DNA of 64,000 nucleotides from the NCBI GenBank assembly GCA_944393575.1, contig CALYAP010000066.1:14300-78299 (forward strand). Reading direction: 5' to 3'. This DNA comes from an uncultured Clostridia bacterium (lineage in GTDB: Bacteria; Bacillota; Dehalobacteriia; UBA4068). A model generated the notes under the pieces. That model saw only the letters and a program-made list of their open reading frames with translations. It had not been told where the DNA came from and made no database searches. Positions 1 to 64,000 of the stretch are shown here, piece by piece. Positions within the stretch are counted from its first letter, which is position 1. Each line of letters begins with the position of its first letter. Position numbers and translations under genes: made by a program.

Positions 1-1
1 A

Positions 2-367
2 AAAAGAGGCTACCGGATAGCGTTGGCCACTAATCCGATCTTTCCCGCTATTGCTACGGAAAGCCGTATCCGCTGGGCCTGGCTGGAGCCGGAAGAATTT
101 GAACTGTATACTACTTATGAGAATACTTGCTACTGCAAACCCAATCCGGATTATTACCGTGATCTTTTGCAGAGGCTGGATTGCCAGGCAGAAGAATGTT
201 TAATGATTGGCAATGATGTGGAAGAAGATATGATTGCTGAAAGTATTGGCATGAAGGTTTTTCTGTTGACCGATTGCATGATTAATAAAAAAGAGCGTGA
301 TATTAGCGTTTTTCCTCATGGTGGCTTTAAAGATTTATTGCAATATCTGGATAATAATCAGCTATAA
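2..367 (+). CDS. HAD-superfamily hydrolase, C-terminal fragment (5' end lies outside the window)
   Basis: ORF open to the window edge. HAD-like C-terminal motifs (LMIGNDVEEDM...KVFLLTD). Followed by a hairpin terminator. Confidence 0.5.
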   Translation, partial: KRGYRIALATNPIFPAIATESRIRWAWLEPEEFELYTTYENTCYCKPNPDYYRDLLQRLDCQAEECLMIGNDVEEDMIAESIGMKVFLLTDCMINKKERDISVFPHGGFKDLLQYLDNNQL

Positions 368-430
368 TTACAGCTATAATTGTTGTCGTAAATAGCTGCT
401 GTTAAGTAGCTAGATAAATAACACCAATAA

Positions 431-467
431 TAAATGGGAGACTCTTTGCTTTGGAGTCTCCCATTTT
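431..467. terminator. bidirectional rho-independent terminator between convergent HAD and aminopeptidase genes
   Basis: Hairpin aaatgggagactc-tttgcttt-ggagtctcccatttt with a T-run on the plus strand and an A-run on the minus strand. Confidence 0.7.
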
Positions 468-501
468 GCTTTATTCCAGGATACGATTATTAGGACTGTC
501 T

Positions 502-1890
502 TTATGCTTCACGGATAAAGGCGCTATAACCTTTTTTCGCTTCATAGAGATCAGCTTTGCTGATGATCTCCCACGGCGCATGCATATTGAGTACTGCTAC
601 TCCACAGTCAACTACATCCATGCCATAGAGCGCCAAGATATAGGCGATAGTACCGCCGCCACCAATATCAACCTTGCCTAACTCTGCTGTTTGGAACCCG
701 ATATTATTGTTATCCATGATGCTGCGGATATTGGCGAAGTATTCAGCATTGGCATCATTAGAACCGCTTTTGCCCCGAGCGCCAGTGTATTTATTGAAAA
801 CAATACCTTTGCCCAGATAGGCGGCATTCTTTTTCTCATAGACGCTAGCATAGAGGGGGTCATAACCAGCGCTGACATCAGAACTGAGCATCTTGGAAGA
901 ACCAAGGCAACGACGCAATGCCAGCTCGCTGTATTGGCCGGCTGCATTCATAAGCTCTGCAACAGCATTCTCAAAAAAGCGCGACTGAGTGCCCGTTGCG
1001 CCGACACTGCCGATCTCCTCTTTATCCATCAGCAGGCAGCAAATAGTTTTATCTCTAGTTTCACTTTCCAGCATAGCCAGCAGCGATGCATAAGCGCAGA
1101 CCCGATCATCATGACCATAGGCCATAATCATGCTCCGGTCGATTCCGCATTCCCTGGCATGACCGGCCGGCACTATCTCCAGTTCTGCAGAAAGAAAATC
1201 TTCTTCATCAATGCCATATTGGTCGGCTAATATCTGTAGGATATTGGCTTTTACGGCGTCCTTTTCCGTATCAGCCAGAGGCATGCTGCCGATCAGCAGG
1301 TCCAAATCTTCGCCGGCAATCAGCTTGGAACCTTTCTTTTCCTGTTGTTCTGCTGCCAGATGGATCAGCAGGTCAGTGATGCAGAAAATAGGGTCGTCGT
1401 CATGATCGCCAATATTGATTTCAACCACGCTGCCGTCTTTTTTAGCTACTACGCCATGAATAGCCAGTGGGATGGTGACCCATTGATATTTTTTGACCCC
1501 ACCATAATAATGGGTGTCTAAATAGACCAGTTCGGTATCTTCATAGAGCGGATTTTGTTTGATGTCCAAGCGCGGTGAGTCGATATGCGCACCGAGAATA
1601 GCCATGCCTTGCTCTAAAGGAGCAGTACCCAGATGGAAAAGGGCGATAGCTTTTTTCATGCACACTGCATATACCTTAGCTCCTGGTTGTAATTGCTTGC
1701 CGGATTTCACCAGCTGCTCTAGATCCTGATAGCCAGCGGCTTCAGCCATAGCGATGATCTGACTAACGCATTCACGCTCAGTTTTGCCATGATCGAGAAA
1801 ATCCCGATAGCCGTCGCTCACCTGTTGCAATTGTTGTTGATCTTCTGGAGTATAGCTATTCCAGACTGTTTTTCTTTCCATATTTGTCAC
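502..1890 (-). CDS. M18-family aminopeptidase (aspartyl aminopeptidase-like)
   Basis: 462 aa. M18 motifs HIDSPRLD, GHDDRVCAY, metal-binding D/E/H pattern. Confidence 0.85.
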   Translation of the reverse strand: MTNMERKTVWNSYTPEDQQQLQQVSDGYRDFLDHGKTERECVSQIIAMAEAAGYQDLEQLVKSGKQLQPGAKVYAVCMKKAIALFHLGTAPLEQGMAILGAHIDSPRLDIKQNPLYEDTELVYLDTHYYGGVKKYQWVTIPLAIHGVVAKKDGSVVEINIGDHDDDPIFCITDLLIHLAAEQQEKKGSKLIAGEDLDLLIGSMPLADTEKDAVKANILQILADQYGIDEEDFLSAELEIVPAGHARECGIDRSMIMAYGHDDRVCAYASLLAMLESETRDKTICCLLMDKEEIGSVGATGTQSRFFENAVAELMNAAGQYSELALRRCLGSSKMLSSDVSAGYDPLYASVYEKKNAAYLGKGIVFNKYTGARGKSGSNDANAEYFANIRSIMDNNNIGFQTAELGKVDIGGGGTIAYILALYGMDVVDCGVAVLNMHAPWEIISKADLYEAKKGYSAFIREA

Positions 1891-1914
1891 TCCTTGGTCG
1901 CTTATGGTTTGCCA

Positions 1915-3753
1915 TTACCCTACGGTAACGCTTTTAGCCAGATTTCGCGGCTGGTCGACATCAGTTTCTTTGACCACCGCTGCATAATAGGCCAGCATTT
2001 GTAAAGGAAGATTAGCCAGTATTGGCGCTAGTAATTCATTAGTTTGCGGAATATAGAGAGTGTCTTTGCACACTGCCTCGACTTCTTGGTTGCCCCTGGT
2101 AGTAACGCCGATAACAGCAGCCTTGCGAGCTTGAAGCTCTTTGATATTGCTGATCATTTTGGAAATTAGCTCACTTTGGGTGCATAGCGCAATCACTGGC
2201 ACATCTGGGGTAATGAGGGCGATGGTGCCATGCTTGAGCTCTCCAGCAGCATAAGCCTCGGCATGAATATAGGAGATCTCCTTGAGTTTTAGGGCTCCTT
2301 CCATAGCTACTGCTGAGTCGATACCGCGGCCAACGAAAAAGGCATCGTTCCAGGGAGCAAAGCCCAGTGAGATTTGGAAGATTTTACTTTCCAATTCGCT
2401 GATGGTCTCTTCTGCTAATTGCGGCATTTGGGCCAATGCTGCGATCAGCTCTTTGAGCTCTGCATCGCTGATCTTGCCCATCAACTTGCCCAGATAAAAA
2501 GTGAGCATATAGAGCACAGCCAGCTGGGTGGTATAAGCCTTGGTAGAGGCTACCGCTATTTCCGGCCCGGCGTAAGTGTAGAGAACAGCGTCAGCCTCCC
2601 GCGCAATAGTGCTATCCAAAACATTACAAATTGCTAAGGTGAAAGCCCCCATTTGCTGGCATTTGCGCATTGCCAATATGGTATCGTACGTCTCACCGGA
2701 TTGGGAGATGATAATTGCTAGCGTTCTAGGGGTGATGATAGCATCACGGTTCTGAAACTCAGAGGCGACTTCGGTCTGTGTTGGCAGGTGCAATAGCTTT
2801 TCTATGGCATGGCGTCCTACCAAACCGGCATGATAAGCTGTGCCGCAGGCAACCAGAAAAATGTTATCGATTTTAGCTAGCCGGTCTTTAATTGTTGCGT
2901 CAAATTCTTTAAAGATGATTTCTTGTCCGTCATCACTGATGCGGCCATTAAGGGTTTGGGTCAAGGCCCATGGTTGCTCATGGATCTCTTTGAGCATGAA
3001 ATGTTCATAGCCGCCTTTTTGCGCAGACGCCTTGTCCCAGTCGATGACGCTGATCTTCCGCTCCACCTTTTGGCCCTTATTATATACTGTCACTCCTTGC
3101 GGCGTAATATCCGCAATATCACCGTTTTCTAAGATCAGCATTTGATGGGTATATTCTACCAGGGCGGCCATATCGCTAGCTAGGAAATATTCACCATCGC
3201 CGATGCCGATGATCAGCGGATTATCCAGACGGGCACAGATGAGGCGGTTGGGATCTTTAGCAGAAAGCACTGCCATGGCATAGTAACCATCAACATCTTC
3301 TGTAGCATGATAAACGGCATTAAGAAGATCCCCGCCCTGATCATAGTACTCTTCGATCAGATGTGGCAGCACTTCGGTATCTGTTTGGGAAGTGAAAACA
3401 TGGCCTTTAGCTGTTAAGTCGCTGCGCAGCTCGAGATAGTTCTCAATAACGCCGTTGTGTACGACAGCCAGTTCTTTTTTGCAGTCTAAATGCGGGTGGG
3501 CATTGGTATCATCAGGGCGACCATGTGTAGCCCAGCGTGTATGTCCAATGCCCAGAGTAGCATTGCTTTTTTTATCACCGATCTTTTTTTCTAAATCAGC
3601 AATTTTACCTTTAGAGCGAATGAGGTCTATTTTGCCATCCTCCCAAGTGGCTATTCCTGCAGAGTCATAGCCCCGGTATTCCTGATCTCTCAGCCCTTCT
3701 AAAAGAATGGGCAGCGCTATTCTGTAGCCGATATAGCCGATAATTCCACACAT
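1915..3753 (-). CDS. glmS: glutamine--fructose-6-phosphate aminotransferase (isomerising)
   Basis: Starts MCGIIGY at the internal ATG 3751-3753, with GGAGGA 8 nt upstream. Two SIS domains and a GATase-2 N-terminus. 612 aa. Confidence 0.95.
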   Translation of the reverse strand: MCGIIGYIGYRIALPILLEGLRDQEYRGYDSAGIATWEDGKIDLIRSKGKIADLEKKIGDKKSNATLGIGHTRWATHGRPDDTNAHPHLDCKKELAVVHNGVIENYLELRSDLTAKGHVFTSQTDTEVLPHLIEEYYDQGGDLLNAVYHATEDVDGYYAMAVLSAKDPNRLICARLDNPLIIGIGDGEYFLASDMAALVEYTHQMLILENGDIADITPQGVTVYNKGQKVERKISVIDWDKASAQKGGYEHFMLKEIHEQPWALTQTLNGRISDDGQEIIFKEFDATIKDRLAKIDNIFLVACGTAYHAGLVGRHAIEKLLHLPTQTEVASEFQNRDAIITPRTLAIIISQSGETYDTILAMRKCQQMGAFTLAICNVLDSTIAREADAVLYTYAGPEIAVASTKAYTTQLAVLYMLTFYLGKLMGKISDAELKELIAALAQMPQLAEETISELESKIFQISLGFAPWNDAFFVGRGIDSAVAMEGALKLKEISYIHAEAYAAGELKHGTIALITPDVPVIALCTQSELISKMISNIKELQARKAAVIGVTTRGNQEVEAVCKDTLYIPQTNELLAPILANLPLQMLAYYAAVVKETDVDQPRNLAKSVTVG

Positions 3754-3892
3754 CTTATTGTATCCTCCATCAATTAAGCTTTTACTTAACTTAAGTTTAT
3801 GCAATACCTGTAATAATTCGACCTCTTTTAAGGCTTATCCTTTCAAAATATTGTATTGAGAATGGTTATATATTATAATGTCTGCGAGGTGA

Positions 3893-4459
3893 TTGCCAAA
3901 TATGGTGATAAAAGAAGAGCAGTTTAGCAAATTAGCTCCTCAAGCACGTAATTGTATGCGTTTAGCCACTGCCATAGCAGTTGCTTTTATGGTAGCGGTG
4001 GCAGTGATTGTTTGGCTTATCTTAGTGGCAGAGGATATCCAAATGCCGCTATTGGTTCACTTGGCTTTTGCTGCCTGGTGTATAGCTTGGATCGTGTATT
4101 GGTTCTTTTCGCCAGCGATCCGCTACCGGCGTTATCGTTATTTGATCGATGAGGAAAAAATCGTAGTCCGGGAAGGCATGTGGTTCATCACTCAGGATTT
4201 TGCACCTATCGAAAGGATACACCAAATCGCAGTCAAAAGCGGCCCTATTGACCGCGTTTATGGGCTGGCAAAAGTTGTCGCCACTACTGCTGGTGGAACA
4301 GTGACTATCCGTTTTCTGGAGCAGGAAGTGGCTGAGGAAATAGCCCATAGTCTCCAGCGTACGGTACGCTATATTCTCAAGCAGCAAGGGATTAGCGTCG
4401 AAAATATCCCTCTGGAGGACGAAGCTGCTACAGTGGATAAGGAGGCCGACAATGACTGA
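3893..4459 (+). CDS. bacterial PH-domain (bPH_2/DUF304) membrane protein, YdbS-like
   Basis: Two N-terminal TM helices then a bPH_2 fold. Overlaps the next gene by 8 nt, matching the B. subtilis ydbS-ydbT arrangement. Confidence 0.7.
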   Translation: MPNMVIKEEQFSKLAPQARNCMRLATAIAVAFMVAVAVIVWLILVAEDIQMPLLVHLAFAAWCIAWIVYWFFSPAIRYRRYRYLIDEEKIVVREGMWFITQDFAPIERIHQIAVKSGPIDRVYGLAKVVATTAGGTVTIRFLEQEVAEEIAHSLQRTVRYILKQQGISVENIPLEDEAATVDKEADND

Positions 4460-5966
4460 ACGCCGTTGTCATTATGCCACTTTTATCATTAATACGCTAA
4501 AAGCAGTTTGGGCAGTGCTGGCGGCTATTGTTGCCATTGTTATCCAAAGCGGCACTAGCGAAGAGGTGATCTCTGAGATCGGCGGCTACCGCTTTTGGAT
4601 CTTCATCGTACTGGTTGCTTTTGTTATCTTCGCTTTAGTAATCAATTTTATTCGCTGGCGGCGAACCTTTATCTATTTAGATGAAGAGAACTTGGTCGTT
4701 GATAAAAGAACGGTCAATAATAGCCATACTGTGGTTAAGCTTTCCACTATTGCTGCTGTCAATATCCGTCAAGGGGTTTTAGAAAAACTTTTTGGCGTCT
4801 ACCGCCTGCAGTTAGATATTAATTCAGCAGCAACTGCTGATAAACGGGATTTCGATTTACTGTTTGCCAAGGCTGAGGCAATGGATATTCGCCGCCAATT
4901 GTTGGCAGGCTCAGGCCAGATAGGGATTGTGGCTGCTTCTGCTGCAGATGCTGCTTCTTCTGTTGATATGCCCCTTTCTGATAACGCTGCCTCAACTGTA
5001 GCCCACTGGGAGGAAGGGGAGCTGATCTGTGAGTTTAGCTTTCGTGAGGTAGTGCGGCACTGCCTGCTTTCTCTTTCGCTCATCAGTATTGTCGGCGCTG
5101 TTATTGGCTTTGTCTTGTGGTTTATTTCTTCAGGAATCAGCGAGGGAAAAAGCATTTCCTGGCTGCCGATAGCCTTAGTTTTCTTCCCGGCAGTTTACCA
5201 GTTTATCCGGCCTTTTTTCCTCTACCATCATTTTCGTGTCCGTAAACAGGGCGATCACTTGTATGTTTCTTATGGATTGATTTCTACTCAGCATTTTTCG
5301 CTGCCTTTAGATAAAACCAATGGTATCATCATTCGCCGTCCGATGTTAGCCCGGCTGTTTAATTTGTGTTATGGCGAGATCATCAATGTAGGAATGGGAG
5401 ACAGTGAGGAAAATCAGGCGCCTATTTTTTGTTTACTGACTAGCCCGCAGAAAATGTATGAGATCATCACTGCCATTGCTCCAGCCTATGCAGAGGCGGC
5501 GCAAACTGGTAGCGCCTCCCCCTTGATGCGTTCACCAAAAACCGCATTGGCTCCGGTTATGACCAGATGGGTAATTCTGGGCTTAATAGCATTGGTAGCA
5601 GCTGTTATTTTAGGCCAATGGTGGATAGGTATTATTATCCTGGCCCTTTTTATCCTAGGCTCTTTCGGACAATGGAGAACTAGTGAATTGGCTCTTTTGG
5701 AACAAAAAATCAGTATCAGCAGTGGCATTTTTAGTAAGCGCAATATTACTATTGACTATGCCCGACTGCAGTCAATGTCGCGGTTCATAAACCCGATCAG
5801 TAGGCATTATGGACTGGTTAAGGGGAGAGTATCGATACTGGCTTCTTCAGTTAACCGCTTTAACACGATTGGTTATTTCCCCTCAGCTTATTTCGATCGG
5901 ATCGAAGAAAAGATTTTGCGTTCTGCGGCCCAAAAAAATATTATTGACAGAAAACCTGAACCTTAA
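4452..5966 (+). CDS. YdbT-like membrane protein with three bPH_2 domains
   Basis: 504 aa. Alternating TM pairs and PH-like modules. Translationally coupled to the YdbS-like gene. Confidence 0.7.
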   Translation: MTERRCHYATFIINTLKAVWAVLAAIVAIVIQSGTSEEVISEIGGYRFWIFIVLVAFVIFALVINFIRWRRTFIYLDEENLVVDKRTVNNSHTVVKLSTIAAVNIRQGVLEKLFGVYRLQLDINSAATADKRDFDLLFAKAEAMDIRRQLLAGSGQIGIVAASAADAASSVDMPLSDNAASTVAHWEEGELICEFSFREVVRHCLLSLSLISIVGAVIGFVLWFISSGISEGKSISWLPIALVFFPAVYQFIRPFFLYHHFRVRKQGDHLYVSYGLISTQHFSLPLDKTNGIIIRRPMLARLFNLCYGEIINVGMGDSEENQAPIFCLLTSPQKMYEIITAIAPAYAEAAQTGSASPLMRSPKTALAPVMTRWVILGLIALVAAVILGQWWIGIIILALFILGSFGQWRTSELALLEQKISISSGIFSKRNITIDYARLQSMSRFINPISRHYGLVKGRVSILASSVNRFNTIGYFPSAYFDRIEEKILRSAAQKNIIDRKPEP

Positions 5967-5996
5967 GTAAGTAATTCTTGTAGACAGAATCATATA

Positions 5997-6044
5997 TAAA
6001 AATACCGGCAAGCTGGTTCGAACTAACCTGCCGGTATTTTTATT
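5997..6044. terminator. bidirectional terminator between the ydbT-like and DUF4363 genes
   Basis: aaaaa-taccggca-N18-tgccggta-tttttatt. Confidence 0.7.
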
Positions 6045-6126
6045 GTATCTATCAAGTGTATCTATCAAGAAATATTTTTCTCTATCTGGTAGCTGTTTTT
6101 CTTTTCGCTTAAGGCGCTATCTTTTT

Positions 6127-6510
6127 TTAAAGAATATTTTCCAAATAGAGTTTTTCATTTTCCTTAACATGACGCAAATAGAACAAGAGGTCTTGTAATT
6201 CTTTCTGCGCTTTGGCACTATCTTCTTGCTCTAAGATAATTTCCATATCTACTAGGCTGATTTCCACATCACGCATATCCTGGTGGTCGCTGATGGCTTT
6301 CCATATTTTTTGTGATTTTTCCCACTCTTCTTTAGCAGTCTGAAAATGTTCTTTGGCCTTTTCCCAGTCGCCATCGTTGATGGCAGCTTCCATCGGCTCT
6401 ATTGCCGCCAGTATTTGATCTGTGTGGTGAATGATGAACCATTGGGCAAAGACACATATGATAATTATAAAAATTAAGATCAAGATAATAATACAAATAT
6501 CCTTAGCCAT
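6127..6510 (-). CDS. DUF4363-family small membrane protein
   Basis: N-terminal TM helix plus a charged helical domain. ATG at 6508-6510 with GGGGG 6 nt upstream. The ORF-track start at 6546 is a TTG codon (printed as M) overlapping the upstream gene. Confidence 0.6.
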   Translation of the reverse strand: MAKDICIIILILIFIIIICVFAQWFIIHHTDQILAAIEPMEAAINDGDWEKAKEHFQTAKEEWEKSQKIWKAISDHQDMRDVEISLVDMEIILEQEDSAKAQKELQDLLFYLRHVKENEKLYLENIL

Positions 6511-6512
6511 AA

Positions 6513-7199
6513 TTAGCCCCCGATCCTGGTTGTTTTCTTTTGCCAAAAAAATTGCCCATTTTCGTCTAAGCCAGCGGCAAATACTTCTTGCGGATGATTA
6601 ATGCCCTGTGGCGCTAGCTGCTGCATCAGCCAATTTTCATTATAGCCGTATGCCTTTAAGCCTGCCTGGTTCACATGTCCATCGAGAATCAAGAGTACGC
6701 CCATCTGTTCCTTGGGGGGATCATCATCAATATCGCCTACCTGCAAGGGACGTTTACTGGTTTTGGGCATGATAGATAATTGACCATTGGTTTCCATAAG
6801 GGCATTTTCGATCCCCGAGAGATCAAAATAGCCCTGGGCACGGGACATTTCTTCGATATCATTAAGATTCAGATGAAGTTTGGCCATTGATTTTTCTTGG
6901 AGCACGCCTTTGCGGATGAGGAAGACTGGCCGGCCACAGACTAGGGCGCGGATTTTTTCACTTTTAAGATTAAGAATGGAGATTAATATTTGTAAAACCG
7001 TGATCGTGGCGATAGGAATCAGGCTGCTGAAAAGGGTAGCGCTAGGACTTTGCATAGCCATTGACGCCATCTCTGAGATCACCAGGATAACTACTAATTC
7101 AAAAGGCTGTAATTGCCCCAGCTGGCGTTTGCCCATAAGCTTCATCGCTATCAAGAGGATAAAATAGAGCACTACAGACCTGATAAGCAAAATAGCCAT
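6513..7199 (-). CDS. DUF421 (YetF/YdfS-family) membrane protein
   Basis: 228 aa. Three N-terminal TM helices followed by the conserved YetF C-domain. The DUF421+DUF4363 gene pair is typical of sporeformers. Confidence 0.75.
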   Translation of the reverse strand: MAILLIRSVVLYFILLIAMKLMGKRQLGQLQPFELVVILVISEMASMAMQSPSATLFSSLIPIATITVLQILISILNLKSEKIRALVCGRPVFLIRKGVLQEKSMAKLHLNLNDIEEMSRAQGYFDLSGIENALMETNGQLSIMPKTSKRPLQVGDIDDDPPKEQMGVLLILDGHVNQAGLKAYGYNENWLMQQLAPQGINHPQEVFAAGLDENGQFFWQKKTTRIGG

Positions 7200-7260
7200 A
7201 ATACCTCCAAGGAAGTTTAAACAGTTAAAAAGTAGTTTTGACGGTTTACATGGATATTAT

Positions 7261-7290
7261 GAATTAATCCGTGTTTTTTGATGCATACTG
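7261..7290 (+). promoter_or_regulatory. candidate forespore (sigmaG/F-type) promoter for the spoVA operon
   Basis: TGAATTA - 17 nt - CATACTG resembles GHATR-N17/18-CATnnTA. By-eye match only. Confidence 0.25.
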
Positions 7291-7380
7291 TGCTTGATAA
7301 GCAACAGCAGAAAACAATTGTTGCTAAAAATTGGCTTGACCAGATATATTGACGTGATTTTTATTGAAGGAGGATTAATT

Positions 7381-7836
7381 ATGGCCCCCAAACCAAAGCC
7401 AGATCCTTGGTATCAGGCGATTGTTGATCGCCATACCCCTAAAAAGCGGGTACTGCGCAATTGCATCACTGCTTTCCTAGGTGGGGGATTGTTATGTGCT
7501 TTAGCCCAGACAGCACTTTTTTGTCTGGTGGAGTTTGCTGATATCCCACAAGAGGATGCCTCGCCCATCGTCTTGATCTGCGTCATCTTTTTAACAGCGC
7601 TATTCACTGGTATTGGCATTTACGATAAGCTAGGCCAAAAATTAGGCGCAGGATTAGCAGTACCTATCAGTGGGTTTGCCAATTCTGTCGCTGCCTCGAT
7701 GCTGGAGCATAAGAGTGAAGGCCTGGTTTTAGGCAGTGGTTGTAATAGCTTTAAACTGGCAGGTGCAGTGGTGATTTTCGGCATTTTTTCGGCCTTTGTC
7801 GTTGTCTTTATCGGTTGGGCGCTTCAACTTATTTAA
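7381..7836 (+). CDS. spoVAC: stage V sporulation protein AC
   Basis: Start MAPKPKP with GAAGGAGG 7 nt upstream. Four TM helices. SpoVAC signature KNCITAFLGGGLLCALAQ. Confidence 0.85.
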   Translation: MAPKPKPDPWYQAIVDRHTPKKRVLRNCITAFLGGGLLCALAQTALFCLVEFADIPQEDASPIVLICVIFLTALFTGIGIYDKLGQKLGAGLAVPISGFANSVAASMLEHKSEGLVLGSGCNSFKLAGAVVIFGIFSAFVVVFIGWALQLI

Positions 7837-7957
7837 GGTTGGCCTGACAAATTTAACGCTGCAAAAGAGCAAAAATTCCATATAGTAAGCAATGACTATA
7901 AGAAGTCAAGCAAGAGGCTATTATCATGAGAAAAATACCAATAGTTGAGGTAATAAT

Positions 7958-8974
7958 ATGCAAATAACACAAAAGGGTAGACAGACCTGGCTTTTTGATG
8001 GTCCGGTGGGTATTATCGGCCAAGCTGCTACTTGTGGTCCCCGCGAAGGTGAAGGTCCTTTGGCCGCTGATTTCGATCATATTTTTCCGGATTTACGTAT
8101 GGGGGAAGTCAGCTTTGAAAAAGCAGAACAACGGATGGAGGAATATGCCGCTCGGCGGGCTATCGCCAAAGCCAGTTTAACGCCAGATGAGATCGATATC
8201 ATGTTCGCTGGAGATCTGATCAATCAGATCACCCCCTCCGGGTTTACTGCCAGAAATCTGGCTATCCCTTATTTTGGACTCTTTAATGCCTGTGCCACGG
8301 CTATGGAAGGTCTGGCTCTGGCTGCTCTTTGTGTGGCTTCTGGCGTTGCTAGAAAAGTCTTAGTGGCAGCCAGCAGCCATACTTGTACCGCTGAACGCCA
8401 GTTTCGTTATCCTAATGAATATGGTAGTCAAAAGCCTCCCTATAGCCAGAGTACTGCTACCGCGGCAGGAGCAGCTGTGGTAGCAGCAATACCGGCGCCG
8501 GTAGAGATCAAGGCTATTACTGTAGGCAGGGTTCGGGATGAACATATCACCGATCCTTTTGCCATGGGAGCTGCAATGGCGCCTGCTTTTGCCGATACGG
8601 TACAGATTCATCTGCAGGAGAGGGGAGTCAGCCCTGATTATTATGATTTGATTCTGAGCGGAGACTTAGGGCATGTCGGCCAGGATATTGCCAGAGAACT
8701 CTTTCAGCTACAGGGCATTACTATTGCGGATGAAAAGCTAGGAGACTGCGGACTGATGCTTTATGGAGCCAGTACCAAAGTCTTTTCTGGCGGCAGCGGC
8801 TGCGGATGTGCTGCCTCGGTAGGATTTGGCCATATATATCGGTTGATCAGCGAAGGAGAAATAAAACGCGTTTTGCTCTGTGCTACCGGCGCTTTGCTCT
8901 CACCAGTATCCAGCGAGCAGAAGGAGAGTATTCCTGCTATCAGCCATGCGGTGGCGTTAGAAAGGGGTGAATAG
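7958..8974 (+). CDS. spoVAD: stage V sporulation protein AD
   Basis: 338 aa. Thiolase-like fold. Conserved SpoVAD N-terminus WLFDGPVGIIG. Confidence 0.9.
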   Translation: MQITQKGRQTWLFDGPVGIIGQAATCGPREGEGPLAADFDHIFPDLRMGEVSFEKAEQRMEEYAARRAIAKASLTPDEIDIMFAGDLINQITPSGFTARNLAIPYFGLFNACATAMEGLALAALCVASGVARKVLVAASSHTCTAERQFRYPNEYGSQKPPYSQSTATAAGAAVVAAIPAPVEIKAITVGRVRDEHITDPFAMGAAMAPAFADTVQIHLQERGVSPDYYDLILSGDLGHVGQDIARELFQLQGITIADEKLGDCGLMLYGASTKVFSGGSGCGCAASVGFGHIYRLISEGEIKRVLLCATGALLSPVSSEQKESIPAISHAVALERGE

Positions 8975-8975
8975 G

Positions 8976-9344
8976 ATGTTGGAGGAGTTCTTAACGCAGT
9001 TTTTTCGTGCTTTTGTGATTGGCGGCGCTATTTGCGTTATTGGCCAACTGCTATTCGATGTAGCTAATCTTACACCTGCCCATACCATGAGTGTTTTGGT
9101 GGTTGCCGGAAGCATCTTAGGTGTTTTAGGTCTCTATCCTTTATTGGTCGATTTTGCTGGTTTTGGAGCCATGCTGCCTATCAGCAGCTTCGGCAATACC
9201 TTGGTGGAAGGCGCTAAGGAGGGTGCTGCCAGCGGCGGTTTCTGGGGCATTTTCACGGGGTTGATTAAACAAGTATCTGCTGGTGTAACAGCTGCGGTAG
9301 TTTTCGGTTTTTTCACCGCTTTGGTATTCAAACCCAAGTCTTAA
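8976..9344 (+). CDS. spoVAEb: stage V sporulation protein AEb
   Basis: About 122 aa membrane protein. ATG at 8976 sits 1 nt after the spoVAD stop, with AAAGGGG upstream. Confidence 0.85.
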   Translation: MLEEFLTQFFRAFVIGGAICVIGQLLFDVANLTPAHTMSVLVVAGSILGVLGLYPLLVDFAGFGAMLPISSFGNTLVEGAKEGAASGGFWGIFTGLIKQVSAGVTAAVVFGFFTALVFKPKS

Positions 9345-9442
9345 AACTATAGGAAAATATGGATAGATAGTGATTATCTGCTGATTATTGGCTGATAATA
9401 TAGAAGTTTGTTCCCGCGTCTGGTATAATTTAGAATGAAGAA

Positions 9443-11665
9443 ATGTCAGACAAGGGAACTTCTGTTATGGTGCTGTTTGCCGATATTATAATCAACCGCA
9501 AAACACCGGCTGTGGACCGGGTGTTTACTTATAACATTCCTGAGCAGATGAGTGATTCTGTGCAGGTGGGAATGTTGGTGCACGTTCCTTTCAACCGGGA
9601 AAAATTGGAAGGTGTAGTTGTCCGTCTGCATGACCAAAAGCCGGATTTTGCTACCAGAGATATTATCGATATTATCGGCGACCGTCCTTTGTTTAGCGAG
9701 CAGTTGTTAGCTCTTTCCCGCTGGATGGCTGAGTATTATCATTGTTCCTGGGCAACCGCCATGCAGGCCATGTTGCCGGCAGGGATGAATCTTTCCGGTA
9801 AAAAACCACGCGCGATTTATCATGATTATTATTCACTGGCGGACGGTTATCAGCAGGTAAGAAAGAGCGCCAAGCGTGAAAAATTGATCGCTCTACTGCT
9901 AGATCAGGGAGAGTTGGATGCTGTATCGCTACGTCAATATGGTTTTGATACCGCTTTTCTACGTGCTGCCCGACAGGCAGGGCTGATCGAAAAAGTCAGC
10001 CGTTCCGTGGCAGATGCGGATTATCCATTAGTACCAGCAGGCTTTAATGCTGAGCAAGAGGCTGTCTATAATTCGATCAATGCTGAGCGTAAAGAAGCTA
10101 ATCGCCCTTATCTGCTGCATGGAGTAACCGGCAGTGGCAAGACAGAGATTTATTTGCGGCTGATCGATGATGCCGCCCAAAGAGGACAGCAAAGTATCCT
10201 GCTGGTGCCGGAGATAGCTCTCTCTGCCCAGATGGTGGAAATGCTTTCCCGGCGTTTGGATTTGCCGATGGCATTGCTGCATAGCGGCCTTTTGCAGAGC
10301 GAGCGGCGCCGTATCTGGCAGGAAATAGCTGAGGGCAAGATCAGCGTAGTGATCGGCGCCCGCTCGGCAGTTTTTGCTCCTACGCCTAATTTAGGGCTGA
10401 TTATTATCGACGAAGAGCATGAGACTAGCTACAAGCAGGAGAACAATCCCCGTTTTCATGCGGTGACTACCGCCGCCAAACGGGCAGAACTCTCCGGTGC
10501 ACAGCTAGTGTTGGGGTCGGCTACTCCTTCAGTAGAAAGCTATTTTAAAGCTACCTGTGGCCAGTATGCTTTAGGTACTTTGCTGCGGCAATACTATCCT
10601 GCGCCAGAACCTGAGGTGCGCATTGTTGATATGCGTGAGGAATTGAAGCATGGTCATAAGCTGATTTTCTCGCGGGAATTATTGACAGATCTGGAACAGA
10701 CACTGGAGAATCATGGCCAGGCATTGCTGTTTTTGAACCGGCGGGGGTATTATAGCTTTGTTTCTTGCCGTGATTGTGGACAGAGCCTTACCTGCCCTCA
10801 TTGCGCTGTTGCCCTGTCATTTCACGATAATGGTCATGGCGGGTGGCTAAAATGCCATTATTGCGGATATATGATCAAGCCTCCGGAGGTCTGTCCTTCC
10901 TGTGGAAGCAAACATATTCGCCGCTTTGGCATTGGTACTCAGCGGGTGGCTGACGAAGCGAAGAGGCTTTTTCCTGCAGCGCGAGTCGCCAGATTAGACA
11001 GTGACGTGATGCAAAAGCGGGGAGAATATCAACGCATTTATGAGGCGATGCGCGGTGGAGAGATCGATATTCTTGTTGGTACGCAAATGGTGGCCAAGGG
11101 GCTGGATTTCCCTAATCTGCATTTGGCTGCTGTTATCGCTGCCGATACTATGCTTAATTTACCGGATTGGCGTGCCGGTGAGCGTACCTTTCAGTTGATC
11201 AGTCAGCTGATTGGCCGGGCCGGTAGAAGAAACAAACAAGGACTAGCAGTGGTTCAAACTTATATGCCAGAAGCCTTCCCCATTGTGACTGCTGCTGAAC
11301 GTGATTACCAACGTTTTTATCAAGCAGAGCTGTTATATCGGCAGATGCATGGCTATCCGCCATGTAATCATCTGCTGCGCCTGTTATTCACTGCCCGGGA
11401 TCAGGGTGCCTTGGTAGAGGCTTGCCAAAGTTATCACTATTATTTACAACAGCAGCTAACTGATGATGGGGAAATTTGCGGTCCGGCAGAAGCGCCTTAT
11501 GCAAGAATAAAGGATCGTTGGCGGCGACAAATTATGATTAAGACTACAGATGTTCATTTCAGTGCTCAGGCGGCAGAAACTGCCTGGCAAACCATGCAGC
11601 AGGAAGAGCATTTGCCGCCAGACATCATGTTTAGTATCGATATCGATCCCATGAGCGCCTTTTAG
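9443..11665 (+). CDS. priA: primosomal protein N' (replication restart helicase)
   Basis: DEAH helicase core. Cys4 zinc-binding pairs CPHC...CHYC...CPSC. The alternative start at 9467 (MVLF) has a better SD. Confidence 0.9.
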   Translation: MSDKGTSVMVLFADIIINRKTPAVDRVFTYNIPEQMSDSVQVGMLVHVPFNREKLEGVVVRLHDQKPDFATRDIIDIIGDRPLFSEQLLALSRWMAEYYHCSWATAMQAMLPAGMNLSGKKPRAIYHDYYSLADGYQQVRKSAKREKLIALLLDQGELDAVSLRQYGFDTAFLRAARQAGLIEKVSRSVADADYPLVPAGFNAEQEAVYNSINAERKEANRPYLLHGVTGSGKTEIYLRLIDDAAQRGQQSILLVPEIALSAQMVEMLSRRLDLPMALLHSGLLQSERRRIWQEIAEGKISVVIGARSAVFAPTPNLGLIIIDEEHETSYKQENNPRFHAVTTAAKRAELSGAQLVLGSATPSVESYFKATCGQYALGTLLRQYYPAPEPEVRIVDMREELKHGHKLIFSRELLTDLEQTLENHGQALLFLNRRGYYSFVSCRDCGQSLTCPHCAVALSFHDNGHGGWLKCHYCGYMIKPPEVCPSCGSKHIRRFGIGTQRVADEAKRLFPAARVARLDSDVMQKRGEYQRIYEAMRGGEIDILVGTQMVAKGLDFPNLHLAAVIAADTMLNLPDWRAGERTFQLISQLIGRAGRRNKQGLAVVQTYMPEAFPIVTAAERDYQRFYQAELLYRQMHGYPPCNHLLRLLFTARDQGALVEACQSYHYYLQQQLTDDGEICGPAEAPYARIKDRWRRQIMIKTTDVHFSAQAAETAWQTMQQEEHLPPDIMFSIDIDPMSAF

Positions 11666-11750
11666 CTGCCACAGCTGGACTATTAAATAAAAATAGAGTA
11701 TAATATTATATTAACTAATATTTTATTTTTAAAATGAGCAGGAGGTTAGT

Positions 11751-12239
11751 ATGGCAGAAATTAGAAGGATTATCACCGAGGAAGATCCCCTGTTGCGGGA
11801 GCAATCAGTGGAGGTGCATCGCTTCGGTTCATCATTGCATAAATTATTGGATGATATGAAAGTGACCATGTATCATGCCGATGGAGTTGGTTTAGCAGCT
11901 CCACAAGTGGGTATCTTAAAACAAGTGGTGGTTATCGATGACCGCGAGCATGATTATATCGAGCTGGTTAATCCCGTCATCACTGAGATGAAGGGTTCCA
12001 TCCAATCAACAGAATTTTGCCTTTCTGTTCCTGACCGTGGTGGCAGGGTCAAACGTGCCAGACATATCAAGGTTACTGCTCAGGATAGAAATGGTAACAC
12101 TTTCAATTATAATGTGTCTGGACAGCTGGCGATTATCTTCCAGCATGAGATAGACCACTTACATGGTATCCTCTTCACTGATGTAATGAGCGAAGAGGTC
12201 AGCCGTGAGCAAGCTCTGCGTGAAGCAGAGGAAGACTAG
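11751..12239 (+). CDS. def: peptide deformylase
   Basis: Motifs GVGLAAPQ, LSVP, QHEIDHL. Confidence 0.95.
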   Translation: MAEIRRIITEEDPLLREQSVEVHRFGSSLHKLLDDMKVTMYHADGVGLAAPQVGILKQVVVIDDREHDYIELVNPVITEMKGSIQSTEFCLSVPDRGGRVKRARHIKVTAQDRNGNTFNYNVSGQLAIIFQHEIDHLHGILFTDVMSEEVSREQALREAEED

Positions 12240-12256
12240 TGAAGAAAGGGTAATTT

Positions 12257-13180
12257 ATGCGCATAGTTTTTCTTGGCAGTCCTGATTTTGCCACTATTCC
12301 CCTGCGTAAAATGGTAGATGCAGGATATGAAGTGGCGGGTGTTTTTAGCCAACCAGACCGTCCCCGGGGTAAAAGGGGAAAAGAGCTTAAGCCTACTCCA
12401 GTCAAAGAAGCGGCATTGACAATGGGGCTTCCGGTCTATACCCCGATGAAGCTTAACACCCCAGAGGCGATAGCTGAATTAAGAGCATTGAAGCCTGATC
12501 TGCTGGTAGTAGTCGCTTATGGGCAGATCCTCAACGAAGAAGTTTTGCAGACAGCTTCGCTCGGTGCGATCAATATTCATGCTTCACTGTTACCTTTTTA
12601 TCGCGGTGCGGCGCCTATTCAGCGGGCATTGATGAATGGTGAGCATGAAAGCGGTGTTACTATTATGTATTTGGATAAAGGCATGGATACTGGGGACATG
12701 ATCCTGCGCCAAAGTTTGCCGCTGGATGATAATGAGACTTTTGGCACCCTTCATGATAAGCTTTGTGAGCTTGGTGCCAACTTATTGCTGGAGGCCTTGC
12801 CATTGATTGAGGCGAGTACTGCCCCAAGGACTGCTCAGAATCATGACCTAGCCACCTATGCGCCTAAGCTTAGCCGAGAAGAAGAACTGATTAAGTGGGA
12901 TGCTCCAGCTTTTCAGGTTCATAATCTGATTCGTGCTTTGGACCCGGTTCCCGGAGCATATACTCTTTTTCGCAATAAGCGGTTAAAGCTTTTTGGTAGT
13001 TCTTTGGGGCAGGGACAAGGCGAGCCGGGAGAGCTGCTGCAGATCACTGCTGATGCGCTTGAGATCGCTTGTCAGGAGGGTTCTGTTTGGATAACTATGG
13101 TGCAACCAGAAGGAAAAGCTAGAATGTCAGTCGCTGATTTTGTTAGAGGATATCAAATACAAATTGGAGGTAAGTTTTAG
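12257..13180 (+). CDS. fmt: methionyl-tRNA formyltransferase
   Basis: Formyl-transferase N-domain (IVFLGSPDFA, HASLLP) plus C-domain. Sits downstream of def. Confidence 0.95.
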   Translation: MRIVFLGSPDFATIPLRKMVDAGYEVAGVFSQPDRPRGKRGKELKPTPVKEAALTMGLPVYTPMKLNTPEAIAELRALKPDLLVVVAYGQILNEEVLQTASLGAINIHASLLPFYRGAAPIQRALMNGEHESGVTIMYLDKGMDTGDMILRQSLPLDDNETFGTLHDKLCELGANLLLEALPLIEASTAPRTAQNHDLATYAPKLSREEELIKWDAPAFQVHNLIRALDPVPGAYTLFRNKRLKLFGSSLGQGQGEPGELLQITADALEIACQEGSVWITMVQPEGKARMSVADFVRGYQIQIGGKF

Positions 13181-13870
13181 ATGCCGATAATGTTTTTTGA
13201 CTGGACGATGATTCTTTTAATTCCTGCATTGATTCTTACGATATATGCACAGGCAAAAGTTTCTTCGACTTATAAAAAATATTCTCATGTGCGGGCGCGT
13301 TCAGGAATTGCTGCTTGCGATATGGCGCGTCAAATGCTCGATTATAATGGGTTGAGTAACGTGAAAGTAGAGCAGGTGCGGGGTAACCTAACTGATCATT
13401 ATGACCCAAGAACTAAAGTTTTGCGCTTATCAGAGGCTACCTATCATAGTACTTCTGTTGCAGCTTTGGGTGTGGCGGCCCACGAGGCTGGCCACGCCAT
13501 GCAGGACAAGGAAGCATATGCCCCGCTTAAAATTCGTAATGCCTTAGTGCCGATAGCCAATATCGGTTCTTCCGCATCCTGGATCCTGATTATCCTGGGA
13601 ATAGTATTTAGTACCTTTAATCTGATTACTATCGGTATCATTTGTTTCGCTGCTGTAGTTGTTTTCCAGCTAGTTACTTTGCCGGTGGAGTTCAATGCTT
13701 CTAACCGTGCTTTGGTAGCTCTGGAGGGCGGAGGCTTTTTGGAAGCAGATGAGGTGCAACAGACTAATAAAGTACTGCGCGCCGCAGCATTGACTTATGT
13801 TGCTGCTGCCTTGACCGCTATTTTGCAATTATTGCGTTTGCTGATATTGTTTGGCGATAGGAGAGAATAG
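13181..13870 (+). CDS. membrane zinc metallopeptidase (Zn_peptidase_2 family)
   Basis: HEAGHAMQ zinc motif and C-terminal TM helices. ATG directly abuts the fmt stop. Confidence 0.8.
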   Translation: MPIMFFDWTMILLIPALILTIYAQAKVSSTYKKYSHVRARSGIAACDMARQMLDYNGLSNVKVEQVRGNLTDHYDPRTKVLRLSEATYHSTSVAALGVAAHEAGHAMQDKEAYAPLKIRNALVPIANIGSSASWILIILGIVFSTFNLITIGIICFAAVVVFQLVTLPVEFNASNRALVALEGGGFLEADEVQQTNKVLRAAALTYVAAALTAILQLLRLLILFGDRRE

Positions 13871-13872
13871 GC

Positions 13873-15246
13873 ATGGCGAGCAAGCAGCCGAAATTGGGCG
13901 CACGTAATTTGGCCTATTTGGCATTATGTCAGATAGAGAAAGATGGCGCCTATGCCAATATTGCACTCAAACAGGTGCTGAACCAATACCACCCGCAGCC
14001 ACGGGAGGGACGTCTGGCTGCGGAATTGGTCTATGGCACTACCAGAATGCGCTTGGCTTTAGATCATATCTTAAAACAATTTCTCAATAAACCTTTGGAA
14101 GAATTGATGCCGGAGCTGAAGATTATCCTCCGGCTCAGTCTTTATCAGCTGCATTATTTGCAAGTGGAGCCATATGCCGCAGTCAATGAAGGGGTTAGCA
14201 TGACCAAAAAATATGCCTCTCCCCGTTTGGCTGGTTTGGCCAATGCTGTTCTGCGTAATTATTTGCGTTCTGATCGGGGCAAGCTTTTGCCTACAAAAGA
14301 TGATGATTTGCGCCAATATTTACATCTGGCCTTATCCTTTCCCGAGTGGCTGGTAGATTATCTTTTAGTTCATTTTTCTCCACAAGAGGCAGAGGCTTTT
14401 TGTCTGCATGCCAATCAGCACCATGGCATAGCCATCCGTACCAACACGCTAAAAGTGCAGCGTGATGAGCTGGTTGAGCTATTGGCTGCAGAAGAGATAA
14501 CGGCTGAGCTAGCTGGTTTTGCCCCAGAAACATTGCTGCTTTCTGGAGGTGTTGGTAATTTATCTGCGCTGGATCTATTTCAGAAGGGGTATTTTGCTGT
14601 ACAGGGGCAATCTTCGCAGTTGGTTGGACATGCCCTATCTCCACGGCCTGGTAGCCGAGTGTTGGATCTTTGTGCTGCCCCAGGCGGCAAAACTACGCAT
14701 TTGGCAGCCCTCATGGGCAACCAAGGCGAGATCCATGCCTTTGATCTCCACCCCCATAAATTAGGATTGATTGAGGATAATGCCAGGAGACTGGGGATTG
14801 ATATTATTACTGCCGCTGCTGCAGATAGTAGGCATTTGCCTGAATCTTACCAGCAAACAGCGGACTACATTTTGCTAGATGCCCCTTGTAGTGGCTTGGG
14901 CGTCCTAGCGGCGCGTAGTGATAGCCGTTTCCGTAAAGAAATCACTAATATTGATGCTTTGGCTCAACTTTCCTATCAGTTATTAGCCGCAGCGGCTACT
15001 TATTTGCGTCCAGGAGGCCGATTATGTTATTCGACCTGTACGATAACGGAAGAAGAAAACGCTGCCAATATCCGCCGTTTTTTAGCGGAACATACTGATT
15101 TTACTTTAGTCCCTCTTGAGGGGCTGATTCCGCTGATGCCGGAGAAAAGGGGCCGTTTAGCTACAGGCGAGATCCAGTTGCTGCCTTTTGATAATGATCA
15201 TGATTTGGAAGGATTTTATATTGCTTTATTGGAGAAACAGAAATGA
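13873..15246 (+). CDS. rsmB: 16S rRNA (cytosine967-C5)-methyltransferase
   Basis: NusB-like N-domain plus SAM MTase (DLCAAPGGKT, DAPCSG). Confidence 0.9.
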   Translation: MASKQPKLGARNLAYLALCQIEKDGAYANIALKQVLNQYHPQPREGRLAAELVYGTTRMRLALDHILKQFLNKPLEELMPELKIILRLSLYQLHYLQVEPYAAVNEGVSMTKKYASPRLAGLANAVLRNYLRSDRGKLLPTKDDDLRQYLHLALSFPEWLVDYLLVHFSPQEAEAFCLHANQHHGIAIRTNTLKVQRDELVELLAAEEITAELAGFAPETLLLSGGVGNLSALDLFQKGYFAVQGQSSQLVGHALSPRPGSRVLDLCAAPGGKTTHLAALMGNQGEIHAFDLHPHKLGLIEDNARRLGIDIITAAAADSRHLPESYQQTADYILLDAPCSGLGVLAARSDSRFRKEITNIDALAQLSYQLLAAAATYLRPGGRLCYSTCTITEEENAANIRRFLAEHTDFTLVPLEGLIPLMPEKRGRLATGEIQLLPFDNDHDLEGFYIALLEKQK

Positions 15247-16298
15247 GTGGAATAGACCTACGTGGTTTAAACAAAAGCGAATTGGCTGAATATATTAAAA
15301 GCATCGGAGAGCCGGCCTATCGAGCCAAGCAGTTGTTCCGCCATATTCAGAAGCATGGGGCTGATGATTTTCAGTCCATGAGCGATCTCCCCGAATCATT
15401 GCGCTCTTATCTGTCGGAGAATACCTCACTAGTGATGCCTAAAATCATTGATCAGCAGACTTCTGCTGCTGAGGATACGGTGAAACTGCTGTTAGAGCTG
15501 GCAGATGGCGAGAGAATTGAGATGGTGCTGATGCTCTATGAGCGTTGGCAAGCTCATAACCGTGCTACCTGTTGTGTCAGCAGCCAGAGTGGCTGTGCGA
15601 TGAATTGCCGCTTTTGTGCTACTGCGCTTCATGAGCATTTCCGCAATTTGACAGCAGGAGAGATCGTTGCTCAGGTGCAGATAGCTGATAAATTGGCCTA
15701 TGACATGGGTTTTGCTGGTATCACTAATATTGTCTATATGGGCATGGGCGAACCCCTGGCCAATTTGGACGCAGTAAAGAAATCCCTGGAACTTCTCAAT
15801 GATGAAGATGGTATGAATATCGGGATGAGGAGAATCACCATTTCTACCTGTGGGATAGTCCCTAAAATCAGGGAAATGGCCTTATGGGGATATCAGATCG
15901 GTCTGGCTGTTTCCTTGCATGCTGCTGATCAGCAGCTGCGTCAGAAGCTGATGCCGGGTGCGGCGCATTATTCTTTGGATGAACTGCTTGATGCCTGTAA
16001 ATACTACCGGGAAAAGAGTGGCCGGCGGGTTACTGCTGAGTATGCCCTGTTTGCCGGGATCAATGATCAGCCGTCAGATGCAGCAAAACTAGCCAATTTA
16101 TTGACAGAAAGCGATATTCTTGTTAATATTATACCTGCAAACCCTCTTCCTGAAGCTGGTATCCAACCACCAGAGGAGGCGGTTATTAATAACTTTTGCC
16201 ATCTCCTGGAAGAAAAAGGTCTTAATGTTCAACTACGGCGCAAACGTGGCGCAGATATACAGGCTGCCTGTGGTCAATTACGGAGAAGGCAAGCATAG
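15243..16298 (+). CDS. rlmN: 23S rRNA/tRNA (adenine-C2)-methyltransferase, radical SAM
   Basis: CAMNCRFCAT radical SAM motif. 4-nt overlap with rsmB. Confidence 0.95.
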   Translation: MSGIDLRGLNKSELAEYIKSIGEPAYRAKQLFRHIQKHGADDFQSMSDLPESLRSYLSENTSLVMPKIIDQQTSAAEDTVKLLLELADGERIEMVLMLYERWQAHNRATCCVSSQSGCAMNCRFCATALHEHFRNLTAGEIVAQVQIADKLAYDMGFAGITNIVYMGMGEPLANLDAVKKSLELLNDEDGMNIGMRRITISTCGIVPKIREMALWGYQIGLAVSLHAADQQLRQKLMPGAAHYSLDELLDACKYYREKSGRRVTAEYALFAGINDQPSDAAKLANLLTESDILVNIIPANPLPEAGIQPPEEAVINNFCHLLEEKGLNVQLRRKRGADIQAACGQLRRRQA

Positions 16299-16379
16299 TC
16301 TAATCAGTTGTAAAGAGAATATAGTTATTGACGCTTAATTAGTGATATAAGCTTTGAGGCATATAAGCCGGGAGGCACA

Positions 16380-17087
16380 ATGCGAGCAGAATTTCTTTCC
16401 CATGTGGGAGCTGTTAGAGAAAATAATGAAGATGCAATATACTGTGATGTCAAAAGCGGTGTTTTTGTAGTAGCTGATGGCATTGGCGGTAAAGAGGCAG
16501 GGGAAATAGCATCTGCTACTGCGGTACGCGTGGTGGCGGAAAAATCATGGGAGGATCCTGATGCCGAGCCTGCTGTGATGTTGCGAGAGGCCTTTTATGA
16601 GGCGAATAACTTCATTTATAATAGAGGAAAAGAACCAGGCATGGCAGGGATGGGAACAACCATGACTGCCGCGGTGATTAGGGGAAATAAAATCACCATA
16701 GTGCATGTCGGAGACAGCCGGGCATATCTTATAAATAAGAAAAGCATCCGGCAGCTTACCGAGGATCATTCTTTGGTCGCTCAGCTGGTGAAGGATGGTC
16801 AGATTAAACCAGAAGAAGCCCGCCATCATCCACGGAGGAATATCTTGCTGCGAGCGATAGGGCAGGAAGCTTTAGTCGAGGTGGACCTCGTGGAGGCAGA
16901 ATGGCATAAAGGCGATTACCTGCTTTTATGCACAGATGGGTTGTTTAATCTGGTGTTAGAAGAAGAGATGCAAGATATTACCATGCGGGTCGCTGAACTG
17001 AAAACAGCGGTGGAATTTCTTGCAGAGACTGCCTTTAACCGGGGTGGTTATGATAATATTTCACTAGTTTTGGTTGCCCATGATTAA
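16380..17087 (+). CDS. stp: PP2C-family Ser/Thr protein phosphatase
   Basis: Motifs VADGIGG, TTMTAA, DGL. Precedes the kinase gene. Confidence 0.9.
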   Translation: MRAEFLSHVGAVRENNEDAIYCDVKSGVFVVADGIGGKEAGEIASATAVRVVAEKSWEDPDAEPAVMLREAFYEANNFIYNRGKEPGMAGMGTTMTAAVIRGNKITIVHVGDSRAYLINKKSIRQLTEDHSLVAQLVKDGQIKPEEARHHPRRNILLRAIGQEALVEVDLVEAEWHKGDYLLLCTDGLFNLVLEEEMQDITMRVAELKTAVEFLAETAFNRGGYDNISLVLVAHD

Positions 17088-17102
17088 TGATGAGGTGTTT
17101 AA

Positions 17103-18983
17103 ATGATAGGAAAAATTTTTAACAACCGCTATAAAATCATTGAGAAGCTTGGCAGTGGCGGTACCTCCATTGTTTACCGTGGACAGGATTTGTTGCTGAA
17201 CCGGATGGTAACAGTCAAAATCCTTCGCGAAGAGTATGCCAGCAATGCGGATTTTGTGCGTCGTTTTCGCCATGAGGCGCAGGCGGTTGCTAGCCTTTCG
17301 CATAGTAATATTGTGGCAGTATATGATGTTGGCTTTGAAGAAAACATGCATTATATTGTCATGGAGTTTGTCGAAGGGGAGAGTCTGAAAGAGTATATCC
17401 GCCGCAAAGGAGCCATTCCTGTACCTGAAGCCTGTAATATCATTACTCAGATCTTAGCAGGTGTTCAGCACGCTCATGAGCATGGAATTATTCATCGCGA
17501 TCTGAAATCGCATAATATTTTACTGTCCAAAGACGGCCGTGCCAAAGTTACTGACTTTGGTATTGCGGTGGGGATGAGCGATGTCACCCTTACATATAAT
17601 ACCTCCAGCCGTATCATGGGTTCTGTGCATTATATCTCTCCTGAACAGGTTCAGGGGCAAGCTGTGACGGAGAAATCAGATATTTATTCAGTCGGCGTGA
17701 TTTTTTATGAGATGCTCACTGGCCGTCTGCCTTTCTTGGGCGAGACGCCGATTTCCATCGCTATGCAACATGTCCAAGGTGAGCTGATCCTGCCGCATCA
17801 AATTAATCCGAAAGTACCGATGGGTATTTCTTATGTGGTAATGCGGGCTATGCGTAAAAACCCAGACGCCCGCTATGATAGTGCCGAGGATATGGCTAAG
17901 GCTGTTCGAGCAGCTTATAGCGGTGAAAGTGTTGACTCCGAGGAGGTCGTTCCTACCTTTGAGGAAGGCGAGCAGATCAATAAGGTTATCCCTAAGAATA
18001 CCAAACGGAATGAGGAAGCAACAGGAAAGAAAGGTCTTTTTGCGAAAGGTAAATTGAATACCCCCCGCTTGGTGCTTCTTATCGCCGGGGTTGTAGTGCT
18101 AATTGCTTTGATCGTGGTAGGAATAAGATTTTTGACTATCATGGGCCCGGGCAGTCCTGCAGTTATGCCCCAAGTAGTAGGCTTATCACTCAGTGATGCT
18201 GAAAGTAGGTTGGCAGAAGAAGAACTGGTAGCCGATGTGACTTATGTCGATAGTACTGAAGAAGCCGATACTGTTATCGGCCAGGATATTGCTGAAGGTG
18301 AAGAAGTAGAACGCGGTAGTTCTGTTGGTCTCACTGTTAGCAACGGCATCAGTGGTCCTGAAATGCCTGATCTAATCGGGGTAACCAGGAGGATAGCTGA
18401 ATTAACTTTGGCTAATCGTGGCATTACTGCTACTATAACAGAAGAATATGATGATGAAGTACCAGTGAACGAAGTCATCTATCAGTATCCTGTGGAAGGT
18501 ACTATTATTACTGAGAATACTGCGGTTGAGCTGATCATCTCCTTGGGACCGGAGCCAGAAGATATCTTTATGCCGAATTTACTGGGTAAAACCCTTGAGG
18601 AAGCTCGGCCAATCATTGAGGAATATCAGCTGGATGTAGTGGAGACAAAATATGCTTCCAGTACTGAATATTATGAAGGACAGATCTGTGAACAGAGTAT
18701 CCAGCCTAATGCTTCGACCCAAACGGGAGTAGAGATCACGATAACTGTCAGTGAAGGGCCAGGACCACAGGCTAAGAATCATACAGCATATTATATGGTA
18801 CCGGATGATGGCGAGACCCATGAGGTAGTAATTGAAGTAGTTGATAGCAATGGTACCCGCCAGGTTTATAATGAGGAGCATGACCCTGGGACTTTTGTTG
18901 ATTATACTTTTGAGTATTATGGAACAGGCTCAATGAATATTCTCCTCGATGGCATGGTAGTAGATAATGAGGCGTTAGAGTGA
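17103..18983 (+). CDS. prkC: Ser/Thr protein kinase with extracellular PASTA repeats
   Basis: Hanks kinase motifs HRDLKSHN, DFG, SPEQ. One TM helix. Three PASTA repeats plus a C-terminal domain. Confidence 0.9.
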   Translation: MIGKIFNNRYKIIEKLGSGGTSIVYRGQDLLLNRMVTVKILREEYASNADFVRRFRHEAQAVASLSHSNIVAVYDVGFEENMHYIVMEFVEGESLKEYIRRKGAIPVPEACNIITQILAGVQHAHEHGIIHRDLKSHNILLSKDGRAKVTDFGIAVGMSDVTLTYNTSSRIMGSVHYISPEQVQGQAVTEKSDIYSVGVIFYEMLTGRLPFLGETPISIAMQHVQGELILPHQINPKVPMGISYVVMRAMRKNPDARYDSAEDMAKAVRAAYSGESVDSEEVVPTFEEGEQINKVIPKNTKRNEEATGKKGLFAKGKLNTPRLVLLIAGVVVLIALIVVGIRFLTIMGPGSPAVMPQVVGLSLSDAESRLAEEELVADVTYVDSTEEADTVIGQDIAEGEEVERGSSVGLTVSNGISGPEMPDLIGVTRRIAELTLANRGITATITEEYDDEVPVNEVIYQYPVEGTIITENTAVELIISLGPEPEDIFMPNLLGKTLEEARPIIEEYQLDVVETKYASSTEYYEGQICEQSIQPNASTQTGVEITITVSEGPGPQAKNHTAYYMVPDDGETHEVVIEVVDSNGTRQVYNEEHDPGTFVDYTFEYYGTGSMNILLDGMVVDNEALE

Positions 18984-19882
18984 TGGAAAAACAGCAGGGC
19001 ATGGTCGTCTCTGGCTATGGCGGATTCTATCAGATCCGCCTGCCGGACGGACAGATTGTCAACTGTAAACCGCGCGGTCGTTTGAAAAAAACTTTTAGCA
19101 AAATTTATGTAGGAGACCGGGTAGCCATTTCCTTTCTGCCTGATGGTTCAGGTATGATCGAGGATATCCATCAGCGCCGCAATTTTCTGCCCAGGCCCAA
19201 TATTGTTAATGTTGATCAGATTTTGATTGTTTTAGCTTGGCGGATGCCAGCTTATGATTTATTGCTGCTGGATAGAATGTTAGTCATTGCTCAGAAGGCA
19301 GCTATTCAGCCTTTGATTTGTTTCAATAAGATCGACCTTTTGGACGATAATATATCCCAATACCAAAAGATCAAAGATGCATATACGCGCGCTGGCTTTT
19401 CTGTATTTGCTGTTTCGGCTACTCAGAATACAGGTATGGATGAGCTGCGCGCTGCTCTTTCTCATGGAACAACCGTGATGGCCGGTCAAAGTGGTGTAGG
19501 CAAGTCAAGCCTTTTGAATCGGCTGCTTCCAGAGGAGAATGCTGAGGTTGGTGATGTTAGCGAGCGCCTCCGCCGCGGCCGTCATACGACCCGTTATACG
19601 CGAATACTCCAGTTGCCGGATAGTAATGATGGCTTTATCGCTGATACGCCAGGTTTTTTTATTATTGAATTGCCGGCAGATTTTACTGCAGAGGAATTAG
19701 CTCAATACTATCCGGAGTTTGCTACTGCTGCTCCGTGCCGTTTTGAAAGCTGCCTGCATCACCGGGAACCGGATTGTGGAGTAAAAGAAGCTGTTGCTGC
19801 CGGGGAGATCGACCAAGATCGTTATCAGCGTTATTTGCGTTTATTGTCTGAAATACAGGAGAGAGAGGTTCAATATCGATGA
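18980..19882 (+). CDS. rsgA: ribosome small-subunit-dependent GTPase A
   Basis: OB domain, circularly permuted GTPase (GQSGVGKSSL), and a C-terminal Zn knuckle CRF..C..H..C. Confidence 0.9.
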   Translation: MMEKQQGMVVSGYGGFYQIRLPDGQIVNCKPRGRLKKTFSKIYVGDRVAISFLPDGSGMIEDIHQRRNFLPRPNIVNVDQILIVLAWRMPAYDLLLLDRMLVIAQKAAIQPLICFNKIDLLDDNISQYQKIKDAYTRAGFSVFAVSATQNTGMDELRAALSHGTTVMAGQSGVGKSSLLNRLLPEENAEVGDVSERLRRGRHTTRYTRILQLPDSNDGFIADTPGFFIIELPADFTAEELAQYYPEFATAAPCRFESCLHHREPDCGVKEAVAAGEIDQDRYQRYLRLLSEIQEREVQYR

Positions 19883-20538
19883 AAAAGATAGCACCTTCCT
19901 TTTTAGCCGCTGATATTTGGCAGGCTGCAAATCAAGTCGCAGCAGTTGAACAGGCTGGCTGTGAATATCTCCATTTAGATATTATGGATGGGCATTTTGT
20001 GCCTAATATCAGCTTTGGTCCCGGGTTAGTCAAATGTTTGCGTCCCCATAGCAAAATGGTTTTTGATACTCATTTGATGGTAGAAGATCCGGATTTCTTT
20101 TTTGAGGATTTTGCAGCAGCCGGAGCAGATATTATTACCGTGCATGCTGAGGCTTGCCGCCACCTAGACCGCAGTCTCCACCGTATTCATGACCTGGGAT
20201 TACAAGCGGGGGTGGTTTTAAACCCGGCGACTCCTCTATGTATGATAGAAGAGGTACTGCCTCTCTGTGAATTGGTTCTTTTAATGAGCGTAAACCCAGG
20301 TTTTGGCGGACAGAAGTTTATCACCAATACCATACCGCGTTTGCAGAAGCTATCCCAAATGCGCAACGACCGGGGATTATCTTTCCTAATTGAAGTGGAT
20401 GGTGGCGTTGATACCACTAATATTAAAGAAATTGCTTCTGCTGGAGCTGATCTGCTAGTAGCTGGTTCTGCTGTTTTTGGCAAAGATGATCCTAGCGCTG
20501 CTTATCAGGAGTTAGCGCGGTTAGCAAATCAACGATAA
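19879..20538 (+). CDS. rpe: ribulose-phosphate 3-epimerase
   Basis: TIM-barrel motifs LHLDIMDGHFVPN, VDGG. Confidence 0.95.
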   Translation: MKKIAPSFLAADIWQAANQVAAVEQAGCEYLHLDIMDGHFVPNISFGPGLVKCLRPHSKMVFDTHLMVEDPDFFFEDFAAAGADIITVHAEACRHLDRSLHRIHDLGLQAGVVLNPATPLCMIEEVLPLCELVLLMSVNPGFGGQKFITNTIPRLQKLSQMRNDRGLSFLIEVDGGVDTTNIKEIASAGADLLVAGSAVFGKDDPSAAYQELARLANQR

Positions 20539-20560
20539 GCTAATGATAGGCAAAAGGAGT

Positions 20561-21445
20561 ATGGCCATGAAAATATCTTCAATGTTTGATGGGAGCAAAA
20601 CTGTTTTGTCTTTTGAGGTTTTCCCGCCGAAAAGGACAATGCCTATAGAAACTATTTATAAAACTTTAGAGCAATTGGACGGGCTGCATCCAGAGTTTAT
20701 TTCTGTTACCTATGGAGCTGGTGGCGGTGAAGCTAATAAGCGAACTCTTGAAGTAGCTAGTTATATCAAAACGCAATACCATATTGAACCATTGATGCAC
20801 ATGACATGTATCAATAGCACTAAGTCTGATATCGACCAGATGTTGAAGTTAGCACAAGAGCATGATATCTCTAATATCATGACGCTCAGAGGCGATATCG
20901 TGCCTGATATTGAGCCAAAGGATGATTTTCACTATGCGGCGGATTTGGCTGCTTATGTTAAAGCCAAGGGTGATTTTGATATCTGCGGCGCCTGTTATCC
21001 AGAGGGACATATTGATAGCCCGGACTTGGTCACTGATGTGCTTAATTTGCGGCGTAAAGTGGATGCTGGCTGCACTCATCTGATTTCTCAGCTTTTCTTT
21101 GATAATAGCTATTTCTATTCCTTTATGGAAAGAGCCCATATAGCAGGCATCAATGTGCCTATTGAGGCTGGTATTATGCCAGTGACCAATAAGAAACAGA
21201 TTGAGCGAATGGTTACTCTTTGCGGCGCTTGCCTACCACCGAAATTTACCAAGATGATGCAGCGTTATGAGCATCATCCGGAAGCTTTGGCTGATGCTGG
21301 TATCGCTTATGCGGTGGATCAGATCGCTGATCTGGTAGCTCAAGGAGTAGATGGTATTCATCTTTATACGATGAATAATCCCACGGTGGCCAGGCGTATT
21401 TGTGAAAGTGTCGGCAATCTTTTTAGCGTTCCTCCGCAAAGATAA
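20561..21445 (+). CDS. metF: 5,10-methylenetetrahydrofolate reductase
   Basis: MetF motifs SFEVFPPK, SVTYGAGG. The start at 20561 or 20567 follows GGAG. Only 4 nt downstream of rpe. Confidence 0.85.
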   Translation: MAMKISSMFDGSKTVLSFEVFPPKRTMPIETIYKTLEQLDGLHPEFISVTYGAGGGEANKRTLEVASYIKTQYHIEPLMHMTCINSTKSDIDQMLKLAQEHDISNIMTLRGDIVPDIEPKDDFHYAADLAAYVKAKGDFDICGACYPEGHIDSPDLVTDVLNLRRKVDAGCTHLISQLFFDNSYFYSFMERAHIAGINVPIEAGIMPVTNKKQIERMVTLCGACLPPKFTKMMQRYEHHPEALADAGIAYAVDQIADLVAQGVDGIHLYTMNNPTVARRICESVGNLFSVPPQR

Positions 21446-21523
21446 TAAAAAGAGGCTGGATGAATGGCAGAGGAGCATAAAGAAGTATTGCAAAAATATT
21501 GATCTATGACAAGTGAACGAAAA

Positions 21524-21580
21524 ACAAGAAAACTCTATGCTAATGGGCAACCATTTTCATAGGGTTTTCTTGTTGCTTAT
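21524..21580 (+). terminator. long imperfect hairpin, probable metF terminator
   Basis: acaagaaaactctatgc-[taatgggcaaccatt]-ttcatagggttttcttgt, then tgcttatttc. About 16-bp stem with a nested aatgg/ccatt stem. Confidence 0.45.
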
Positions 21581-21745
21581 TTCAAATTAGCATTGTCCAC
21601 AGGATGCGTGGCCATCACCGAAGGTAGGGAGCTTGGGAGTTTGGGGCAACAAGCATTTGGGTGAGCAGTAAACCTAACAAAACTACAAATATGTATGTAT
21701 GTGTATTGCTTGACAATCTGTGAAATACGAAATAATCTTTTCCTC

Positions 21746-21774
21746 TTGACAATATCTTTTGCATGGACTATCAT
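21746..21774 (+). promoter_or_regulatory. sigmaA-type promoter for the tetR-family gene
   Basis: TTGACA - 17 nt - TATCAT. A second cttgacaat copy sits 36 nt upstream. Confidence 0.45.
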
Positions 21775-21807
21775 ATAACAGTGATATATAACGGCGTTAT
21801 AGGGAGG

Positions 21808-22431
21808 ATGAATACAATAGGCGGAAACTTAACGACCTTAGAACGCATTCATCAGGCGGCAAAAGCAGAGTTTTTGGAAAAAGGCTATAAAGATGCTTCC
21901 CTACGAAACATTGTCAAATCAGTAGGCATGACTACAGGAGCCTTTTATGGGTATTACAAAAGCAAAGAAGACCTGTTTGAAGCTCTAGTAGGTAGACATT
22001 ATGAATATATCATTAATCGCTTCAAAGAGGCGCAGCAAGAATTTGCAAATCTGCCTCGTCACCGGCAGCCAGAAGTTATGAGCGAAGTATCAGGGCTTTG
22101 TATGTACGATATGCTTCATTACGCCTATGTGCATCTAGAAGAATGCAAACTCATCCTCTGCTGCTCGGAAGGGACCAAATTTTCCGGTCTTATTGATGAA
22201 ATGGTGGAAATTGAAGCGGAAGCAACGCACTCCTATCAGAAGGTCTTGCAGGAGCTAGGACGGCCTTCCCCGAAGATAGATCCCGCCCTGGAGCATATTC
22301 TGATTACCGGTATGTTTCATACTTTTTTTGAACTGGTGATTCATGAAATGCCGTTGGATGACGCAGAAAACTATGTAAAGGAAATGCGTGCTTTTTATAC
22401 AGCCGGATGGATGAAAATTATGGGGCAGTAA
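21808..22431 (+). CDS. TetR/AcrR-family transcriptional regulator
   Basis: N-terminal HTH (LRNIVKSVGMTTGAFYGYY). Start uncertain: the 21808 ATG directly abuts GGGAGG. An in-frame GTG at 21781 or ATG at 21763 is possible. Confidence 0.75.
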   Translation: MNTIGGNLTTLERIHQAAKAEFLEKGYKDASLRNIVKSVGMTTGAFYGYYKSKEDLFEALVGRHYEYIINRFKEAQQEFANLPRHRQPEVMSEVSGLCMYDMLHYAYVHLEECKLILCCSEGTKFSGLIDEMVEIEAEATHSYQKVLQELGRPSPKIDPALEHILITGMFHTFFELVIHEMPLDDAENYVKEMRAFYTAGWMKIMGQ

Positions 22432-22459
22432 AGCCCTGTAATTTTTGCCCATTGGTTAG

Positions 22460-22487
22460 TTGTGGCTAACTTATGCGTTGGTATAAG
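22460..22487 (+). promoter_or_regulatory. promoter of the ABC exporter operon
   Basis: TTGTGG - 16 nt - TATAAG, directly upstream of the palindrome. Confidence 0.4.
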
Positions 22488-22489
22488 AA

Positions 22490-22506
22490 GAACACAATAT
22501 GTGTTC
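22490..22506. promoter_or_regulatory. candidate TetR operator (perfect inverted repeat)
   Basis: gaacaca-ata-tgtgttc, 7-bp arms, abutting the -10 element. Confidence 0.5.
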
Positions 22507-22542
22507 TCTGTATCATAAATCAATAAAAAAGGAGGAATTTTT

Positions 22543-24312
22543 TTGAAAAAGCAATCTAATCTGTCACGCCTGCTCCAAATTGCAGGTAACCACAAATATC
22601 TGATCTATGCTTCGTGGGTGCTGTCAGCTATTAGTGCCTTCATTGCTTTGGTACCCTTTTATTACATCTGGAAAGTGATTCAAGAGGTACTAGAGGTTGC
22701 TCCGGATTTCAGTCTGGCACAAAATCTGACCCATAATGGCTGGATGGCAGTGCTATTTTCGGTCATCACGGTACTTGTCTACATAGCAGGTCTGATGTGC
22801 TCCCACAAAGGGGCGTTTCGTATTGCCACCAACCTGCGGCTGCAAACTATGGAACATATCGTCAAGCTGCCACTTGGGTTTGTAGAGAGTTTTGGTAGTG
22901 GCAAACTGCGCAAAATTGTCAATGAATCCAGCGCTGCCACCGAAACTTATTTAGCCCATCAGCTCCCTGATCGAGCTAATGCGATTGCAACGCCATGTGG
23001 TCTTTTAATCCTGTTGGTAGTGTTTGACTGGCGGCTTGGTCTTCTGAGCCTTGTCCCTGTAGCGCTGGGATTTCTGATTATGATGACAATGACCGGGCAA
23101 CAGATGCAGGAAAAAATGAAAGAATACCAAAATGCGCTGGATGATATGTCCAATGAGGCGGTAGAATATGTCCGAGGCATTCCAGTAGTCAAAACCTTTG
23201 GACAGACAATTTTCTCTTTCAAAAAATTCAAGGACTCAATTGACCGCTATAAAGTATGGGTGATCGCCTATACTAAACAGCTTCGAACGCCTATGATGTT
23301 TTACACAGCGGCCATTAACGGGGTTTTCGCCACGCTGATTGCAGGTGGTCTGCTGTTTACGCAAAACGGTGTCACCACAGAATTCCTGTTGGATCTGATT
23401 TTCTATATTATCATTACGCCAATTATCTCTGTTACGCTGACGCGCATTATGTTCCAAAGCGAAAATGCCATGATCGTAAACGATGCCTTGCAGAGAATCG
23501 ATAGCGTTTTGAATTTGAAACCTCTAGAAGAAGCGAAGCACCTCAAACATCCGAAAGATGCTTCGGTAGAACTGAAAAATATTCATTTCAGCTATGATGG
23601 AAAAACTGAGGTATTGAAAGGTATTTCCCTTACCATATCGCAAGGACAAACTGTAGCTTTTGTCGGACCATCTGGCGGTGGTAAAACTACGCTCGCCAAT
23701 CTGATTTCGCGTTTCTTTGATCCGCAGAGTGGTAGCATAAAGATCGGCGGAGTCGATCTAAAAGAGATTTCCAAGGAGGAACTGATGAACACCGTTTCCT
23801 TTGTGCTCCAAAACAGCCGTCTTATCAAAGCCTCTATTCTGGAAAATGTGCGCATGGGCAGGCCCGATGCAACCAGAGAAGAAATTCTTGCTGCACTTCA
23901 CAATGCCCAGTGCGATGATATTCTTGAAAAACTGCCGCAAGGAATGGACACGGTGATCGGTACGAAGGGCATTTATCTTTCCGGCGGGGAGCAGCAGCGA
24001 ATTGCCATCGCCCGCGTCATGCTGAAAAACGCCCCAATCATTATTTTAGATGAAGCAACGGCCTTTGCCGACCCTGACAATGAAACACGAGTACAGGCCG
24101 CTTTTTCAAAGCTCTCCAAAGGCAAGACGGTCATTATGATTGCCCACCGGCTTTCTACTGTAGCGGGCGCAGATAAAATTTATGTGATTTGCGACGGGCA
24201 GATTGCCGAGAGCGGTACCAGTCGTGATCTGCTGGCGCAAGACGGCATTTTCAGCCGGATGTGGCAGAACTATCAGACTTCCGTTCAATGGAAGGTTGCA
24301 AAGGAGGTATAA
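22543..24312 (+). CDS. ABC transporter permease/ATP-binding fusion (type I exporter half-transporter)
   Basis: TTG start with GGAGGA 6 nt upstream. Six TM helices. Walker A GPSGGGKTT, signature LSGGEQQR, Walker B ILDEAT. Confidence 0.9.
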   Translation: MKKQSNLSRLLQIAGNHKYLIYASWVLSAISAFIALVPFYYIWKVIQEVLEVAPDFSLAQNLTHNGWMAVLFSVITVLVYIAGLMCSHKGAFRIATNLRLQTMEHIVKLPLGFVESFGSGKLRKIVNESSAATETYLAHQLPDRANAIATPCGLLILLVVFDWRLGLLSLVPVALGFLIMMTMTGQQMQEKMKEYQNALDDMSNEAVEYVRGIPVVKTFGQTIFSFKKFKDSIDRYKVWVIAYTKQLRTPMMFYTAAINGVFATLIAGGLLFTQNGVTTEFLLDLIFYIIITPIISVTLTRIMFQSENAMIVNDALQRIDSVLNLKPLEEAKHLKHPKDASVELKNIHFSYDGKTEVLKGISLTISQGQTVAFVGPSGGGKTTLANLISRFFDPQSGSIKIGGVDLKEISKEELMNTVSFVLQNSRLIKASILENVRMGRPDATREEILAALHNAQCDDILEKLPQGMDTVIGTKGIYLSGGEQQRIAIARVMLKNAPIIILDEATAFADPDNETRVQAAFSKLSKGKTVIMIAHRLSTVAGADKIYVICDGQIAESGTSRDLLAQDGIFSRMWQNYQTSVQWKVAKEV

Positions 24313-24316
24313 CAAA

Positions 24317-26050
24317 ATGATAAAACGGCTGCAAAAACGATACGCTCTCTCTGAGCAGGGGGCAAAGGATCTTGTGAAAGGCTGTCTGGCCTGTGTCCTG
24401 CAAAATCTTTCCTTTATGTTCCCAGTAGGCCTATTGTTTTTTTTAGTGAACGATCTGTTAAACGGCGGTGTTCCCGGCGAAAAAATCGCATTTTATGTTA
24501 TTGGCTGCGTGGTATGTATCGGTTTTATTCTGATCACCACTTACATCCAGTATAATGCTACCTACTTTGCCACTTATACGGAAAGCGGCGTGCGGCGTAT
24601 TACGCTGGCTGAACGGCTGCGTAAGATCCCGCTGTCCTTTTTTGGTAAAAAGGATTTGGCCGACCTCACCAGTACGATTATGGCTGATTGCACCTTCTTG
24701 GAGCAGAGTTTTTCCCATTTTATTCCCGAACTAGCGGGTTCTATCATTTCCACAATTCTTATTTCTATCAGCCTGTTTGTTTTCGACTGGCGCATGGCGC
24801 TGGCGGCGCTGTGGGTCATGCCAGTTGCCTTTGCGGTTGTAGGCTTTTCCGCAAAAGTGCAGGAAAAGCTCAATCAAAAAGCCATGGATGTCAAGATGGC
24901 CTGCGCCGATGGGATTCAGGAGTGCATCGAAACAGTACGGGACTTGAAAGCTAACAATGCAGAGGCTGAATACCTGAAGGGACTGGAAAAGAAAATCCGC
25001 GCAGTGGAACGCCGCTCCATTCTCAATGAATTTGGACTTGCCGCCTTTGTTGTTTCTGCATCATTAATATTAAAATTAGGGATTGCTACGGTTGCGCTGG
25101 TTGGCTCAATGCTGCTGATTCAGGGGAGTTTGGATGTTATTACTTTTTTCCTGTTTTTATTGGTCGTATCGCGGCTTTATGACCCGCTGCAAGGCGCACT
25201 TCAAAATCTGGCTGCGGTAATCAGCACACGTACCAATATCGCCCGCATGAATGAAATTCTCGATCATCCCATTCAGCAAGGTGACAACCGGCTTTCCAAT
25301 AAAGGCTATGATATTGTCTTTGATCATGTGAGTTTTGCCTACAATACTGGAGAAACGGTTTTGAAAGATGTTTCTTTTACCGCAAAGCAAGGAGAAGTCA
25401 CAGCTTTGGTGGGGCCATCCGGCGGTGGCAAAACAACAGTTTCTCGACTGGCGGCAAGGTTCTGGGATGTGAGTCGAGGCAAGATTACTGTGGGAGGTAT
25501 GGATATTGCCAAAACAGACCCGGAAACGCTGTTGTCCCTGTTCTCCATTGTGTTTCAGGATGTGATCTTATTTGATAATACCATTTTGGAGAATATTCGG
25601 ATTGGGAGTAAAGAAGCTACCGATGAGCAGGTGATAGCGGCGGCAAGACTGGCCAACGTGGACGAATTTGCAGAAAAACTGCCTGATGGATGGAATACTA
25701 ACATTGGGGAAAACGGCTGTGAGCTTTCTGGCGGGGAAAGGCAGCGTATTTCCATTGCCCGAGCTTTCCTGAAAAACGCCCCAATTATTCTTTTGGACGA
25801 GGCAACTGCTTCACTAGATGTAGAAAATGAAACGATGATTCAAACAGCGCTATCCCGTTTGATTGCAGATAAGACTGTGCTGGTAATCGCTCACAGGATG
25901 CGCACGGTAGCTGGCGCAGACAAGATTGTGGTACTATCGGAAGGCATTGTGGCAGAAGAAGGTGCGCCGGAAGAATTGAAGAAGAAAAACGGCCTTTATG
26001 CCCATATGGTGAAGGTGCAGACGGAAAGCCAGAACTGGAGACTGGTGTGA
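24317..26050 (+). CDS. ABC transporter permease/ATP-binding fusion, probable heterodimer partner
   Basis: ATG at 24317 sits 5 nt after the upstream stop, with AAGGAGG upstream. Motifs GPSGGGKTT, LSGGERQR, LLDEAT. Confidence 0.9.
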   Translation: MIKRLQKRYALSEQGAKDLVKGCLACVLQNLSFMFPVGLLFFLVNDLLNGGVPGEKIAFYVIGCVVCIGFILITTYIQYNATYFATYTESGVRRITLAERLRKIPLSFFGKKDLADLTSTIMADCTFLEQSFSHFIPELAGSIISTILISISLFVFDWRMALAALWVMPVAFAVVGFSAKVQEKLNQKAMDVKMACADGIQECIETVRDLKANNAEAEYLKGLEKKIRAVERRSILNEFGLAAFVVSASLILKLGIATVALVGSMLLIQGSLDVITFFLFLLVVSRLYDPLQGALQNLAAVISTRTNIARMNEILDHPIQQGDNRLSNKGYDIVFDHVSFAYNTGETVLKDVSFTAKQGEVTALVGPSGGGKTTVSRLAARFWDVSRGKITVGGMDIAKTDPETLLSLFSIVFQDVILFDNTILENIRIGSKEATDEQVIAAARLANVDEFAEKLPDGWNTNIGENGCELSGGERQRISIARAFLKNAPIILLDEATASLDVENETMIQTALSRLIADKTVLVIAHRMRTVAGADKIVVLSEGIVAEEGAPEELKKKNGLYAHMVKVQTESQNWRLV

Positions 26051-26230
26051 AAAGATTTTTCTGCTAGGATTATGATAAGTCCGAATTTGTGCCAGTGTTT
26101 AGCGATAGTTAGGGGTTAGCAAAATTGTTGTATACTGCTCAGTGAAGGAGAATGTGGAAAAGCAAGTGCGAATTAACCTTCACCCATGTGTGCCAAATCT
26201 ATATCTTTTTGAAGATTGGAAGGAAGTCCC

Positions 26231-26270
26231 TAAAAGAATCGGAACCGGCGTGACCTAACACGCTGGTTCC
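26231..26270 (-). terminator. terminator of the rSAM operon
   Basis: Minus-strand hairpin ggaaccagcgtg-ttaggt-cacgccggttcc followed by gattctttta. Confidence 0.5.
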
Positions 26271-26361
26271 GAGCAAAACACTTTTTACTTCCTTGTGGGA
26301 CGCTGCCTTTAATGGCAGCCTTTTTCGTTCCTTGTTTTATTCCTATGATCGTAGCGAATTT

Positions 26362-27327
26362 TTATGCGGTTGCTCCACCACAGCTTGAGCCGGAGCCGGC
26401 AGTACAAGCATAGCAATGGTTGGCAAAGGAGATTTGCCGTATTTTGATCGGCTGAGTAAGCAGGTCATGAATGGTAAGATTGCCTTCGATGGGCAAATGT
26501 GCAGCCTGGTTAAAATCGCAGTCATACAATAGCCCGTCGCAGCCAACAGAAAGCTGACTGCGGCACATCATATTGTAAGCAGCCGCTGGATTAAAAGCAT
26601 TATAGAGCCGCTGCATATAGCCGTTAAGATTGTTGCTGCGCTCTAAAAATGCGGCAAAACGTCCCAGCGGATTATTGGTTATGGCATATAAATCATTGAA
26701 AACAATACCATATTGTTCTTTTAAACGCTGATGATATTCTTTGGCTAGGGTTTCCTGGGGTGGTGGCAAGAAAGCACCGCCGGGATTGTAAACGAGATTT
26801 AATTTGAGATCATCATTTTTGCCATAGCCAAGTTCATTTAATTTCTGCAATAGCTCAATGCAGTCATTAAAGACGCCTTCCCCGCGTTGGCGGTCATTAT
26901 CTTTAGCAGTATAGAAAGGCAGTGAGGTGATGATTTCGATTTTATTATCTGCATATAACTTAGGGTAGCTTTGATATTCTGTCTTTTTTAATACGGTTAA
27001 ATTTGACCGGACCATCGCGTGAATTCCCAATTGATGGGCCTTTTGCAGCAGCCAGGGCAGATGGGGATTCAATTCCGGAGCTCCACCAGTAATGTCAAGC
27101 GTGCTAAAACCATATTTAGTAAATACTGCCAGACAGTCCTCCATGGTTTCCTGAGACATCATTTCTTGCCGATCTGCACCGCATTCCAGGTGACAATGCT
27201 TGCATGCTAAGTTGCAGCGGTAAGTAATATTCATTTGCAAGGTGGTTAGTTGCGGCAGGGTGAACTGACACTCTTCAGGAATAGTGTCTTTGAAGGGTTT
27301 TATACCTTGGATATCATTTAGGTTCAT
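26362..27327 (-). CDS. radical SAM/Cys-rich domain protein, ArsS/selenodomain family (Cys variant)
   Basis: 321 aa. N-terminal CNLACKHC (CxxxCxxC). C-terminus ...HCYACTAGSGSSCGGATA* matches CxAGxGxSCGG. Confidence 0.8.
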   Translation of the reverse strand: MNLNDIQGIKPFKDTIPEECQFTLPQLTTLQMNITYRCNLACKHCHLECGADRQEMMSQETMEDCLAVFTKYGFSTLDITGGAPELNPHLPWLLQKAHQLGIHAMVRSNLTVLKKTEYQSYPKLYADNKIEIITSLPFYTAKDNDRQRGEGVFNDCIELLQKLNELGYGKNDDLKLNLVYNPGGAFLPPPQETLAKEYHQRLKEQYGIVFNDLYAITNNPLGRFAAFLERSNNLNGYMQRLYNAFNPAAAYNMMCRSQLSVGCDGLLYDCDFNQAAHLPIEGNLTIHDLLTQPIKIRQISFANHCYACTAGSGSSCGGATA

Positions 27328-27342
27328 ATTACACCTCTTACC

Positions 27343-27675
27343 TTAGAATTGTAGTTTTTTTAGAACATTTTTCGCCTGCAAGCCATGTGCCAATGTAGCG
27401 CCGCCACGGATTGCCGCTGCCGCATGGATAGCTTCGATCATTTGTTCTTGGCTATAGCCTTGCTGGAGACATGATTGAGCATAAGAATCGATGCAATATG
27501 GACATTGAACCGCATGCGCTACTGCAAAAGCGATCAAACATTTTTCTCTTGCCGAGAGGGCGCCGTCTTCAAATACTTGGCCATAATAGGCCATAAATTT
27601 TTCCCATAATTCCGGTGCATCTTCACCCATATTACCAAATTGGGCCAGATCTTCAGGGTTGTAATAAGTATCCAT
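27343..27675 (-). CDS. carboxymuconolactone decarboxylase/AhpD-like peroxidase-like protein
   Basis: 110 aa. AhpD-core CxxC (VQCPYC). This family recurs with rSAM/selenodomain operons. Confidence 0.7.
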   Translation of the reverse strand: MDTYYNPEDLAQFGNMGEDAPELWEKFMAYYGQVFEDGALSAREKCLIAFAVAHAVQCPYCIDSYAQSCLQQGYSQEQMIEAIHAAAAIRGGATLAHGLQAKNVLKKLQF

Positions 27676-27677
27676 TG

Positions 27678-28373
27678 TTAGTCCTCCTTTAAATGTTTTT
27701 TAAAATACTTTTTATAGATAATGAAACCAATACTGACGACAAAGACGAGGATAATCGCGGCGATAATAATGTATAGCGTGCGGTTATCCGCTGAGAAAAC
27801 AGCAGATGAGCTAAAGGTAAATAGTGCTACGCCGGGTATCATAAACAAAAAAGTGAATAGTGTATAACGGCCAAATTTAATATCAGTAACGCCATAGGCG
27901 AAATTTTGCAGATTATAGGGGAAAATCGGAATTGTTCTGGTGATGAAGAGAATCAGGATATCGCTTTTTTCTGTTTCCTCAAAGAGCCAGCGGCGGAGAT
28001 ATTTATTTTTCATTGCCAAAGGCTTGATTGTATCGCGGAGAAAGAATCTCCCTACTAGATAAGACCCCATCGCGCCGATGGTGGTAGCCACTAGACAAAG
28101 AATACTGCCTAGATAGGGACCAAAAATGGCTCCTGCCAGGATGGCAAACGTCATTCCCGGCACTGCTAAAACTACGCAACCGATTACTGTTACTACAAGG
28201 TATAGCAATACTAGGGCGCCAAAGCTATCTGCTGCCTCTGTTAAAAAATCGTTTAGCCCATCAGTTTCTTGAAAAAGATCGCTCCAGCCATAAATATGAT
28301 TGAGCAATATAATCAATAGAATCAGCAGCAGCAGGATAATTATTTTAAAATATTTTCGGAAAAATTTTTTCAT
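27678..28373 (-). CDS. TVP38/TMEM64 (DedA-like) family membrane protein
   Basis: 231 aa polytopic protein with the conserved DedA-type core. 4-nt overlap with the upstream gene. Confidence 0.7.
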   Translation of the reverse strand: MKKFFRKYFKIIILLLLILLIILLNHIYGWSDLFQETDGLNDFLTEAADSFGALVLLYLVVTVIGCVVLAVPGMTFAILAGAIFGPYLGSILCLVATTIGAMGSYLVGRFFLRDTIKPLAMKNKYLRRWLFEETEKSDILILFITRTIPIFPYNLQNFAYGVTDIKFGRYTLFTFLFMIPGVALFTFSSSAVFSADNRTLYIIIAAIILVFVVSIGFIIYKKYFKKHLKED

Positions 28374-29200
28374 GATAATATGTTTTTAACCCTTTTTAAT
28401 AGCAGCAGTCGGTTCAACCATGCGCGTATTAAGCTGCGTTTGACATTATCTCCCCCATTATTAGCGAAGAATATTACTTCTAGAATATGGATCGCTGTAC
28501 AGCCCACTGAACGGAAAGAAGCAATGCAGGAGAAGCAATAGCTGATAATATGTTTATTATCACTACGGTTGATACTATTGCTAAGAATTTGCTTAGACGC
28601 CTGGGGATCGCGTATCATAAGCATATCCTTTTTACCACAACAGATAGTTTTATTCCTAGTATGCTGGTATTCCTGATAGGGAAATGACAATTGATCTAAA
28701 ATATTACGGATATTATCCTGGGTCTTTGTGTCATGGCGGCAGGGGCAAGGATCATGGAGCATGAATGAGGGATATCCTTGATAACAAGGCTTTTGTGGGG
28801 GCAAGTTATGCGCCAGTATCTCCCAAAGCGGAATGATTTCTATATCAGTGAAAGCTGTAAAATTTTTTTGGCAGTTGGGGCAGCAGACAATCAATTTTTT
28901 TATACCGGCATCATCGAGCCTTTGTTTTAATAAACCGGTATATTGTTGATATTTCTTAGTGCTTAATGTACGGGAAGGCTCGGCACAGCATAATGTTACC
29001 AAGGATATGTCTGGAAACATATCTTGCAGATAGCGGTAGACTGCCAGTGTTAAATCTACATCATATTCGCTCATACTACAGCCTGGGAAAAAGCCGATAG
29101 AACTTTGCCCAGATTGACAAATCCGTCCAAAGAGCCGTGAAAAACTGAGCTTCTGCTGGATACCGATATTTATTTTTGCTGCCAATGATAATTTTTTCAT
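28370..29200 (-). CDS. Cys-rich (Fe-S)-binding protein with two CCG domains (HdrB/GlpC-like)
   Basis: Two CxnCC[GA]xmCxxC units: PGC...LCCA...VCCPNC and DPCPC...ICCG...CFSC. No signal peptide. Confidence 0.65.
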   Translation of the reverse strand: MKKLSLAAKINIGIQQKLSFSRLFGRICQSGQSSIGFFPGCSMSEYDVDLTLAVYRYLQDMFPDISLVTLCCAEPSRTLSTKKYQQYTGLLKQRLDDAGIKKLIVCCPNCQKNFTAFTDIEIIPLWEILAHNLPPQKPCYQGYPSFMLHDPCPCRHDTKTQDNIRNILDQLSFPYQEYQHTRNKTICCGKKDMLMIRDPQASKQILSNSINRSDNKHIISYCFSCIASFRSVGCTAIHILEVIFFANNGGDNVKRSLIRAWLNRLLLLKRVKNILS

Positions 29201-29910
29201 TTTACTGGTAATGTTGTTAAATATCTCGCTAGTAATGAATCATCAGAAATATCCGTAGCTGTTGCTAGGTCAAGAGGCGTATCTATATCATGCAGCTGCG
29301 GTAATAAAAATAGATCGATAGCTGCTTTTTGAGCATTTTGTATAGTATCTGGCAATACCGTGTCAGTGCTCCAAGCAATATTGGAGAATAGCTCGGGAAT
29401 CACAGATCTGCTGCCGATAAGACAATATCCGTTATCAAGAGTAGGAGTAAGTATCGTGGGATGTTTGTCTAAAGCTATAAATGCTTGTTGTAGATATTGC
29501 GCAGTAAGCCCAGGACAATCGCAACCGATCAGTATTGCTGGCTGTTTGTCAATATTATGATTATATAATGCCTGATACATGCGTTCGCCAATATCTTCGC
29601 CTTTTTGGTGATGATATTGTACTTGATTTAATAAACTGCTTATCCGCTGCTTTTTTCCCTGGGGGCAAAAAGGATTTAGGCGTAGCAAGAGTTGTTTTTG
29701 TAGTTCTTGCCGGCTGCCGTTGGCCAAATAGATCTCAATAGCTATTGTTGGCAATATTACCGATAAATCTGCTGCCGCCAAAAGCGTATCCGCCAGCATA
29801 GCTGCATAGATAGTAGCGGCTTCTTTTCTGCTGTAAGTGGGCAGGAGGCGGCTTTTGACTGTGCCTAGGTAAGGTATTTTGGTGAAAATGAGTAATGCTT
29901 TATTGGGCAT
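29197..29910 (-). CDS. DUF2064 transferase (rSAM/selenodomain-associated transferase 1)
   Basis: Start MPNKALLIFTKIPYLGTVKSRL is typical of DUF2064. ATGA overlap with the CCG gene. Confidence 0.7.
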   Translation of the reverse strand: MPNKALLIFTKIPYLGTVKSRLLPTYSRKEAATIYAAMLADTLLAAADLSVILPTIAIEIYLANGSRQELQKQLLLRLNPFCPQGKKQRISSLLNQVQYHHQKGEDIGERMYQALYNHNIDKQPAILIGCDCPGLTAQYLQQAFIALDKHPTILTPTLDNGYCLIGSRSVIPELFSNIAWSTDTVLPDTIQNAQKAAIDLFLLPQLHDIDTPLDLATATDISDDSLLARYLTTLPVK

Positions 29911-30610
29911 ACAACTGATATAATTCCTCCAGAGTGTATTTGCCGCTACGGTAACGATGCTTATTTTTTTGAATGCGCCAATTGGTGCGCCAGATGCCAT
30001 GCTCCATATATTGCCTGGCACTGCTGATGGCGATAGCAGTCAATTCTACTGGTTTGGCTAATCTGGCTGCCCTCTGTGAGAATTCATAATCTTCCATGAA
30101 AAACATCGGGGCAAAGCCGCCTACCTGTGCATAAAATTTTTTTAAGCAAAACATTGTCTGATCGCCAAACACCAATGATTGGTAGCGAACACGGAGATGC
30201 GAAAAATAGGCGATAAGCTTCAGTGATAGTTTATCATTATCAAAATGAAGCCGGGCACAGCCCCACTGGGCGCCGTTGTTGATTGCTGTCAGCATTTCCT
30301 TAAAATATTGCCCGGTTATCCGGGTATCAGCATGGAGAAAAACCAGAATATCACCGCTGGCTATATTGCTGGCAGCAGCTAATTGTTGTCCTCGGCCACG
30401 TTTTCCTGTGAAAACTTGACTCGGATTTGTTCTCATTTGCAGCTGTTCTTTCATCAGCTTTATGCTTCCATCAGTACTGCCGCCATCAGCGAAAATTATT
30501 TCCGGCTGCTGGGGCAATTGGACGCAAGCTTTATCCAGATTATCCAGTAGGGGGATGATCTGGCTGTTTTCATTATAGATGGGGATGATGATACTGATTT
30601 TTGGTTCCAT
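29900..30610 (-). CDS. family 2 glycosyltransferase (rSAM/selenodomain-associated transferase 2)
   Basis: Start MEPKISIIIPIYNE with ACGGAG 6 nt upstream. GT2 DxD region. Overlaps the DUF2064 gene by 11 nt. Confidence 0.75.
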   Translation of the reverse strand: MEPKISIIIPIYNENSQIIPLLDNLDKACVQLPQQPEIIFADGGSTDGSIKLMKEQLQMRTNPSQVFTGKRGRGQQLAAASNIASGDILVFLHADTRITGQYFKEMLTAINNGAQWGCARLHFDNDKLSLKLIAYFSHLRVRYQSLVFGDQTMFCLKKFYAQVGGFAPMFFMEDYEFSQRAARLAKPVELTAIAISSARQYMEHGIWRTNWRIQKNKHRYRSGKYTLEELYQLYAQ

Positions 30611-30688
30611 TATGGCTCCGTGATAAAAATAATAGTAAGTTGCAGCAGAAGTTGGTATCTTCTGCTGCAACTTTAAATACAAAGATGA

Positions 30689-31573
30689 TTACTTCTCCTG
30701 AGGCTGATCCTCAGATGGTGTTGCTTCTGCCATTGTCGGTTCGGTTTTCTTTTTGTGTCGGTCATTGTAGACCTTTTTGATCAGGAAAGCTAAAGCAGCC
30801 AGACTGAAGATAATCATCAAGGCATAGACAAAAGTCCTGGTGCCCCCGGTCAGCATACCTCCAACATAAGAATAGACAAGTGTAGCTGGCAGTTGCCCGA
30901 CGCCTGTGGCTAGGAAGAAGCCCCAGAATCCCATACCGGTCAATCCAGCTGCATAGCTGACAAAGTCGAAAGAAACAAACGGCAGCAAGCGGCAAATCAA
31001 AATGGTGTTTTTACCATAACGTTCAAAGAAAACATCTACGGTTTTAATAGCGCCTTTTCCGGTAATTTTTTCTACTACATCACGCCCCAGAACTCTGGCA
31101 ATGAAGAAGCATAGGGCCGCACCAGCCATTGAACTGGTCCAGGAGAGGATAGCCCCTTGCCACCAACCAAAAACAGCTGCATTGGCAAAGGTTAACAAAA
31201 ATGCTGGCAATGGGGCAATCAAAGACTGGAACATCATTAGTAAAAAGGATACTAATACTGCCCAAACGCCAAAGGAACGGATATACCCCATAATTGTTTC
31301 TACGCTTGCTGAACTAAAGATCATAAAAATCTGATTGATCTTGGAGTTAACAGCAGGAATAGCAAAGTAAGCAATTACGGCTAATACCAATACCACTAAA
31401 ACGATAATACGCGCTTTTTTCCTTTTGCGTTTTGTGGCAGCCTTTTTGGCTTGTTCTTGCTCATTATCAGGCTGATTATTATCGGTAGCAGTAGTGCCTT
31501 GTTCCAATGATGTATTATTGTCTTTGCCATCATTGTTTATTGGTTCTGGAATGCTATTGTTATTTTCTTGCAT
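30689..31573 (-). CDS. TVP38/TMEM64 family membrane protein with N/Q/D-rich N-terminal extension
   Basis: 294 aa. About 55 aa of low-complexity sequence, then a KRKRKK anchor and DedA-like TM core. Confidence 0.7.
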   Translation of the reverse strand: MQENNNSIPEPINNDGKDNNTSLEQGTTATDNNQPDNEQEQAKKAATKRKRKKARIIVLVVLVLAVIAYFAIPAVNSKINQIFMIFSSASVETIMGYIRSFGVWAVLVSFLLMMFQSLIAPLPAFLLTFANAAVFGWWQGAILSWTSSMAGAALCFFIARVLGRDVVEKITGKGAIKTVDVFFERYGKNTILICRLLPFVSFDFVSYAAGLTGMGFWGFFLATGVGQLPATLVYSYVGGMLTGGTRTFVYALMIIFSLAALAFLIKKVYNDRHKKKTEPTMAEATPSEDQPQEK

Positions 31574-31606
31574 GATATTACCTCATTTACAAATATCTTA
31601 GCAATT

Positions 31607-32569
31607 TTATTCTACTTCATTAACAGCACACCATCTATAATAAGATTCATCATAATTCAAGGTGTTTTCAAAGCCGCACATTTCTAAGATTAGTTGCATA
31701 TATGCGGAGCGAATACCGGCAGTGCAATAGGTGACAATAGTATCATCGGTAGAGATGCCTGCCTCAGTAAACATGGCGATAATTTCATCATTGGATTTGA
31801 GGGTAGTATCATCTCTAAACAGATCAGTATAGCGGATATGAATTGCTCCTGGCAAATGACCGCCTTTTACTTCGCCATAAAGAGTTTGTCCGTTATATTC
31901 TTCATCAGCCCTTACATCAACTACGACATAATTATCATAATTAGCAGCTAAGTCATCGGTGTTGATGAGATGATCCTCATTGATAGCGGTCACAGTAACT
32001 TCACAAGGTACAGGTTCCGATGCTCCATTTTGAGTGGGAACGCCGTTTTCTGCTAAGTATTCATAGCCACCATTGACCATTTTGACATTTTCGTATCCCG
32101 CAGCCAGCAGGGTCCACAGAATACGTCCATCATCGCCCCAACCGTCTTGGGCGTTAGAAAAGATAATAATCTCTTTGTTCATATCCAAGCCGTTAGCAGA
32201 AAGCACTTCGCTGAGCTGGTCGGCTGGCAAAATAGTACCCCACATCGCATCCCCGCTTTGACCATTTGCGACATCAGCCAGCTGCTGCCAGATCATAGCA
32301 ATAGCGCCTTGAATGGTTCCAGATGCTGCAGCTTCAGGGCCACGGGCATCCAAAAAGATGACATCCTCTTGGCCAACTGCATTTTTCACATATTCTAAAT
32401 CAACTACATATTCACCGGTAAAAGCAACGGTATCTACTGCTTCATTATCATTTTCGCTGTTTACCTGTTCATTATTATTGGGCTCATCTGTGGTTTCATT
32501 GTTGGCACAAGCACTAAAGGCGAAAACACAGCAAAAAAGAACGACGGCAATCAAAAAAAGTTTTTTCAT
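31607..32569 (-). CDS. lipoprotein tandem-rhodanese sulfurtransferase
   Basis: Signal peptide plus lipobox FSAC. Two rhodanese domains. Active-site CTAGIRSA in the second domain. Confidence 0.8.
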   Translation of the reverse strand: MKKLFLIAVVLFCCVFAFSACANNETTDEPNNNEQVNSENDNEAVDTVAFTGEYVVDLEYVKNAVGQEDVIFLDARGPEAAASGTIQGAIAMIWQQLADVANGQSGDAMWGTILPADQLSEVLSANGLDMNKEIIIFSNAQDGWGDDGRILWTLLAAGYENVKMVNGGYEYLAENGVPTQNGASEPVPCEVTVTAINEDHLINTDDLAANYDNYVVVDVRADEEYNGQTLYGEVKGGHLPGAIHIRYTDLFRDDTTLKSNDEIIAMFTEAGISTDDTIVTYCTAGIRSAYMQLILEMCGFENTLNYDESYYRWCAVNEVE

Positions 32570-32693
32570 GATTTTTCCCCCTTGAAGTATTATAAATTAA
32601 TGTCAGTAATTGCAGGCAGGCGCTAATCCTATAATTACTTAATTATATACTAGTGGGTTTATATAGTTAATTCAAATTGTATTTATTAATGAA

Positions 32694-32733
32694 AAAATGC
32701 CATTTATCGGAAAAATTGATAAAATGGCATTTT
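32694..32733 (-). terminator. terminator after the GIY-YIG-like gene
   Basis: Hairpin aaaatgccattt-N16-aaatggcatttt with A/T-rich flanks. Confidence 0.55.
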
Positions 32734-32845
32734 CATTGAGCAAAAAGAGGAGCTGTAAAATTTTACTTTTATGTTAAACAAATCTCAACAGCATTCCTGA
32801 TATGTTTATTTGAAGGCAAAACTTTTTGCTAAAAAATCTGTTTTG

Positions 32846-33463
32846 CTATTTGGCTGGCTGATTTTGCATATCATATGCCATGGCCATTTCTGTGAGAATT
32901 TTACGGTAAGATTTGATCTGCTGACCAAAAGTGTTATATGGATTGCCTTGGAAATTGAGCTTTGGCGTATTGAAATTGACTAACGCATTATAACGGTCTT
33001 CAACCTCATTTTCCGCCATTTCTAAGAATGCGACTTTAATATTAGCTTTCATCCATTCAGTAAGCTTGGTTTCGCTTTCAGGCGTCAAACGATAATTAGT
33101 ATAACGGTCGTTATCTTCTGGATCATCGCTACCAGGGATAGCTTCCAGAGCGAGTGCACTAGCTAACATAGCTGCCAGAGAACGGCGAACTGTTGATACC
33201 CCGGTATTATCACGCCAATGGCGGATACTATCAGCACCTGCCCGGCCAATATAGATGATCGGGGATTCTTTTTCCCATAGACTTCCGCCTAGTTCTGTTC
33301 CGTCATAACAAAAAATATACAGCCCTTTCTTAGCAGGAAACGCTTGATATAGAGCTTCATCAAATGCACTTGCCTTAGCAATCAGTTCTTCGCTGATTGC
33401 TTTACATTCTTCCCAGGTGATGCTTTCCTCCGCCTTTTCTCTCAAGGTGATCTCCCCTTTCAC
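32846..33463 (-). CDS. hypothetical protein with GIY-YIG-like nuclease motif
   Basis: Motifs GLYIFCYDG...IIYIGRAG...R...E. No other recognisable domain. Confidence 0.4.
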   Translation of the reverse strand: MKGEITLREKAEESITWEECKAISEELIAKASAFDEALYQAFPAKKGLYIFCYDGTELGGSLWEKESPIIYIGRAGADSIRHWRDNTGVSTVRRSLAAMLASALALEAIPGSDDPEDNDRYTNYRLTPESETKLTEWMKANIKVAFLEMAENEVEDRYNALVNFNTPKLNFQGNPYNTFGQQIKSYRKILTEMAMAYDMQNQPAK

Positions 33464-33476
33464 TTAGGTTTATATT

Positions 33477-34043
33477 TTATTGATATGCTTCTGGCTTCAG
33501 TACTCCGATATATGGAACCTGCCGATAATGGCCGGCATAGTCCAGTCCATAGCCAACGACAAAATCATCTGGAATTTCAAATCCCCGATAGTCAGGGGTA
33601 AGGTCGACCATCCTGCGGGACGGTTTATCCAGAAGGGTGCAAAGTCTTAATGATTTAGGACGTCTGGCCTGCAGTAAATCTGTCAGACACTGGAGTGTCA
33701 GTCCGGTATCAACGATATCCTCGATAATTAGCACATGCTTATCAGTAATCGATTCGGAGATATCTTTCAATATCCGTACGGTGCCGCTGGTACGGGTACC
33801 CTTCGCATAGCTGCTGATGGCGATGAAATCAATCGTCAGTGGCAATTGCAGCTGACGGATCAAATCGCTCATAAAGACGACAGAACCTCTTAATACACCA
33901 ATAACTACTAGTTCCTCAATGTTAAGAGGCTGATAATCAGCATTGATCTGCTGGGCCATTTCTTGTACTCGTTTGGCTATGGTAGCTTCATCAAAAAGAA
34001 CCTCGCCAATATTTTCCTCCAAATGCTTTGCCCATGGATTCAA
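33477..34043 (-). CDS. hpt: hypoxanthine phosphoribosyltransferase
   Basis: PRPP-binding motif VLIIEDIVDTGLTL. Confidence 0.9.
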   Translation of the reverse strand: MNPWAKHLEENIGEVLFDEATIAKRVQEMAQQINADYQPLNIEELVVIGVLRGSVVFMSDLIRQLQLPLTIDFIAISSYAKGTRTSGTVRILKDISESITDKHVLIIEDIVDTGLTLQCLTDLLQARRPKSLRLCTLLDKPSRRMVDLTPDYRGFEIPDDFVVGYGLDYAGHYRQVPYIGVLKPEAYQ

Positions 34044-34181
34044 TGTAGCAGCACCTCCAGCATCATGTCTTAAATTATTAAACTACTCTTTTTAGATTAA
34101 TTCTGCGCTCTAGGTGAAAACCCTTTTTGCGAAAGCATCTTCTGCTATGTTTATTCATAATATTTAAGCGGAGGTAATGAT

Positions 34182-34868
34182 ATGAAAAAGAAAAAATATT
34201 TTATCATAGCTGGTATAATAGTTTTATTGGTGATAGTAGCGGTTATTTTGATTTTTGCTATTCCACCAAATGCTAAGAAAGTGCCGCAGGCTTTATCCGA
34301 GGGGTTTGCTGAGAACGGCCGGTTTGAGTTTTCTTGTATGGTTGAGACCGGGGGAGAAGGTAGGGAGTATTTCTGGCTTATTGGTGAAAGTAGCGGGGAG
34401 AGTCGGCATATTGAAGGTAGGGTTTTAGGCAGCCAGGTAGATCTTTATTATGTTGATGGCCAAATATACCGTTATGATATGATTGCAGAAGAGTGGTATT
34501 GTTATAGCGCAGAAAATTTGGCCGAGGCGGCTGAACTTTATGCTGAACTGGAACCTGCCGCTGCTTTTACCTATGAATCCTTGATTGAAATCGAATACCT
34601 CGGACGCGGCAGCGCCGCAGGCAGAACTTGTTATAATTTCTCTGTTATTCCTGTTGCTACCGGATGGGTTGCAGAATTTTTTACTGATATTGAATATATT
34701 GTTTCCCTCAGCCGTGGGGGAGATCTGCTAACCGCAGAATTGATCGCTACTTTAAAAGATGATCCCCAAACTACCATGCGGGCATTTGTTATTTTAGAAG
34801 AGGATAATAATATTCAAATTGAGGCCCCACCGTGTAATGATGCCAATAACAACAACCCTGCCAGTTAA
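34182..34868 (+). CDS. hypothetical membrane-anchored protein
   Basis: KKKK plus one N-terminal TM helix, then a soluble domain of unknown family. Confidence 0.4.
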   Translation: MKKKKYFIIAGIIVLLVIVAVILIFAIPPNAKKVPQALSEGFAENGRFEFSCMVETGGEGREYFWLIGESSGESRHIEGRVLGSQVDLYYVDGQIYRYDMIAEEWYCYSAENLAEAAELYAELEPAAAFTYESLIEIEYLGRGSAAGRTCYNFSVIPVATGWVAEFFTDIEYIVSLSRGGDLLTAELIATLKDDPQTTMRAFVILEEDNNIQIEAPPCNDANNNNPAS

Positions 34869-34886
34869 ATCTATATTGCTTGCTAT

Positions 34887-34919
34887 AAAAAAGAGGTCCT
34901 CATCAGAGGACCTCTTTTT
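34887..34919. terminator. bidirectional terminator between the hypothetical gene and groEL
   Basis: aaaaagaggtcc-tcatca-ggacctcttttt. Confidence 0.75.
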
Positions 34920-34937
34920 AGAAGGGTAGTGTTTGTA

Positions 34938-36566
<1,629 letters not shown>

Positions 36567-36658
36567 TTACCTCCGTTTTGTTGTATTGTAGTGCGGTTAT
36601 GCCGCTTGTTTTCCATGATAAAACTTTCATTTATAAATGAATGAAGGAAGAGCAAAAT

Positions 36659-36949
36659 TTAGTCAACAACTGCTAGGATATCGCGATCCGCATTGAGGAT
36701 AATGTAATTCTCGCCATCTCTTTTGAGCTCGGTGCCTGCATATTTGGCGAAGAGTACGATATCACCTACTTTGACTTCCATAGCGGCACGTTTGCCGTCA
36801 TCTAACATCCGTCCAGGACCTACAGCAATAACTTCGCCTTCCTGGGGTTTTTCTTTAGCAGTATCTGGGAGCACGATGCCGCCTTTGGTAACTTCTTCAC
36901 ATTCTAAAGGTTTGATCACAACCCGATCGCCCAAAGGTTTAATAGTCAT
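36659..36949 (-). CDS. groS: co-chaperonin GroES
   Basis: Start [11 protein letters not shown]. 96 aa. Confidence 0.95.
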
Positions 36950-36978
36950 TATAAAAGCCTCCTTGTTTTTTGAGATTA

Positions 36979-37005
36979 TTAGCACTCGCCAATAATGAGT
37001 GCTAG
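36979..37005. promoter_or_regulatory. CIRCE operator (HrcA binding site) upstream of groES
   Basis: TTAGCACTC-gccaataat-GAGTGCTAg is a near-perfect match to TTAGCACTC-N9-GAGTGCTAA. Confidence 0.9.
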
Positions 37006-37172
37006 CGAATGATTTAATAATAATCAAAAATGGTCAGAGTTGGCAAGTAGTGTATGTCGGTGTTTTTGGGGTTTTTGATACCAAAAACTTTTATTTTCTC
37101 ATGTTTTCTTTATTTTACTGCTGTTTTTAAAAATGGATGATTGTTTGCTCCCGTCTGTGATATAATAAAACT

Positions 37173-38183
37173 ATGAGAAGAAAAAGCTTATCAATCATTT
37201 TAATTATTAGTATATTTGCTATCGCTTTCGCTTCTTGTGAATTTCAGTCAGCTGATCATTCGAAGACAGAAACTAGTGAGCCTGTTGGTAAATCATTGCT
37301 GGTTAAGATCGCTTATGATGTGGCGCCAACGCATTCGCTCCATGAATCTTTCCTCGATTTGGAGCAATGGTTGGAGGCAGAAAGTGCCGGACGGATAGAA
37401 GTGGAGCTATATCCTCTGTATGAGTTAGGCGACGATGCAGACCTACTGGCTTTGACCGCTGAAGGAGTGATTCAGATGGCTGTTCCGCAGACTTCGTCAT
37501 TAGCTTCATTATCGGTTGAGGCTCCTGATGAGTATCCCTTGGATATTCCACAAAGTTGGCAGATTTGGGATAGTTTGGATGGATTTTACCAATATGATAA
37601 TGCTGAGTCAGCGGCAGCTGCTGTTGAGGGTAGTCTTGGTGCGCAAATGGTGGCCTCTCTAGCTGATCTGGCTGATCAGCCGTTTAGCTGCCTGGGGTAT
37701 GCCTATGAAGGGCCTTTAGCTATTGGTGGCACAGTTGATATATTATCACCAGCAGATCTTGCCGGACAAAGGATGGCTCTTTATGGCTCTCCGGCGTGGC
37801 TTTCTGCATATCAGTCTTTAGGGGCAGAGGTGGTAGTATTGCCGCTTTCTGAAATTTATCCTGCCTTGGCTCGAGAGCAGATTGATATTTACCAAGCAAC
37901 ACCTGAAAATATTGCTACTATGCATTGGACCGACTATTCTAATACCATTATCCTGACAGAACACGCTTACTCTTTCCGGCCTCTGCTGGTTAACCGGCAA
38001 TGGTATCAGTCTCTCAGTGAAGAAGACGCTTATTTGATCGATACTGCTGTAGATAATCTGCTCAGCCAGCAAAAGACATTAGCTGTAGAACGTTATCAAA
38101 GCAGCATTGATGCATTGAAGCAGCAGGGAATAAGCGTCCACTCTCTGACACCAGAAGAACAGGATCTATGGCGTAATTATTGA
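37173..38183 (+). CDS. TRAP-transporter solute-binding protein (DctP family) lipoprotein, orphan
   Basis: Signal peptide plus lipobox FASC. DctP-like fold. No dctQ/dctM partner in the window. Confidence 0.6.
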   Translation: MRRKSLSIILIISIFAIAFASCEFQSADHSKTETSEPVGKSLLVKIAYDVAPTHSLHESFLDLEQWLEAESAGRIEVELYPLYELGDDADLLALTAEGVIQMAVPQTSSLASLSVEAPDEYPLDIPQSWQIWDSLDGFYQYDNAESAAAAVEGSLGAQMVASLADLADQPFSCLGYAYEGPLAIGGTVDILSPADLAGQRMALYGSPAWLSAYQSLGAEVVVLPLSEIYPALAREQIDIYQATPENIATMHWTDYSNTIILTEHAYSFRPLLVNRQWYQSLSEEDAYLIDTAVDNLLSQQKTLAVERYQSSIDALKQQGISVHSLTPEEQDLWRNY

Positions 38184-38200
38184 TCTTCATCTAGATATGT

Positions 38201-38238
38201 AAAAAAGAGCTAAGAAATTATTTCTTAGCTCTTTTTTA
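38201..38238. terminator. bidirectional terminator
   Basis: aaaaaagagctaagaaa-tta-tttcttagctctttttt. Confidence 0.75.
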
Positions 38239-38258
38239 TATGGACTTATTTGAATCAG

Positions 38259-40052
38259 TTAACCGACCACAGGAGCTTTTTGCTCTGCTTCAGCTGGCAA
38301 GACTGTTTCCATGGCTTTAGCCTGAGCTTCAGCAACACGCCGGTCTGCTTCTTCCTGTTCTAGGATTTTATAGGCTACTTTGCCGACCAAAGTACGGGGG
38401 AGTTCTTCTCTGAACTCGATATCATAAGGCATTGAGTATTTAGCAATATTTTTGCGGCAATAAGCAAATAGCTCATCTTTGACTTCCTGGGTAGGCTTAA
38501 TACCTGGTTTTAACTGTACAAAGGCTTTGATTTTTTGTATTTTCAGCTCATCCGGTACGCCGATGATGCAGGACATCAAGACTTTTTCGTGAGCATCAAA
38601 AATGTTTTCTAATGCGCTCGGATAGATATTATAGCCGGAGCTAACAATCATTCTCTTGATCCGCTGACGGAAATAGACGAAACCATCTTCATCCATCATA
38701 CCCAGGTCACCAGTATGCAACCAGGTCAGCCCATCAGCATGTTTTTTGAGCGTTTCTGCCGTCTCTTCAGGATTGTTGAGATAACCCAGCATCATCGTCG
38801 GGCCAGTCAAGCAGATTTCGCCTTCTTCACCATAAGGGACTTCTTCAGTGGTATTGACTTTAACGATTTTGTAATAGGTGTCCGGATAGGGAACGCCGAT
38901 ACTTCCTTCGCGGCTTTCGCTCAAGGGAGTCAAGCAGGAAGCAGTGACGCATTCGGTCATGCCGTAGCCCTCACGGACCTGGATGTTGGCATTATGGTCT
39001 GCCAGGAATTTATCAAATTTTTTTTTCAATTCGATGGACAGAGAATCTCCGCCGGAGAAAACGCCTTTCAAGCAGCTGAGATCAACATCATCCATATCCG
39101 AATTACGCAGCAGTGCCTCATAGAGAGTAGGAACACCGGCGATGAAATTAGGACGCTGTTTGCGCAGCAGTTCAGCATAGGTTTGGGCATTGAACCGGGG
39201 AACGAGGATGCAGGTGCCGCCATAGGATAAAAAAGTATGAATGCTGATACCGAGGCCGAAGCCGTGGAAGATTGGCATTACTGCTAAAACTCTGTCTCCC
39301 GGATCATAGATCGGGTTAACGGTAATGGTCTGCTCTGCCAAAGCGTTGAAATTGAGATTGGAGAGCAAAATGCCTTTGGTCTTACCGCTGGTACCGCCAC
39401 TATAGAGAATAACAGCTGGATCAGTGGCTTTTCTTTTTACTTCATAAGGGCCGGTATAGCTATCGCCTAAGCTCATCAGATCATTCCAAAGGATAACATT
39501 TTTATCGCTTTCTGGAACTTTGGCGATTTTGCGTCCCTCAGTCAATTTGTAACCCAATCTTTTTATTGGAGAAAGGGCGTCGCCGATATTAGCGATAATT
39601 AGCTTAGGAATAGCTTTGGTTTTAGCTATTTCCGCGAATTTAGGATAGAATTGATCTAAAGTCAGTGCTGCTACTGACTCACTTTCTTCCAAGTAAAAGG
39701 CGATTTCACCTTCGGAGGAAAGTGGGTGTATCATATTGGAGATAGCGCCGATCAGGTTTAGGGCATAAAAGGTGATTACACCTTGAGGGGTATTAGGCAT
39801 GCAAATGGTAACGCGGTCGTTTTCTTTGATGCCCATTGCCGTTAGTCCTTTAGCTGTGCGGCGGATATTGGCGATAAATTCGCTATAAGTAGTTGATTTG
39901 CCCAAAAATTCAAAAGCAATATAATCAGGATATTGTTTTGCTATCCGTTCCACATTTTCAAACATAGTAGTATCAGGATATTCAAGATGGAACGGCAAAT
40001 CACCATAGGCTTTCAGCCAAGGTGCCTTAACTGCTTCATTTGCTTCAATCAT
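38259..40052 (-). CDS. AMP-dependent acyl-CoA synthetase/ligase (long-chain fatty acid--CoA ligase-like)
   Basis: AMP-binding motifs YSGGTSGKTKG, GYGMTE and a conserved C-terminal lysine region. Start at 40052 or 40082. Confidence 0.85.
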   Translation of the reverse strand: MIEANEAVKAPWLKAYGDLPFHLEYPDTTMFENVERIAKQYPDYIAFEFLGKSTTYSEFIANIRRTAKGLTAMGIKENDRVTICMPNTPQGVITFYALNLIGAISNMIHPLSSEGEIAFYLEESESVAALTLDQFYPKFAEIAKTKAIPKLIIANIGDALSPIKRLGYKLTEGRKIAKVPESDKNVILWNDLMSLGDSYTGPYEVKRKATDPAVILYSGGTSGKTKGILLSNLNFNALAEQTITVNPIYDPGDRVLAVMPIFHGFGLGISIHTFLSYGGTCILVPRFNAQTYAELLRKQRPNFIAGVPTLYEALLRNSDMDDVDLSCLKGVFSGGDSLSIELKKKFDKFLADHNANIQVREGYGMTECVTASCLTPLSESREGSIGVPYPDTYYKIVKVNTTEEVPYGEEGEICLTGPTMMLGYLNNPEETAETLKKHADGLTWLHTGDLGMMDEDGFVYFRQRIKRMIVSSGYNIYPSALENIFDAHEKVLMSCIIGVPDELKIQKIKAFVQLKPGIKPTQEVKDELFAYCRKNIAKYSMPYDIEFREELPRTLVGKVAYKILEQEEADRRVAEAQAKAMETVLPAEAEQKAPVVG

Positions 40053-40935
40053 AATTGACCTCCTCTTTTGCAGGACGTTCAAGTAATTCTGGATGTTCTA
40101 AAAGGTATTTGACTAGACGAATGCTTTTAGCATAATAATATCCGTCCGCGATTCTTTCATCAAGAGTGACTCCTAGTTTAACAGTATCGCGCATGGTTAT
40201 ATGTCCTTCATCATCAAACCAGGGACGCATCTTTTTTTCACCAATTACTACAAATAGAGAATTGGTGCCAAAGTTGTTTAGATGATGATATGCAGCATTG
40301 AGTTTGATACTGCCAAGGTTGCTCAAGAAAATGCTCGAGTAATTGGGCTCTTCTTTGACCATTGCATAGGGGACTCTGCCGAAATAATCGAGAAAACGGA
40401 TTAACCCTGCGACAACGCGGAGAAGAAAGCGAGGGATTTTACAAAGAATATTCATTACATCGGTAGAATTATCTGTTTTCCCCTCATTACGGATACCATT
40501 GATTTTTTTATCCATGGCATCGCGTACTGTCTCCAAGGTAGCGTCTTCATCAAAATAGAGCATTAACAAAGACTCTTTACCGTCGTCGGCGAATTTTTTC
40601 TTAGCGACAAAAGCTAGTGACAGGAAACTACGTTGATAGACGCGTCGGCCAGCGATGAAACGATTTAACTTAGGCCGTAGAACCACAGTTTTCAGAATAG
40701 CCGTTGAAATCAACTGGAAAAGCGTATAGCGGAATTCTGGGTTCGACGCGTTTTTGGCGGCTAGATAAGCATCGACAGCTGTAAGATCGATAGTTTCCTC
40801 AATGAATGCTTCAGAATCCGCACGGTTAGTATAAATATACGGAACAAAGGCATGCATCGGATCTAGATCGCGCAGCCAGGTGCCATCCTTTCTGTCGCCA
40901 AAGTGACGATTGGGATTTTTCATGATTTTCTCCAA
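40045..40935 (-). CDS. 2-oxoacid dehydrogenase E2-type acyltransferase catalytic-domain protein (no lipoyl domain), DER variant
   Basis: The C-terminus LGVTLDERIADGYYYAKSIRLVKYLLEHPELL aligns to the E2 motif SxDHRxIDG...LLExP. Confidence 0.55.
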   Translation of the reverse strand: MEKIMKNPNRHFGDRKDGTWLRDLDPMHAFVPYIYTNRADSEAFIEETIDLTAVDAYLAAKNASNPEFRYTLFQLISTAILKTVVLRPKLNRFIAGRRVYQRSFLSLAFVAKKKFADDGKESLLMLYFDEDATLETVRDAMDKKINGIRNEGKTDNSTDVMNILCKIPRFLLRVVAGLIRFLDYFGRVPYAMVKEEPNYSSIFLSNLGSIKLNAAYHHLNNFGTNSLFVVIGEKKMRPWFDDEGHITMRDTVKLGVTLDERIADGYYYAKSIRLVKYLLEHPELLERPAKEEVNYD

Positions 40936-41151
40936 ACTATAATTGCGAATAAATAAAATAATAAAAATGATGATCCACCATGATTTAGACCCTAAAATCC
41001 TAGCCTAAATTCATTCAGAATTATTATACTATCATGCTTGACAATTTTCAACCCTAACCGAATAGTCATTTTATTAAGAATTGCTTAATTTACAGTAATA
41101 ATATATAATAGAAGCAGATATTATGTTGCTTATGCTGATTATTGCCAAAAT

Positions 41152-41712
41152 ATGTTTGATGGCCTGATGAAAATGCGCTTGTTTATTGCCTTGAATTTTT
41201 CACAAGAAAATAAGGATTTGCTAGCTGGTATTACTGCTGATTTGGCCGCGATTTCTTTAACTAGTCGCCCTGTTCATAGAGATAATTATCATTTGACCTT
41301 GGCCTTCATCGGCGAAAGTAATGCTGCCGATCAGCTCAAGTGCTGTATTGATGCTGCAGCTGGCTCTCCGTTTTCCTTGGTTGCCTCGCAGCTAGGGTGT
41401 TTCCATCGTCAGGGCGGAGATATCATTTGGTTGGGGATTAAGCCGGAGCCAGCTTTGTTTCAGCTACAACAAAGACTGGCCGCTAACCTGAAAGAAGCAG
41501 GTTTCGTTTTGGAAAATCGTCCTTTCCGTCCGCATTTGACCTTATTGCGTCAGGCAGTGATGCCCGATGATTTTGATTTCCGCCGTTATACGGTGCAGAT
41601 GCCGGAGTTGCGTCAAATGATAGACCGAATCAGTTTGATGAAATCCGAACGTATAGCTGGCAAACTGATTTATAGTGAGCTCTATGGCAAAGCTCTTGCC
41701 AGTGGGGCTTAA
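41152..41712 (+). CDS. thpR: RNA 2',3'-cyclic phosphodiesterase (2H family, ThpR/LigT)
   Basis: Two H-x-T-x motifs: HLTLAF and HLTLLR. The start is likely the internal MKMRLFIALNF. Confidence 0.8.
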   Translation: MFDGLMKMRLFIALNFSQENKDLLAGITADLAAISLTSRPVHRDNYHLTLAFIGESNAADQLKCCIDAAAGSPFSLVASQLGCFHRQGGDIIWLGIKPEPALFQLQQRLAANLKEAGFVLENRPFRPHLTLLRQAVMPDDFDFRRYTVQMPELRQMIDRISLMKSERIAGKLIYSELYGKALASGA

Positions 41713-41781
41713 GGTTTCGTCAATCTAATGGATTTAAGCTATTAATTTTAATTGACAGATTAGTAAAAATGTTCTTAAGGA

Positions 41782-42300
41782 GTGATAGTGATGGAATTTA
41801 TGGATCTTGCTAAAGCTAGGTTTTCCCTACGTTCTTATTCCGATAGGGATGTTGAACCTGAAAAGCTAACCAAAATTTTAGAGGCAGGGAGGATAGCCCC
41901 TACCGCTAAAAATAATCAACCACAGCGCATTTTTGTGCTTCAGGGTGATAGTATCGCTAAAGCAGTTAAGGCCAGTCGCTGCACCTTTGGTGCTCCAGTG
42001 GTATTGGTAATCTGCTATGACCAAAATGATGCTGCAGTGCTACCGATGAATAGTGTCAACTTTGGTTTTGTCGACGCTTCTATTGTTATCACCCAAATGA
42101 TGTTGCAGGCTACAGAACTTGGCCTGGGCTCTTGCTGGGTAGGTTTATTTGACGAAAAGATCATTAGGGAGACTTTAGATCTGCCGGATAATTATGTTCC
42201 AGTAGCTTTGCTGCCGCTTGGTTATGCTGCAGATGGCGCTACTCCATCGGAGCGGCATCATGAACGGAAACCATTGGCAGAAACTGTCAAATATCTCTAA
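41782..42300 (+). CDS. nitroreductase-family protein
   Basis: FMN-nitroreductase fold motifs RxS..F, P.A.N.QP. Confidence 0.75.
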   Translation: MIVMEFMDLAKARFSLRSYSDRDVEPEKLTKILEAGRIAPTAKNNQPQRIFVLQGDSIAKAVKASRCTFGAPVVLVICYDQNDAAVLPMNSVNFGFVDASIVITQMMLQATELGLGSCWVGLFDEKIIRETLDLPDNYVPVALLPLGYAADGATPSERHHERKPLAETVKYL

Positions 42301-42379
42301 ATAAACATAGCGGATAAACTTATACCTTACTGGGATAAGTTTATCAACATCCAGAGAAATAAGAGGAGGAATTAGCTGT

Positions 42380-42742
42380 ATGGGAAATGATATTCGCAAG
42401 GAATGCCTGTTTTGCCGTATCGCTGACGGAGAAATACCATCTACTATTGTCTGGGAGGATGAAGATCTCGTGGCCTTCAAGGATATCAATCCTGTGGCGC
42501 CAACGCATATTTTGATCATCCCTCGCAAACATCTTGCTGGACTCAATGATATGACTGAGGAAGATATCCCAGTCATTGGCAAAATCAGCTATGTGGCCAG
42601 CTTATTGGCTAAACAACTGGGTATTGCTGATGATGGATGGCGCTTGGTTTCTAATTGTGGCAAAAATTCCGGCCAGGAAGTTCCTCATCTGCACTATCAT
42701 CTGATTGGCGGTAAATTTTTAGGTCCTTTTAGTGATAGATAA
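42380..42742 (+). CDS. HIT-family (histidine triad) protein
   Basis: Histidine triad HLHYHLIGG. Confidence 0.9.
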   Translation: MGNDIRKECLFCRIADGEIPSTIVWEDEDLVAFKDINPVAPTHILIIPRKHLAGLNDMTEEDIPVIGKISYVASLLAKQLGIADDGWRLVSNCGKNSGQEVPHLHYHLIGGKFLGPFSDR

Positions 42743-42883
42743 CTGATCTTGACTCTTCTCCATGGTAATAATGTGAAAATTTGTGATTGACGCTATGGAT
42801 AAAATCAGTTATAATATATCGGTGGCTGCAAAAAATTAGTTTTTTTGCTAGCTGTTACCTACTCCATGGAGGGAGGGATAGTA

Positions 42884-43054
42884 GTGAGTGAGGTTCGTGT
42901 AGGAAAAAATGAGTCTTTGGACAGCGCTCTGCGCCGTTTCAAACGTACCTGCCAGAAATCAGGCGTTATGGCCGAAATTCGTAAGCATGAGCATTATGAA
43001 AAACCCAGCGTCAAAAGAAAGAAAAAGGCTGAGGCAGCCAGAAAGCGTAAATAA
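42884..43054 (+). CDS. rpsU: 30S ribosomal protein S21
   Basis: GTG start with GGAGGGAGGG upstream. Sequence [20 protein letters not shown]. Confidence 0.9.
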
Positions 43055-43113
43055 ACGCTATTTGGGCATTATTGCTTAGCGAATTATTAAATAATTAATA
43101 AAATGATATTTAA

Positions 43114-43142
43114 AACGAGAGCATTGGCTCTCGTTTTTTTTG
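43114..43142 (+). terminator. rpsU terminator
   Basis: aacgagagc-attg-gctctcgtt-ttttttg. Confidence 0.8.
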
Positions 43143-43317
43143 TTTTCATTATTTTACTACTAGTAATTTATTCAATATTAATAATTCTATTTTAAAGTAA
43201 CATTAAGTTATGGTGAAAAATAAGTGTATTAATTTGGCTTTGATTGTTTTGCTGCTGCTGATATGGTAAAATAAAATTAAAGAAAAAGAGATAAAATGAT
43301 GAAAAGAGGAGTTAGCG

Positions 43318-44124
43318 ATGCGTCTAGGTAAAATGCTTGTTTTCACCGGACTTCTCATAGCGGTAGTTGTTGGTTTATCCCTACCGGCACTGGCTACTTC
43401 TCCGGCTACCATAACCGTTGAAGGTCAGGCGGATATTTGGGATCATTTATTCATTTTTTTGACTAATGATATTGTCAGAACGGTATTGTTGATTATCGGT
43501 ATCGCTGGTGTAGTGATCGAAATCGCTACTGTTGGCAGTTTTGGCGCCTTTGGTACTATTGGCATTATTGCTTTTGTTCTGTATTTTATGGGTAGTATCT
43601 GGGCGGGGAGTCTGGGTATTGGCGCAGTTATACTATTGATTGGAGGTATTGTGTTGTTGCTTTTGGAAGCATTCGTTATCCCTGGATTCGGCGTTGCTGG
43701 CATCGCTGGTATCATTGCTGTCTTAGCCAGCCTGGTGGTAGCCTCCCCTAATCCCGGCACTGCCATTTGGTCAGTGATAATTGCCCTAGCGGTGGCTACG
43801 GTGATCATTGTTTTTACGCTCAAAAACAAAAAGACCAGAAAGTTCTGGCAGAAGTTGATTCTGGATGAAAAGACCGCTAATGATGAAGGATATGTTACTA
43901 ATGATCCTTCCTTGACTCAGTATGAAGGAGCCAAAGGCATTGCGCTGACAGTGCTGCGTCCAGCAGGTACTGCTCTTATCGATGGTTCACGTTTGGACGT
44001 TGTGACTAGTGGAGAATATATTGATGCCGGCGCTACGGTTGAGGTGATTTTGGTGGAAGGGTCGCGGATAGTGGTTCGCGAGAGTAAGAATAGTGATAAA
44101 GATGTGCACGATAATAATGGTTAG
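43318..44124 (+). CDS. NfeD-family membrane protein (short form, C-terminal OB-fold)
   Basis: Multiple G-rich TM helices plus a C-terminal beta domain. Precedes floA, as in the B. subtilis yqeZ-yqfA arrangement. Confidence 0.75.
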   Translation: MRLGKMLVFTGLLIAVVVGLSLPALATSPATITVEGQADIWDHLFIFLTNDIVRTVLLIIGIAGVVIEIATVGSFGAFGTIGIIAFVLYFMGSIWAGSLGIGAVILLIGGIVLLLLEAFVIPGFGVAGIAGIIAVLASLVVASPNPGTAIWSVIIALAVATVIIVFTLKNKKTRKFWQKLILDEKTANDEGYVTNDPSLTQYEGAKGIALTVLRPAGTALIDGSRLDVVTSGEYIDAGATVEVILVEGSRIVVRESKNSDKDVHDNNG

Positions 44125-44179
44125 ACTAAAGACGGCAAGATAAATTTAATGTGGATTGATAAACCATAAGGAGGATTAT

Positions 44180-45214
44180 ATGAATTTCCTAACTGCTTTA
44201 GCTGCTATCGGTGGCGATTCGCTTTTATCGACGATTATTTTGATCGTCATCATTGTCGTTGTTCTGATTGTGATTTTTAGTTTTGTGCCGATCGGTCTGT
44301 GGATCTCAGCTTTAGCTGCCGGAGCCAAAGTGGGGATTTTTGATCTCATTGGTATGCGTCTGCGCCGTGTGGCACCGGCCAAGATTGTCAACCCATTGAT
44401 TAAAGCAGAAAAGGCTGGTCTGGCAGTTCCTGTATCTAAGCTGGAAGCCCATTATCTGGCCGGAGGTAATGTTGACCGTGTTATCGATGCCCTGATCGCG
44501 GCTGAGCGTGCCAATATCCCTTTGACCTTTGAACGAGCAGCTGCTATCGATTTGGCTGGGCGTAATGTTTTGGAAGCAGTGCAGATGAGTGTTAACCCTA
44601 AGGTTATTGAGACCCCTGTTGTGGCGGCGATGGCTATCGATGGTATTGAGCTGCGTGCTAAAGCTAAGGTTACTGTCCGAGCTAATATTGATAGATTAGT
44701 CGGCGGTGCCGGTGAGGAAACGATTATTGCCAGGGTTGGCGAAGGTATCGTCACCACTGTTGGTTCCAGCCAGACCCACAAAGATGTCTTGGAGAACCCT
44801 GACCGAATCAGTAAAACTGTTTTAGGCAAAGGCCTTGATGCTGGTACGGCCTTTGAGATTCTCTCTATCGATATTGCTGATGTGGATGTCGGCCGCAATA
44901 TTGGCGCACAGTTACAGACCGATCAAGCTGAAGCTGATAAGAGAATTGCCCAAGCTAAAGCCGAGGAAAGAAGGGCAATGGCTGTAGCTCGCGAGCAGGA
45001 GATGTTGGCAGCGGTACAAGAAATGCGTGCTAAAGTTGTTGAGGCTGAAGCAGAGGTGCCTAAGGCCATGGCAGAAGCTTTTCGTAATGGCAATTTGGGG
45101 GTAATGGATTATTATAACATGATGAATGTTGCCTCTGATACCAAGATGAGAGAGAGTATTTCCGATCTGGGAACTCCTTCTGCAGCTAAAGATAATCCAG
45201 ATCAGCATAAATAA
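44180..45214 (+). CDS. floA: flotillin-like protein FloA (SPFH domain, UPF0365/YqfA)
   Basis: ATG at 44180 with AAGGAGG upstream. TM helix, SPFH domain, C-terminal EA-rich coiled coil. Confidence 0.9.
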
Positions 45215-45264
45215 TCTTTTGCTGTGATGAAGATATGCTTTCCTGCAACAATTGAGGTGATTTA

Positions 45265-45852
45265 ATGGAAGCCATAATTGTTTTTATCATCTTTATCTTT
45301 ATTGGCTTGGTAGTCAATGGCGTTCGTGGTGGCGCTAAAGGCAGCCGAAAACGTCAGGAGGCGGTGGAGGAGCAACGCCGCCGTCGTGCTGCCTATGAGG
45401 CTGAGCATGGCAAAATGACGCCCACTCATCAGCAAAAAAGAGTGCCGCATGATTATCATCAAGAACATCCATATGTCCCTGTAGAGGAGAATCGTCCCAT
45501 GGCGGGCGCTCCTATAGAAGAGAAACGGCCCAAGCCTGTTTTGGGGCACCAACAAAGCTCTTCTTCGCAGTATCCCCTATATCAGCAGGAGCATAAGGAA
45601 GATCAACCGGCTGAGACAATTGGTGCTATTCCTGAACGCTATCGCAATCCAGTTGCCTCCTCGGTGTCCGCCCCGCCTATAGCTCAAAGCAATATGCTCA
45701 TTCGCCGGCCAGTGAGTATAGAGTCTGCTCTGCAGCCTGTGACTGGACAATGGGTTAATAGTATAGATGAGCTAAGACGGGGGATCGTGATGGCGGAGAT
45801 TTTAGGGCCATGCCGTGCTAAAAGCGGTCCTGTTTTTAGAAGAATAAGATAG
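45265..45852 (+). CDS. hypothetical membrane-anchored protein with Q/H/P-rich low-complexity linker (YqfB-position)
   Basis: N-terminal TM helix, basic segment, low-complexity middle, conserved-looking C-terminal approximately 40 aa. Confidence 0.4.
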   Translation: MEAIIVFIIFIFIGLVVNGVRGGAKGSRKRQEAVEEQRRRRAAYEAEHGKMTPTHQQKRVPHDYHQEHPYVPVEENRPMAGAPIEEKRPKPVLGHQQSSSSQYPLYQQEHKEDQPAETIGAIPERYRNPVASSVSAPPIAQSNMLIRRPVSIESALQPVTGQWVNSIDELRRGIVMAEILGPCRAKSGPVFRRIR

Positions 45853-45883
45853 TTTGCAATAGTTAATAACATGGAGGAGTGCC

Positions 45884-46258
45884 ATGAAAAAACAAATAAT
45901 TACCAATCAGGCGCCAGCAGCGATTGGCCCTTATTCCCAGGCAGTGCGGTGTGGCAATTTGCTTTTTACCAGCGGAGCTATTCCTTTTGACGCTGATGGC
46001 AATTGCAGCAGTGACATTGCTCAACAAACCAGGCAATGCTTAAAAAATGTTAAAGCTATCTTGGCTGCTGCTGGTGCGCAGATGGCTGATGTGGTGAAAG
46101 TAACTTGCTTTATCGCAGATATGGAACAATTTGCTACTATCAACCAGGTTTATAGTGAATTTTTTGCTGAACCATATCCTGCTCGTAGCTGTGTAGAGGT
46201 ATCTCGTTTGCCTAAGGATGTTGGCGTCGAGATTGAGGCTATTGCCATAATCAAATAG
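45884..46258 (+). CDS. ridA: RidA-family reactive enamine/imine deaminase
   Basis: YjgF/TdcF-family fold. Confidence 0.9.
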   Translation: MKKQIITNQAPAAIGPYSQAVRCGNLLFTSGAIPFDADGNCSSDIAQQTRQCLKNVKAILAAAGAQMADVVKVTCFIADMEQFATINQVYSEFFAEPYPARSCVEVSRLPKDVGVEIEAIAIIK

Positions 46259-46280
46259 ATTTCAGCTAACCGTAGCTCAT

Positions 46281-46324
46281 AAAAAAAATCCCTCTTCATA
46301 TCATTTATGGAGGAGGGATTTTTT
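46281..46324 (+). terminator. ridA terminator hairpin overlapping the yqfC ribosome-binding site
   Basis: aaaaaaa-atccctcttc-N12-gaggagggat-tttt. ATG of yqfC at 46325. Confidence 0.55.
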
Positions 46325-46612
46325 ATGGGCAAGAGTAGGATTGTCGATATCGCAACAGCCGGTCTAGAATTGCCGCCGGATCTATTGAGTGGGGCAGCCA
46401 GGATCACCCTCTTGGGGCGGGAGTTGCTTAAAGTCATCAATCATCGTGGTATTGTAATTTATGAGCCGGAACAGATCATTTTGCGTATTAGCGAAGGACG
46501 TTTATTAATTTATGGCAAGAAGTTAGCAATGTCAGAACTTAATGATGAGCAGATGATTGTTGAAGGCTATGTAGATAGTATTGCCTTTGAGGAGGAAAAC
46601 GATGAAGACTGA
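46325..46612 (+). CDS. yqfC: sporulation protein YqfC
   Basis: Motifs LELPPDLLSGAARITLLG...NHRGIVIYEPEQI. GGAGGAGGG upstream. Confidence 0.85.
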   Translation: MGKSRIVDIATAGLELPPDLLSGAARITLLGRELLKVINHRGIVIYEPEQIILRISEGRLLIYGKKLAMSELNDEQMIVEGYVDSIAFEEENDED

Positions 46613-47822
46613 ACTGCCGGTCTTTTTTCATGGAGCAGTTGATATCGAGATCAAAGGGCGCTTTAGTGAAAGATTTCTTAATCTGGCCTTTCAAGAAGGT
46701 ATTGATCTGCGCGGTATCGAGTACCAAGGCGAAAAGATTTTGGCTCGGGTGCCGCTAAAAGATATGTCCAAGTTGAGAATTATCGCCCGCAATTCTCGCT
46801 GTTCTTTCCATATCCGTGGACGTTTTGGCCTTCCTTTTATTGTTGCTTTTTTGCGCAGTAGACCGCTTTTGCCCATTATGGCTGCCATAGCTATTTTTTT
46901 GTTTATGTTTATCTCCTCGTTCACTTTTACGTTGGAAGTTGTTGGTCCTTATCCCGTCTCAGAAGAAGATCAGGCTAAGGTGCTTGCTTTGGCTGCTGAG
47001 GCTGGTATCGAACCTGGTCATAGTCGCTGGGGTGTTGATATGGACGAGGCGGAAAAACATATTCTCTTAGGATTTAGCGAGCTGGTCTTTGCCCAGGTGA
47101 TCCAAGACGGCGTTCATGTGCAGATCAATGTGGTGCGTAGGGTAGATGTTTCTCCAGCAGATCAACCAAAAGAGCCGGGGCATCTGGTGGCGGATTTTGA
47201 CGGTATTATTGAAGATATTTTGGTTCGCCGCGGTACGGCGGCAGTCAGTTCAGGCGATGCTGTTTGTAAGGGCGATATCCTTATTTATGGTTGGCAAGGT
47301 GATCAGGCTTTAGCAGCTGATGGTATCGTTACTGCTAAAGTTTGGGGTGAGGGATATGGTGAATGCGCCCTTAGGGAGGAATGGACCGAGCCTTCTGGTA
47401 ACGAAGTGATATCCATAGGATTAAAAGTAGATGATGGTTCCTTCCTTCATTTGGCAGGGGCTCAAGAAAGCCCATATGAGAATTACTCTGTCAGTGAAGA
47501 GACTGAGAGCATGTTAACTTGGAGGAAAACATGGCCAACTGTCGAAATAGTAGTCAGGAATATCAGCGAATTAGTGACTATCGTAAATGAATATAGTGCT
47601 GAGGAATCCCAGATAATAGCAAGGGAAAGAGCCGAAGAAAACGCTTACGCAAATCTTTTGCAGTTGTTAGGCAAAGATGAGGATGCGGAAATAACGATTA
47701 TTGATAAAGAAATTGAGGATATTGATCTTGATGGTGATCCCTCTCGGGCTCATGTTGTCTTAGAGACACAAATGGAGATAGGCGTTTATAGTCCTTTGAC
47801 TGAAGAGGAACTATCTTTATAG
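46602..47822 (+). CDS. yqfD: sporulation protein YqfD
   Basis: ATG at 46602 after GGAGGA, overlapping the yqfC end. Confidence 0.85.
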   Translation: MKTELPVFFHGAVDIEIKGRFSERFLNLAFQEGIDLRGIEYQGEKILARVPLKDMSKLRIIARNSRCSFHIRGRFGLPFIVAFLRSRPLLPIMAAIAIFLFMFISSFTFTLEVVGPYPVSEEDQAKVLALAAEAGIEPGHSRWGVDMDEAEKHILLGFSELVFAQVIQDGVHVQINVVRRVDVSPADQPKEPGHLVADFDGIIEDILVRRGTAAVSSGDAVCKGDILIYGWQGDQALAADGIVTAKVWGEGYGECALREEWTEPSGNEVISIGLKVDDGSFLHLAGAQESPYENYSVSEETESMLTWRKTWPTVEIVVRNISELVTIVNEYSAEESQIIARERAEENAYANLLQLLGKDEDAEITIIDKEIEDIDLDGDPSRAHVVLETQMEIGVYSPLTEEELSL

Positions 47823-47868
47823 ACGACTAGTATTTAGATTGACCTTTATATAATATGGCAAATGGTTG

Positions 47869-48831
47869 ATGGAGGTAAAACTTTTGGCGGAAACAAAAAT
47901 TGTCTTTGCTGATAATGGACAGGCTGCAGAGATACTAGGCTATCAGGATAAATATTTAAGATTAATCGAGAATGCTCTTAAAGTCCACTTGATTGCCAGA
48001 GGCGATGAACTGACTATTAGCGGTGATGATGATAGGGTAGCAGCAGCACAGAAAGTTTTCAAACATTTGCAGACTTTGGCTGCTGATGGGATAGCCATCT
48101 CTCCTTTGACAGTCAACTATGCACTGGCAGCGTTAAAAGATGATAATACCGATATTGCTTCTTTGTTGACCCATACTATATATACTACGCCAAGAGGTAA
48201 AACCATTAAACCCAAAAGCTTTGGTCAATGGCAATACTTGAAAGCTATCGATGAACATGATATTGTATTTGCTATTGGACCGGCTGGCACCGGAAAAACC
48301 TTCTTGGCTGTGCTCAAGGCGGTTACTGCTTTGAAAAAACGCCAGGTTGCCCGCTTGGTGTTGGCTCGTCCTGCGGTGGAGGCGGGTGAAAAACTTGGCT
48401 TCCTGCCAGGTGATATGCAGGATAAGGTCAATCCTTATCTCCGTCCAGTTTATGACGCACTGGACGAAGCATTAGGTGTTGACCAAGCGCAAAAACTGCT
48501 GGATAGAAATATTATTGAAGTGGTTCCTCTGGCCTATATGCGTGGCCGTACGCTGGATGATGCTTATATCATTCTTGATGAGGCGCAGAACACCACTCCC
48601 CAGCAGATGAAAATGTTTTTGACTCGCATGGGACAGGGGAGCAGAGCGGTTATTACCGGCGATATTACCCAGATCGATTTGCCGGCTGGACAAACCTCCG
48701 GCTTGATTGAGGCTGAACGAAGACTAAGAGATATAGACGGATTAGCTTTTTGTTATTTGACTAAGGTTGATGTAGTCCGGCATCCATTGGTGCAGAAGAT
48801 AATCGAAGCGTATGATAAAAAATGGGTCTGA
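47869..48831 (+). CDS. phoH: PhoH-family ATPase
   Basis: Walker A GPAGTGKT plus a KH-like N-domain. Confidence 0.9.
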   Translation: MEVKLLAETKIVFADNGQAAEILGYQDKYLRLIENALKVHLIARGDELTISGDDDRVAAAQKVFKHLQTLAADGIAISPLTVNYALAALKDDNTDIASLLTHTIYTTPRGKTIKPKSFGQWQYLKAIDEHDIVFAIGPAGTGKTFLAVLKAVTALKKRQVARLVLARPAVEAGEKLGFLPGDMQDKVNPYLRPVYDALDEALGVDQAQKLLDRNIIEVVPLAYMRGRTLDDAYIILDEAQNTTPQQMKMFLTRMGQGSRAVITGDITQIDLPAGQTSGLIEAERRLRDIDGLAFCYLTKVDVVRHPLVQKIIEAYDKKWV

Positions 48832-48878
48832 TAGCTGTTGTTTGGCTATTTGACCCACCTAAAAATTAAGGAGTTTTT

Positions 48879-51038
48879 ATGTCTAAGAAAATAACTGGGC
48901 GCAAAAGAGATGTTAACCCGCGTCTTAAAGACCGAATAGAAAATAGAAAAACAAAAATTTGGCGGACAGCCCTTTTTGTCATGCTGATTATTGTTTCTTG
49001 GGCTATTCTCTCGATTAATTTTCTGCCGGAACAAGTCTCGCTAACTGAAGGAGAGATCGCTTCCGACGATTATTTCTATGAGGGCTCAACTGTTACCTAT
49101 GTCAGCGAGATCCGCACTGAGGAAGCTAGAAACGAAGCTGCCGCTGGTGTGGAAGAGCAATATATAGTTGACGATACCGTACTTACTAACCTACTTCAAG
49201 AAATTGATGGCTATTTTGATACTGTCCTCCAAACTGCCAGCGGCGATCTTAGTATCAATGAACTAAAAGCTGCTTTGCCTGGTGAATATACCAACGAGGT
49301 ATTGTATAGTATCACTGGCCTGTCGCAGGAGGATATTACCACTACCCGGGATAGCTTTAAGCGGATGGTAGAAAGTATTTTTGAGGAAGGTGTTTTAGAA
49401 AAAGATATTGAGGACGCCCGACAAAGCATTGCCTTGGCTATCAGTGCTTCGACGATTTCTGGCAATGTCGAGTTGTTTTTAAAGAGTCTTAATGAAGGTA
49501 TGGATTATCCATATAATAAAGTATTTGATGCTGTATCCACATCTCAGCTAACTGAAGAAGCCAGAGAAAATGTTAGCCCAGTATCGGTAACAGTGCTAAA
49601 TGGTGAAAAATTGGTCAGCAAAGGCCAGATGGTTACCGCAGAACAGGTTGAGGCGTTGCAGGCACTACGTTTGCAGAGTGATAATCCTATTCTCACCCCC
49701 CATATTGGCTTATTTATCTTAGTCGTACTTTGTTATTTGATTCTCTATTTCTATCTTAAATTTTACGAGAAAACTATTTTTAAACGCAAGCCTGCTATTT
49801 TACTGCTCGGCGTGGTAATGGTAGTGATTTTGCTGATTTGCAAACTTATTTCTTTGATTAGTTTCAATATGGATACTGAACTAACAGCACAGATAGGCTA
49901 TTTATTACCAGTTACTGCTGCTTCTATGGTGCTGACGGTGCTTTTGGATCGCGAGGTAGCAACCGTATGCACAGTGATTTTATCGATCTTTGTAGGGGTA
50001 ATTATGGACGGCTCAATGGCCTTCCCTCTCGTGGCGCTGGCCGGAGGCCTAACTGGTATTATTACTGCTTCCCGACTCAATCAGCGAAGTCAATTTGTGG
50101 GAGCGAGCATCTATATCACCCTGGCTAATTTGTTAGTAATAGGTGCATGGGGGCTGATTTGGCATCAGAGTTATTCAGCGATCGGCATTGGTATGCTGTT
50201 TGGACTGATTAATGGCCTTTTGTCTGCTATTCTAGCCATGGGTATCCTGCCTTACCTGGAAAGTGCTTTCGGTATTACTACTGTGATCAGGCTTTTAGAA
50301 CTGTCTAATTCCAATCACCCGTTATTGAAGCGGCTGATGATGGAGGCGCCAGGCACTTATAATCACAGTATTCTTGTCGGCAATTTGGCTGAAGCTGCTG
50401 CTGATGCTATTGGCGCCAATACACTATTGGTGCGTGTCGCTTCTTACTACCATGATATTGGAAAACTCAAACGCCCGCATTTTTACATCGAAAATCAGCG
50501 CCCAGGTGAAAATCCGCATGATAAATTGCAGCCAGGACTCTCGGCGATGATTATCACTTCACATACTACTGATGGCGCTAAAATGCTTAGAGAAGAGCAT
50601 TTCCCGGAAGAGATCATTAATATTGTTGAACAGCATCATGGCAATAGTGTACTTAAGTATTTTTATAATAAAGCCAAGGAACAGGCAGTCGATCCAGATG
50701 AAGTAAAGATCGCCGACTATCGCTATAAGGGCCGTCGTCCACAGACTAAAGAGGCGGCATTAGTGATGTTGGCTGATAGCGTTCAGGCTGCTGTTCAAGC
50801 AATTAATAGCCAAGATAGCGAACAGGTAAAAGATAAGGTCTTTAAAGTGATCAATTCCAAAATGCAGGAGGGCCAGCTGGCTGATTGTCCGCTTACTTTT
50901 AAGGATTTGGAAGTTATTAGCCAGAGCTTCTTGATGGTTCTTTCCGGAATGAATCATCAAAGAATTAATTATCCTGATAGCGCTACTGAGGCGCTTACTG
51001 AGGGAACTGCTGATGAAAACAAAACTGAGAATAACTAG
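48879..51038 (+). CDS. pgpH: 7TM-HD membrane phosphohydrolase (PgpH/YqfF family)
   Basis: Extracellular domain, seven TM helices, and an HD domain (HSILVGNLAE..., YHDIGK). Confidence 0.85.
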   Translation: MSKKITGRKRDVNPRLKDRIENRKTKIWRTALFVMLIIVSWAILSINFLPEQVSLTEGEIASDDYFYEGSTVTYVSEIRTEEARNEAAAGVEEQYIVDDTVLTNLLQEIDGYFDTVLQTASGDLSINELKAALPGEYTNEVLYSITGLSQEDITTTRDSFKRMVESIFEEGVLEKDIEDARQSIALAISASTISGNVELFLKSLNEGMDYPYNKVFDAVSTSQLTEEARENVSPVSVTVLNGEKLVSKGQMVTAEQVEALQALRLQSDNPILTPHIGLFILVVLCYLILYFYLKFYEKTIFKRKPAILLLGVVMVVILLICKLISLISFNMDTELTAQIGYLLPVTAASMVLTVLLDREVATVCTVILSIFVGVIMDGSMAFPLVALAGGLTGIITASRLNQRSQFVGASIYITLANLLVIGAWGLIWHQSYSAIGIGMLFGLINGLLSAILAMGILPYLESAFGITTVIRLLELSNSNHPLLKRLMMEAPGTYNHSILVGNLAEAAADAIGANTLLVRVASYYHDIGKLKRPHFYIENQRPGENPHDKLQPGLSAMIITSHTTDGAKMLREEHFPEEIINIVEQHHGNSVLKYFYNKAKEQAVDPDEVKIADYRYKGRRPQTKEAALVMLADSVQAAVQAINSQDSEQVKDKVFKVINSKMQEGQLADCPLTFKDLEVISQSFLMVLSGMNHQRINYPDSATEALTEGTADENKTENN

Positions 51039-51510
51039 GCAGGGAAAGACCCCTGCTACCACGCCGGGCTTGCGTCGGCTTTTCCGCAAAGCTGCTGAAG
51101 AGACTTTGTCCTGCTTGGCCATTGAAGAAGCAACGGAGATCAGTCTATTACTAACTGATGATCAGACGATCCATCAATTAAATTATGCTTACCGGGATAA
51201 GGACGCTCCTACCGATGTCCTTAGCTTTGCTATGGAAGAGGGGGAAGAGTTTGTTGCTACAAAAGGCGAGCCAAGGATGTTGGGCGATATTGTTATCTCC
51301 CGCCAGCGGGCTGCTGAACAAGCACAGCTTTATGGACATTCCCAGGAGAGGGAAGAGGTGTTCTTGTTTATTCACGGACTGCTGCATCTTTTAGGTTATG
51401 ACCATGAGCGAAGTAAGGAAGAAGAACGCGAAATGTTTGCTCTGCAAGACCAAATCATAGCTCGTCTAAGCGAGCGCTTTCCTGAATATAATTTAGCAGT
51501 ATCTAAGTAA
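51013..51510 (+). CDS. ybeY: rRNA maturation endoribonuclease YbeY
   Basis: HGLLHLLGYDHE zinc motif. 26-nt overlap with pgpH. Confidence 0.9.
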   Translation: MKTKLRITRQGKTPATTPGLRRLFRKAAEETLSCLAIEEATEISLLLTDDQTIHQLNYAYRDKDAPTDVLSFAMEEGEEFVATKGEPRMLGDIVISRQRAAEQAQLYGHSQEREEVFLFIHGLLHLLGYDHERSKEEEREMFALQDQIIARLSERFPEYNLAVSK

Positions 51511-51606
51511 AAGGTTGCTGTCATGTACGGCAGCCGCTGCTTAATAATTAACTTGGTTTAAAAAGATAATTTTAAATATATCATACTATTACGGGGGAGA
51601 ACTACG

Positions 51607-52659
51607 GTGAAAATGAAGAAAATACTTCTAGCATTAGTTATTTGTTCACTTGTTTTTGGGTTTACTGCTTGTAACACTGCTACAGTGCCTGGCGGTTCAC
51701 AGGATGTTGACTCTGAGCAGGAGCCGGAACCAGTATATAATCCTTTGACTAATTTGCCGGTTGATGGTCCTATCGAAGCGAGAATGTTTTTAGTCAGTAT
51801 CGGCAATAGTTCTGATGCTCGTCCGCAATACGGTGTTTCTAAGGCTGATATCGTTTATGAGGTCCCAGCGGAAGGAAATATCCCCCGCCTGTTAGCCCTG
51901 TTTTATTCTGAGGTACCCGATGTTATCGGCGGTGTGCGTTCTGCCCGCCCCTATATGATCGATATCGCCCAGGAATGGGACGCCTTGTTTGTTCATTGTG
52001 GCGGTAGTGTCAGGGCACTTAATATTTTGGCTAGCAGCGGTTCGGTGGAAAACCTCAATGAGATTGCCAATGGCAGCTATTTCTGGCGTGACAATAGCCG
52101 CTATGCCCCGCATAACCTGATGACTTCCGGCGAAAACCTCTATGAATATTTGGAAGACAGTGGCCGGGCAACTGTTCAGGAGAATGTTCGTCAACTGAAC
52201 TTTTTAGCAGAAGGCGAGCTGCCCGCTGGTGAAGAGGCGGATCTGATCAATCTTCGCTATACCGACGCTAATGTTGTTTATACTTATGATAAGAGTATCA
52301 CCTGCTATAACCGGGTAGTAAATGATACGCCCTTTATTGATGCTGGTACTGGGTCTACGATAAAAGTCAGCAATATTATCATTCAGAAGATCACTTCCAC
52401 TTTAGAAGATAGTGACGGGCATATCGCTATGGATATGTGCTCTGGCGGCGAGGCTTATCTGTTCACTGGCGGCACAGTGCAAAAGGGAACCTGGAGCAGA
52501 GCTGATAAAGATAGCCCAACGATTTTTGTTGACGAAAATGGTGAGGAGTTTAAGCTTAATGCCGGTCAGACCTGGATTCAGATAGTTGATGGCAATGTTG
52601 GCTTTAGCTATGAAGATACCACTCCAGAACCTGTTGATACCGAGATGGAGACAGAATAA
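51607..52659 (+). CDS. DUF3048 domain lipoprotein (YerB-like)
   Basis: Signal peptide plus lipobox FTAC. Start is either the GTG at 51607 or the ATG at 51613. Confidence 0.7.
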   Translation: MKMKKILLALVICSLVFGFTACNTATVPGGSQDVDSEQEPEPVYNPLTNLPVDGPIEARMFLVSIGNSSDARPQYGVSKADIVYEVPAEGNIPRLLALFYSEVPDVIGGVRSARPYMIDIAQEWDALFVHCGGSVRALNILASSGSVENLNEIANGSYFWRDNSRYAPHNLMTSGENLYEYLEDSGRATVQENVRQLNFLAEGELPAGEEADLINLRYTDANVVYTYDKSITCYNRVVNDTPFIDAGTGSTIKVSNIIIQKITSTLEDSDGHIAMDMCSGGEAYLFTGGTVQKGTWSRADKDSPTIFVDENGEEFKLNAGQTWIQIVDGNVGFSYEDTTPEPVDTEMETE

Positions 52660-53567
52660 TGAGTAAGGCAAAGGCACCATTTCATTCTGGCTTTGTAACT
52701 CTGATCGGTAGGCCTAACGCCGGTAAAAGCACCCTTACCAACCAGCTGGTGGGGGAAAAAGTAGCTATTATTTCCGATAAACCACAGACGACACGTAATA
52801 CCATCAGAGGCATTTATACTGATGAACGGATGCAGGTGGTGCTGCTGGATACTCCCGGTGTACATAAACCAAAGTTTAAACTGGGAGAGCGGATGATGAA
52901 CTCCGTCAATGATGCTTTAGCTGGCTGTGATATTATTCTCTATTTGGTGGATGTCACAGAGTCTTTTGGTGCCGGGGAAGAATATATTCTCTCGATGTTG
53001 CAAAAGGATGCTCCGAAAACTCCGGTGTTTTTGATACTCAATAAAATAGATCTCTTCAAAAAAGAGCAGCTTCTGCCTTTGATCTCTTTTTATGCGGATA
53101 AGTATTCTTTTGCGGAAATCATTCCTCTTTCTGCTTTCAGTGGTGAAAATAAGGACAGCTTGTTGGAAGCGATTTATAAACTATTGCCGGAGGGGCCTTG
53201 CTATTATCCGCCGGATACTGTTTCTGATTTGCCGGAGAATATGCTGGTGGCAGAGCTGATCCGAGAGCAGGCTCTACGTTTGACTACCGATGAGGTACCA
53301 CATTCGATTGCCGTCACTGTTTCAGAACTAGAGGAACGTGATAATGGTTTGCTTTATATTGGGGCTAATATTTATGTTGAGCGTGATAGTCAGAAAGGAA
53401 TTATTATTGGCAAGCAGGGAGCTATGTTGAAAAAAATCGGCGCTGCTGCCCGTTGGGAGATCGAGAAGATCTTTGGCTGTCGTGTTTATTTGGATATTAG
53501 GGTAAGGGCAAAAAAAGACTGGCGCAATAATACTGGACTGCTGGATAATTGGCTGCCAGAGGAATAA
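52659..53567 (+). CDS. era: GTPase Era
   Basis: G1 GRPNAGKST, G3 DTPG, plus a C-terminal KH domain. Confidence 0.95.
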   Translation: MSKAKAPFHSGFVTLIGRPNAGKSTLTNQLVGEKVAIISDKPQTTRNTIRGIYTDERMQVVLLDTPGVHKPKFKLGERMMNSVNDALAGCDIILYLVDVTESFGAGEEYILSMLQKDAPKTPVFLILNKIDLFKKEQLLPLISFYADKYSFAEIIPLSAFSGENKDSLLEAIYKLLPEGPCYYPPDTVSDLPENMLVAELIREQALRLTTDEVPHSIAVTVSELEERDNGLLYIGANIYVERDSQKGIIIGKQGAMLKKIGAAARWEIEKIFGCRVYLDIRVRAKKDWRNNTGLLDNWLPEE

Positions 53568-53573
53568 CTATTC

Positions 53574-54326
53574 ATGGATATCAGAGATACTACCATTGAT
53601 GCCATCATTCTTAAATCCCGTGATTACCGCGAGCAGGACAAGCTCCTGACTTATTTTGCTTTAGAGACAGGTAAAGGAGTAGCAATTGCCAGGGGAGCTG
53701 CTAAACCCGGCGGGAAGTTGCGCAATATCGCTCAGCCGTTTTGCCGTGTTTCTTTGACTCTTTCCCGCCCTAAAGGAGGAGTCTCTTTTATTAGCCAAGG
53801 ACTGCCCCAGAGCAGCTTTGTCTCTGTCGATGCTGATCTTTCGGCAATTGTCTATGCTTCCTATATCAGTGAGCTATCTGATATCGCTATGCCGGAGCAC
53901 CGTCCGTCGCCCCGCTTTTTTGCGCTGCTGCTGACGGTTTTTTCTTTGCTGAAGATGGATGATGATCATGCGCGTACCGCACGTTATTTTGAACTGCGGC
54001 TTTTGCAGGAGTTGGGTTTGCTGCCAGATATTTCTGCCTGCGATCATTGCGGGCGGGCTTTGATGGGCGGCAGTTTTCACCTTTCGCCTAAAGCCGGGGG
54101 GCTGCTTTGTGCTACTTGTGGGGTTGGTGATGGTTCGCCGTTGATCTGCGCCGGCGCAGTGCAAACGATGCGCCGACTAGTCGATTCTCCCCTGGTACGC
54201 ATACCATCGATTCGTATCAGTGCGCCGTTGATGGCAGAAATAGAGAGCGCTTTGACCTATTATTTGGATTATCATCTGGAATATAGCTCTAAAGCCAGGC
54301 GGATTTTACAACAATTACTTGATTAA
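53574..54326 (+). CDS. recO: DNA repair protein RecO
   Basis: OB N-domain and zinc-binding CDHC...CATC motif. Confidence 0.9.
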   Translation: MDIRDTTIDAIILKSRDYREQDKLLTYFALETGKGVAIARGAAKPGGKLRNIAQPFCRVSLTLSRPKGGVSFISQGLPQSSFVSVDADLSAIVYASYISELSDIAMPEHRPSPRFFALLLTVFSLLKMDDDHARTARYFELRLLQELGLLPDISACDHCGRALMGGSFHLSPKAGGLLCATCGVGDGSPLICAGAVQTMRRLVDSPLVRIPSIRISAPLMAEIESALTYYLDYHLEYSSKARRILQQLLD

Positions 54327-54465
54327 AGTATTACTTATCTGCTATAATAAATAAATTCTTAGTTCTTATTTGTATCAGCATTATAACGATCGGTCTGCAA
54401 AACAATTGAGAGCATTGTGCCAATTACTGGATACAATATTATTTTAGCAAAAACGGAGGGACAAC

Positions 54466-55707
54466 ATGTTTGATTTCAGTATTTTACAGGCAGCTGACCC
54501 AGAAGTTGCCGCAGCAGTTACTGCTGAGCTGGCTAGACAGCGGGATAAGATCGAATTAATCGCATCAGAAAACTTCACCTCTCGCGCGGTGATGGCCGCT
54601 CAGGGCTCAGTACTTACTAATAAATATGCAGAAGGATACCCTGGTAAGCGGTATTATGGCGGCTGTGAGTGTGTTGATGTTGCTGAAGAGTTGGCACGCG
54701 AACGTGCGAAAAAGTTGTTTGGCGCTAAATTTGCTAATGTTCAACCTCATAGTGGCGCGCAGGCTAATATGGCAGCCTATTTTGCTCTATTGAACCCTGG
54801 CGACCGTATTTTAGGTATGAGCCTGGCGCATGGCGGACATCTGACTCATGGTTCACCGGTTAATTTTTCTGGCAAACAGTATGAGTTTGTCTCTTACGGT
54901 GTAGAAAAGGATACAGAGACCATTGATTATGATTTGCTGATGAAGCAGGCGATGGAAGTTAAGCCAAAGATGATCGTTGCCGGTGCCTCAGCCTATCCCC
55001 GTGCTCTCGATTTTGCTAAATTTAGAGAGATCGCCGATGCTTGCGGCGCTCTGCTGATGACCGATATGGCCCATATTGCTGGACTGGTTGCAGTTGGCGA
55101 GCATATGTCGCCAGTACCATATTGTGATGTTGTCACCTCTACCACGCATAAAACGTTGCGTGGTCCCCGCGGCGGGTTGATTCTTACCAATAATGAAGAA
55201 TATGCTAAGCTGATCGATAAGGCTGTTTTCCCAGGCCTTCAGGGTGGTCCACTGATGCATGTCATCGCCGCTAAAGCTGTAGCTTTGGGTGAAGCGCTTA
55301 AGCCAGAGTTCAAGCAATATATCATCCAGGTCAAAAAGAATGCCCAGGTCTTGGCTAAGGGCTTGGCTGATAATGGTTTGAGAATCGTTTCCGGCGGTAC
55401 TGATAATCATCTGATGCTGGTTGATATGCGTCCTATTGGCATGACTGGTAAAGAAGCGGAGCATATTTTAGATGAAGCCGGCATTACCTGCAATAAGAAC
55501 GGAATCCCCTTTGATCCGGAAAAACCTTTCGTGACCAGCGGCATCAGGCTTGGTTCTGCCGCTTGCACTACCAGAGGCTTTGTAGAAGAAGACTTTGCTA
55601 AGGTCGCTGATGCTATTGCTATGTGCCTGACTAAAGATGAAGAAAAATTCAATCAGGCAGTTAAGATAGTTAAAGAATTGACCGCTAGTCACCCGCTATA
55701 CGCTTAA
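54466..55707 (+). CDS. glyA: serine hydroxymethyltransferase
   Basis: PLP-lysine region [12 protein letters not shown]. Confidence 0.97.
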
Positions 55708-55735
55708 ACTTATACTTAGATAGTGACTATCAGCA

Positions 55736-55774
55736 AACAGACTCGCTATATTGTCAGCGGGTCTGTTGTTTTTA
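55736..55774 (+). terminator. glyA terminator
   Basis: aacagactcgc-N10-gcgggtctgtt-gttttt. Confidence 0.7.
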
Positions 55775-55911
55775 TTGAAGAATATTCAGCATTATTGATA
55801 AGTTTTGTCCGCTAATTGGACATTTTGTCTTCAGTGAAATTATTCCGAAGGTTATTTGAAAAAGATACGAAATTTTTTTGATAAAAAATAGTTATTTTTG
55901 TATAAAAAGAC

Positions 55912-55940
55912 TTGTTTTTCTCGTCAGATGTGTTTATAAT
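55912..55940 (+). promoter_or_regulatory. sigmaA-type promoter of the pyrophosphatase gene
   Basis: TTGTTT - 17 nt - TATAAT. Confidence 0.5.
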
Positions 55941-56002
55941 AGAACAGCTTGTGAGGAGTTGTTTCTTCATATTAATATATTGTCAAGAAAGGGGAGTTAC
56001 TC

Positions 56003-58441
56003 TTGTTACGCGGAAAAGTCATTCTTCCGCTGGCGGCCTTATTCGTTTTATTGAGTCCGGCTTATGCCTTCGCCAGCGAGGCAGACCTTGTAATCCCGGA
56101 ATTCGAACCATTCCAGCGTACTTTGCTGATGATTGGTATCGGCGTTTGTATTTTAGGCTTTTTATTCGGTATTTATCAATTCTTTAAAGTTCGTAAATTG
56201 CGTGCGCATAAATCAATGCTCGATGTTGCCGCTACAATTTATGAGACCTGTAAAACCTATATGATCCAGCAGGGTAAATTCTTATGCTTGCTCCTGCTGT
56301 TCATCGGTATTTGTATAGCATTCTACTTTGGCGTCCTAGACGGTATGGGTGCTGGCCGTGTGCTCATGATTTTGCTCTGGGCAGTATTAGGTATTTTGGG
56401 GTCTTACGTAGTAGCGTGGTATGGTATGAAAATGAATACCATGGCCAATAGCCGTATGGCCTTTGCTTCTTTAGAGCGCAAACCTCTCAAGCTGCTGAAT
56501 ATCCCGCTCAATGCAGGTATCAGCATTGGTGTTACCCTGATTTGTATGGAATTGGTTATGATGCTGGTCATCTTGATCTTTGTTCCTCGCGATATTGCCG
56601 GCGCTTGCTTTATTGGTTTTGCTATTGGTGAATCCCTTGGCGCATCTGCCCTGCGTATTGCTGGTGGTATCTTCACTAAGATCGCTGATATCGGCGCAGA
56701 CTTGATGAAGATCGTCTTTAAGATCGGTGAGGATGATCCGCGTAACCCAGGCGTTATTGCTGACTGCACCGGCGATAATGCTGGCGATAGTGTTGGTCCT
56801 ACTGCCGACGGTTTTGAAACCTATGGCGTTACCGGTGTTGCTTTGGTTACTTTCATCGTTTTAGCTGTAGAACCATCGCTGCAGCCGGTTATGTTGAGCT
56901 GGATCTTCATTATGCGTATCCTGATGCTCATTACTTCGGTTATTTCTTACTATGTCAACGGTGCTATCTCTCATGCCCGTTATAGTAATGCAGACAAGCT
57001 GGATTTTGAACGTCCCTTGACCACTTTGGTTTGGATCACCTCGATTCTTTCCATTATCGTTACCTTTGTTTCCAGCTACTTTATCATTGGTCCTAACTCT
57101 GCAGTTGGTGCTTATGATCCTAATCTGTGGTATGTATTGGCTATCATTATCAGCTGCGGTACCTTGGGCGGTGCAGTTATTCCTGAAATTACCAAGGTCT
57201 TTACCAGCCCCAAGAGCAAGCATGTACAGGAAACCGTTACTACTTCTAAAGAGGGCGGCGCTTCCTTGAATATTCTCTCTGGTTTGACCTCCGGTAACTA
57301 CAGTGCTTTCTGGATCGGCATGGTCTTCTTTGGCCTGATGTTTGTCGCTTATCTTGCCAGCAATAACGGCTTAGCCGCTATTATGGATTACCAGTCGATC
57401 TTTGCCTTTGGTCTGGTGGCCTTTGGTTTCCTCAGCATGGGTCCTGTCACTATTGCTGTTGATAGCTATGGACCAGTTACCGATAACGCTCAGTCCATTT
57501 ATGAACTATCTTTGATCGAGTCTATCGATAATGTCGATAAAGAGATCGAAAAAGATTTTGGCTTTAAACCTGATTTCGAAGTTGCTAAAGATTATCTTGA
57601 GGCTAATGACGGTGCTGGTAATACCTTTAAAGCTACTGCTAAGCCAGTGTTGATCGGTACTGCTGTAGTTGGTGCTACTACCATGATCTTCTCATTGATC
57701 TTGGTTATCGGTAATGTCACTGGTGTAGCCCCGGCTGAGGTATTGAACCTGCTGAATCCGTTCACCATCCTTGGCCTGATTTGCGGTGGCGCGACCATTT
57801 ACTGGTTCACTGGCGCCTCCACTCAGTCCGTTGTTGCCGGCTCCTATAAGGCTGTTGAGTATATTAAAGGTAATATTCAACTTGATGAGAATGCGGACTT
57901 AAAAGCTTCTACTGAGAAATCGAAAGAGGTTGTTAAGATCTGCACCCGTTATGCTCAACATGGTATGCTGAATATCTTTATTGCAGTCTTCTGCTTCACT
58001 TTGGCTTATGCATTCTTCTCCGCTCCTAGCGGCGATAATGTCCAGCCGGTTTCCTTCTTCATCTCTTACCTTATTTCCATCGCGGTCTTTGGTCTGTTCC
58101 AGGCAGTCTTTATGGCTAATGCCGGTGGTTGCTGGGATAATGCTAAAAAGGTCGTTGAGGTTGACTTGAAGATGAAGGGCACCGAGCTTCACGATGCTAC
58201 TATCGTTGGTGATACTGTTGGCGATCCTTTTAAAGATACCTCTTCTGTTGCTTTGAACCCGATCATCAAGTTCACCACGCTCTTTGGTATGTTGGCTATG
58301 GAGATTGCTATTACCGATCAGTTTGCGCCTATCGCGCCATATATCGGTATTGTCTTCTTGGCGATTGCTTTTATTTTCGTCTGGCGCTCTTTCTATTCGA
58401 TGAGAAATAAGAGTAAAGTCCAAAAAGAGGAAGCTAAATAG
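56003..58441 (+). CDS. hppA: membrane-integral H+/Na+-translocating pyrophosphatase
   Basis: TTG start after AGGGGAG. Motifs GDNAGD, DTVGDPFKDT. About 16-17 TM helices. N-terminal signal-like segment. Confidence 0.9.
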   Translation: MLRGKVILPLAALFVLLSPAYAFASEADLVIPEFEPFQRTLLMIGIGVCILGFLFGIYQFFKVRKLRAHKSMLDVAATIYETCKTYMIQQGKFLCLLLLFIGICIAFYFGVLDGMGAGRVLMILLWAVLGILGSYVVAWYGMKMNTMANSRMAFASLERKPLKLLNIPLNAGISIGVTLICMELVMMLVILIFVPRDIAGACFIGFAIGESLGASALRIAGGIFTKIADIGADLMKIVFKIGEDDPRNPGVIADCTGDNAGDSVGPTADGFETYGVTGVALVTFIVLAVEPSLQPVMLSWIFIMRILMLITSVISYYVNGAISHARYSNADKLDFERPLTTLVWITSILSIIVTFVSSYFIIGPNSAVGAYDPNLWYVLAIIISCGTLGGAVIPEITKVFTSPKSKHVQETVTTSKEGGASLNILSGLTSGNYSAFWIGMVFFGLMFVAYLASNNGLAAIMDYQSIFAFGLVAFGFLSMGPVTIAVDSYGPVTDNAQSIYELSLIESIDNVDKEIEKDFGFKPDFEVAKDYLEANDGAGNTFKATAKPVLIGTAVVGATTMIFSLILVIGNVTGVAPAEVLNLLNPFTILGLICGGATIYWFTGASTQSVVAGSYKAVEYIKGNIQLDENADLKASTEKSKEVVKICTRYAQHGMLNIFIAVFCFTLAYAFFSAPSGDNVQPVSFFISYLISIAVFGLFQAVFMANAGGCWDNAKKVVEVDLKMKGTELHDATIVGDTVGDPFKDTSSVALNPIIKFTTLFGMLAMEIAITDQFAPIAPYIGIVFLAIAFIFVWRSFYSMRNKSKVQKEEAK

Positions 58442-58466
58442 CCTATCGCAATGACAAATGTTTTAT

Positions 58467-58496
58467 AAGAGCGCTCTTAGGAGCGCTCTTATTTTT
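58467..58496. terminator. terminator hairpin 1 between convergent hppA and DUF364 gene
   Basis: aagagcgctctt-agg-agcgctctt-attttt. Confidence 0.7.
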
Positions 58497-58502
58497 ATTA
58501 AT

Positions 58503-58537
58503 AATACCCCCGTTGATCAATTATCAACGGGGGTATT
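58503..58537. terminator. terminator hairpin 2 (perfect 16-bp palindrome)
   Basis: aatacccccgttgat-caatt-atcaacgggggtatt. Confidence 0.6.
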
Positions 58538-58563
58538 ACTTTGCTTGTTTTGCTTTTTTATGA

Positions 58564-59412
58564 TTACTTCTTGCGTTTGATTACCGAACGTTCCGCATAT
58601 TTGCCAAAGAAGTGATATCCCGATCCCCCTTCACTAATGATATCCAGTAATTCATCAGCTTTAGTCACGATGATTCCCCCGGTCATTGTGACTCCTTTAG
58701 CAAAAAGTGGTTCAGGCAGCATGCTGGCAGTAGGACCGGTGACTAGAATTTCCGCTCCAGGTTTAGCCATTGCCAGTAAACCAGGCAGCGTATCGTTGAG
58801 AATAGTAACGCCGGTAATGACCAATAAGTCAGCATACGGCACAAAATCTGCAGCCTGCTCTGCTGGCGCATAGTAAGGCATTTCCCTTTCTTTTAAAGTG
58901 CGCGGGTCCTGCTCCAAAACATGAAAATCACAATTGGCTGCAATCAGCTTTTTGAGTATGGGAACTAAAGCACCTATTACTACGCTTTTTGGATATTTAG
59001 TTACATCTAATTCATCAAAAGCATCTACTCCTAATTCAACAGCATATTCAGTGGGTAGTTCTAACTCCCAGATCAAAGTGCTTAAGGCATTTAATGTTGC
59101 GATGCCTAGAGTCTTTTTTAGGATATTGGTGCTAAAGATATCATTGAGATATTCACTGACCGGACGCTGGGCTAGCTTGCCGGATAATGGCATAGCAGCC
59201 GCGGAGCTGGGACAGCAAACCGCCTCAGGAATTTCCTTGACAGGGGTAAAACATAGCCCGCCATGACCGGTAGATAGTTTGACTCCCGAAAAGAAAAGAC
59301 CAAAGACTGCTCTTTCTACGGTAAGATCGTTTAACCGCTTCCCCAGTCTGTTTTGCACTAGATCAACGCTTTCTTGTAAAAGAATATCATTTGCCATTAT
59401 TTTTATCCCCAT
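58564..59412 (-). CDS. DUF4213/DUF364 (Rossmann-like, putative metal-chelation) domain protein
   Basis: 282 aa. Overlaps the moeA end. The start is possibly the internal MANDILL. Confidence 0.6.
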   Translation of the reverse strand: MGIKIMANDILLQESVDLVQNRLGKRLNDLTVERAVFGLFFSGVKLSTGHGGLCFTPVKEIPEAVCCPSSAAAMPLSGKLAQRPVSEYLNDIFSTNILKKTLGIATLNALSTLIWELELPTEYAVELGVDAFDELDVTKYPKSVVIGALVPILKKLIAANCDFHVLEQDPRTLKEREMPYYAPAEQAADFVPYADLLVITGVTILNDTLPGLLAMAKPGAEILVTGPTASMLPEPLFAKGVTMTGGIIVTKADELLDIISEGGSGYHFFGKYAERSVIKRKK

Positions 59413-60619
59413 TGCTTTCTGTGATATATTCTGGTTTTACCATTAATTCAATCGCAATAACTTCTCCTTGATGATGGCTAGTGCCTTTCTCAAGATAATA
59501 GAGGGAATTCATCTGTTGATAAGCCGCTGCCCGTGTCAAAACAAAGGTGTTGATCGGCTCAGCCAGCATTTTACCATTTTGACTGAAAAGGCGAAGCCGA
59601 ACCACAAAATCCATATCCCTTTTATCAAGAGCAGCTGTTAACTCGGCATTGATGTAATAGGGTTGAGGGAGTGGCTGGCCTTGTAGCAGCTCCACTGCCG
59701 GCTTGACATATAACTGGCTGATCAGATCTGCTCCATGTGGTGGTCCGGGGAGGCCGATGACTGGAACATCATTGACCATATAGAGAGAAAATTGCTTGCC
59801 TGGCCCATGCCGTAATTCAGGGACAATCATTTTGCCGATCTCGGATAAAACGGCCAAAGTATAATCGTGAGTTCCCTTGGCCGAACCAGCGCAGATTACC
59901 ACTAAGTCTGAGCTGGCTGCAGCATCTAAAACTGCTTGGCGAATAAGCTCTGCTTTATCTGCGATAATTGGCAGCGAGCGATATTCACCGCCCCATTCCT
60001 GAACTTGTGCCCCGCACATAATGCTATTAGATTCGATCTGTTTGCCAAGAGCTAAGGGTAATTGGCCGATGGGAACCAATTCGTCGCCAGTAGGGATAAA
60101 GGTTATCTGAGGTCTGGCTAATACTTTAGCCTGAGTGATGCCTCCTGATGCCATAATCCCGATTAGGGAAGGGGTAATCACCTCTCCGCTACGAACCAAC
60201 AGTTCATTAGCTACCACCTGGGTCCCGGGGTGGTGGAGCAATTCTCCCTTTTGTTGAGGATGATAGTGTAGGCAGAGATGTCCTTTTTCATCAAAAGAGA
60301 CATTTTCTATCTTGATGACAGTATCATATTGCTGCGGAACCTCACACCCGGTATTAGCATAGATATATTCTTTGCCCTCCTGCCAAGTGCTAGGGTCTGT
60401 CCCTTGCAGATCAGCAAAACGAATGGCTATACCATCCATGGCAGCAGTGTTTGTATTAGGCAGAGAATGAACTGCCATGATATCCTCTGCGGCAATACGT
60501 CCTGCCAGTTCAGTGAGCGGTAACACCTCATATCTATTGATCGGGCGCAACTGTTGTTGTAAGATATTTAGCATTTCCTGACGATTGGGACGCAGGTTGT
60601 TGTTTGGCATCTTTTTCAC
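59387..60619 (-). CDS. moeA: molybdopterin molybdenumtransferase
   Basis: Four-domain MoeA architecture. Motifs SLPNTNTAAMDGIA, GDEL. Confidence 0.85.
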   Translation of the reverse strand: MKKMPNNNLRPNRQEMLNILQQQLRPINRYEVLPLTELAGRIAAEDIMAVHSLPNTNTAAMDGIAIRFADLQGTDPSTWQEGKEYIYANTGCEVPQQYDTVIKIENVSFDEKGHLCLHYHPQQKGELLHHPGTQVVANELLVRSGEVITPSLIGIMASGGITQAKVLARPQITFIPTGDELVPIGQLPLALGKQIESNSIMCGAQVQEWGGEYRSLPIIADKAELIRQAVLDAAASSDLVVICAGSAKGTHDYTLAVLSEIGKMIVPELRHGPGKQFSLYMVNDVPVIGLPGPPHGADLISQLYVKPAVELLQGQPLPQPYYINAELTAALDKRDMDFVVRLRLFSQNGKMLAEPINTFVLTRAAAYQQMNSLYYLEKGTSHHQGEVIAIELMVKPEYITESNGDKNNGK

Positions 60620-60773
60620 CTCACATAATTGATGCGCTGCAATGTATTATTGTCAAATAAATATTATATTTAATTACGAATAATTTATCATGTTAGCCAT
60701 AATGATGTCAATCCGTAGGAAAATTTACCGATTATTCTCAATTAACTATTATTTTTATTTAAGAATAAAATTC

Positions 60774-60802
60774 TTGACACCTTTTGCCTATTTATATATA
60801 AT
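60774..60802 (+). promoter_or_regulatory. sigmaA-type promoter of the ABC importer operon
   Basis: TTGACA - 17 nt - TATAAT. Leaves an approximately 65-nt leader. Confidence 0.55.
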
Positions 60803-60875
60803 TATCGCTGAATTAATTATTCTGAAATGAGGATAAATATATTTATTATAATAGATATTTTTAAAGGATAAACAT

Positions 60876-61667
60876 ATGACTCTTCTTGTCCAAAATGGTA
60901 CCTGTGGTTATTCAGCAGCACACCCGGTTCTGCAAAATATTAATTTTAGTGTAGAAGCAGGTGAGGTGCTATGTATTCTGGGACCTAATGGCGCCGGTAA
61001 ATCGACGCTTTTCAAATCAATGTTACGGTTGATACCTATGCTAGGTGGAGCTTTGATGATTGATGGTGAAGATACCAAGGATTGGCCTCGTAGCCGGTTA
61101 GCTCAAACTATCGGCTATATCCCTCAGGCTACCAGTCCTCCGTTTGCTTATAGCGTTTCCGATATTATTCTGATGGGACGTACTGCCTATTTGGGAATGT
61201 TTGCTTCTCCGCGCAAGGAGGATATCGATATCGCCGAAGAGGTAGTCGATAAACTAAATATTAGCAAATTATTGGATAAACGTTATACCGAATTAAGCGG
61301 CGGTGAAAAGCAACTGGTGCTTATTGCCAGAGCTTTAGTTCAGCAGCCACAGATTCTGGTGATGGATGAGCCAACAGCAGCTCTTGATTTTGGCAACCAG
61401 CAGCTGGTCTTGCGGCAGATCAGCCTACTTTCTCAGCAAGGGTTGGGGATTATCATGGCTTCTCATTTTCCCGACCATGCCTTTTTATATTCACATAAGG
61501 CACTGTTACTAAAAGATGGTGGCATTTACTCCATTGGCAATCCTGGTGATGTTATTACGGAGGAAAGTCTCTGTGACCTATACTCAGTATCCACCCGGAT
61601 CATTAATACCGGGGTTTATTCCAAAACCGCTCAGGCTGAAGTCAAAGTGTGCGTTCCTTTATCGTAA
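60876..61667 (+). CDS. ABC transporter ATP-binding protein (FepC/FecE/BtuD type)
   Basis: Walker A GPNGAGKST, signature LSGGEKQ, Walker B LVMDEPT. Confidence 0.85.
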   Translation: MTLLVQNGTCGYSAAHPVLQNINFSVEAGEVLCILGPNGAGKSTLFKSMLRLIPMLGGALMIDGEDTKDWPRSRLAQTIGYIPQATSPPFAYSVSDIILMGRTAYLGMFASPRKEDIDIAEEVVDKLNISKLLDKRYTELSGGEKQLVLIARALVQQPQILVMDEPTAALDFGNQQLVLRQISLLSQQGLGIIMASHFPDHAFLYSHKALLLKDGGIYSIGNPGDVITEESLCDLYSVSTRIINTGVYSKTAQAEVKVCVPLS

Positions 61668-61715
61668 CTTTGCTCGGGTATTGACTTAACTAAGGAGAAG
61701 AGGCAGGAAGAAAAA

Positions 61716-62750
61716 GTGAAATTTAGCGATATCCATACTCAGCAAACCAAGTCTATGCGGAGGCGAGTTCTCTGTTGCGCTTTGGTTTTACTTATAGTAA
61801 TTATTGCTTCCTTCAATTTTGGCCGTTATGGAGTCAATTTGATTGATGCCGGCAAAGTATTACTTTCACAGATTTTCCCTATTGAGCAGACCTGGCCGGA
61901 TAATTATGAAAAAGTAGTTATCTATATCCGTTTACCGAGGATTCTGGCAGCAGTTTTTATTGGTGCTGCTCTTTCCTTGTCTGGCGCTACTTATCAGGCT
62001 GTTTTTAAGAATCCACTCGTTTCTCCAGATATTTTGGGCGCTGCCTCAGGCGCATCTTTGGGAGCTGCTTTAGCTATTTTTAATGGGCTGGGTGCTTTTT
62101 GGACTCAGGCGATGGCTTTTGCTTTTAGCTTAGGGGCAGTTTGTCTGACATATATGGTTAGCGGAAAAATCAAACGCGATCCAGCGCTAGCATTAATTCT
62201 ATCGGGTATCTTTATCGGATCACTGGCAGAGGCCTTCATTACCTTATTAAAGTTTATGGCTGATCCAGAAAATACCTTACCTAGCATTACCTATTGGCTG
62301 ATGGGCAGCCTTTCTAATGTGATGATGTCGGATCTCACCTATGTGCTATTGATGATGGTGGTATTCGCTATCCCGCTCTTTTTGCTCAGTTGGCAGCTTA
62401 ATGCTTTGTCCTTAGGCGAAGATGAGGCTAGATCTCTAGGTGTGGAAACTAAACGCTTGCGTATTATTGCTATTCTTTGCTCCACTTTGCTAACTGCTAC
62501 CTCTATTTCTATCGGTGGTCTGATTGGCTGGGTCGGTCTGGTGATTCCACATTGGAGCAGAATGTTGGTAGGCTCTAATAATAAAGCCCTACTGCCGACA
62601 GCTGCTTTAATGGGAGGTGCTTTCCTATTAATCGTGGATAATGTGGCGCGGTCTTTGGCTAGCACGGAAATCCCGCTAGGTGTTTTGACTGCTATTGTAG
62701 GTGCACCATTCTTTATCGCTTTGATGATTCGTGGTAAGAGCAATTATTAG
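61716..62750 (+). CDS. FecCD-family iron-chelate/cobalamin-type ABC permease
   Basis: About 9-10 TM helices of the FecCD/BtuC fold. GTG start, with an alternative ATG at 61755. Confidence 0.8.
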   Translation: MKFSDIHTQQTKSMRRRVLCCALVLLIVIIASFNFGRYGVNLIDAGKVLLSQIFPIEQTWPDNYEKVVIYIRLPRILAAVFIGAALSLSGATYQAVFKNPLVSPDILGAASGASLGAALAIFNGLGAFWTQAMAFAFSLGAVCLTYMVSGKIKRDPALALILSGIFIGSLAEAFITLLKFMADPENTLPSITYWLMGSLSNVMMSDLTYVLLMMVVFAIPLFLLSWQLNALSLGEDEARSLGVETKRLRIIAILCSTLLTATSISIGGLIGWVGLVIPHWSRMLVGSNNKALLPTAALMGGAFLLIVDNVARSLASTEIPLGVLTAIVGAPFFIALMIRGKSNY

Positions 62751-62837
62751 ATGAGCCATTTTAATAGGTATCATTGTCTTATGGAAGATCTTTCCCGCAG
62801 ACTTGATATAAAATTTAGAATTGCAGGGGGTAATGTT

Positions 62838-63974
62838 ATGAGAAAAGCATTCAAAGGCTTTTTGGTTGGCTTCTTGGTCGTTGCAGCTATGACTTTTTTA
62901 GTAGCTTGTAATAATAATGACAATGTGAATGCTAATCAGGATGCTGAGGATCAGCGGCAATACTTCGAGGTGACTGATTTAGCTGGTAATACCGTTCAGG
63001 TCCCAGAAGATATTCAGTCGGTGGTTGTAACATCTTATAAAGGTGCTTTTGAAGCCCTGGTGCTGTTGGGCAGGATGGATTTGCTGGCAGGTATGTGCGA
63101 TACTAGCCGTTATGCCTGGTTGTTGGAGGTATATCCTGAGCTTAAGGATGTTCCTGATTACGGCAGTTTTGAAAATGTCAATGTCGAAGAGCTGCTTAAA
63201 GCAGATGTCGACATCATCTTTTCCCCAACAGAAGCTCCAGAGGTCAATGAGCAGATGCTATCACTAGGAATGCCGGTATATGTTGACGGCGCAGTTAACC
63301 CTGATGAAGACGCTACTTTTAGCAGCCAGACTGAATTGTTGGCTGTTGCGGAAGTTATCGGAGAAACCGATAAGGCCAATGAGCTTATTGAATGGCGGCA
63401 GGGATGGTTAGATTTTGTAGCCGAAAGAGTTGCTGATATCCCAGAAGAAGAGCGCAAAACCGCTATCACCATCAATGAGAGTATCCAGCAGGTGTGGAAC
63501 AATACTTATCTTTGCGGCGCCGATATTGAGTTGGCTGGCGGCATTAATTTGGTTGCCGATTATTTTCCAAATACTTATTATGGGGAATTAAGCGCTGAAG
63601 AGCTTATTGCCCTGGATCCTGATTTTATTTTCCAGACAATCGGTGTCAGAGAATACGGCGATGAGCTAAGAGGTTATTATCAGCAATTACAGGCGGATGA
63701 ACGTTTTAACGGCATCACGGCAATCGAAAATGGCGATGTTTATATCATGCCTTATGGTATTGCTGGTTGGGATGATGATTATGAAATTGGCATTTGTGTA
63801 GTTATGTTGGCTAAGCTGATGTATCCTGATCGCTTTGAGGATGTCGATGTCTGGGAAATCGCGCAAGATTTTTATTCACGATTTTTAGGTATTGAGATCA
63901 CCGAGGATGATTGGCTGTTTATGCATCAGCATGATTTTGATGGTGCTAAGCCGTTAGTAGTTTATCACGATTAA
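62838..63974 (+). CDS. periplasmic-binding-protein-type (cluster A/class III) substrate-binding lipoprotein
   Basis: ATG at 62838 after GGGGG. Signal peptide plus lipobox LVAC. PBP fold as in FecB/BtuF. Confidence 0.75.
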   Translation: MRKAFKGFLVGFLVVAAMTFLVACNNNDNVNANQDAEDQRQYFEVTDLAGNTVQVPEDIQSVVVTSYKGAFEALVLLGRMDLLAGMCDTSRYAWLLEVYPELKDVPDYGSFENVNVEELLKADVDIIFSPTEAPEVNEQMLSLGMPVYVDGAVNPDEDATFSSQTELLAVAEVIGETDKANELIEWRQGWLDFVAERVADIPEEERKTAITINESIQQVWNNTYLCGADIELAGGINLVADYFPNTYYGELSAEELIALDPDFIFQTIGVREYGDELRGYYQQLQADERFNGITAIENGDVYIMPYGIAGWDDDYEIGICVVMLAKLMYPDRFEDVDVWEIAQDFYSRFLGIEITEDDWLFMHQHDFDGAKPLVVYHD

Positions 63975-64000
63975 CTTATTTAAAGATGCATTTATAATTA

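Follow-up and report, generated by a model that had tools for sequence, protein, structure and literature searches.

A cluster of eight genes around an ArsS-type radical SAM enzyme, in a window (the whole 64-kb stretch of DNA that was analysed) that carries no arsM, raises the question of what the enzyme makes. The one ArsS with established chemistry is that of Synechocystis, which acts on dimethylarsenite (bioRxiv 10.64898/2026.04.29.721666, PMC12159101), and no assay of an ArsS from an anaerobe was found in the literature. Here we suggest, with moderate confidence, that the locus is an anaerobe-type AhpD-ArsS 'arsenosugar' cassette serving a pathway to an organoarsenical riboside or lipid, for which the methylated arsenic has an unlinked or external origin. 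Clostridial homologues are already named as arsenosugar-biosynthesis ArsS in NCBI annotation, so a cluster of this kind is not in itself new; what is new is the apparent YdjZ/YdjX orthology of its TVP38 pair, the ArsS fusions and the hairpin after the second gene.

An ORF check of the window found all eight predicted ORFs on the minus strand at 26362-32569 (Table 1). The operon was seen on at least 22 independent metagenome contigs, which excludes an assembly accident, and the eight-gene cluster around ArsS is real. Family membership was judged by the curated NCBIfam cut-offs, with which Pfam agrees. Four proteins scored above the cut-offs of 'arsenosugar biosynthesis' families: ArsS (414.3 bits, cut-off 300), the AhpD-like protein (182.5 bits, cut-off 120), the DUF2064 protein (171.2 bits, cut-off 134) and the GT2 (198.4 bits, cut-off 182). 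The family assignments of the original prediction thus hold, including that of the radical SAM protein, which the HMM search places in ArsS TIGR04167. The DUF2064 protein also matched PDB 3cgx, a 'putative nucleotide-diphospho-sugar transferase' (E = 9e-18), and weakly CofC. Its gene probably starts at 29910 (237 aa) rather than at the GTG at 30021, and that of the GT2 probably at the ATG at 30610 (236 aa; RBS GGAG), as on the metagenome contigs. The predicted sporeformer context was also confirmed, SpoVAD and SpoVAE in the window scoring above their cut-offs and SpoVAC, YqfC and YqfD just below theirs.

Table 1. Features of the ArsS locus, in window coordinates.
Feature	Position	Strand	Basis
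ArsS, radical SAM / DUF3641 enzyme, Cys form	26362..27327	-	TIGR04167, PF04055 + PF12345
AhpD/CMD-like CxxC protein	27343..27675	-	TIGR04169, PF02627
YdjX-type TVP38/VTT membrane protein	27678..28373	-	PF09335, identity to YdjX
Stand-alone double-CCG iron-sulfur protein, HdrB/LutA-like	28370..29200	-	PF02754, Foldseek
DUF2064 / TIGR04282 transferase, CofC/MobA-like nucleotidyltransferase fold	29197..29910	-	TIGR04282, PF09837
GT2 glycosyltransferase, MftF-like	29900..30610	-	TIGR04283, PF00535
YdjZ-type TVP38/VTT (DedA-superfamily) membrane protein	30689..31573	-	PF09335, BLASTP
Lipoprotein tandem rhodanese	31607..32569	-	PF00581 in two stretches
Candidate sigma-70-like promoter TTAACT-17-TATAAT	32642..32670	-	Consensus scan; consensus match only
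Candidate internal intrinsic terminator or attenuator	30623..30673	-	Terminator scan, fold
Intrinsic-terminator-like hairpin GGAACCAGCGUG...CACGCCGGUUCC then GAUUCUUUU	26232..26270	-	Sequence, fold

The window's ArsS (321 aa) carries CNLACKHC (C38/C42/C45) and the C-terminal sequence HCYACTAGSGSSCGG. Seven cysteines are invariant across 81 ArsS sequences, namely that of the window and those of 80 ArsS loci from other species, and all seven are kept. The position of C316 is an in-frame TGA (selenocysteine) in 12 of the 81 and a cysteine in the window's enzyme. The window's enzyme carries the consensus residue at 67 positions of at least 95% conservation, and departs from it at only two sites with at least 90% conservation among the other 80 sequences. 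In the ArsS tree, ArsM-linked and unlinked members are interleaved. The sequence gives no sign of a changed enzyme.

Weak matches of ArsS to SPASM and peptide-maturase radical SAM models could point to cofactor or protein maturation. The GT2 and DUF2064 proteins are MftF-like and CofC-like by family, and MftF and CofC play such decorating roles in mycofactocin and F420 synthesis, respectively. By this analogy, ArsS, the AhpD-like protein and the CCG protein would together assemble or repair a redox cofactor, or else modify a protein, for the transferases to decorate. We regard this as highly improbable. The matches span the shared radical SAM core only, at 30-45 bits where the cut-offs exceed 250, and no precursor-peptide gene is apparent among the region's ORFs of at least 60 aa. 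The sole characterised member of the ArsS family makes a small-molecule C-As bond, and the ArsM fusions described below point to arsenic.

The AhpD-like protein (110 aa, CPYC motif) is a near-universal partner of ArsS, the two genes being adjacent in 72 of the 80 loci, in line with the recurrent neighbourhood that had been predicted. The prediction of extra sulfur or redox components was likewise borne out, by the CCG protein and the rhodanese. The CCG protein (276 aa) has two invariant motifs, C41/CC71-72/CC106-107/C110 and C152/CC187-188/C222/C225, and its AlphaFold2 model (pLDDT 86) gave LutA (TM 0.59) and HdrB chains (0.49-0.55, both query-normalised) as best Foldseek matches. It matches NF045663, a pyridine nucleotide-disulfide oxidoreductase/dicluster-binding protein ('dicluster near Sec'), only in part (profile positions 417-638 of 759; 146 bits, cut-off 530). 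The rhodanese (320 aa) has a signal peptide, a lipobox (...AFSAC) and two rhodanese stretches, of which the N-terminal domain is without a catalytic cysteine and the C-terminal one has the active-site loop CTAGIRS. Its best NCBIfam match was 3-mercaptopyruvate sulfurtransferase NF045521 (35, cut-off 145), so that both proteins fall outside the named families. BLASTP relates it distantly to E. coli YnjE (24% identity over 218 aa). The YdjZ-type protein (294 aa, with a low-complexity N-terminal extension; PF09335 94.9 bits) is 55% identical to E. coli YdjZ over 228 aa (E = 2e-86), and the YdjX-type protein (231 aa; PF09335 84.1 bits) is 32% identical to YdjX over 183 aa (E = 8e-27). The first is an orthologue of YdjZ, and the second an orthologue of YdjX or, perhaps better, a paralogue. 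TVP38, CCG, YdjY and rhodanese genes recur beside AhpD-ArsS in Clostridia, Synergistetes, Coriobacteriia and Deltaproteobacteria; in related anaerobe clusters, YdjY (34-43% identity) and orthologues closer to YnjE (up to 38% identity) are also encoded.

Scores reached at most 4.7 bits when the six-frame translation of the window was searched with an HMM of ArsM proteins encoded next to ArsS, and inspection of the window's ORFs revealed no ars-type gene. This agrees with the predicted absence of arsM. Its treatment as an oddity does not stand. With linkage defined as within 10 kb, arsM is linked in 16 of the 80 loci and absent in 64, and among the 33 loci from gut-type anaerobes (Clostridia, Synergistetes, Coriobacteriia) it is linked in three and absent in 30. 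ArsS without a linked arsM is therefore the rule and not the exception. Among 150 ORFs flanking the cassettes of these 33 loci no family was enriched, and the 25 most frequent flanking families included no ars-resistance family.

These counts are also consistent with an ArsS-type enzyme that adenosylates another soft nucleophile (selenium, sulfur, tellurium or antimony) to give a seleno- or thio-riboside conjugate. In such a pathway the nucleophile would be supplied or processed by the surface rhodanese, imported by the TVP38 pair and carried by a thiol relay of the AhpD-like and CCG proteins. Sulfur- and selenium-linked families account for the accessory genes (rhodanese, AhpD-like, C-GCAxxG-C-C and NF045663-related CCG); C-GCAxxG-C-C (seleno)proteins adjoin ArsS in 10 of 18 Clostridia loci, a related rhodanese (locus L017) also matches the selenite/tellurite-reduction protein ExtH, and ArsS is itself a selenoprotein in the 12 sequences mentioned above. 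E. coli has YdjX, YdjY, YdjZ, YnjA and YnjE without ArsS, suggesting that the accessory module can work without the ArsS reaction. However, such chemistry is without biochemical precedent, selenocysteine in the enzyme is uninformative on its substrate, and redox proteins of the sulfur/selenium type are equally expected for thiophilic As(III). The ArsS family is moreover uniform, with ArsM-fused and ArsM-adjacent members throughout. We consider a non-arsenical nucleophile unlikely.

Gene fusions and mixed clusters argue for the arsenical pathway. In a set of 1.84 billion cluster representatives, the best 150 included seven to eight ArsM+ArsS fusions in both domain orders, one fusion of ArsS to a YdjZ-type TVP38 protein (P0348, 47% identity to E. 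coli YdjZ) and one GT2-DUF2064-ArsS fusion (P0414). These fusions tie the parts into one pathway. In Anaerococcus the order AhpD-ArsS(Sec)-ArsM-YdjY (L045) shows that ArsM and an E. coli-like accessory set co-occur in one cluster. In two Bacteroidetes loci (L029, L058) the order is AhpD-ArsS-(ArsM)-PNP-DUF2064-GT2, and the purine nucleoside phosphorylase (PNP) adjoins ArsS in five of ten Bacteroidetes loci; the order PNP-DUF2064-GT2 fits removal of adenine followed by nucleotidyl activation and transfer. Given the conserved ArsS, the interleaved tree, the ArsM-ArsS fusions and the Anaerococcus cluster, we do not favour the original view that the product is more likely non-arsenical. An arsenical is the putative substrate of the window's cluster.

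The eight genes had also been described as one operon, translationally coupled throughout. They do form a single minus-strand string with overlaps of 4-11 nt: 11 nt for GT2/DUF2064 and 4 nt each for DUF2064/CCG and CCG/YdjX-type, followed by gaps of 2 nt (YdjX-type/AhpD) and 15 nt (AhpD/ArsS). This tight packing is limited to the last six genes, from GT2 to ArsS; the first two junctions, rhodanese/YdjZ-type and YdjZ-type/GT2, have gaps of 33 and 78 nt. The 78-nt gap contains a perfect 15-bp hairpin with a 7-nt loop, followed by the U-rich tract ACUAUUAUUUUUAU (101-nt fold, -29.7 kcal/mol, z = -5.2), for which a dispersed-repeat check was negative. Coupling of all eight genes was therefore overstated, and the cluster is probably of 2 + 6 genes, split by an internal terminator or attenuator. 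The locus of a sister species (L088) has a hairpin of different sequence plus UUUCUUCUU at the same position after its YdjZ-type gene. It is without the rhodanese gene, which thus appears to be dispensable there, and this absence together with the internal hairpin weakens the picture of a single unit.

The split could mean two adjacent but separate units, a hairpin-ended rhodanese/YdjZ unit related to E. coli ydjXYZ-ynjA-E and a six-gene ArsS unit. The conserved hairpin position, the wider first two gaps, the sister species without rhodanese and the occurrence of the E. coli operon without ArsS all fit this arrangement. However, the consensus scan found no promoter-like site between the internal hairpin and GT2, so the six genes would rely on read-through. 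The YdjX-type gene is embedded in the six-gene block by its 4-nt overlap, and in the sister species the YdjZ-type gene still lies directly upstream of GT2. In 17 of the 80 loci, spread over four lineages, AhpD-ArsS is linked to YdjZ/YdjX/YdjY/YnjE orthologues, and the ArsS-YdjZ fusion is known from sequence. We consider two separate units quite improbable.

In the single pathway that we favour, transcription would probably start upstream of the rhodanese gene, where the candidate promoter lies ~70 nt from the start codon, and the hairpin after the second gene would lower read-through into the six downstream genes. This candidate sits downstream of the terminator (32692-32733) of the preceding GIY-YIG gene. 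The predicted hairpin and U-tract after the last gene are present ~90 nt past the ArsS stop codon. A hairpin nearer to ArsS (26302-26319) has its T-tract on the plus strand.

Building on the family assignments and comparative links above, we infer the chemical steps in the host from family and context. Overall, a trivalent, probably methylated arsenical would be converted to a 5'-deoxyadenosyl arsenical and then to a riboside conjugate in or beyond the membrane. The methylated arsenic may be supplied by an arsM at another site in the genome, by the surrounding community or by the host. The AhpD-like CxxC protein, recharged by the CCG protein, would keep the arsenical reduced or thiol-bound for ArsS, which would cleave SAM reductively and add the 5'-deoxyadenosyl radical to As(III). 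Adenine may then be removed by a housekeeping nucleosidase or phosphorylase, and the CofC-like DUF2064 protein and the GT2 would carry out activation of the arsenoriboside and its transfer to an acceptor, which may be a lipid. DedA-family proteins are described as polyprenyl-phosphate transporters in bioRxiv 10.1101/2022.02.03.479048, and the YdjX/YdjZ-type pair may move a lipid-linked product or carrier across the membrane. The surface rhodanese lipoprotein would be an optional addition that might serve, for example, in thiolation or in supplying sulfane sulfur.

The locus resembles several known systems in part. Like E. coli K-12 ydjX-ydjY-ydjZ-ynjA-ynjBCD-ynjE, an operon that is FNR-activated and anaerobically induced (PMC3688515), it has YdjZ- and YdjX-type proteins, an AhpD-superfamily protein and an extracytoplasmic multi-domain rhodanese in one string. 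In contrast, the E. coli operon is without ArsS, GT2, DUF2064 and the CCG protein, and has YdjY and the ABC importer YnjBCD, which are absent at the window's locus; the window's AhpD-like protein gave no significant pairwise similarity to YnjA. The predicted model of the CCG protein shares two CCG cysteine motifs and the fold with HdrB/LutA, whereas it stands alone, at a locus without HdrA/HdrC or LutB/LutC, and its sequence identity to the solved proteins is just 12-16%. The ArsL/ArsM arsinothricin pathway pairs C-As bond formation by a radical SAM enzyme with an arsenite methyltransferase (bioRxiv 10.64898/2026.04.29.721666). The window's ArsS would likewise form a C-As bond, although ArsL transfers a 3-amino-3-carboxypropyl group, belongs to a different radical SAM family and is unrelated to it beyond the radical SAM core. 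All four families of the NCBIfam/TIGRFAMs 'arsenosugar biosynthesis' neighbourhood (ArsS TIGR04167, the peroxidase-like TIGR04169 and the transferases TIGR04282 and TIGR04283) are in the window's gene string; that neighbourhood rests on co-occurrence, with a demonstrated reaction for ArsS only.

A further comparison is with Synechocystis sp. PCC 6803, in which arsM-arsS are described as the first arsenosugar steps (Xue et al. 2019; Cheng et al. 2021) and arsS is co-transcribed with arsM (bioRxiv 10.1101/2022.09.23.509062). The window's ArsS belongs to the same radical SAM/DUF3641 family, retains the invariant cysteines and presumably performs the same chemistry, transfer of a 5'-deoxyadenosyl radical onto a trivalent arsenical. 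In contrast to the cyanobacterial pair, it is encoded without arsM in 64 kb, in a spore-forming Firmicute known here from metagenome assemblies alone, and two TVP38 proteins, a CCG protein and a surface rhodanese are encoded alongside it.

Eight ORFs, all on the minus strand and in one direction, fill positions 26362-32569, and their identities were assigned from NCBIfam and Pfam scans (see the table). This bears out the original prediction of an eight-gene cluster centred on ArsS, with members of four families scoring above their NCBIfam cut-offs. In the HMM check, ArsS matched TIGR04167 at 414.3 bits (E = 2.7e-124) over profile positions 6-302 of 303, exceeding the equivalog cut-off of 300 bits, and the peroxidase-like (AhpD-like) protein and both transferases passed as well. 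The genes of the TIGR04282/TIGR04283 transferase pair, both above their cut-offs, are adjacent with an 11-nt overlap. At least 22 metagenome contigs carry an identical operon. The host belongs to the spore-forming Firmicutes, as SpoVAD and SpoVAE score above their cut-offs, with SpoVAC, YqfC and YqfD just below theirs. A scan of the whole window against Rfam found no riboswitch or other RNA family. Elsewhere in the window, a group of minus-strand and diverging plus-strand genes looks like a cluster for uptake and insertion of a metal or of a molybdenum/tungsten cofactor.

Features of the ArsS cluster and its surroundings
Feature	Positions	Strand	Assignment
Promoter candidate	32642-32670		Upstream of the rhodanese gene
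Presumed 5' leader of the rhodanese gene	32570-32641		Inverted repeat GTAATTATAGG...CTGCAATTAC; no Rfam match
Gene 1	31607-32569	minus	Tandem rhodanese; signal peptide and lipobox; catalytic Cys (CTAGIRS) in the C-terminal domain only
Gene 2	30689-31573	minus	VTT/TVP38 membrane protein (YdjZ-type); PF09335
Internal hairpin	30623-30673	minus	Perfect 15-bp hairpin, then the U-rich tract ACUAUUAUUUUUAU; probable terminator or attenuator
Gene 3	29900-30610	minus	GT2 transferase; TIGR04283, 198.4 bits (cut-off 182)
Gene 4	29197-29910	minus	DUF2064 protein; TIGR04282, 171.2 bits (cut-off 134)
Gene 5	28370-29200	minus	Double-CCG protein; PF02754
Gene 6	27678-28373	minus	Second VTT/TVP38 protein (YdjX-type); PF09335
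Gene 7	27343-27675	minus	AhpD-like CPYC protein, 110 aa; TIGR04169, 182.5 bits (cut-off 120)
Gene 8	26362-27327	minus	ArsS; TIGR04167, 414.3 bits (cut-off 300); CNLACKHC; C-terminal HCYACTAGSGSSCGG
Hairpin nearer ArsS	26302-26319		Orientation fits the converging ABC transporter gene
Terminator-like hairpin and U-tract	26232-26270		3' of ArsS
TetR regulator and two ABC genes	21763-26050		Between MTHFR and ArsS
The two ABC genes	22543-26050		Multidrug-type, downstream of the cluster
Putative metal or cofactor cluster	58564-63974	minus	DUF364/DUF4213 'putative heavy-metal chelation' protein; MoeA-like molybdopterin molybdotransferase
		plus	Diverging genes: ABC ATPase, FecCD-type permease, probable binding protein

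The claim that these genes form a single operon holds for their common direction and for three junctions that overlap by 11, 4 and 4 nt; against it stand the 33- and 78-nt gaps at the first two junctions and a terminator-like hairpin after gene 2. At the two other junctions the genes are 2 and 15 nt apart, the larger gap separating ArsS from the AhpD-like gene immediately upstream of it. The hairpin lies in the 78-nt gap between the YdjZ-type gene and the GT2 gene, and a 101-nt stretch containing it folds with -29.7 kcal/mol (z = -5.2). In the sister-species locus L088 (positions 3385-3430), a hairpin of unlike sequence, followed by UUUCUUCUU, occupies the same position between these two genes. 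The window hairpin probably acts as an internal terminator or attenuator and sets how strongly genes 1-2 are expressed relative to the last six genes. A dispersed repeat was considered for this hairpin and rejected. Since a scan found no promoter-like site between the hairpin and the GT2 gene, the most economical reading would be a single promoter upstream of the rhodanese gene with partial termination after gene 2. The hairpin and U-tract that had been predicted after the last gene are indeed present 3' of ArsS. Ahead of the rhodanese gene, the inverted repeat in the presumed leader could serve as an operator or fold into a hairpin of the leader.

In the sister species (ArsS identity 79%) the cluster occupies the same chromosomal site. 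Its otherwise syntenic copy has no rhodanese lipoprotein gene (compared at L088 2286-2483), and the rhodanese is therefore an accessory part that was recently gained or lost. The TetR regulator and the two multidrug-type ABC genes are also missing in L088, where MTHFR directly follows ArsS (7789-7887); this is an insertion or deletion difference beside the cluster.

Seven cysteines are invariant across 81 ArsS sequences. Invariant residues include C38/C42/C45 of the CX3CX2C radical SAM motif, as well as C305 and C308 of the motif HCxxC-x-AG-x-GSS-(C/U)-GG, which is present in the window ArsS as HCYACTAGSGSSCGG. The C-terminal DUF3641 domain matches PF12345 with 173 bits. In 69 of the 81, position 316 is Cys; the other 12 (L012, L018, L025, L026, L028, L031, L034, L043, L045, L046, L063 and L069) have an in-frame TGA there and then GG, in the pattern GG-x-x-x-stop, so that these 12 ArsS proteins are selenoproteins. 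The selenocysteine form is frequent in Coriobacteriia, Anaerococcus and some Lachnospiraceae. The window ArsS has the consensus residue at 67 positions conserved at 95% or more and appears unchanged relative to the family; of the positions with 90% conservation or more among the other 80, just two differ in it (P51A and E195A). ArsM-linked ArsS proteins are scattered through a neighbour-joining tree. A separate anaerobe ArsS clade was rejected, because linked and unlinked forms interleave and the conserved positions are common to both. A sequence search of the PDB with ArsS returned only remote radical SAM cores and no solved ArsS structure.

The original prediction had placed no arsM within 64 kb. 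We searched a six-frame translation of the 64 kb with an ArsM HMM built from 14 ArsM-like proteins encoded beside ArsS elsewhere (best NCBIfam match of the representative, arsenite methyltransferase NF008823), and the prediction held: the top score was 4.7 bits, on RsmB. No ars-type gene was seen among the ORFs of the window. For comparison, 80 ArsS loci spanning roughly a dozen phyla or classes were taken from the matches listed by a genome-collection scan, among which the closest ArsS was that of Clostridium sporogenes (60% identity). Neighbours were counted by six-frame HMM searches within 10 kb, and as many contigs are short, the counts are lower bounds. The AhpD-ArsS pair was found in at least 72 of the 80 loci, DUF2064 in at least 25, GT2 in at least 22 and ArsM in at least 16. 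ArsS loci thus normally come without a linked arsM, and the window holds a full form of an anaerobe-type cassette. ArsM-linked loci made up 2/18 in Clostridia (both Anaerococcus), 0/4 in Synergistetes, 1/11 in Coriobacteriia and 13/47 in the others, and TVP38, CCG, rhodanese, YdjY-domain and C-GCAxxG-C-C genes near ArsS were almost confined to anaerobic lineages. Linkage to arsM defines the characterised Synechocystis system, not the ArsS family. Automatic annotation already names the family of this cluster, NCBI calling the Clostridial homologues "arsenosugar biosynthesis radical SAM (seleno)protein ArsS", and lack of arsM is typical there.

A gene for a C-GCAxxG-C-C (seleno)protein lies beside ArsS in 10 of the 18 Clostridia loci and in two Deltaproteobacteria loci (L007-L012, L020, L021, L031, L042, L062 and L067), and none is present in the window. 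NCBIfam pairs this family with an ArsM-like methyltransferase (DVU_1555/DVU_1556).

Pfam counts over 150 ORFs flanking 33 anaerobe cassettes revealed no enriched family. The 25 most frequent flanking families shown for these 33 loci included no ars-resistance family, and TusA occurred in only two of the 150 ORFs. The lack of ars genes near anaerobe cassettes, the sulfur/selenium flavour of the accessory genes and the existence of an E. coli operon without ArsS all speak for a non-arsenic substrate, selenium or sulfur, which we regard as possible yet doubtful. The ArsM-like protein encoded next to ArsS in Anaerococcus has many gut relatives by search, with named ones in Anaerococcus, Campylobacter curvus, Lagierella, Eggerthellaceae, Coriobacteriia and Aerococcus.

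When 1.84 billion cluster representatives were searched in full by HMMER with ArsS, 401 clusters reached E <= 1e-30, and the best 150 of these were examined for fusions. Seven to eight ArsM+ArsS fusions, in both domain orders, were found among the best 150 of the 401. The 651-aa protein P0348, from a high-GC organism, joins ArsS to a YdjZ-type TVP38 domain with 47% identity to E. coli YdjZ; the 766-aa P0414 joins GT2, DUF2064 and ArsS, its ORF ending ...AGSS where selenocysteine forms have TGA. At the Anaerococcus locus L045 the gene order is AhpD-ArsS(Sec)-ArsM-YdjY. Together, these links argue that ArsM, ArsS, both transferases and the TVP38/YdjY set may act in one pathway, and that the ArsS family as a whole is probably tied to arsenic methylation. 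The ArsS-YdjZ fusion, together with the embedding of the YdjX-type gene within the six-gene block, makes it less likely, indeed improbable, that the cluster is two independent units merely juxtaposed.

A purine nucleoside phosphorylase (PNP) gene adjoins ArsS in 5/10 Bacteroidetes loci (L029, L058, L066, L074 and L083) and in L023, with the order ArsS-(ArsM)-PNP-DUF2064-GT2 in L029 and L058. This suggests that in the next pathway step phosphorolysis may strip the adenosyl arsenical of its adenine.

Both CCG cysteine motifs (C...CC...CxxC) of the CCG protein are invariant in 10 homologues. Its AlphaFold2 model (pLDDT 86) has LutA and HdrB as top Foldseek matches, so that the protein shares with HdrB/LutA-type proteins two CCG motifs and, as modelled, the HdrB fold. 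Among NCBIfam models the protein best matches the CCG part of a pyridine nucleotide-disulfide oxidoreductase/dicluster protein, and a PDB sequence search found nothing. In related loci the CCG gene always adjoins a TVP38 gene. We infer that the CCG protein is disulfide-reducing and recharges the AhpD-like CxxC protein.

The ArsS reaction is established for the cyanobacterial enzyme on dimethylarsenite, as described in three sources (bioRxiv 10.64898/2026.04.29.721666, PMC12159101, bioRxiv 10.1101/2022.09.23.509062); for the present organism, the family memberships and gene linkages were observed and we infer each chemical step. By analogy, ArsS would add a 5'-deoxyadenosyl radical to a trivalent arsenical, which an AhpD-like/CCG thiol relay would keep or deliver reduced and thiol-bound. 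Adenine would be removed by a presumed housekeeping enzyme here and by the dedicated PNP in Bacteroidetes clusters. The CofC-like DUF2064 protein (PDB relative 3cgx) and the GT2 enzyme could then activate and transfer the arsenoriboside; the next-best GT2 matches are polyprenyl-phosphate glycosyltransferases such as ArnC, a weak lead confined to the N-terminal domain. The YdjX/YdjZ pair, whose superfamily has been linked to the transport of polyprenyl phosphates (bioRxiv 10.1101/2022.02.03.479048), would move either the lipid-linked product or the carrier of that product, and the surface rhodanese would be optional. A role in cofactor or protein maturation finds little support and seems very improbable.

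To our knowledge, no enzyme other than ArsS is known to start arsenosugar/arsenolipid synthesis, and studies of ArsS have been confined to a cyanobacterium. The arsS gene is nevertheless abundant in Clostridia, Lachnospiraceae, Coriobacteriia and Synergistetes of host-associated samples, mostly with no arsenic methylase linked to it. Should the clusters produce organoarsenicals out of arsenic from the diet or the host, they would matter for gut arsenic speciation and toxicity; if another element is used, the automatic "arsenosugar biosynthesis" names are incorrect in a large set of genomes. What is new beyond the existing naming is the anaerobe-type variant, the internal terminator-like hairpin and the orthology to E. 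coli ydjXYZ/ynjE.

E. coli K-12 has ydjX-ydjY-ydjZ-ynjA(AhpD-like)-ynjBCD-ynjE(rhodanese) in a single gene string, which is listed as an FNR-activated operon (PMC3688515). The two window TVP38 proteins have different paralogues as their best E. coli matches: YdjZ for the gene 2 protein (55% identity over 228 aa) and YdjX for the gene 6 protein (32% over 183 aa). YnjE is distant from the window rhodanese (24% identity, same superfamily), YnjA belongs to the superfamily of the AhpD-like protein without a significant match, and YdjY has no match in the window, being present in 7 related ArsS loci. The YnjBCD ABC transporter is a feature of E. coli; no ABC transporter lies within the window cluster, and the pair of ABC genes downstream comes with a TetR regulator of its own. 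At least one match to a protein of the ydjX-ynjE set occurred in 17/80 ArsS loci, where YdjZ orthologues had 51-57% identity, YdjX-type proteins 30-37%, YdjY 34-43% and YnjE-like rhodaneses up to 38% across some 300 residues; the closer YnjE orthologues (35-38%) are in L009, L010, L017 and L031. We found no paper linking the E. coli ydjX-ynjE operon with ArsS. At 12784-13404 of the E. coli K-12 locus (L087), where the ydjX-ynjE string ends, ynjF, which encodes a CDP-alcohol phosphatidyltransferase domain, sits beside ynjE in tail-to-tail orientation, a position that may hint at a link of the E. coli module to a special phospholipid head group. E. coli is a tractable host for testing the role of the membrane module, and orthology to YdjZ, YdjX, YdjY and YnjE provides a first functional context for these y-genes. 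Very tentatively, in gut and other anaerobes the AhpD-ArsS pair with YdjX/YdjZ (plus YdjY, a YnjE-like rhodanese and CCG) might form an arsM-independent pathway to a membrane- or surface-bound, adenosyl-derived organo-metalloid or organo-chalcogen (As, or Se/S) conjugate, of whose transport and processing machinery the FNR-induced E. coli ydjXYZ-ynjABCDE would be an ArsS-less remnant or counterpart.

Follow-up and report, generated by a model that had tools for sequence, protein, structure and literature searches.

The window (the whole 64-kb stretch of DNA analysed here) carries on its minus strand a two-gene operon in which a stand-alone protein with the fold of an E2 acyltransferase core, bearing Glu in place of the catalytic His, precedes an adenylate-forming ligase of the ANL superfamily. 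Within the CoA-dependent acyltransferase superfamily, the protein falls in a large branch that has yet to be characterised, whose members systematically carry another residue in place of the textbook His; in the abundant Clostridia of gut and rumen, its gene almost always comes with a fatty-acid-type ligase of its own. The pair probably attaches fatty acids to membrane lipids, and we give close to an even chance to the fuller reading, suggested by sequence and predicted structure, of an active, membrane-peripheral, acyl-CoA-dependent lipid acyltransferase that would work with a rewired active site and be fed by its own ligase. The elements of the locus are as follows:

41023..41051, minus strand: promoter-like site TTGAAA-17-TATAAT (11/12), from a consensus scan only and not evidence of function
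40045..40926, minus strand: stand-alone E2/CAT-fold acyltransferase-like protein, 293 aa (Pfam, AF2, Foldseek)
40882..40899, minus strand: N-terminal family motif G-D-R-x-D-G, residues 10-15 (family alignment)
40342..40479, minus strand: residues ~150-195, an insertion of ~45 residues by comparison with canonical E2 cores (AF2, family alignment)
40318..40323, minus strand: Ser202-Asn203, counterpart of the E2 'T/S-N' oxyanion position, Thr323 in E. coli E2o (alignment)
40282..40290, minus strand: Y213-H214-H215, the 'YHHL' motif (family alignment)
40141..40161, minus strand: D256-E257-R258-I-A-D261-G262, equivalent of DHRxxDG, with the Glu codon at 40158..40156 (alignments to E2s)
40059..40065, minus strand: Shine-Dalgarno GAGGAGG of the ligase, within the last codons (E-E-V) of the E2-like gene (sequence)
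40045..40052, minus strand: 8 nt shared by the two genes, ATGATTGA, with the start codon of the ligase and the stop codon of the E2-like gene (sequence)
38259..40052, minus strand: ANL-superfamily adenylate-forming ligase, 597 aa, AMP-binding plus AMP-binding_C (Pfam, motifs)
38196..38242, no strand assigned: hairpin of 20 paired bases with A and T runs on its flanks (sequence scan)

In the direction of transcription, the 293-aa E2-like gene (40926..40045) is followed by the 597-aa ligase gene (40052..38259). For the E2-like gene the likeliest start is ATG 40926, which has a GGAG 7 nt upstream; homologues, like the product of this start, begin MKNPNRHFGDR. For the ligase it is ATG 40052, preceded by GAGGAGG at 40065..40059. 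Since the E2-like stop codon (TGA) lies at 40047..40045, the two genes overlap by 8 nt; the first-pass annotation had reported an overlap, and the translational coupling that it proposed is plausible. That annotation was also right that both reading frames are real, while its lengths (296 aa, and 600 or 607 aa for the ligase) become 293 and 597 aa; the C-terminal sequence that it quoted is present and is followed by ERPAKEEVNYD, a polar extension past the position of the E2 'knob'. The promoter-like site lies ~95 nt upstream of the E2-like start, in a 225-nt divergent intergenic region common to the E2-like gene and a LigT-like gene. At the other end, the hairpin sits between the convergent ligase and DctP-family genes and is likely, from its sequence, a bidirectional terminator closing the two-gene operon. 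The neighbours of the pair in the window (LigT-like, nitroreductase-like, HIT-like and DctP-family genes) include no lipid gene. A defence-system or mobile-element reading was rejected in view of the uniform composition, the housekeeping surroundings and the synteny kept in the closest MAGs. As a separate observation, the E2-like reading frame could extend to TTG 40935.

The first-pass annotation had described the upstream product as an orphan E2-type catalytic domain lacking lipoyl and E3-binding domains, and the domain and fold analyses bear this out. The protein matches PF00198 (E 8.4e-9, 35.6 bits against a gathering cutoff of 23) over residues 199-285 only, and in its AF2 model (pLDDT 87.3, pTM 0.88) the whole protein adopts the E2 catalytic core fold. 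A Foldseek search of the PDB with the model gave an E2 core or E3BP for each of the best 50 matches, which align over 250-290 columns at E 3e-14 to 2e-11 and target TM of 0.4-0.82; E3BP, the protein X of eukaryotic PDH (e.g. 6H60, 6ZLM), appears at ranks 10 and 40. The protein begins at the catalytic core, and no lipoyl, peripheral-subunit-binding or other Pfam domain was found in it. It gave no match to chloramphenicol acetyltransferase (CAT; PF00302) at E<=1, its equivalent motif reading LDERIADG. Two elements are additions to the core. The insertion at ~150-195, with predicted helices at 153-161, 166-181 and 187-190, includes a helix of hydrophobic/amphipathic character (IPRFLLRVVAGLIRFLDYFG) together with conserved P165 and P186, and may be a membrane- or lipid-contact element. 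The GDRxDG motif, whose R12 and D14 are kept in 86-88% of diverse members, comes right after the transmembrane region in membrane-fused relatives; the copy in the window has no transmembrane segment.

The downstream gene is, by its sequence, an intact ANL enzyme closest to the FadD and 4CL types. It matches PF00501 (E 7e-79) and PF13193 (E 7e-15), and its core motifs are intact in the translation (YSGGTSGKTKG, GYGMTE, WLHTGDLG and the C-terminal GK). Its best PDB match is FadD-1 of A. fulgidus (3g7s, E 3e-61), with 4-coumarate ligases and luciferases coming next. All matches to curated models fall below cutoff, those to FadD-type models by a wide margin, the best being PRK05605 at 386 bits against 766. 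The AMP-forming part of the earlier 'acyl-CoA ligase' call stands, whereas we infer the acyl-CoA part of the name with the enzyme below every curated equivalog cutoff.

The sequence DERIADG aligns with the DHRxxDG of PDB 3mae, 3l60 and 1b5s and of E. coli SucB and AceF, and therefore Glu257 occupies the catalytic His column, where four independent alignments put it. The first-pass annotation had proposed this replacement and had named in advance two findings that would speak against it, an absence of PF00198 similarity and a Glu lying outside the DHRxxDG His column; the similarity is significant and the Glu is in the column. Among 129 diverse members (<=50% identity), column 257 is E in 105, D in 14, N in 3, Q in 1 and S in 1, and never His, so homologues sharing the His-to-Glu change, which the annotation had suggested looking for, are the rule. 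A decayed pseudo-enzyme peculiar to the window genome was rejected because the Glu at the His column is family-wide. In the same 129 members D256 (94%), R258 (95%), D261 (88%), G262 (97%) and S206 (93%) are conserved, a pattern pointing to purifying selection on active-site-like residues. The oxyanion Ser/Thr column (n=129) holds S in 51, T in 45 and A in 30, the protein of the window having Ser202.

The family has a nearly invariant pair of His residues, H214 (127/129, 98%) and H215 (123/129, 95%). H214, a candidate relocated catalytic His, is kept in every intact member whose residue 257 is N, Q or S. In the AF2 model His214 lies within a lower-confidence loop (pLDDT ~68), and because this loop has ~4 extra residues in the family, the E2 counterpart of His214 is uncertain by a few positions. 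Aligned with hhalign to the single E. coli SucB sequence, the family profile covered the C-terminal 43 columns only, and HMMER with filters off gave two short blocks between the family and the E. coli E2s. Loss of the His need not abolish E2 chemistry, to judge by analogy with E. coli E2o, where H375A costs only 54-fold, H375W retains 60% activity and Asp374 is as important as His375 (PMC5986005); Asp374 corresponds to the conserved D256. By contrast, the H195A change in CAT costs 9e5-fold (PMC8146983).

Ligase pairing extends over hundreds of species of the family. A ligase lies directly downstream of the E2-like gene in 69/80 species loci, at 56-93% identity where the gene is complete, usually with its start overlapping the E2-like stop. 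In ~55 of the 69 junctions the distance from that stop to a start is -20..+3 nt, and the end of the E2-like gene contains a GAGGAGG; the identical 8-nt overlap occurs in Oscillibacter hominis, whose pair lies at 8001-10641 of locus L001 (CP060490.1). No neighbour other than the ligase is kept in more than ~20% of loci. Neither E1 nor E3 genes, nor an ACP or other carrier gene beside the module, were found in ~90 related loci, and the 64-kb window contains no E1, E2, E3 or lipoyl homologue by tblastn at E<=1 with AceE, Lpd and the lipoyl-bearing SucB and AceF. Antisense-ORF artefacts in high-GC loci (cluster 2; a 571-aa ORF in L010 with no Pfam match) were left out of the neighbourhood clusters.

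Membrane proteins recur around or within these relatives. Some carry N-terminal polytopic membrane domains, either GtrA-like (P0128) or PAP2-like (P0248), and four others (P0214, P0236, P0252 and P0259) have 3-7 N-terminal transmembrane helices; the GtrA-fused form is still trailed by a ligase. The PAP2-like protein also occurs as a separate gene, in a three-gene array of PAP2-like, E2-like and ligase genes (L054, L070, L080) or in the place of the ligase (L066, L074). It retains PSxH and KQHxxxD motifs, and neither a PDB relative by sequence nor a curated NCBIfam name was found for it. The genes adjoining the membrane-fused forms resemble diglucosyl-DAG synthase, CrtO, PIG-L deacetylase, GT2-GtrA and Lgt, and a membrane-anchored GDPD lies upstream in four loci (L001, L013, L066, L074). 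Elsewhere, a PotABC-like transporter and an XRE-cupin regulator lie directly upstream in 11 loci, and in O. hominis the second gene downstream encodes an acyl-ACP thioesterase. The first-pass annotation had proposed a dedicated acyl-transfer module for lipid or secondary-metabolite tailoring. The module remains the best reading, and of the two options we favour lipid, on the basis of the membrane-domain fusions and the PAP2-like and glycolipid neighbours.

In the mechanism that we propose, the pair would be an acyl-transfer module complete in itself and coupled at translation. A carboxylic acid in free form, most likely a fatty acid of medium or long chain, would be turned by the ligase into an acyl-adenylate and then a thioester, most likely acyl-CoA. 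Its 293-aa partner, sitting at the cytoplasmic face of the membrane, would act as a CoA-dependent acyltransferase of the E2/CAT fold; the acyl group would go to an acceptor associated with the membrane, for instance diacylglycerol, a lyso-lipid or the head group of a lipid or glycolipid. The base would come from His214, which follows the Ser-Asn strand by 12 residues, and Glu257 would be its hydrogen-bond partner or an oxyanion ligand; alternatively, Glu257 itself would be the base. To our knowledge, the gut Clostridia that carry the family are not thought to use acyl-CoA for lipid synthesis. A bolder version, which we hold to be doubtful, has the catalytic His moved to the other loop as His214 and the private ligase opening a previously unrecognised acyl-CoA route to the esterification, in gut Clostridia, of free fatty acids from the diet or the host; a phospholipid, a glycolipid of the membrane, or a sterol or bile acid from the host would then be the acceptor. 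If it is true, the protein could be the missing enzyme for an orphan class of microbial lipids, for example acylated glycolipids, TAG-like storage lipids or fatty-acid esters of iso-bile acids (FA-isoBAs).

Three other explanations keep some standing. Firmicutes generally use acyl-ACP or acyl-phosphate, not acyl-CoA, to route exogenous fatty acids into phospholipids, and the E2-like protein might be a thiol-to-thiol transacylase that passes ligase-made acyl-CoA to a thiol carrier, e.g. the housekeeping ACP, bringing exogenous fatty acids into phospholipid synthesis. Thioester exchange by E2o barely depends on His, with D374 (= D256) being as important (PMC5986005; PMC8146983), and therefore a His-less protein with an otherwise intact D-x-R-x-x-D-G fits a thiol acceptor best; the near-universal, housekeeping-like presence of the module in gut Clostridia and the acyl-ACP thioesterase of O. 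hominis point the same way. We nevertheless regard the transacylase as unlikely: the ~90 loci place no carrier gene beside the module, a soluble CoA:ACP transacylase would not be expected to be fused to polytopic membrane domains or to a PAP2-like lipid enzyme, and the invariant His214 would be left without explanation.

Acyltransferase activity has been lost in the His-less E3BP of eukaryotic PDH and in NRPS X-domains, raising the possibility of a non-catalytic partner that would serve the ligase as an oligomeric scaffold, membrane tether or regulator. The canonical His is missing in every member examined, the oxyanion Ser/Thr is Ala in 30/129, tight 1:1 translational coupling is typical of obligate complexes, and the membrane fusions could merely tether the ligase. 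A pure scaffold is hard to reconcile, however, with the 88-98% conservation of D256, R258, D261, G262 and the new His pair at ~30% identity, and E2-like genes also occur with no adjacent ligase but with the PAP2-like protein (L066, L074, P0248), so that we think loss of activity improbable.

We give a similarly small probability to a small-molecule acyltransferase that would use the acyl-CoA of the ligase for CAT-like O- or N-acylation of a soluble or amphipathic compound, with bile acids or sterols, polyamines and xenobiotics as candidates. The protein stands alone and shares the fold of CAT, its relatives occur mainly in Clostridia of the gut and rumen, and the transporter and regulator genes upstream in 11 loci would suit such a role. 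According to reviews, the enzymes for FA-isoBAs and for the 3-O-acyl bile acids of Christensenella are unidentified (PMC12345280). But the bile-acid lead comes from literature context with no sequence link found, the family is also present in non-gut MAGs, the membrane-domain and PAP2-like fusions and glycolipid-gene neighbours point to membrane acceptors, and no link to any biosynthetic gene cluster was seen. The bile-acid 3-O-acyltransferase of Christensenella could be tied to no protein family. Finally, that the protein is a true E2 subunit belonging to a 2-oxoacid dehydrogenase complex, as the public annotation, the PF00198 match and the E2-core fold would have it, is scarcely credible given the absence of lipoyl and peripheral-subunit-binding domains, the family-wide lack of the catalytic His, the absence of E1 and E3 genes from the window and the ~90 related loci, the consistent ANL partner and scores of 10-20 bits against NCBIfam E2 equivalogs with cutoffs of 429-722.

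Set against known systems, the family shares with the E2 core (PF00198; SucB 1C4T/1E2O, AceF 4N72, B. stearothermophilus 1B5S) the same fold over ~250-290 columns, a P-x-x-N helix motif, the (S/T)-N-x-G strand, D-x-R-x-x-D-G and the C-terminal LLE-P-ELL; from this common fold and these motifs, a CoA-binding channel is therefore presumably present at the subunit interface. Identity is only 12-17%, and the family differs in lacking lipoyl and E3/E1-binding domains, in having Glu, Asp, Asn, Gln or Ser at the His position, in its extras (the His pair, the insertion with its amphipathic helix and the N-terminal GDRxDG) and in its partner, an ANL ligase in place of E1 and E3. E3BP, an E2-core paralogue without the catalytic His, is alike in this last absence, but it keeps its lipoyl and E3-binding domains and is a non-catalytic part of the E2 core, whereas the family lacks those domains and its conservation is active-site-like (D256, R258, D261, G262 and H214 at 88-98%). 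The E2o-like domain of actinobacterial OdhA/Kgd is likewise an E2 catalytic domain that functions with no lipoyl domain of its own (PMC10415282); in contrast to the family, it forms part of a fusion protein with E1o, has the canonical His and produces succinyl-CoA in the TCA cycle (PMC10415282).

Parallels also exist elsewhere in the superfamily. CAT, a stand-alone soluble member with an acyl-CoA donor, resembles the E2-like protein in standing alone, but it is absolutely dependent on His195 of HHxxxDG and its HMM does not match the protein (E<=1). Mycobacterial FadD/FAAL enzymes are genetically paired with CAT-superfamily transferases of the PapA5 or WS/DGAT type that esterify lipid. The pairing logic is the same, as a functional analogy only, since these transferases belong to other sub-families (condensation-like, WES domains), retain HHxxxDG and are not known to resemble the family detectably in sequence. 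NRPS heterocyclisation (Cy) domains, in which HHxxxDG is replaced by DxxxxD and catalysis has shifted to other residues, give a precedent within the superfamily for an acidic motif in that place; unlike the family, they lie within megasynthases, perform different chemistry and are not close relatives.

Relatives of the E2-like protein in the databases number at least 6830, and the family is present in no fewer than 586 GTDB species. Its members are concentrated in Clostridia of gut and rumen, including Christensenellales, and it is near-universal and housekeeping-like across gut Clostridia; the non-gut carriers include an anaerobic-reactor Christensenellales genome and a genome labelled Spirochaetaceae. 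The public name of these proteins, '2-oxo acid dehydrogenase subunit E2', is a wrong label carried by thousands of genomes. We found no published characterisation of the family, literature searches on the gene pairing, the E2 loop motif and E2b active-site residues brought up nothing that bears on it, and a linoleic-acid preprint makes no mention of the family. If active, the family would be a natural experiment on the weight of the E2/CAT His and on active-site relocation, and a candidate for free-fatty-acid use and for the building of acylated membrane or host-derived lipids in gut Clostridia. Cultured carriers include Oscillibacter hominis and Ruminococcus bicirculans, together with cultured relatives of the Blautia and Christensenella MAGs.

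Between positions 38259 and 40935 the window carries two minus-strand ORFs, an E2-like gene followed by that of a ligase, with these features:

40926 to 40045, minus strand: E2-like gene (ATG at 40926, TGA at 40047..40045), 293 aa, with GGAG 7 nt upstream of the ATG
40052 to 38259, minus strand: ligase gene (ATG at 40052), 597 aa, with GAGGAGG at 40065..40059 before the ATG
41051..41023, minus strand: promoter-like site, TTGAAA-17-TATAAT
38196..38242: hairpin of 20 paired bases, between the ligase gene and a convergent DctP-family lipoprotein gene

The first-pass annotation had the stop of the E2-like gene overlapping the start of an AMP-forming ligase, and we found an overlap of 8 nt (ATGATTGA). 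Judged from the sequence, ATG 40926 is most plausibly the E2-like start; the resulting N-terminus, MKNPNRHFGDR, is also that of the homologues. With the promoter-like site and the hairpin as boundaries, the pair has the layout of a two-gene operon. The hairpin is long and nearly perfect (AAAAAAGAGCTAAGAAAT...ATTTCTTAGCTCTTTTTT) and, since runs of A and T flank it, could terminate both convergent genes. The DctP-family (TRAP-type) solute-binding lipoprotein gene (37173-38183, plus strand) lies between groES and the convergent ligase gene, and no DctQ/DctM membrane component adjoins it. The genes around the pair are ordinary (groES/groEL-like, from translations, and LigT-like phosphoesterase, nitroreductase-like, HIT-like, NfeD-like and flotillin-like ORFs), and base composition is even across the window.

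The ligase is an intact ANL enzyme (PF00501, E 7e-79; PF13193, E 7e-15). Among solved structures it comes nearest to A. fulgidus FadD-1 (3g7s, E 3e-61), followed by 4-coumarate ligases and luciferases. Many 'long-chain-fatty-acid--CoA ligase' models match it, all far under their curated cutoffs; 'fatty-acyl-CoA ligase' is thus a reasonable name but not an established one. A scan of GTDB genomes returned at least 586 with an E2-like relative. Among 80 species-representative loci drawn from it, the same pairing recurred in 69, with a close ligase homologue directly downstream of the E2-like gene (56-93% identity, counting complete ligase genes). The ligase start fell -20 to +3 nt from the E2-like stop in about 55 of some 66 paired junctions (loci L001-L083), most commonly at -8, and the complete genome of Oscillibacter hominis (CP060490.1) has the identical 8-nt overlap. 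The GAGGAGG that serves as ligase RBS is encoded within the conserved EEV(D/N)Y(D/E) C-terminal tail of the E2-like protein, a tail that may be kept mainly at the nucleotide level for that role. These overlaps and the embedded GAGGAGG, found across loci, indicate that translational coupling is a conserved trait of the module, and the partnership looks obligate. In O. hominis, a cultured species (L001, 6198-12447), one strand carries, in order, genes for a glycerophosphodiester phosphodiesterase (GDPD), a DUF2238 membrane protein, the E2-like protein, the ligase, an aldo/keto reductase and an acyl-ACP thioesterase.

A single Pfam family, PF00198 (2-oxoacid dehydrogenase acyltransferase catalytic domain), matched the E2-like protein (E 8.4e-9; 35.6 bits vs a cutoff of 23), the match being limited to residues 199-285; curated E2 equivalogs gave 10-20 bits vs cutoffs of 429-722. 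When the AF2 model (pLDDT 87.3, pTM 0.88; input alignment of 61 sequences) was compared with the PDB by Foldseek, the best 50 matches were all E2 cores or the E2-like E3-binding protein, E3BP (E 3e-14 to 2e-11, 250-290 aligned columns, 12-17% identity). The core domain starts directly at the N-terminus, with no lipoyl or subunit-binding domain in the protein, and E. coli AceE, AceF, Lpd and SucB as tblastn queries had no match in the 64-kb window. By HMM and fold, the protein belongs, as a divergent branch, to the PF00198/E2-core family, in line with its initial description as an orphan E2-type catalytic domain; catalytic His, lipoyl domain, E1/E3 association and an equivalog-level score are all missing. 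The family is further marked by an N-terminal GDRxDG motif and by a ~45-residue insertion (~150-195), in which P165 and P186 are conserved and three helices are predicted, one being hydrophobic/amphipathic.

Phmmer and profile alignments against PDB 3mae, 3l60 and 1b5s superposed vtLDERiaDG on lsyDHRliDG, as did family-HMM alignments against E. coli SucB and AceF. These concordant alignments place Glu257 in the catalytic His column (His375 of E2o, the E. coli SucB-type E2), bearing out the replacement reported in the first-pass annotation. At E<=1e-3, a 90%-clustered database contains at least 6830 relatives of the protein; when all 50%-identity representatives were scanned, 1885 clusters matched at E<=1e-3, of which 391 did so at E<=1e-30. 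In an alignment of 129 near-full-length representatives (30-50% identity to the query), column 257 held E in 105, D in 14, N in 3, and Q and S in one each, and His in none; the other residues of the D-H-R-x-x-D-G motif were all conserved (D256 94%, R258 95%, D261 88%, G262 97%). On these alignments the Glu-for-His change is real and family-wide. Among the family's most conserved positions are also His214 (127/129) and His215 (123/129), which form a YHHL motif 12-13 residues past the Ser202-Asn203 strand.

A missing His does not imply an inactive protein, since its cost in E. coli E2o is modest: His375Ala and Asp374Ala each cause a 54-fold loss, His375Trp keeps 60% activity, and the authors concluded that the His stabilises the oxyanion and is not a base (PMC5986005). 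In CAT, replacement of the equivalent residue (His195Ala) causes a 9e5-fold loss (PMC8146983). By analogy, loss of the His would be minor for a thiol acceptor, but with an O- or N-acceptor some other base would have to take over. There are two candidates for it, His214 with Glu257 as partner or Glu257 itself. We favour His214, because column 257 tolerates N, Q or S and every intact member with one of these retains His214. In CAT the matching loop presumably contributes to the acceptor pocket (Leu160), and in E2o to the acyl pocket (Ser330, Ser333). The superfamily offers precedents for a lost motif, in E3BP, where the catalytic His is gone and the protein inactive, and for a moved one, in NRPS Cy domains, which have DxxxxD instead of HHxxxDG and relocated catalysis.

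Beyond the pair, even the best-conserved neighbours reached no more than about 20% of loci. Several independent associations in the sequences point to the membrane. Polytopic membrane domains are fused N-terminally in some relatives (GtrA-like in P0128, PAP2-like in P0248), and P0214, P0236, P0252 and P0259 have 3-7 hydrophobic helices N-terminal to the E2-like domain; in the membrane fusions a basic linker runs straight into the GDRxDG motif. An AMP-binding ligase gene starts 1 nt after the GtrA-fused form. A PAP2-like membrane protein subfamily (conserved DDxIPFxE, LRP, PSxH and KQHxxxD; weak matches to PF01569 and PF14378, no relative among NCBIfam or PDB) recurs beside the E2-like protein:

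L054 (PAP2-like 3633-4310), L070 (1918-2583), L080 (4310-4948): three-gene array, PAP2-like, E2-like, ligase
L066 (5902-6549), L074 (5892-6548): PAP2-like gene after the E2-like gene, in the ligase's place
P0248, residues 1-235: PAP2-like domain fused to the E2-like domain
L084-L086 (L084: 7712-8389): PAP2-like gene adjoining a membrane-fused member

Membrane-fused members also lie beside diglucosyl-DAG synthase-like and CrtO-like genes in L084-L086 (7712-11203), and after PIG-L-type deacetylase and GT2-GtrA genes, with Lgt downstream, in L087-L089 (2901-5415, 10993-11763); both groups may be glycolipid-modification loci. A membrane-anchored GDPD is encoded upstream in L001, L013, L066 and L074.

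These findings support the acyl-transfer module that had been cautiously proposed, and the membrane and lipid associations favour its lipid option over secondary metabolism. In the reading that we tentatively prefer, the ligase would make an acyl thioester, probably fatty acyl-CoA, and the E2-like protein, bound peripherally at the cytoplasmic membrane face, perhaps via the inserted amphipathic helix, would pass the acyl group on to an acceptor in the membrane, a lipid or a glycolipid. It would make sense for the module to have a ligase of its own because lipid synthesis in Firmicutes uses acyl-ACP and acyl-phosphate, not acyl-CoA. Closest in working is a stand-alone CAT-superfamily acyl-CoA transferase plus an acyl-activating enzyme, and the mycobacterial FadD/PapA5 or WS/DGAT systems follow the same logic.

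An acyl-CoA:carrier-thiol transacylase, which would agree with the His-independence of thioester exchange, is unlikely; it leaves unexplained the membrane and PAP2-like fusions and the absence of any carrier gene, no ACP-like ORF lying beside the module in the ~90 loci examined. We also doubt that the protein is a non-catalytic, E3BP-like scaffold or tether for the ligase: the lost His and the tight gene coupling would fit, but the 88-98% conservation of His214 and the rest of the motif clashes with this, as do E2-like genes that occur without a ligase. Similarly improbable is a CAT-like acyltransferase for small molecules (bile acid/sterol, polyamine, xenobiotic), to which the family's gut bias, orphan bile-acid acylations in the literature (PMC12345280) and PotABC synteny at 11 loci would be suited but which nothing supports directly. 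At those loci (L016, L027, L029, L030, L033, L034, L036, L042, L044, L045, L075) genes for an XRE-cupin regulator and a PotABC-like ABC transporter immediately precede the E2-like gene, on its strand, within the 3-4 kb upstream; in ~10 loci the region downstream of the ligase has a gene for a GH25 muramidase-like surface protein. Both associations may reflect lineage synteny or a functional link, e.g. polyamine acylation. That the protein serves a dehydrogenase complex as a true E2 subunit is, for all the PF00198 match and E2-core fold, effectively excluded by the lack of a lipoyl domain, of the His, and of E1/E3 in the window.

Filing the protein as an E2 subunit is therefore unwarranted. Publicly, its relatives are named either 'hypothetical protein' or '2-oxo acid dehydrogenase subunit E2', the latter by automated annotation in P0048, P0063, P0079, P0109 and P0248; this domain-level over-annotation recurs in many Clostridia genomes among those for which we saw source names. 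Literature searches turned up no account, experimental or bioinformatic, of the family or of its ligase pairing. The family is a large branch of the E2/CAT fold that systematically lacks the His, is coupled to a ligase and has links to the membrane; it abounds in gut Clostridia, and public annotation misnames it. This structural and evolutionary point is solid; function and mechanism we infer, and the physiological role could matter to gut lipid metabolism. Carriers are overwhelmingly Clostridia of gut, rumen and anaerobic digesters, their genomes labelled Oscillospiraceae, Christensenellales, Lachnospiraceae, Blautia, Ruminococcus bicirculans, Anaerovoracaceae, Emergencia and Butyricicoccus, with one labelled Spirochaetaceae. 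Two MAGs of uncultured Clostridia/Firmicutes have 92-95% protein-level identity to the window.
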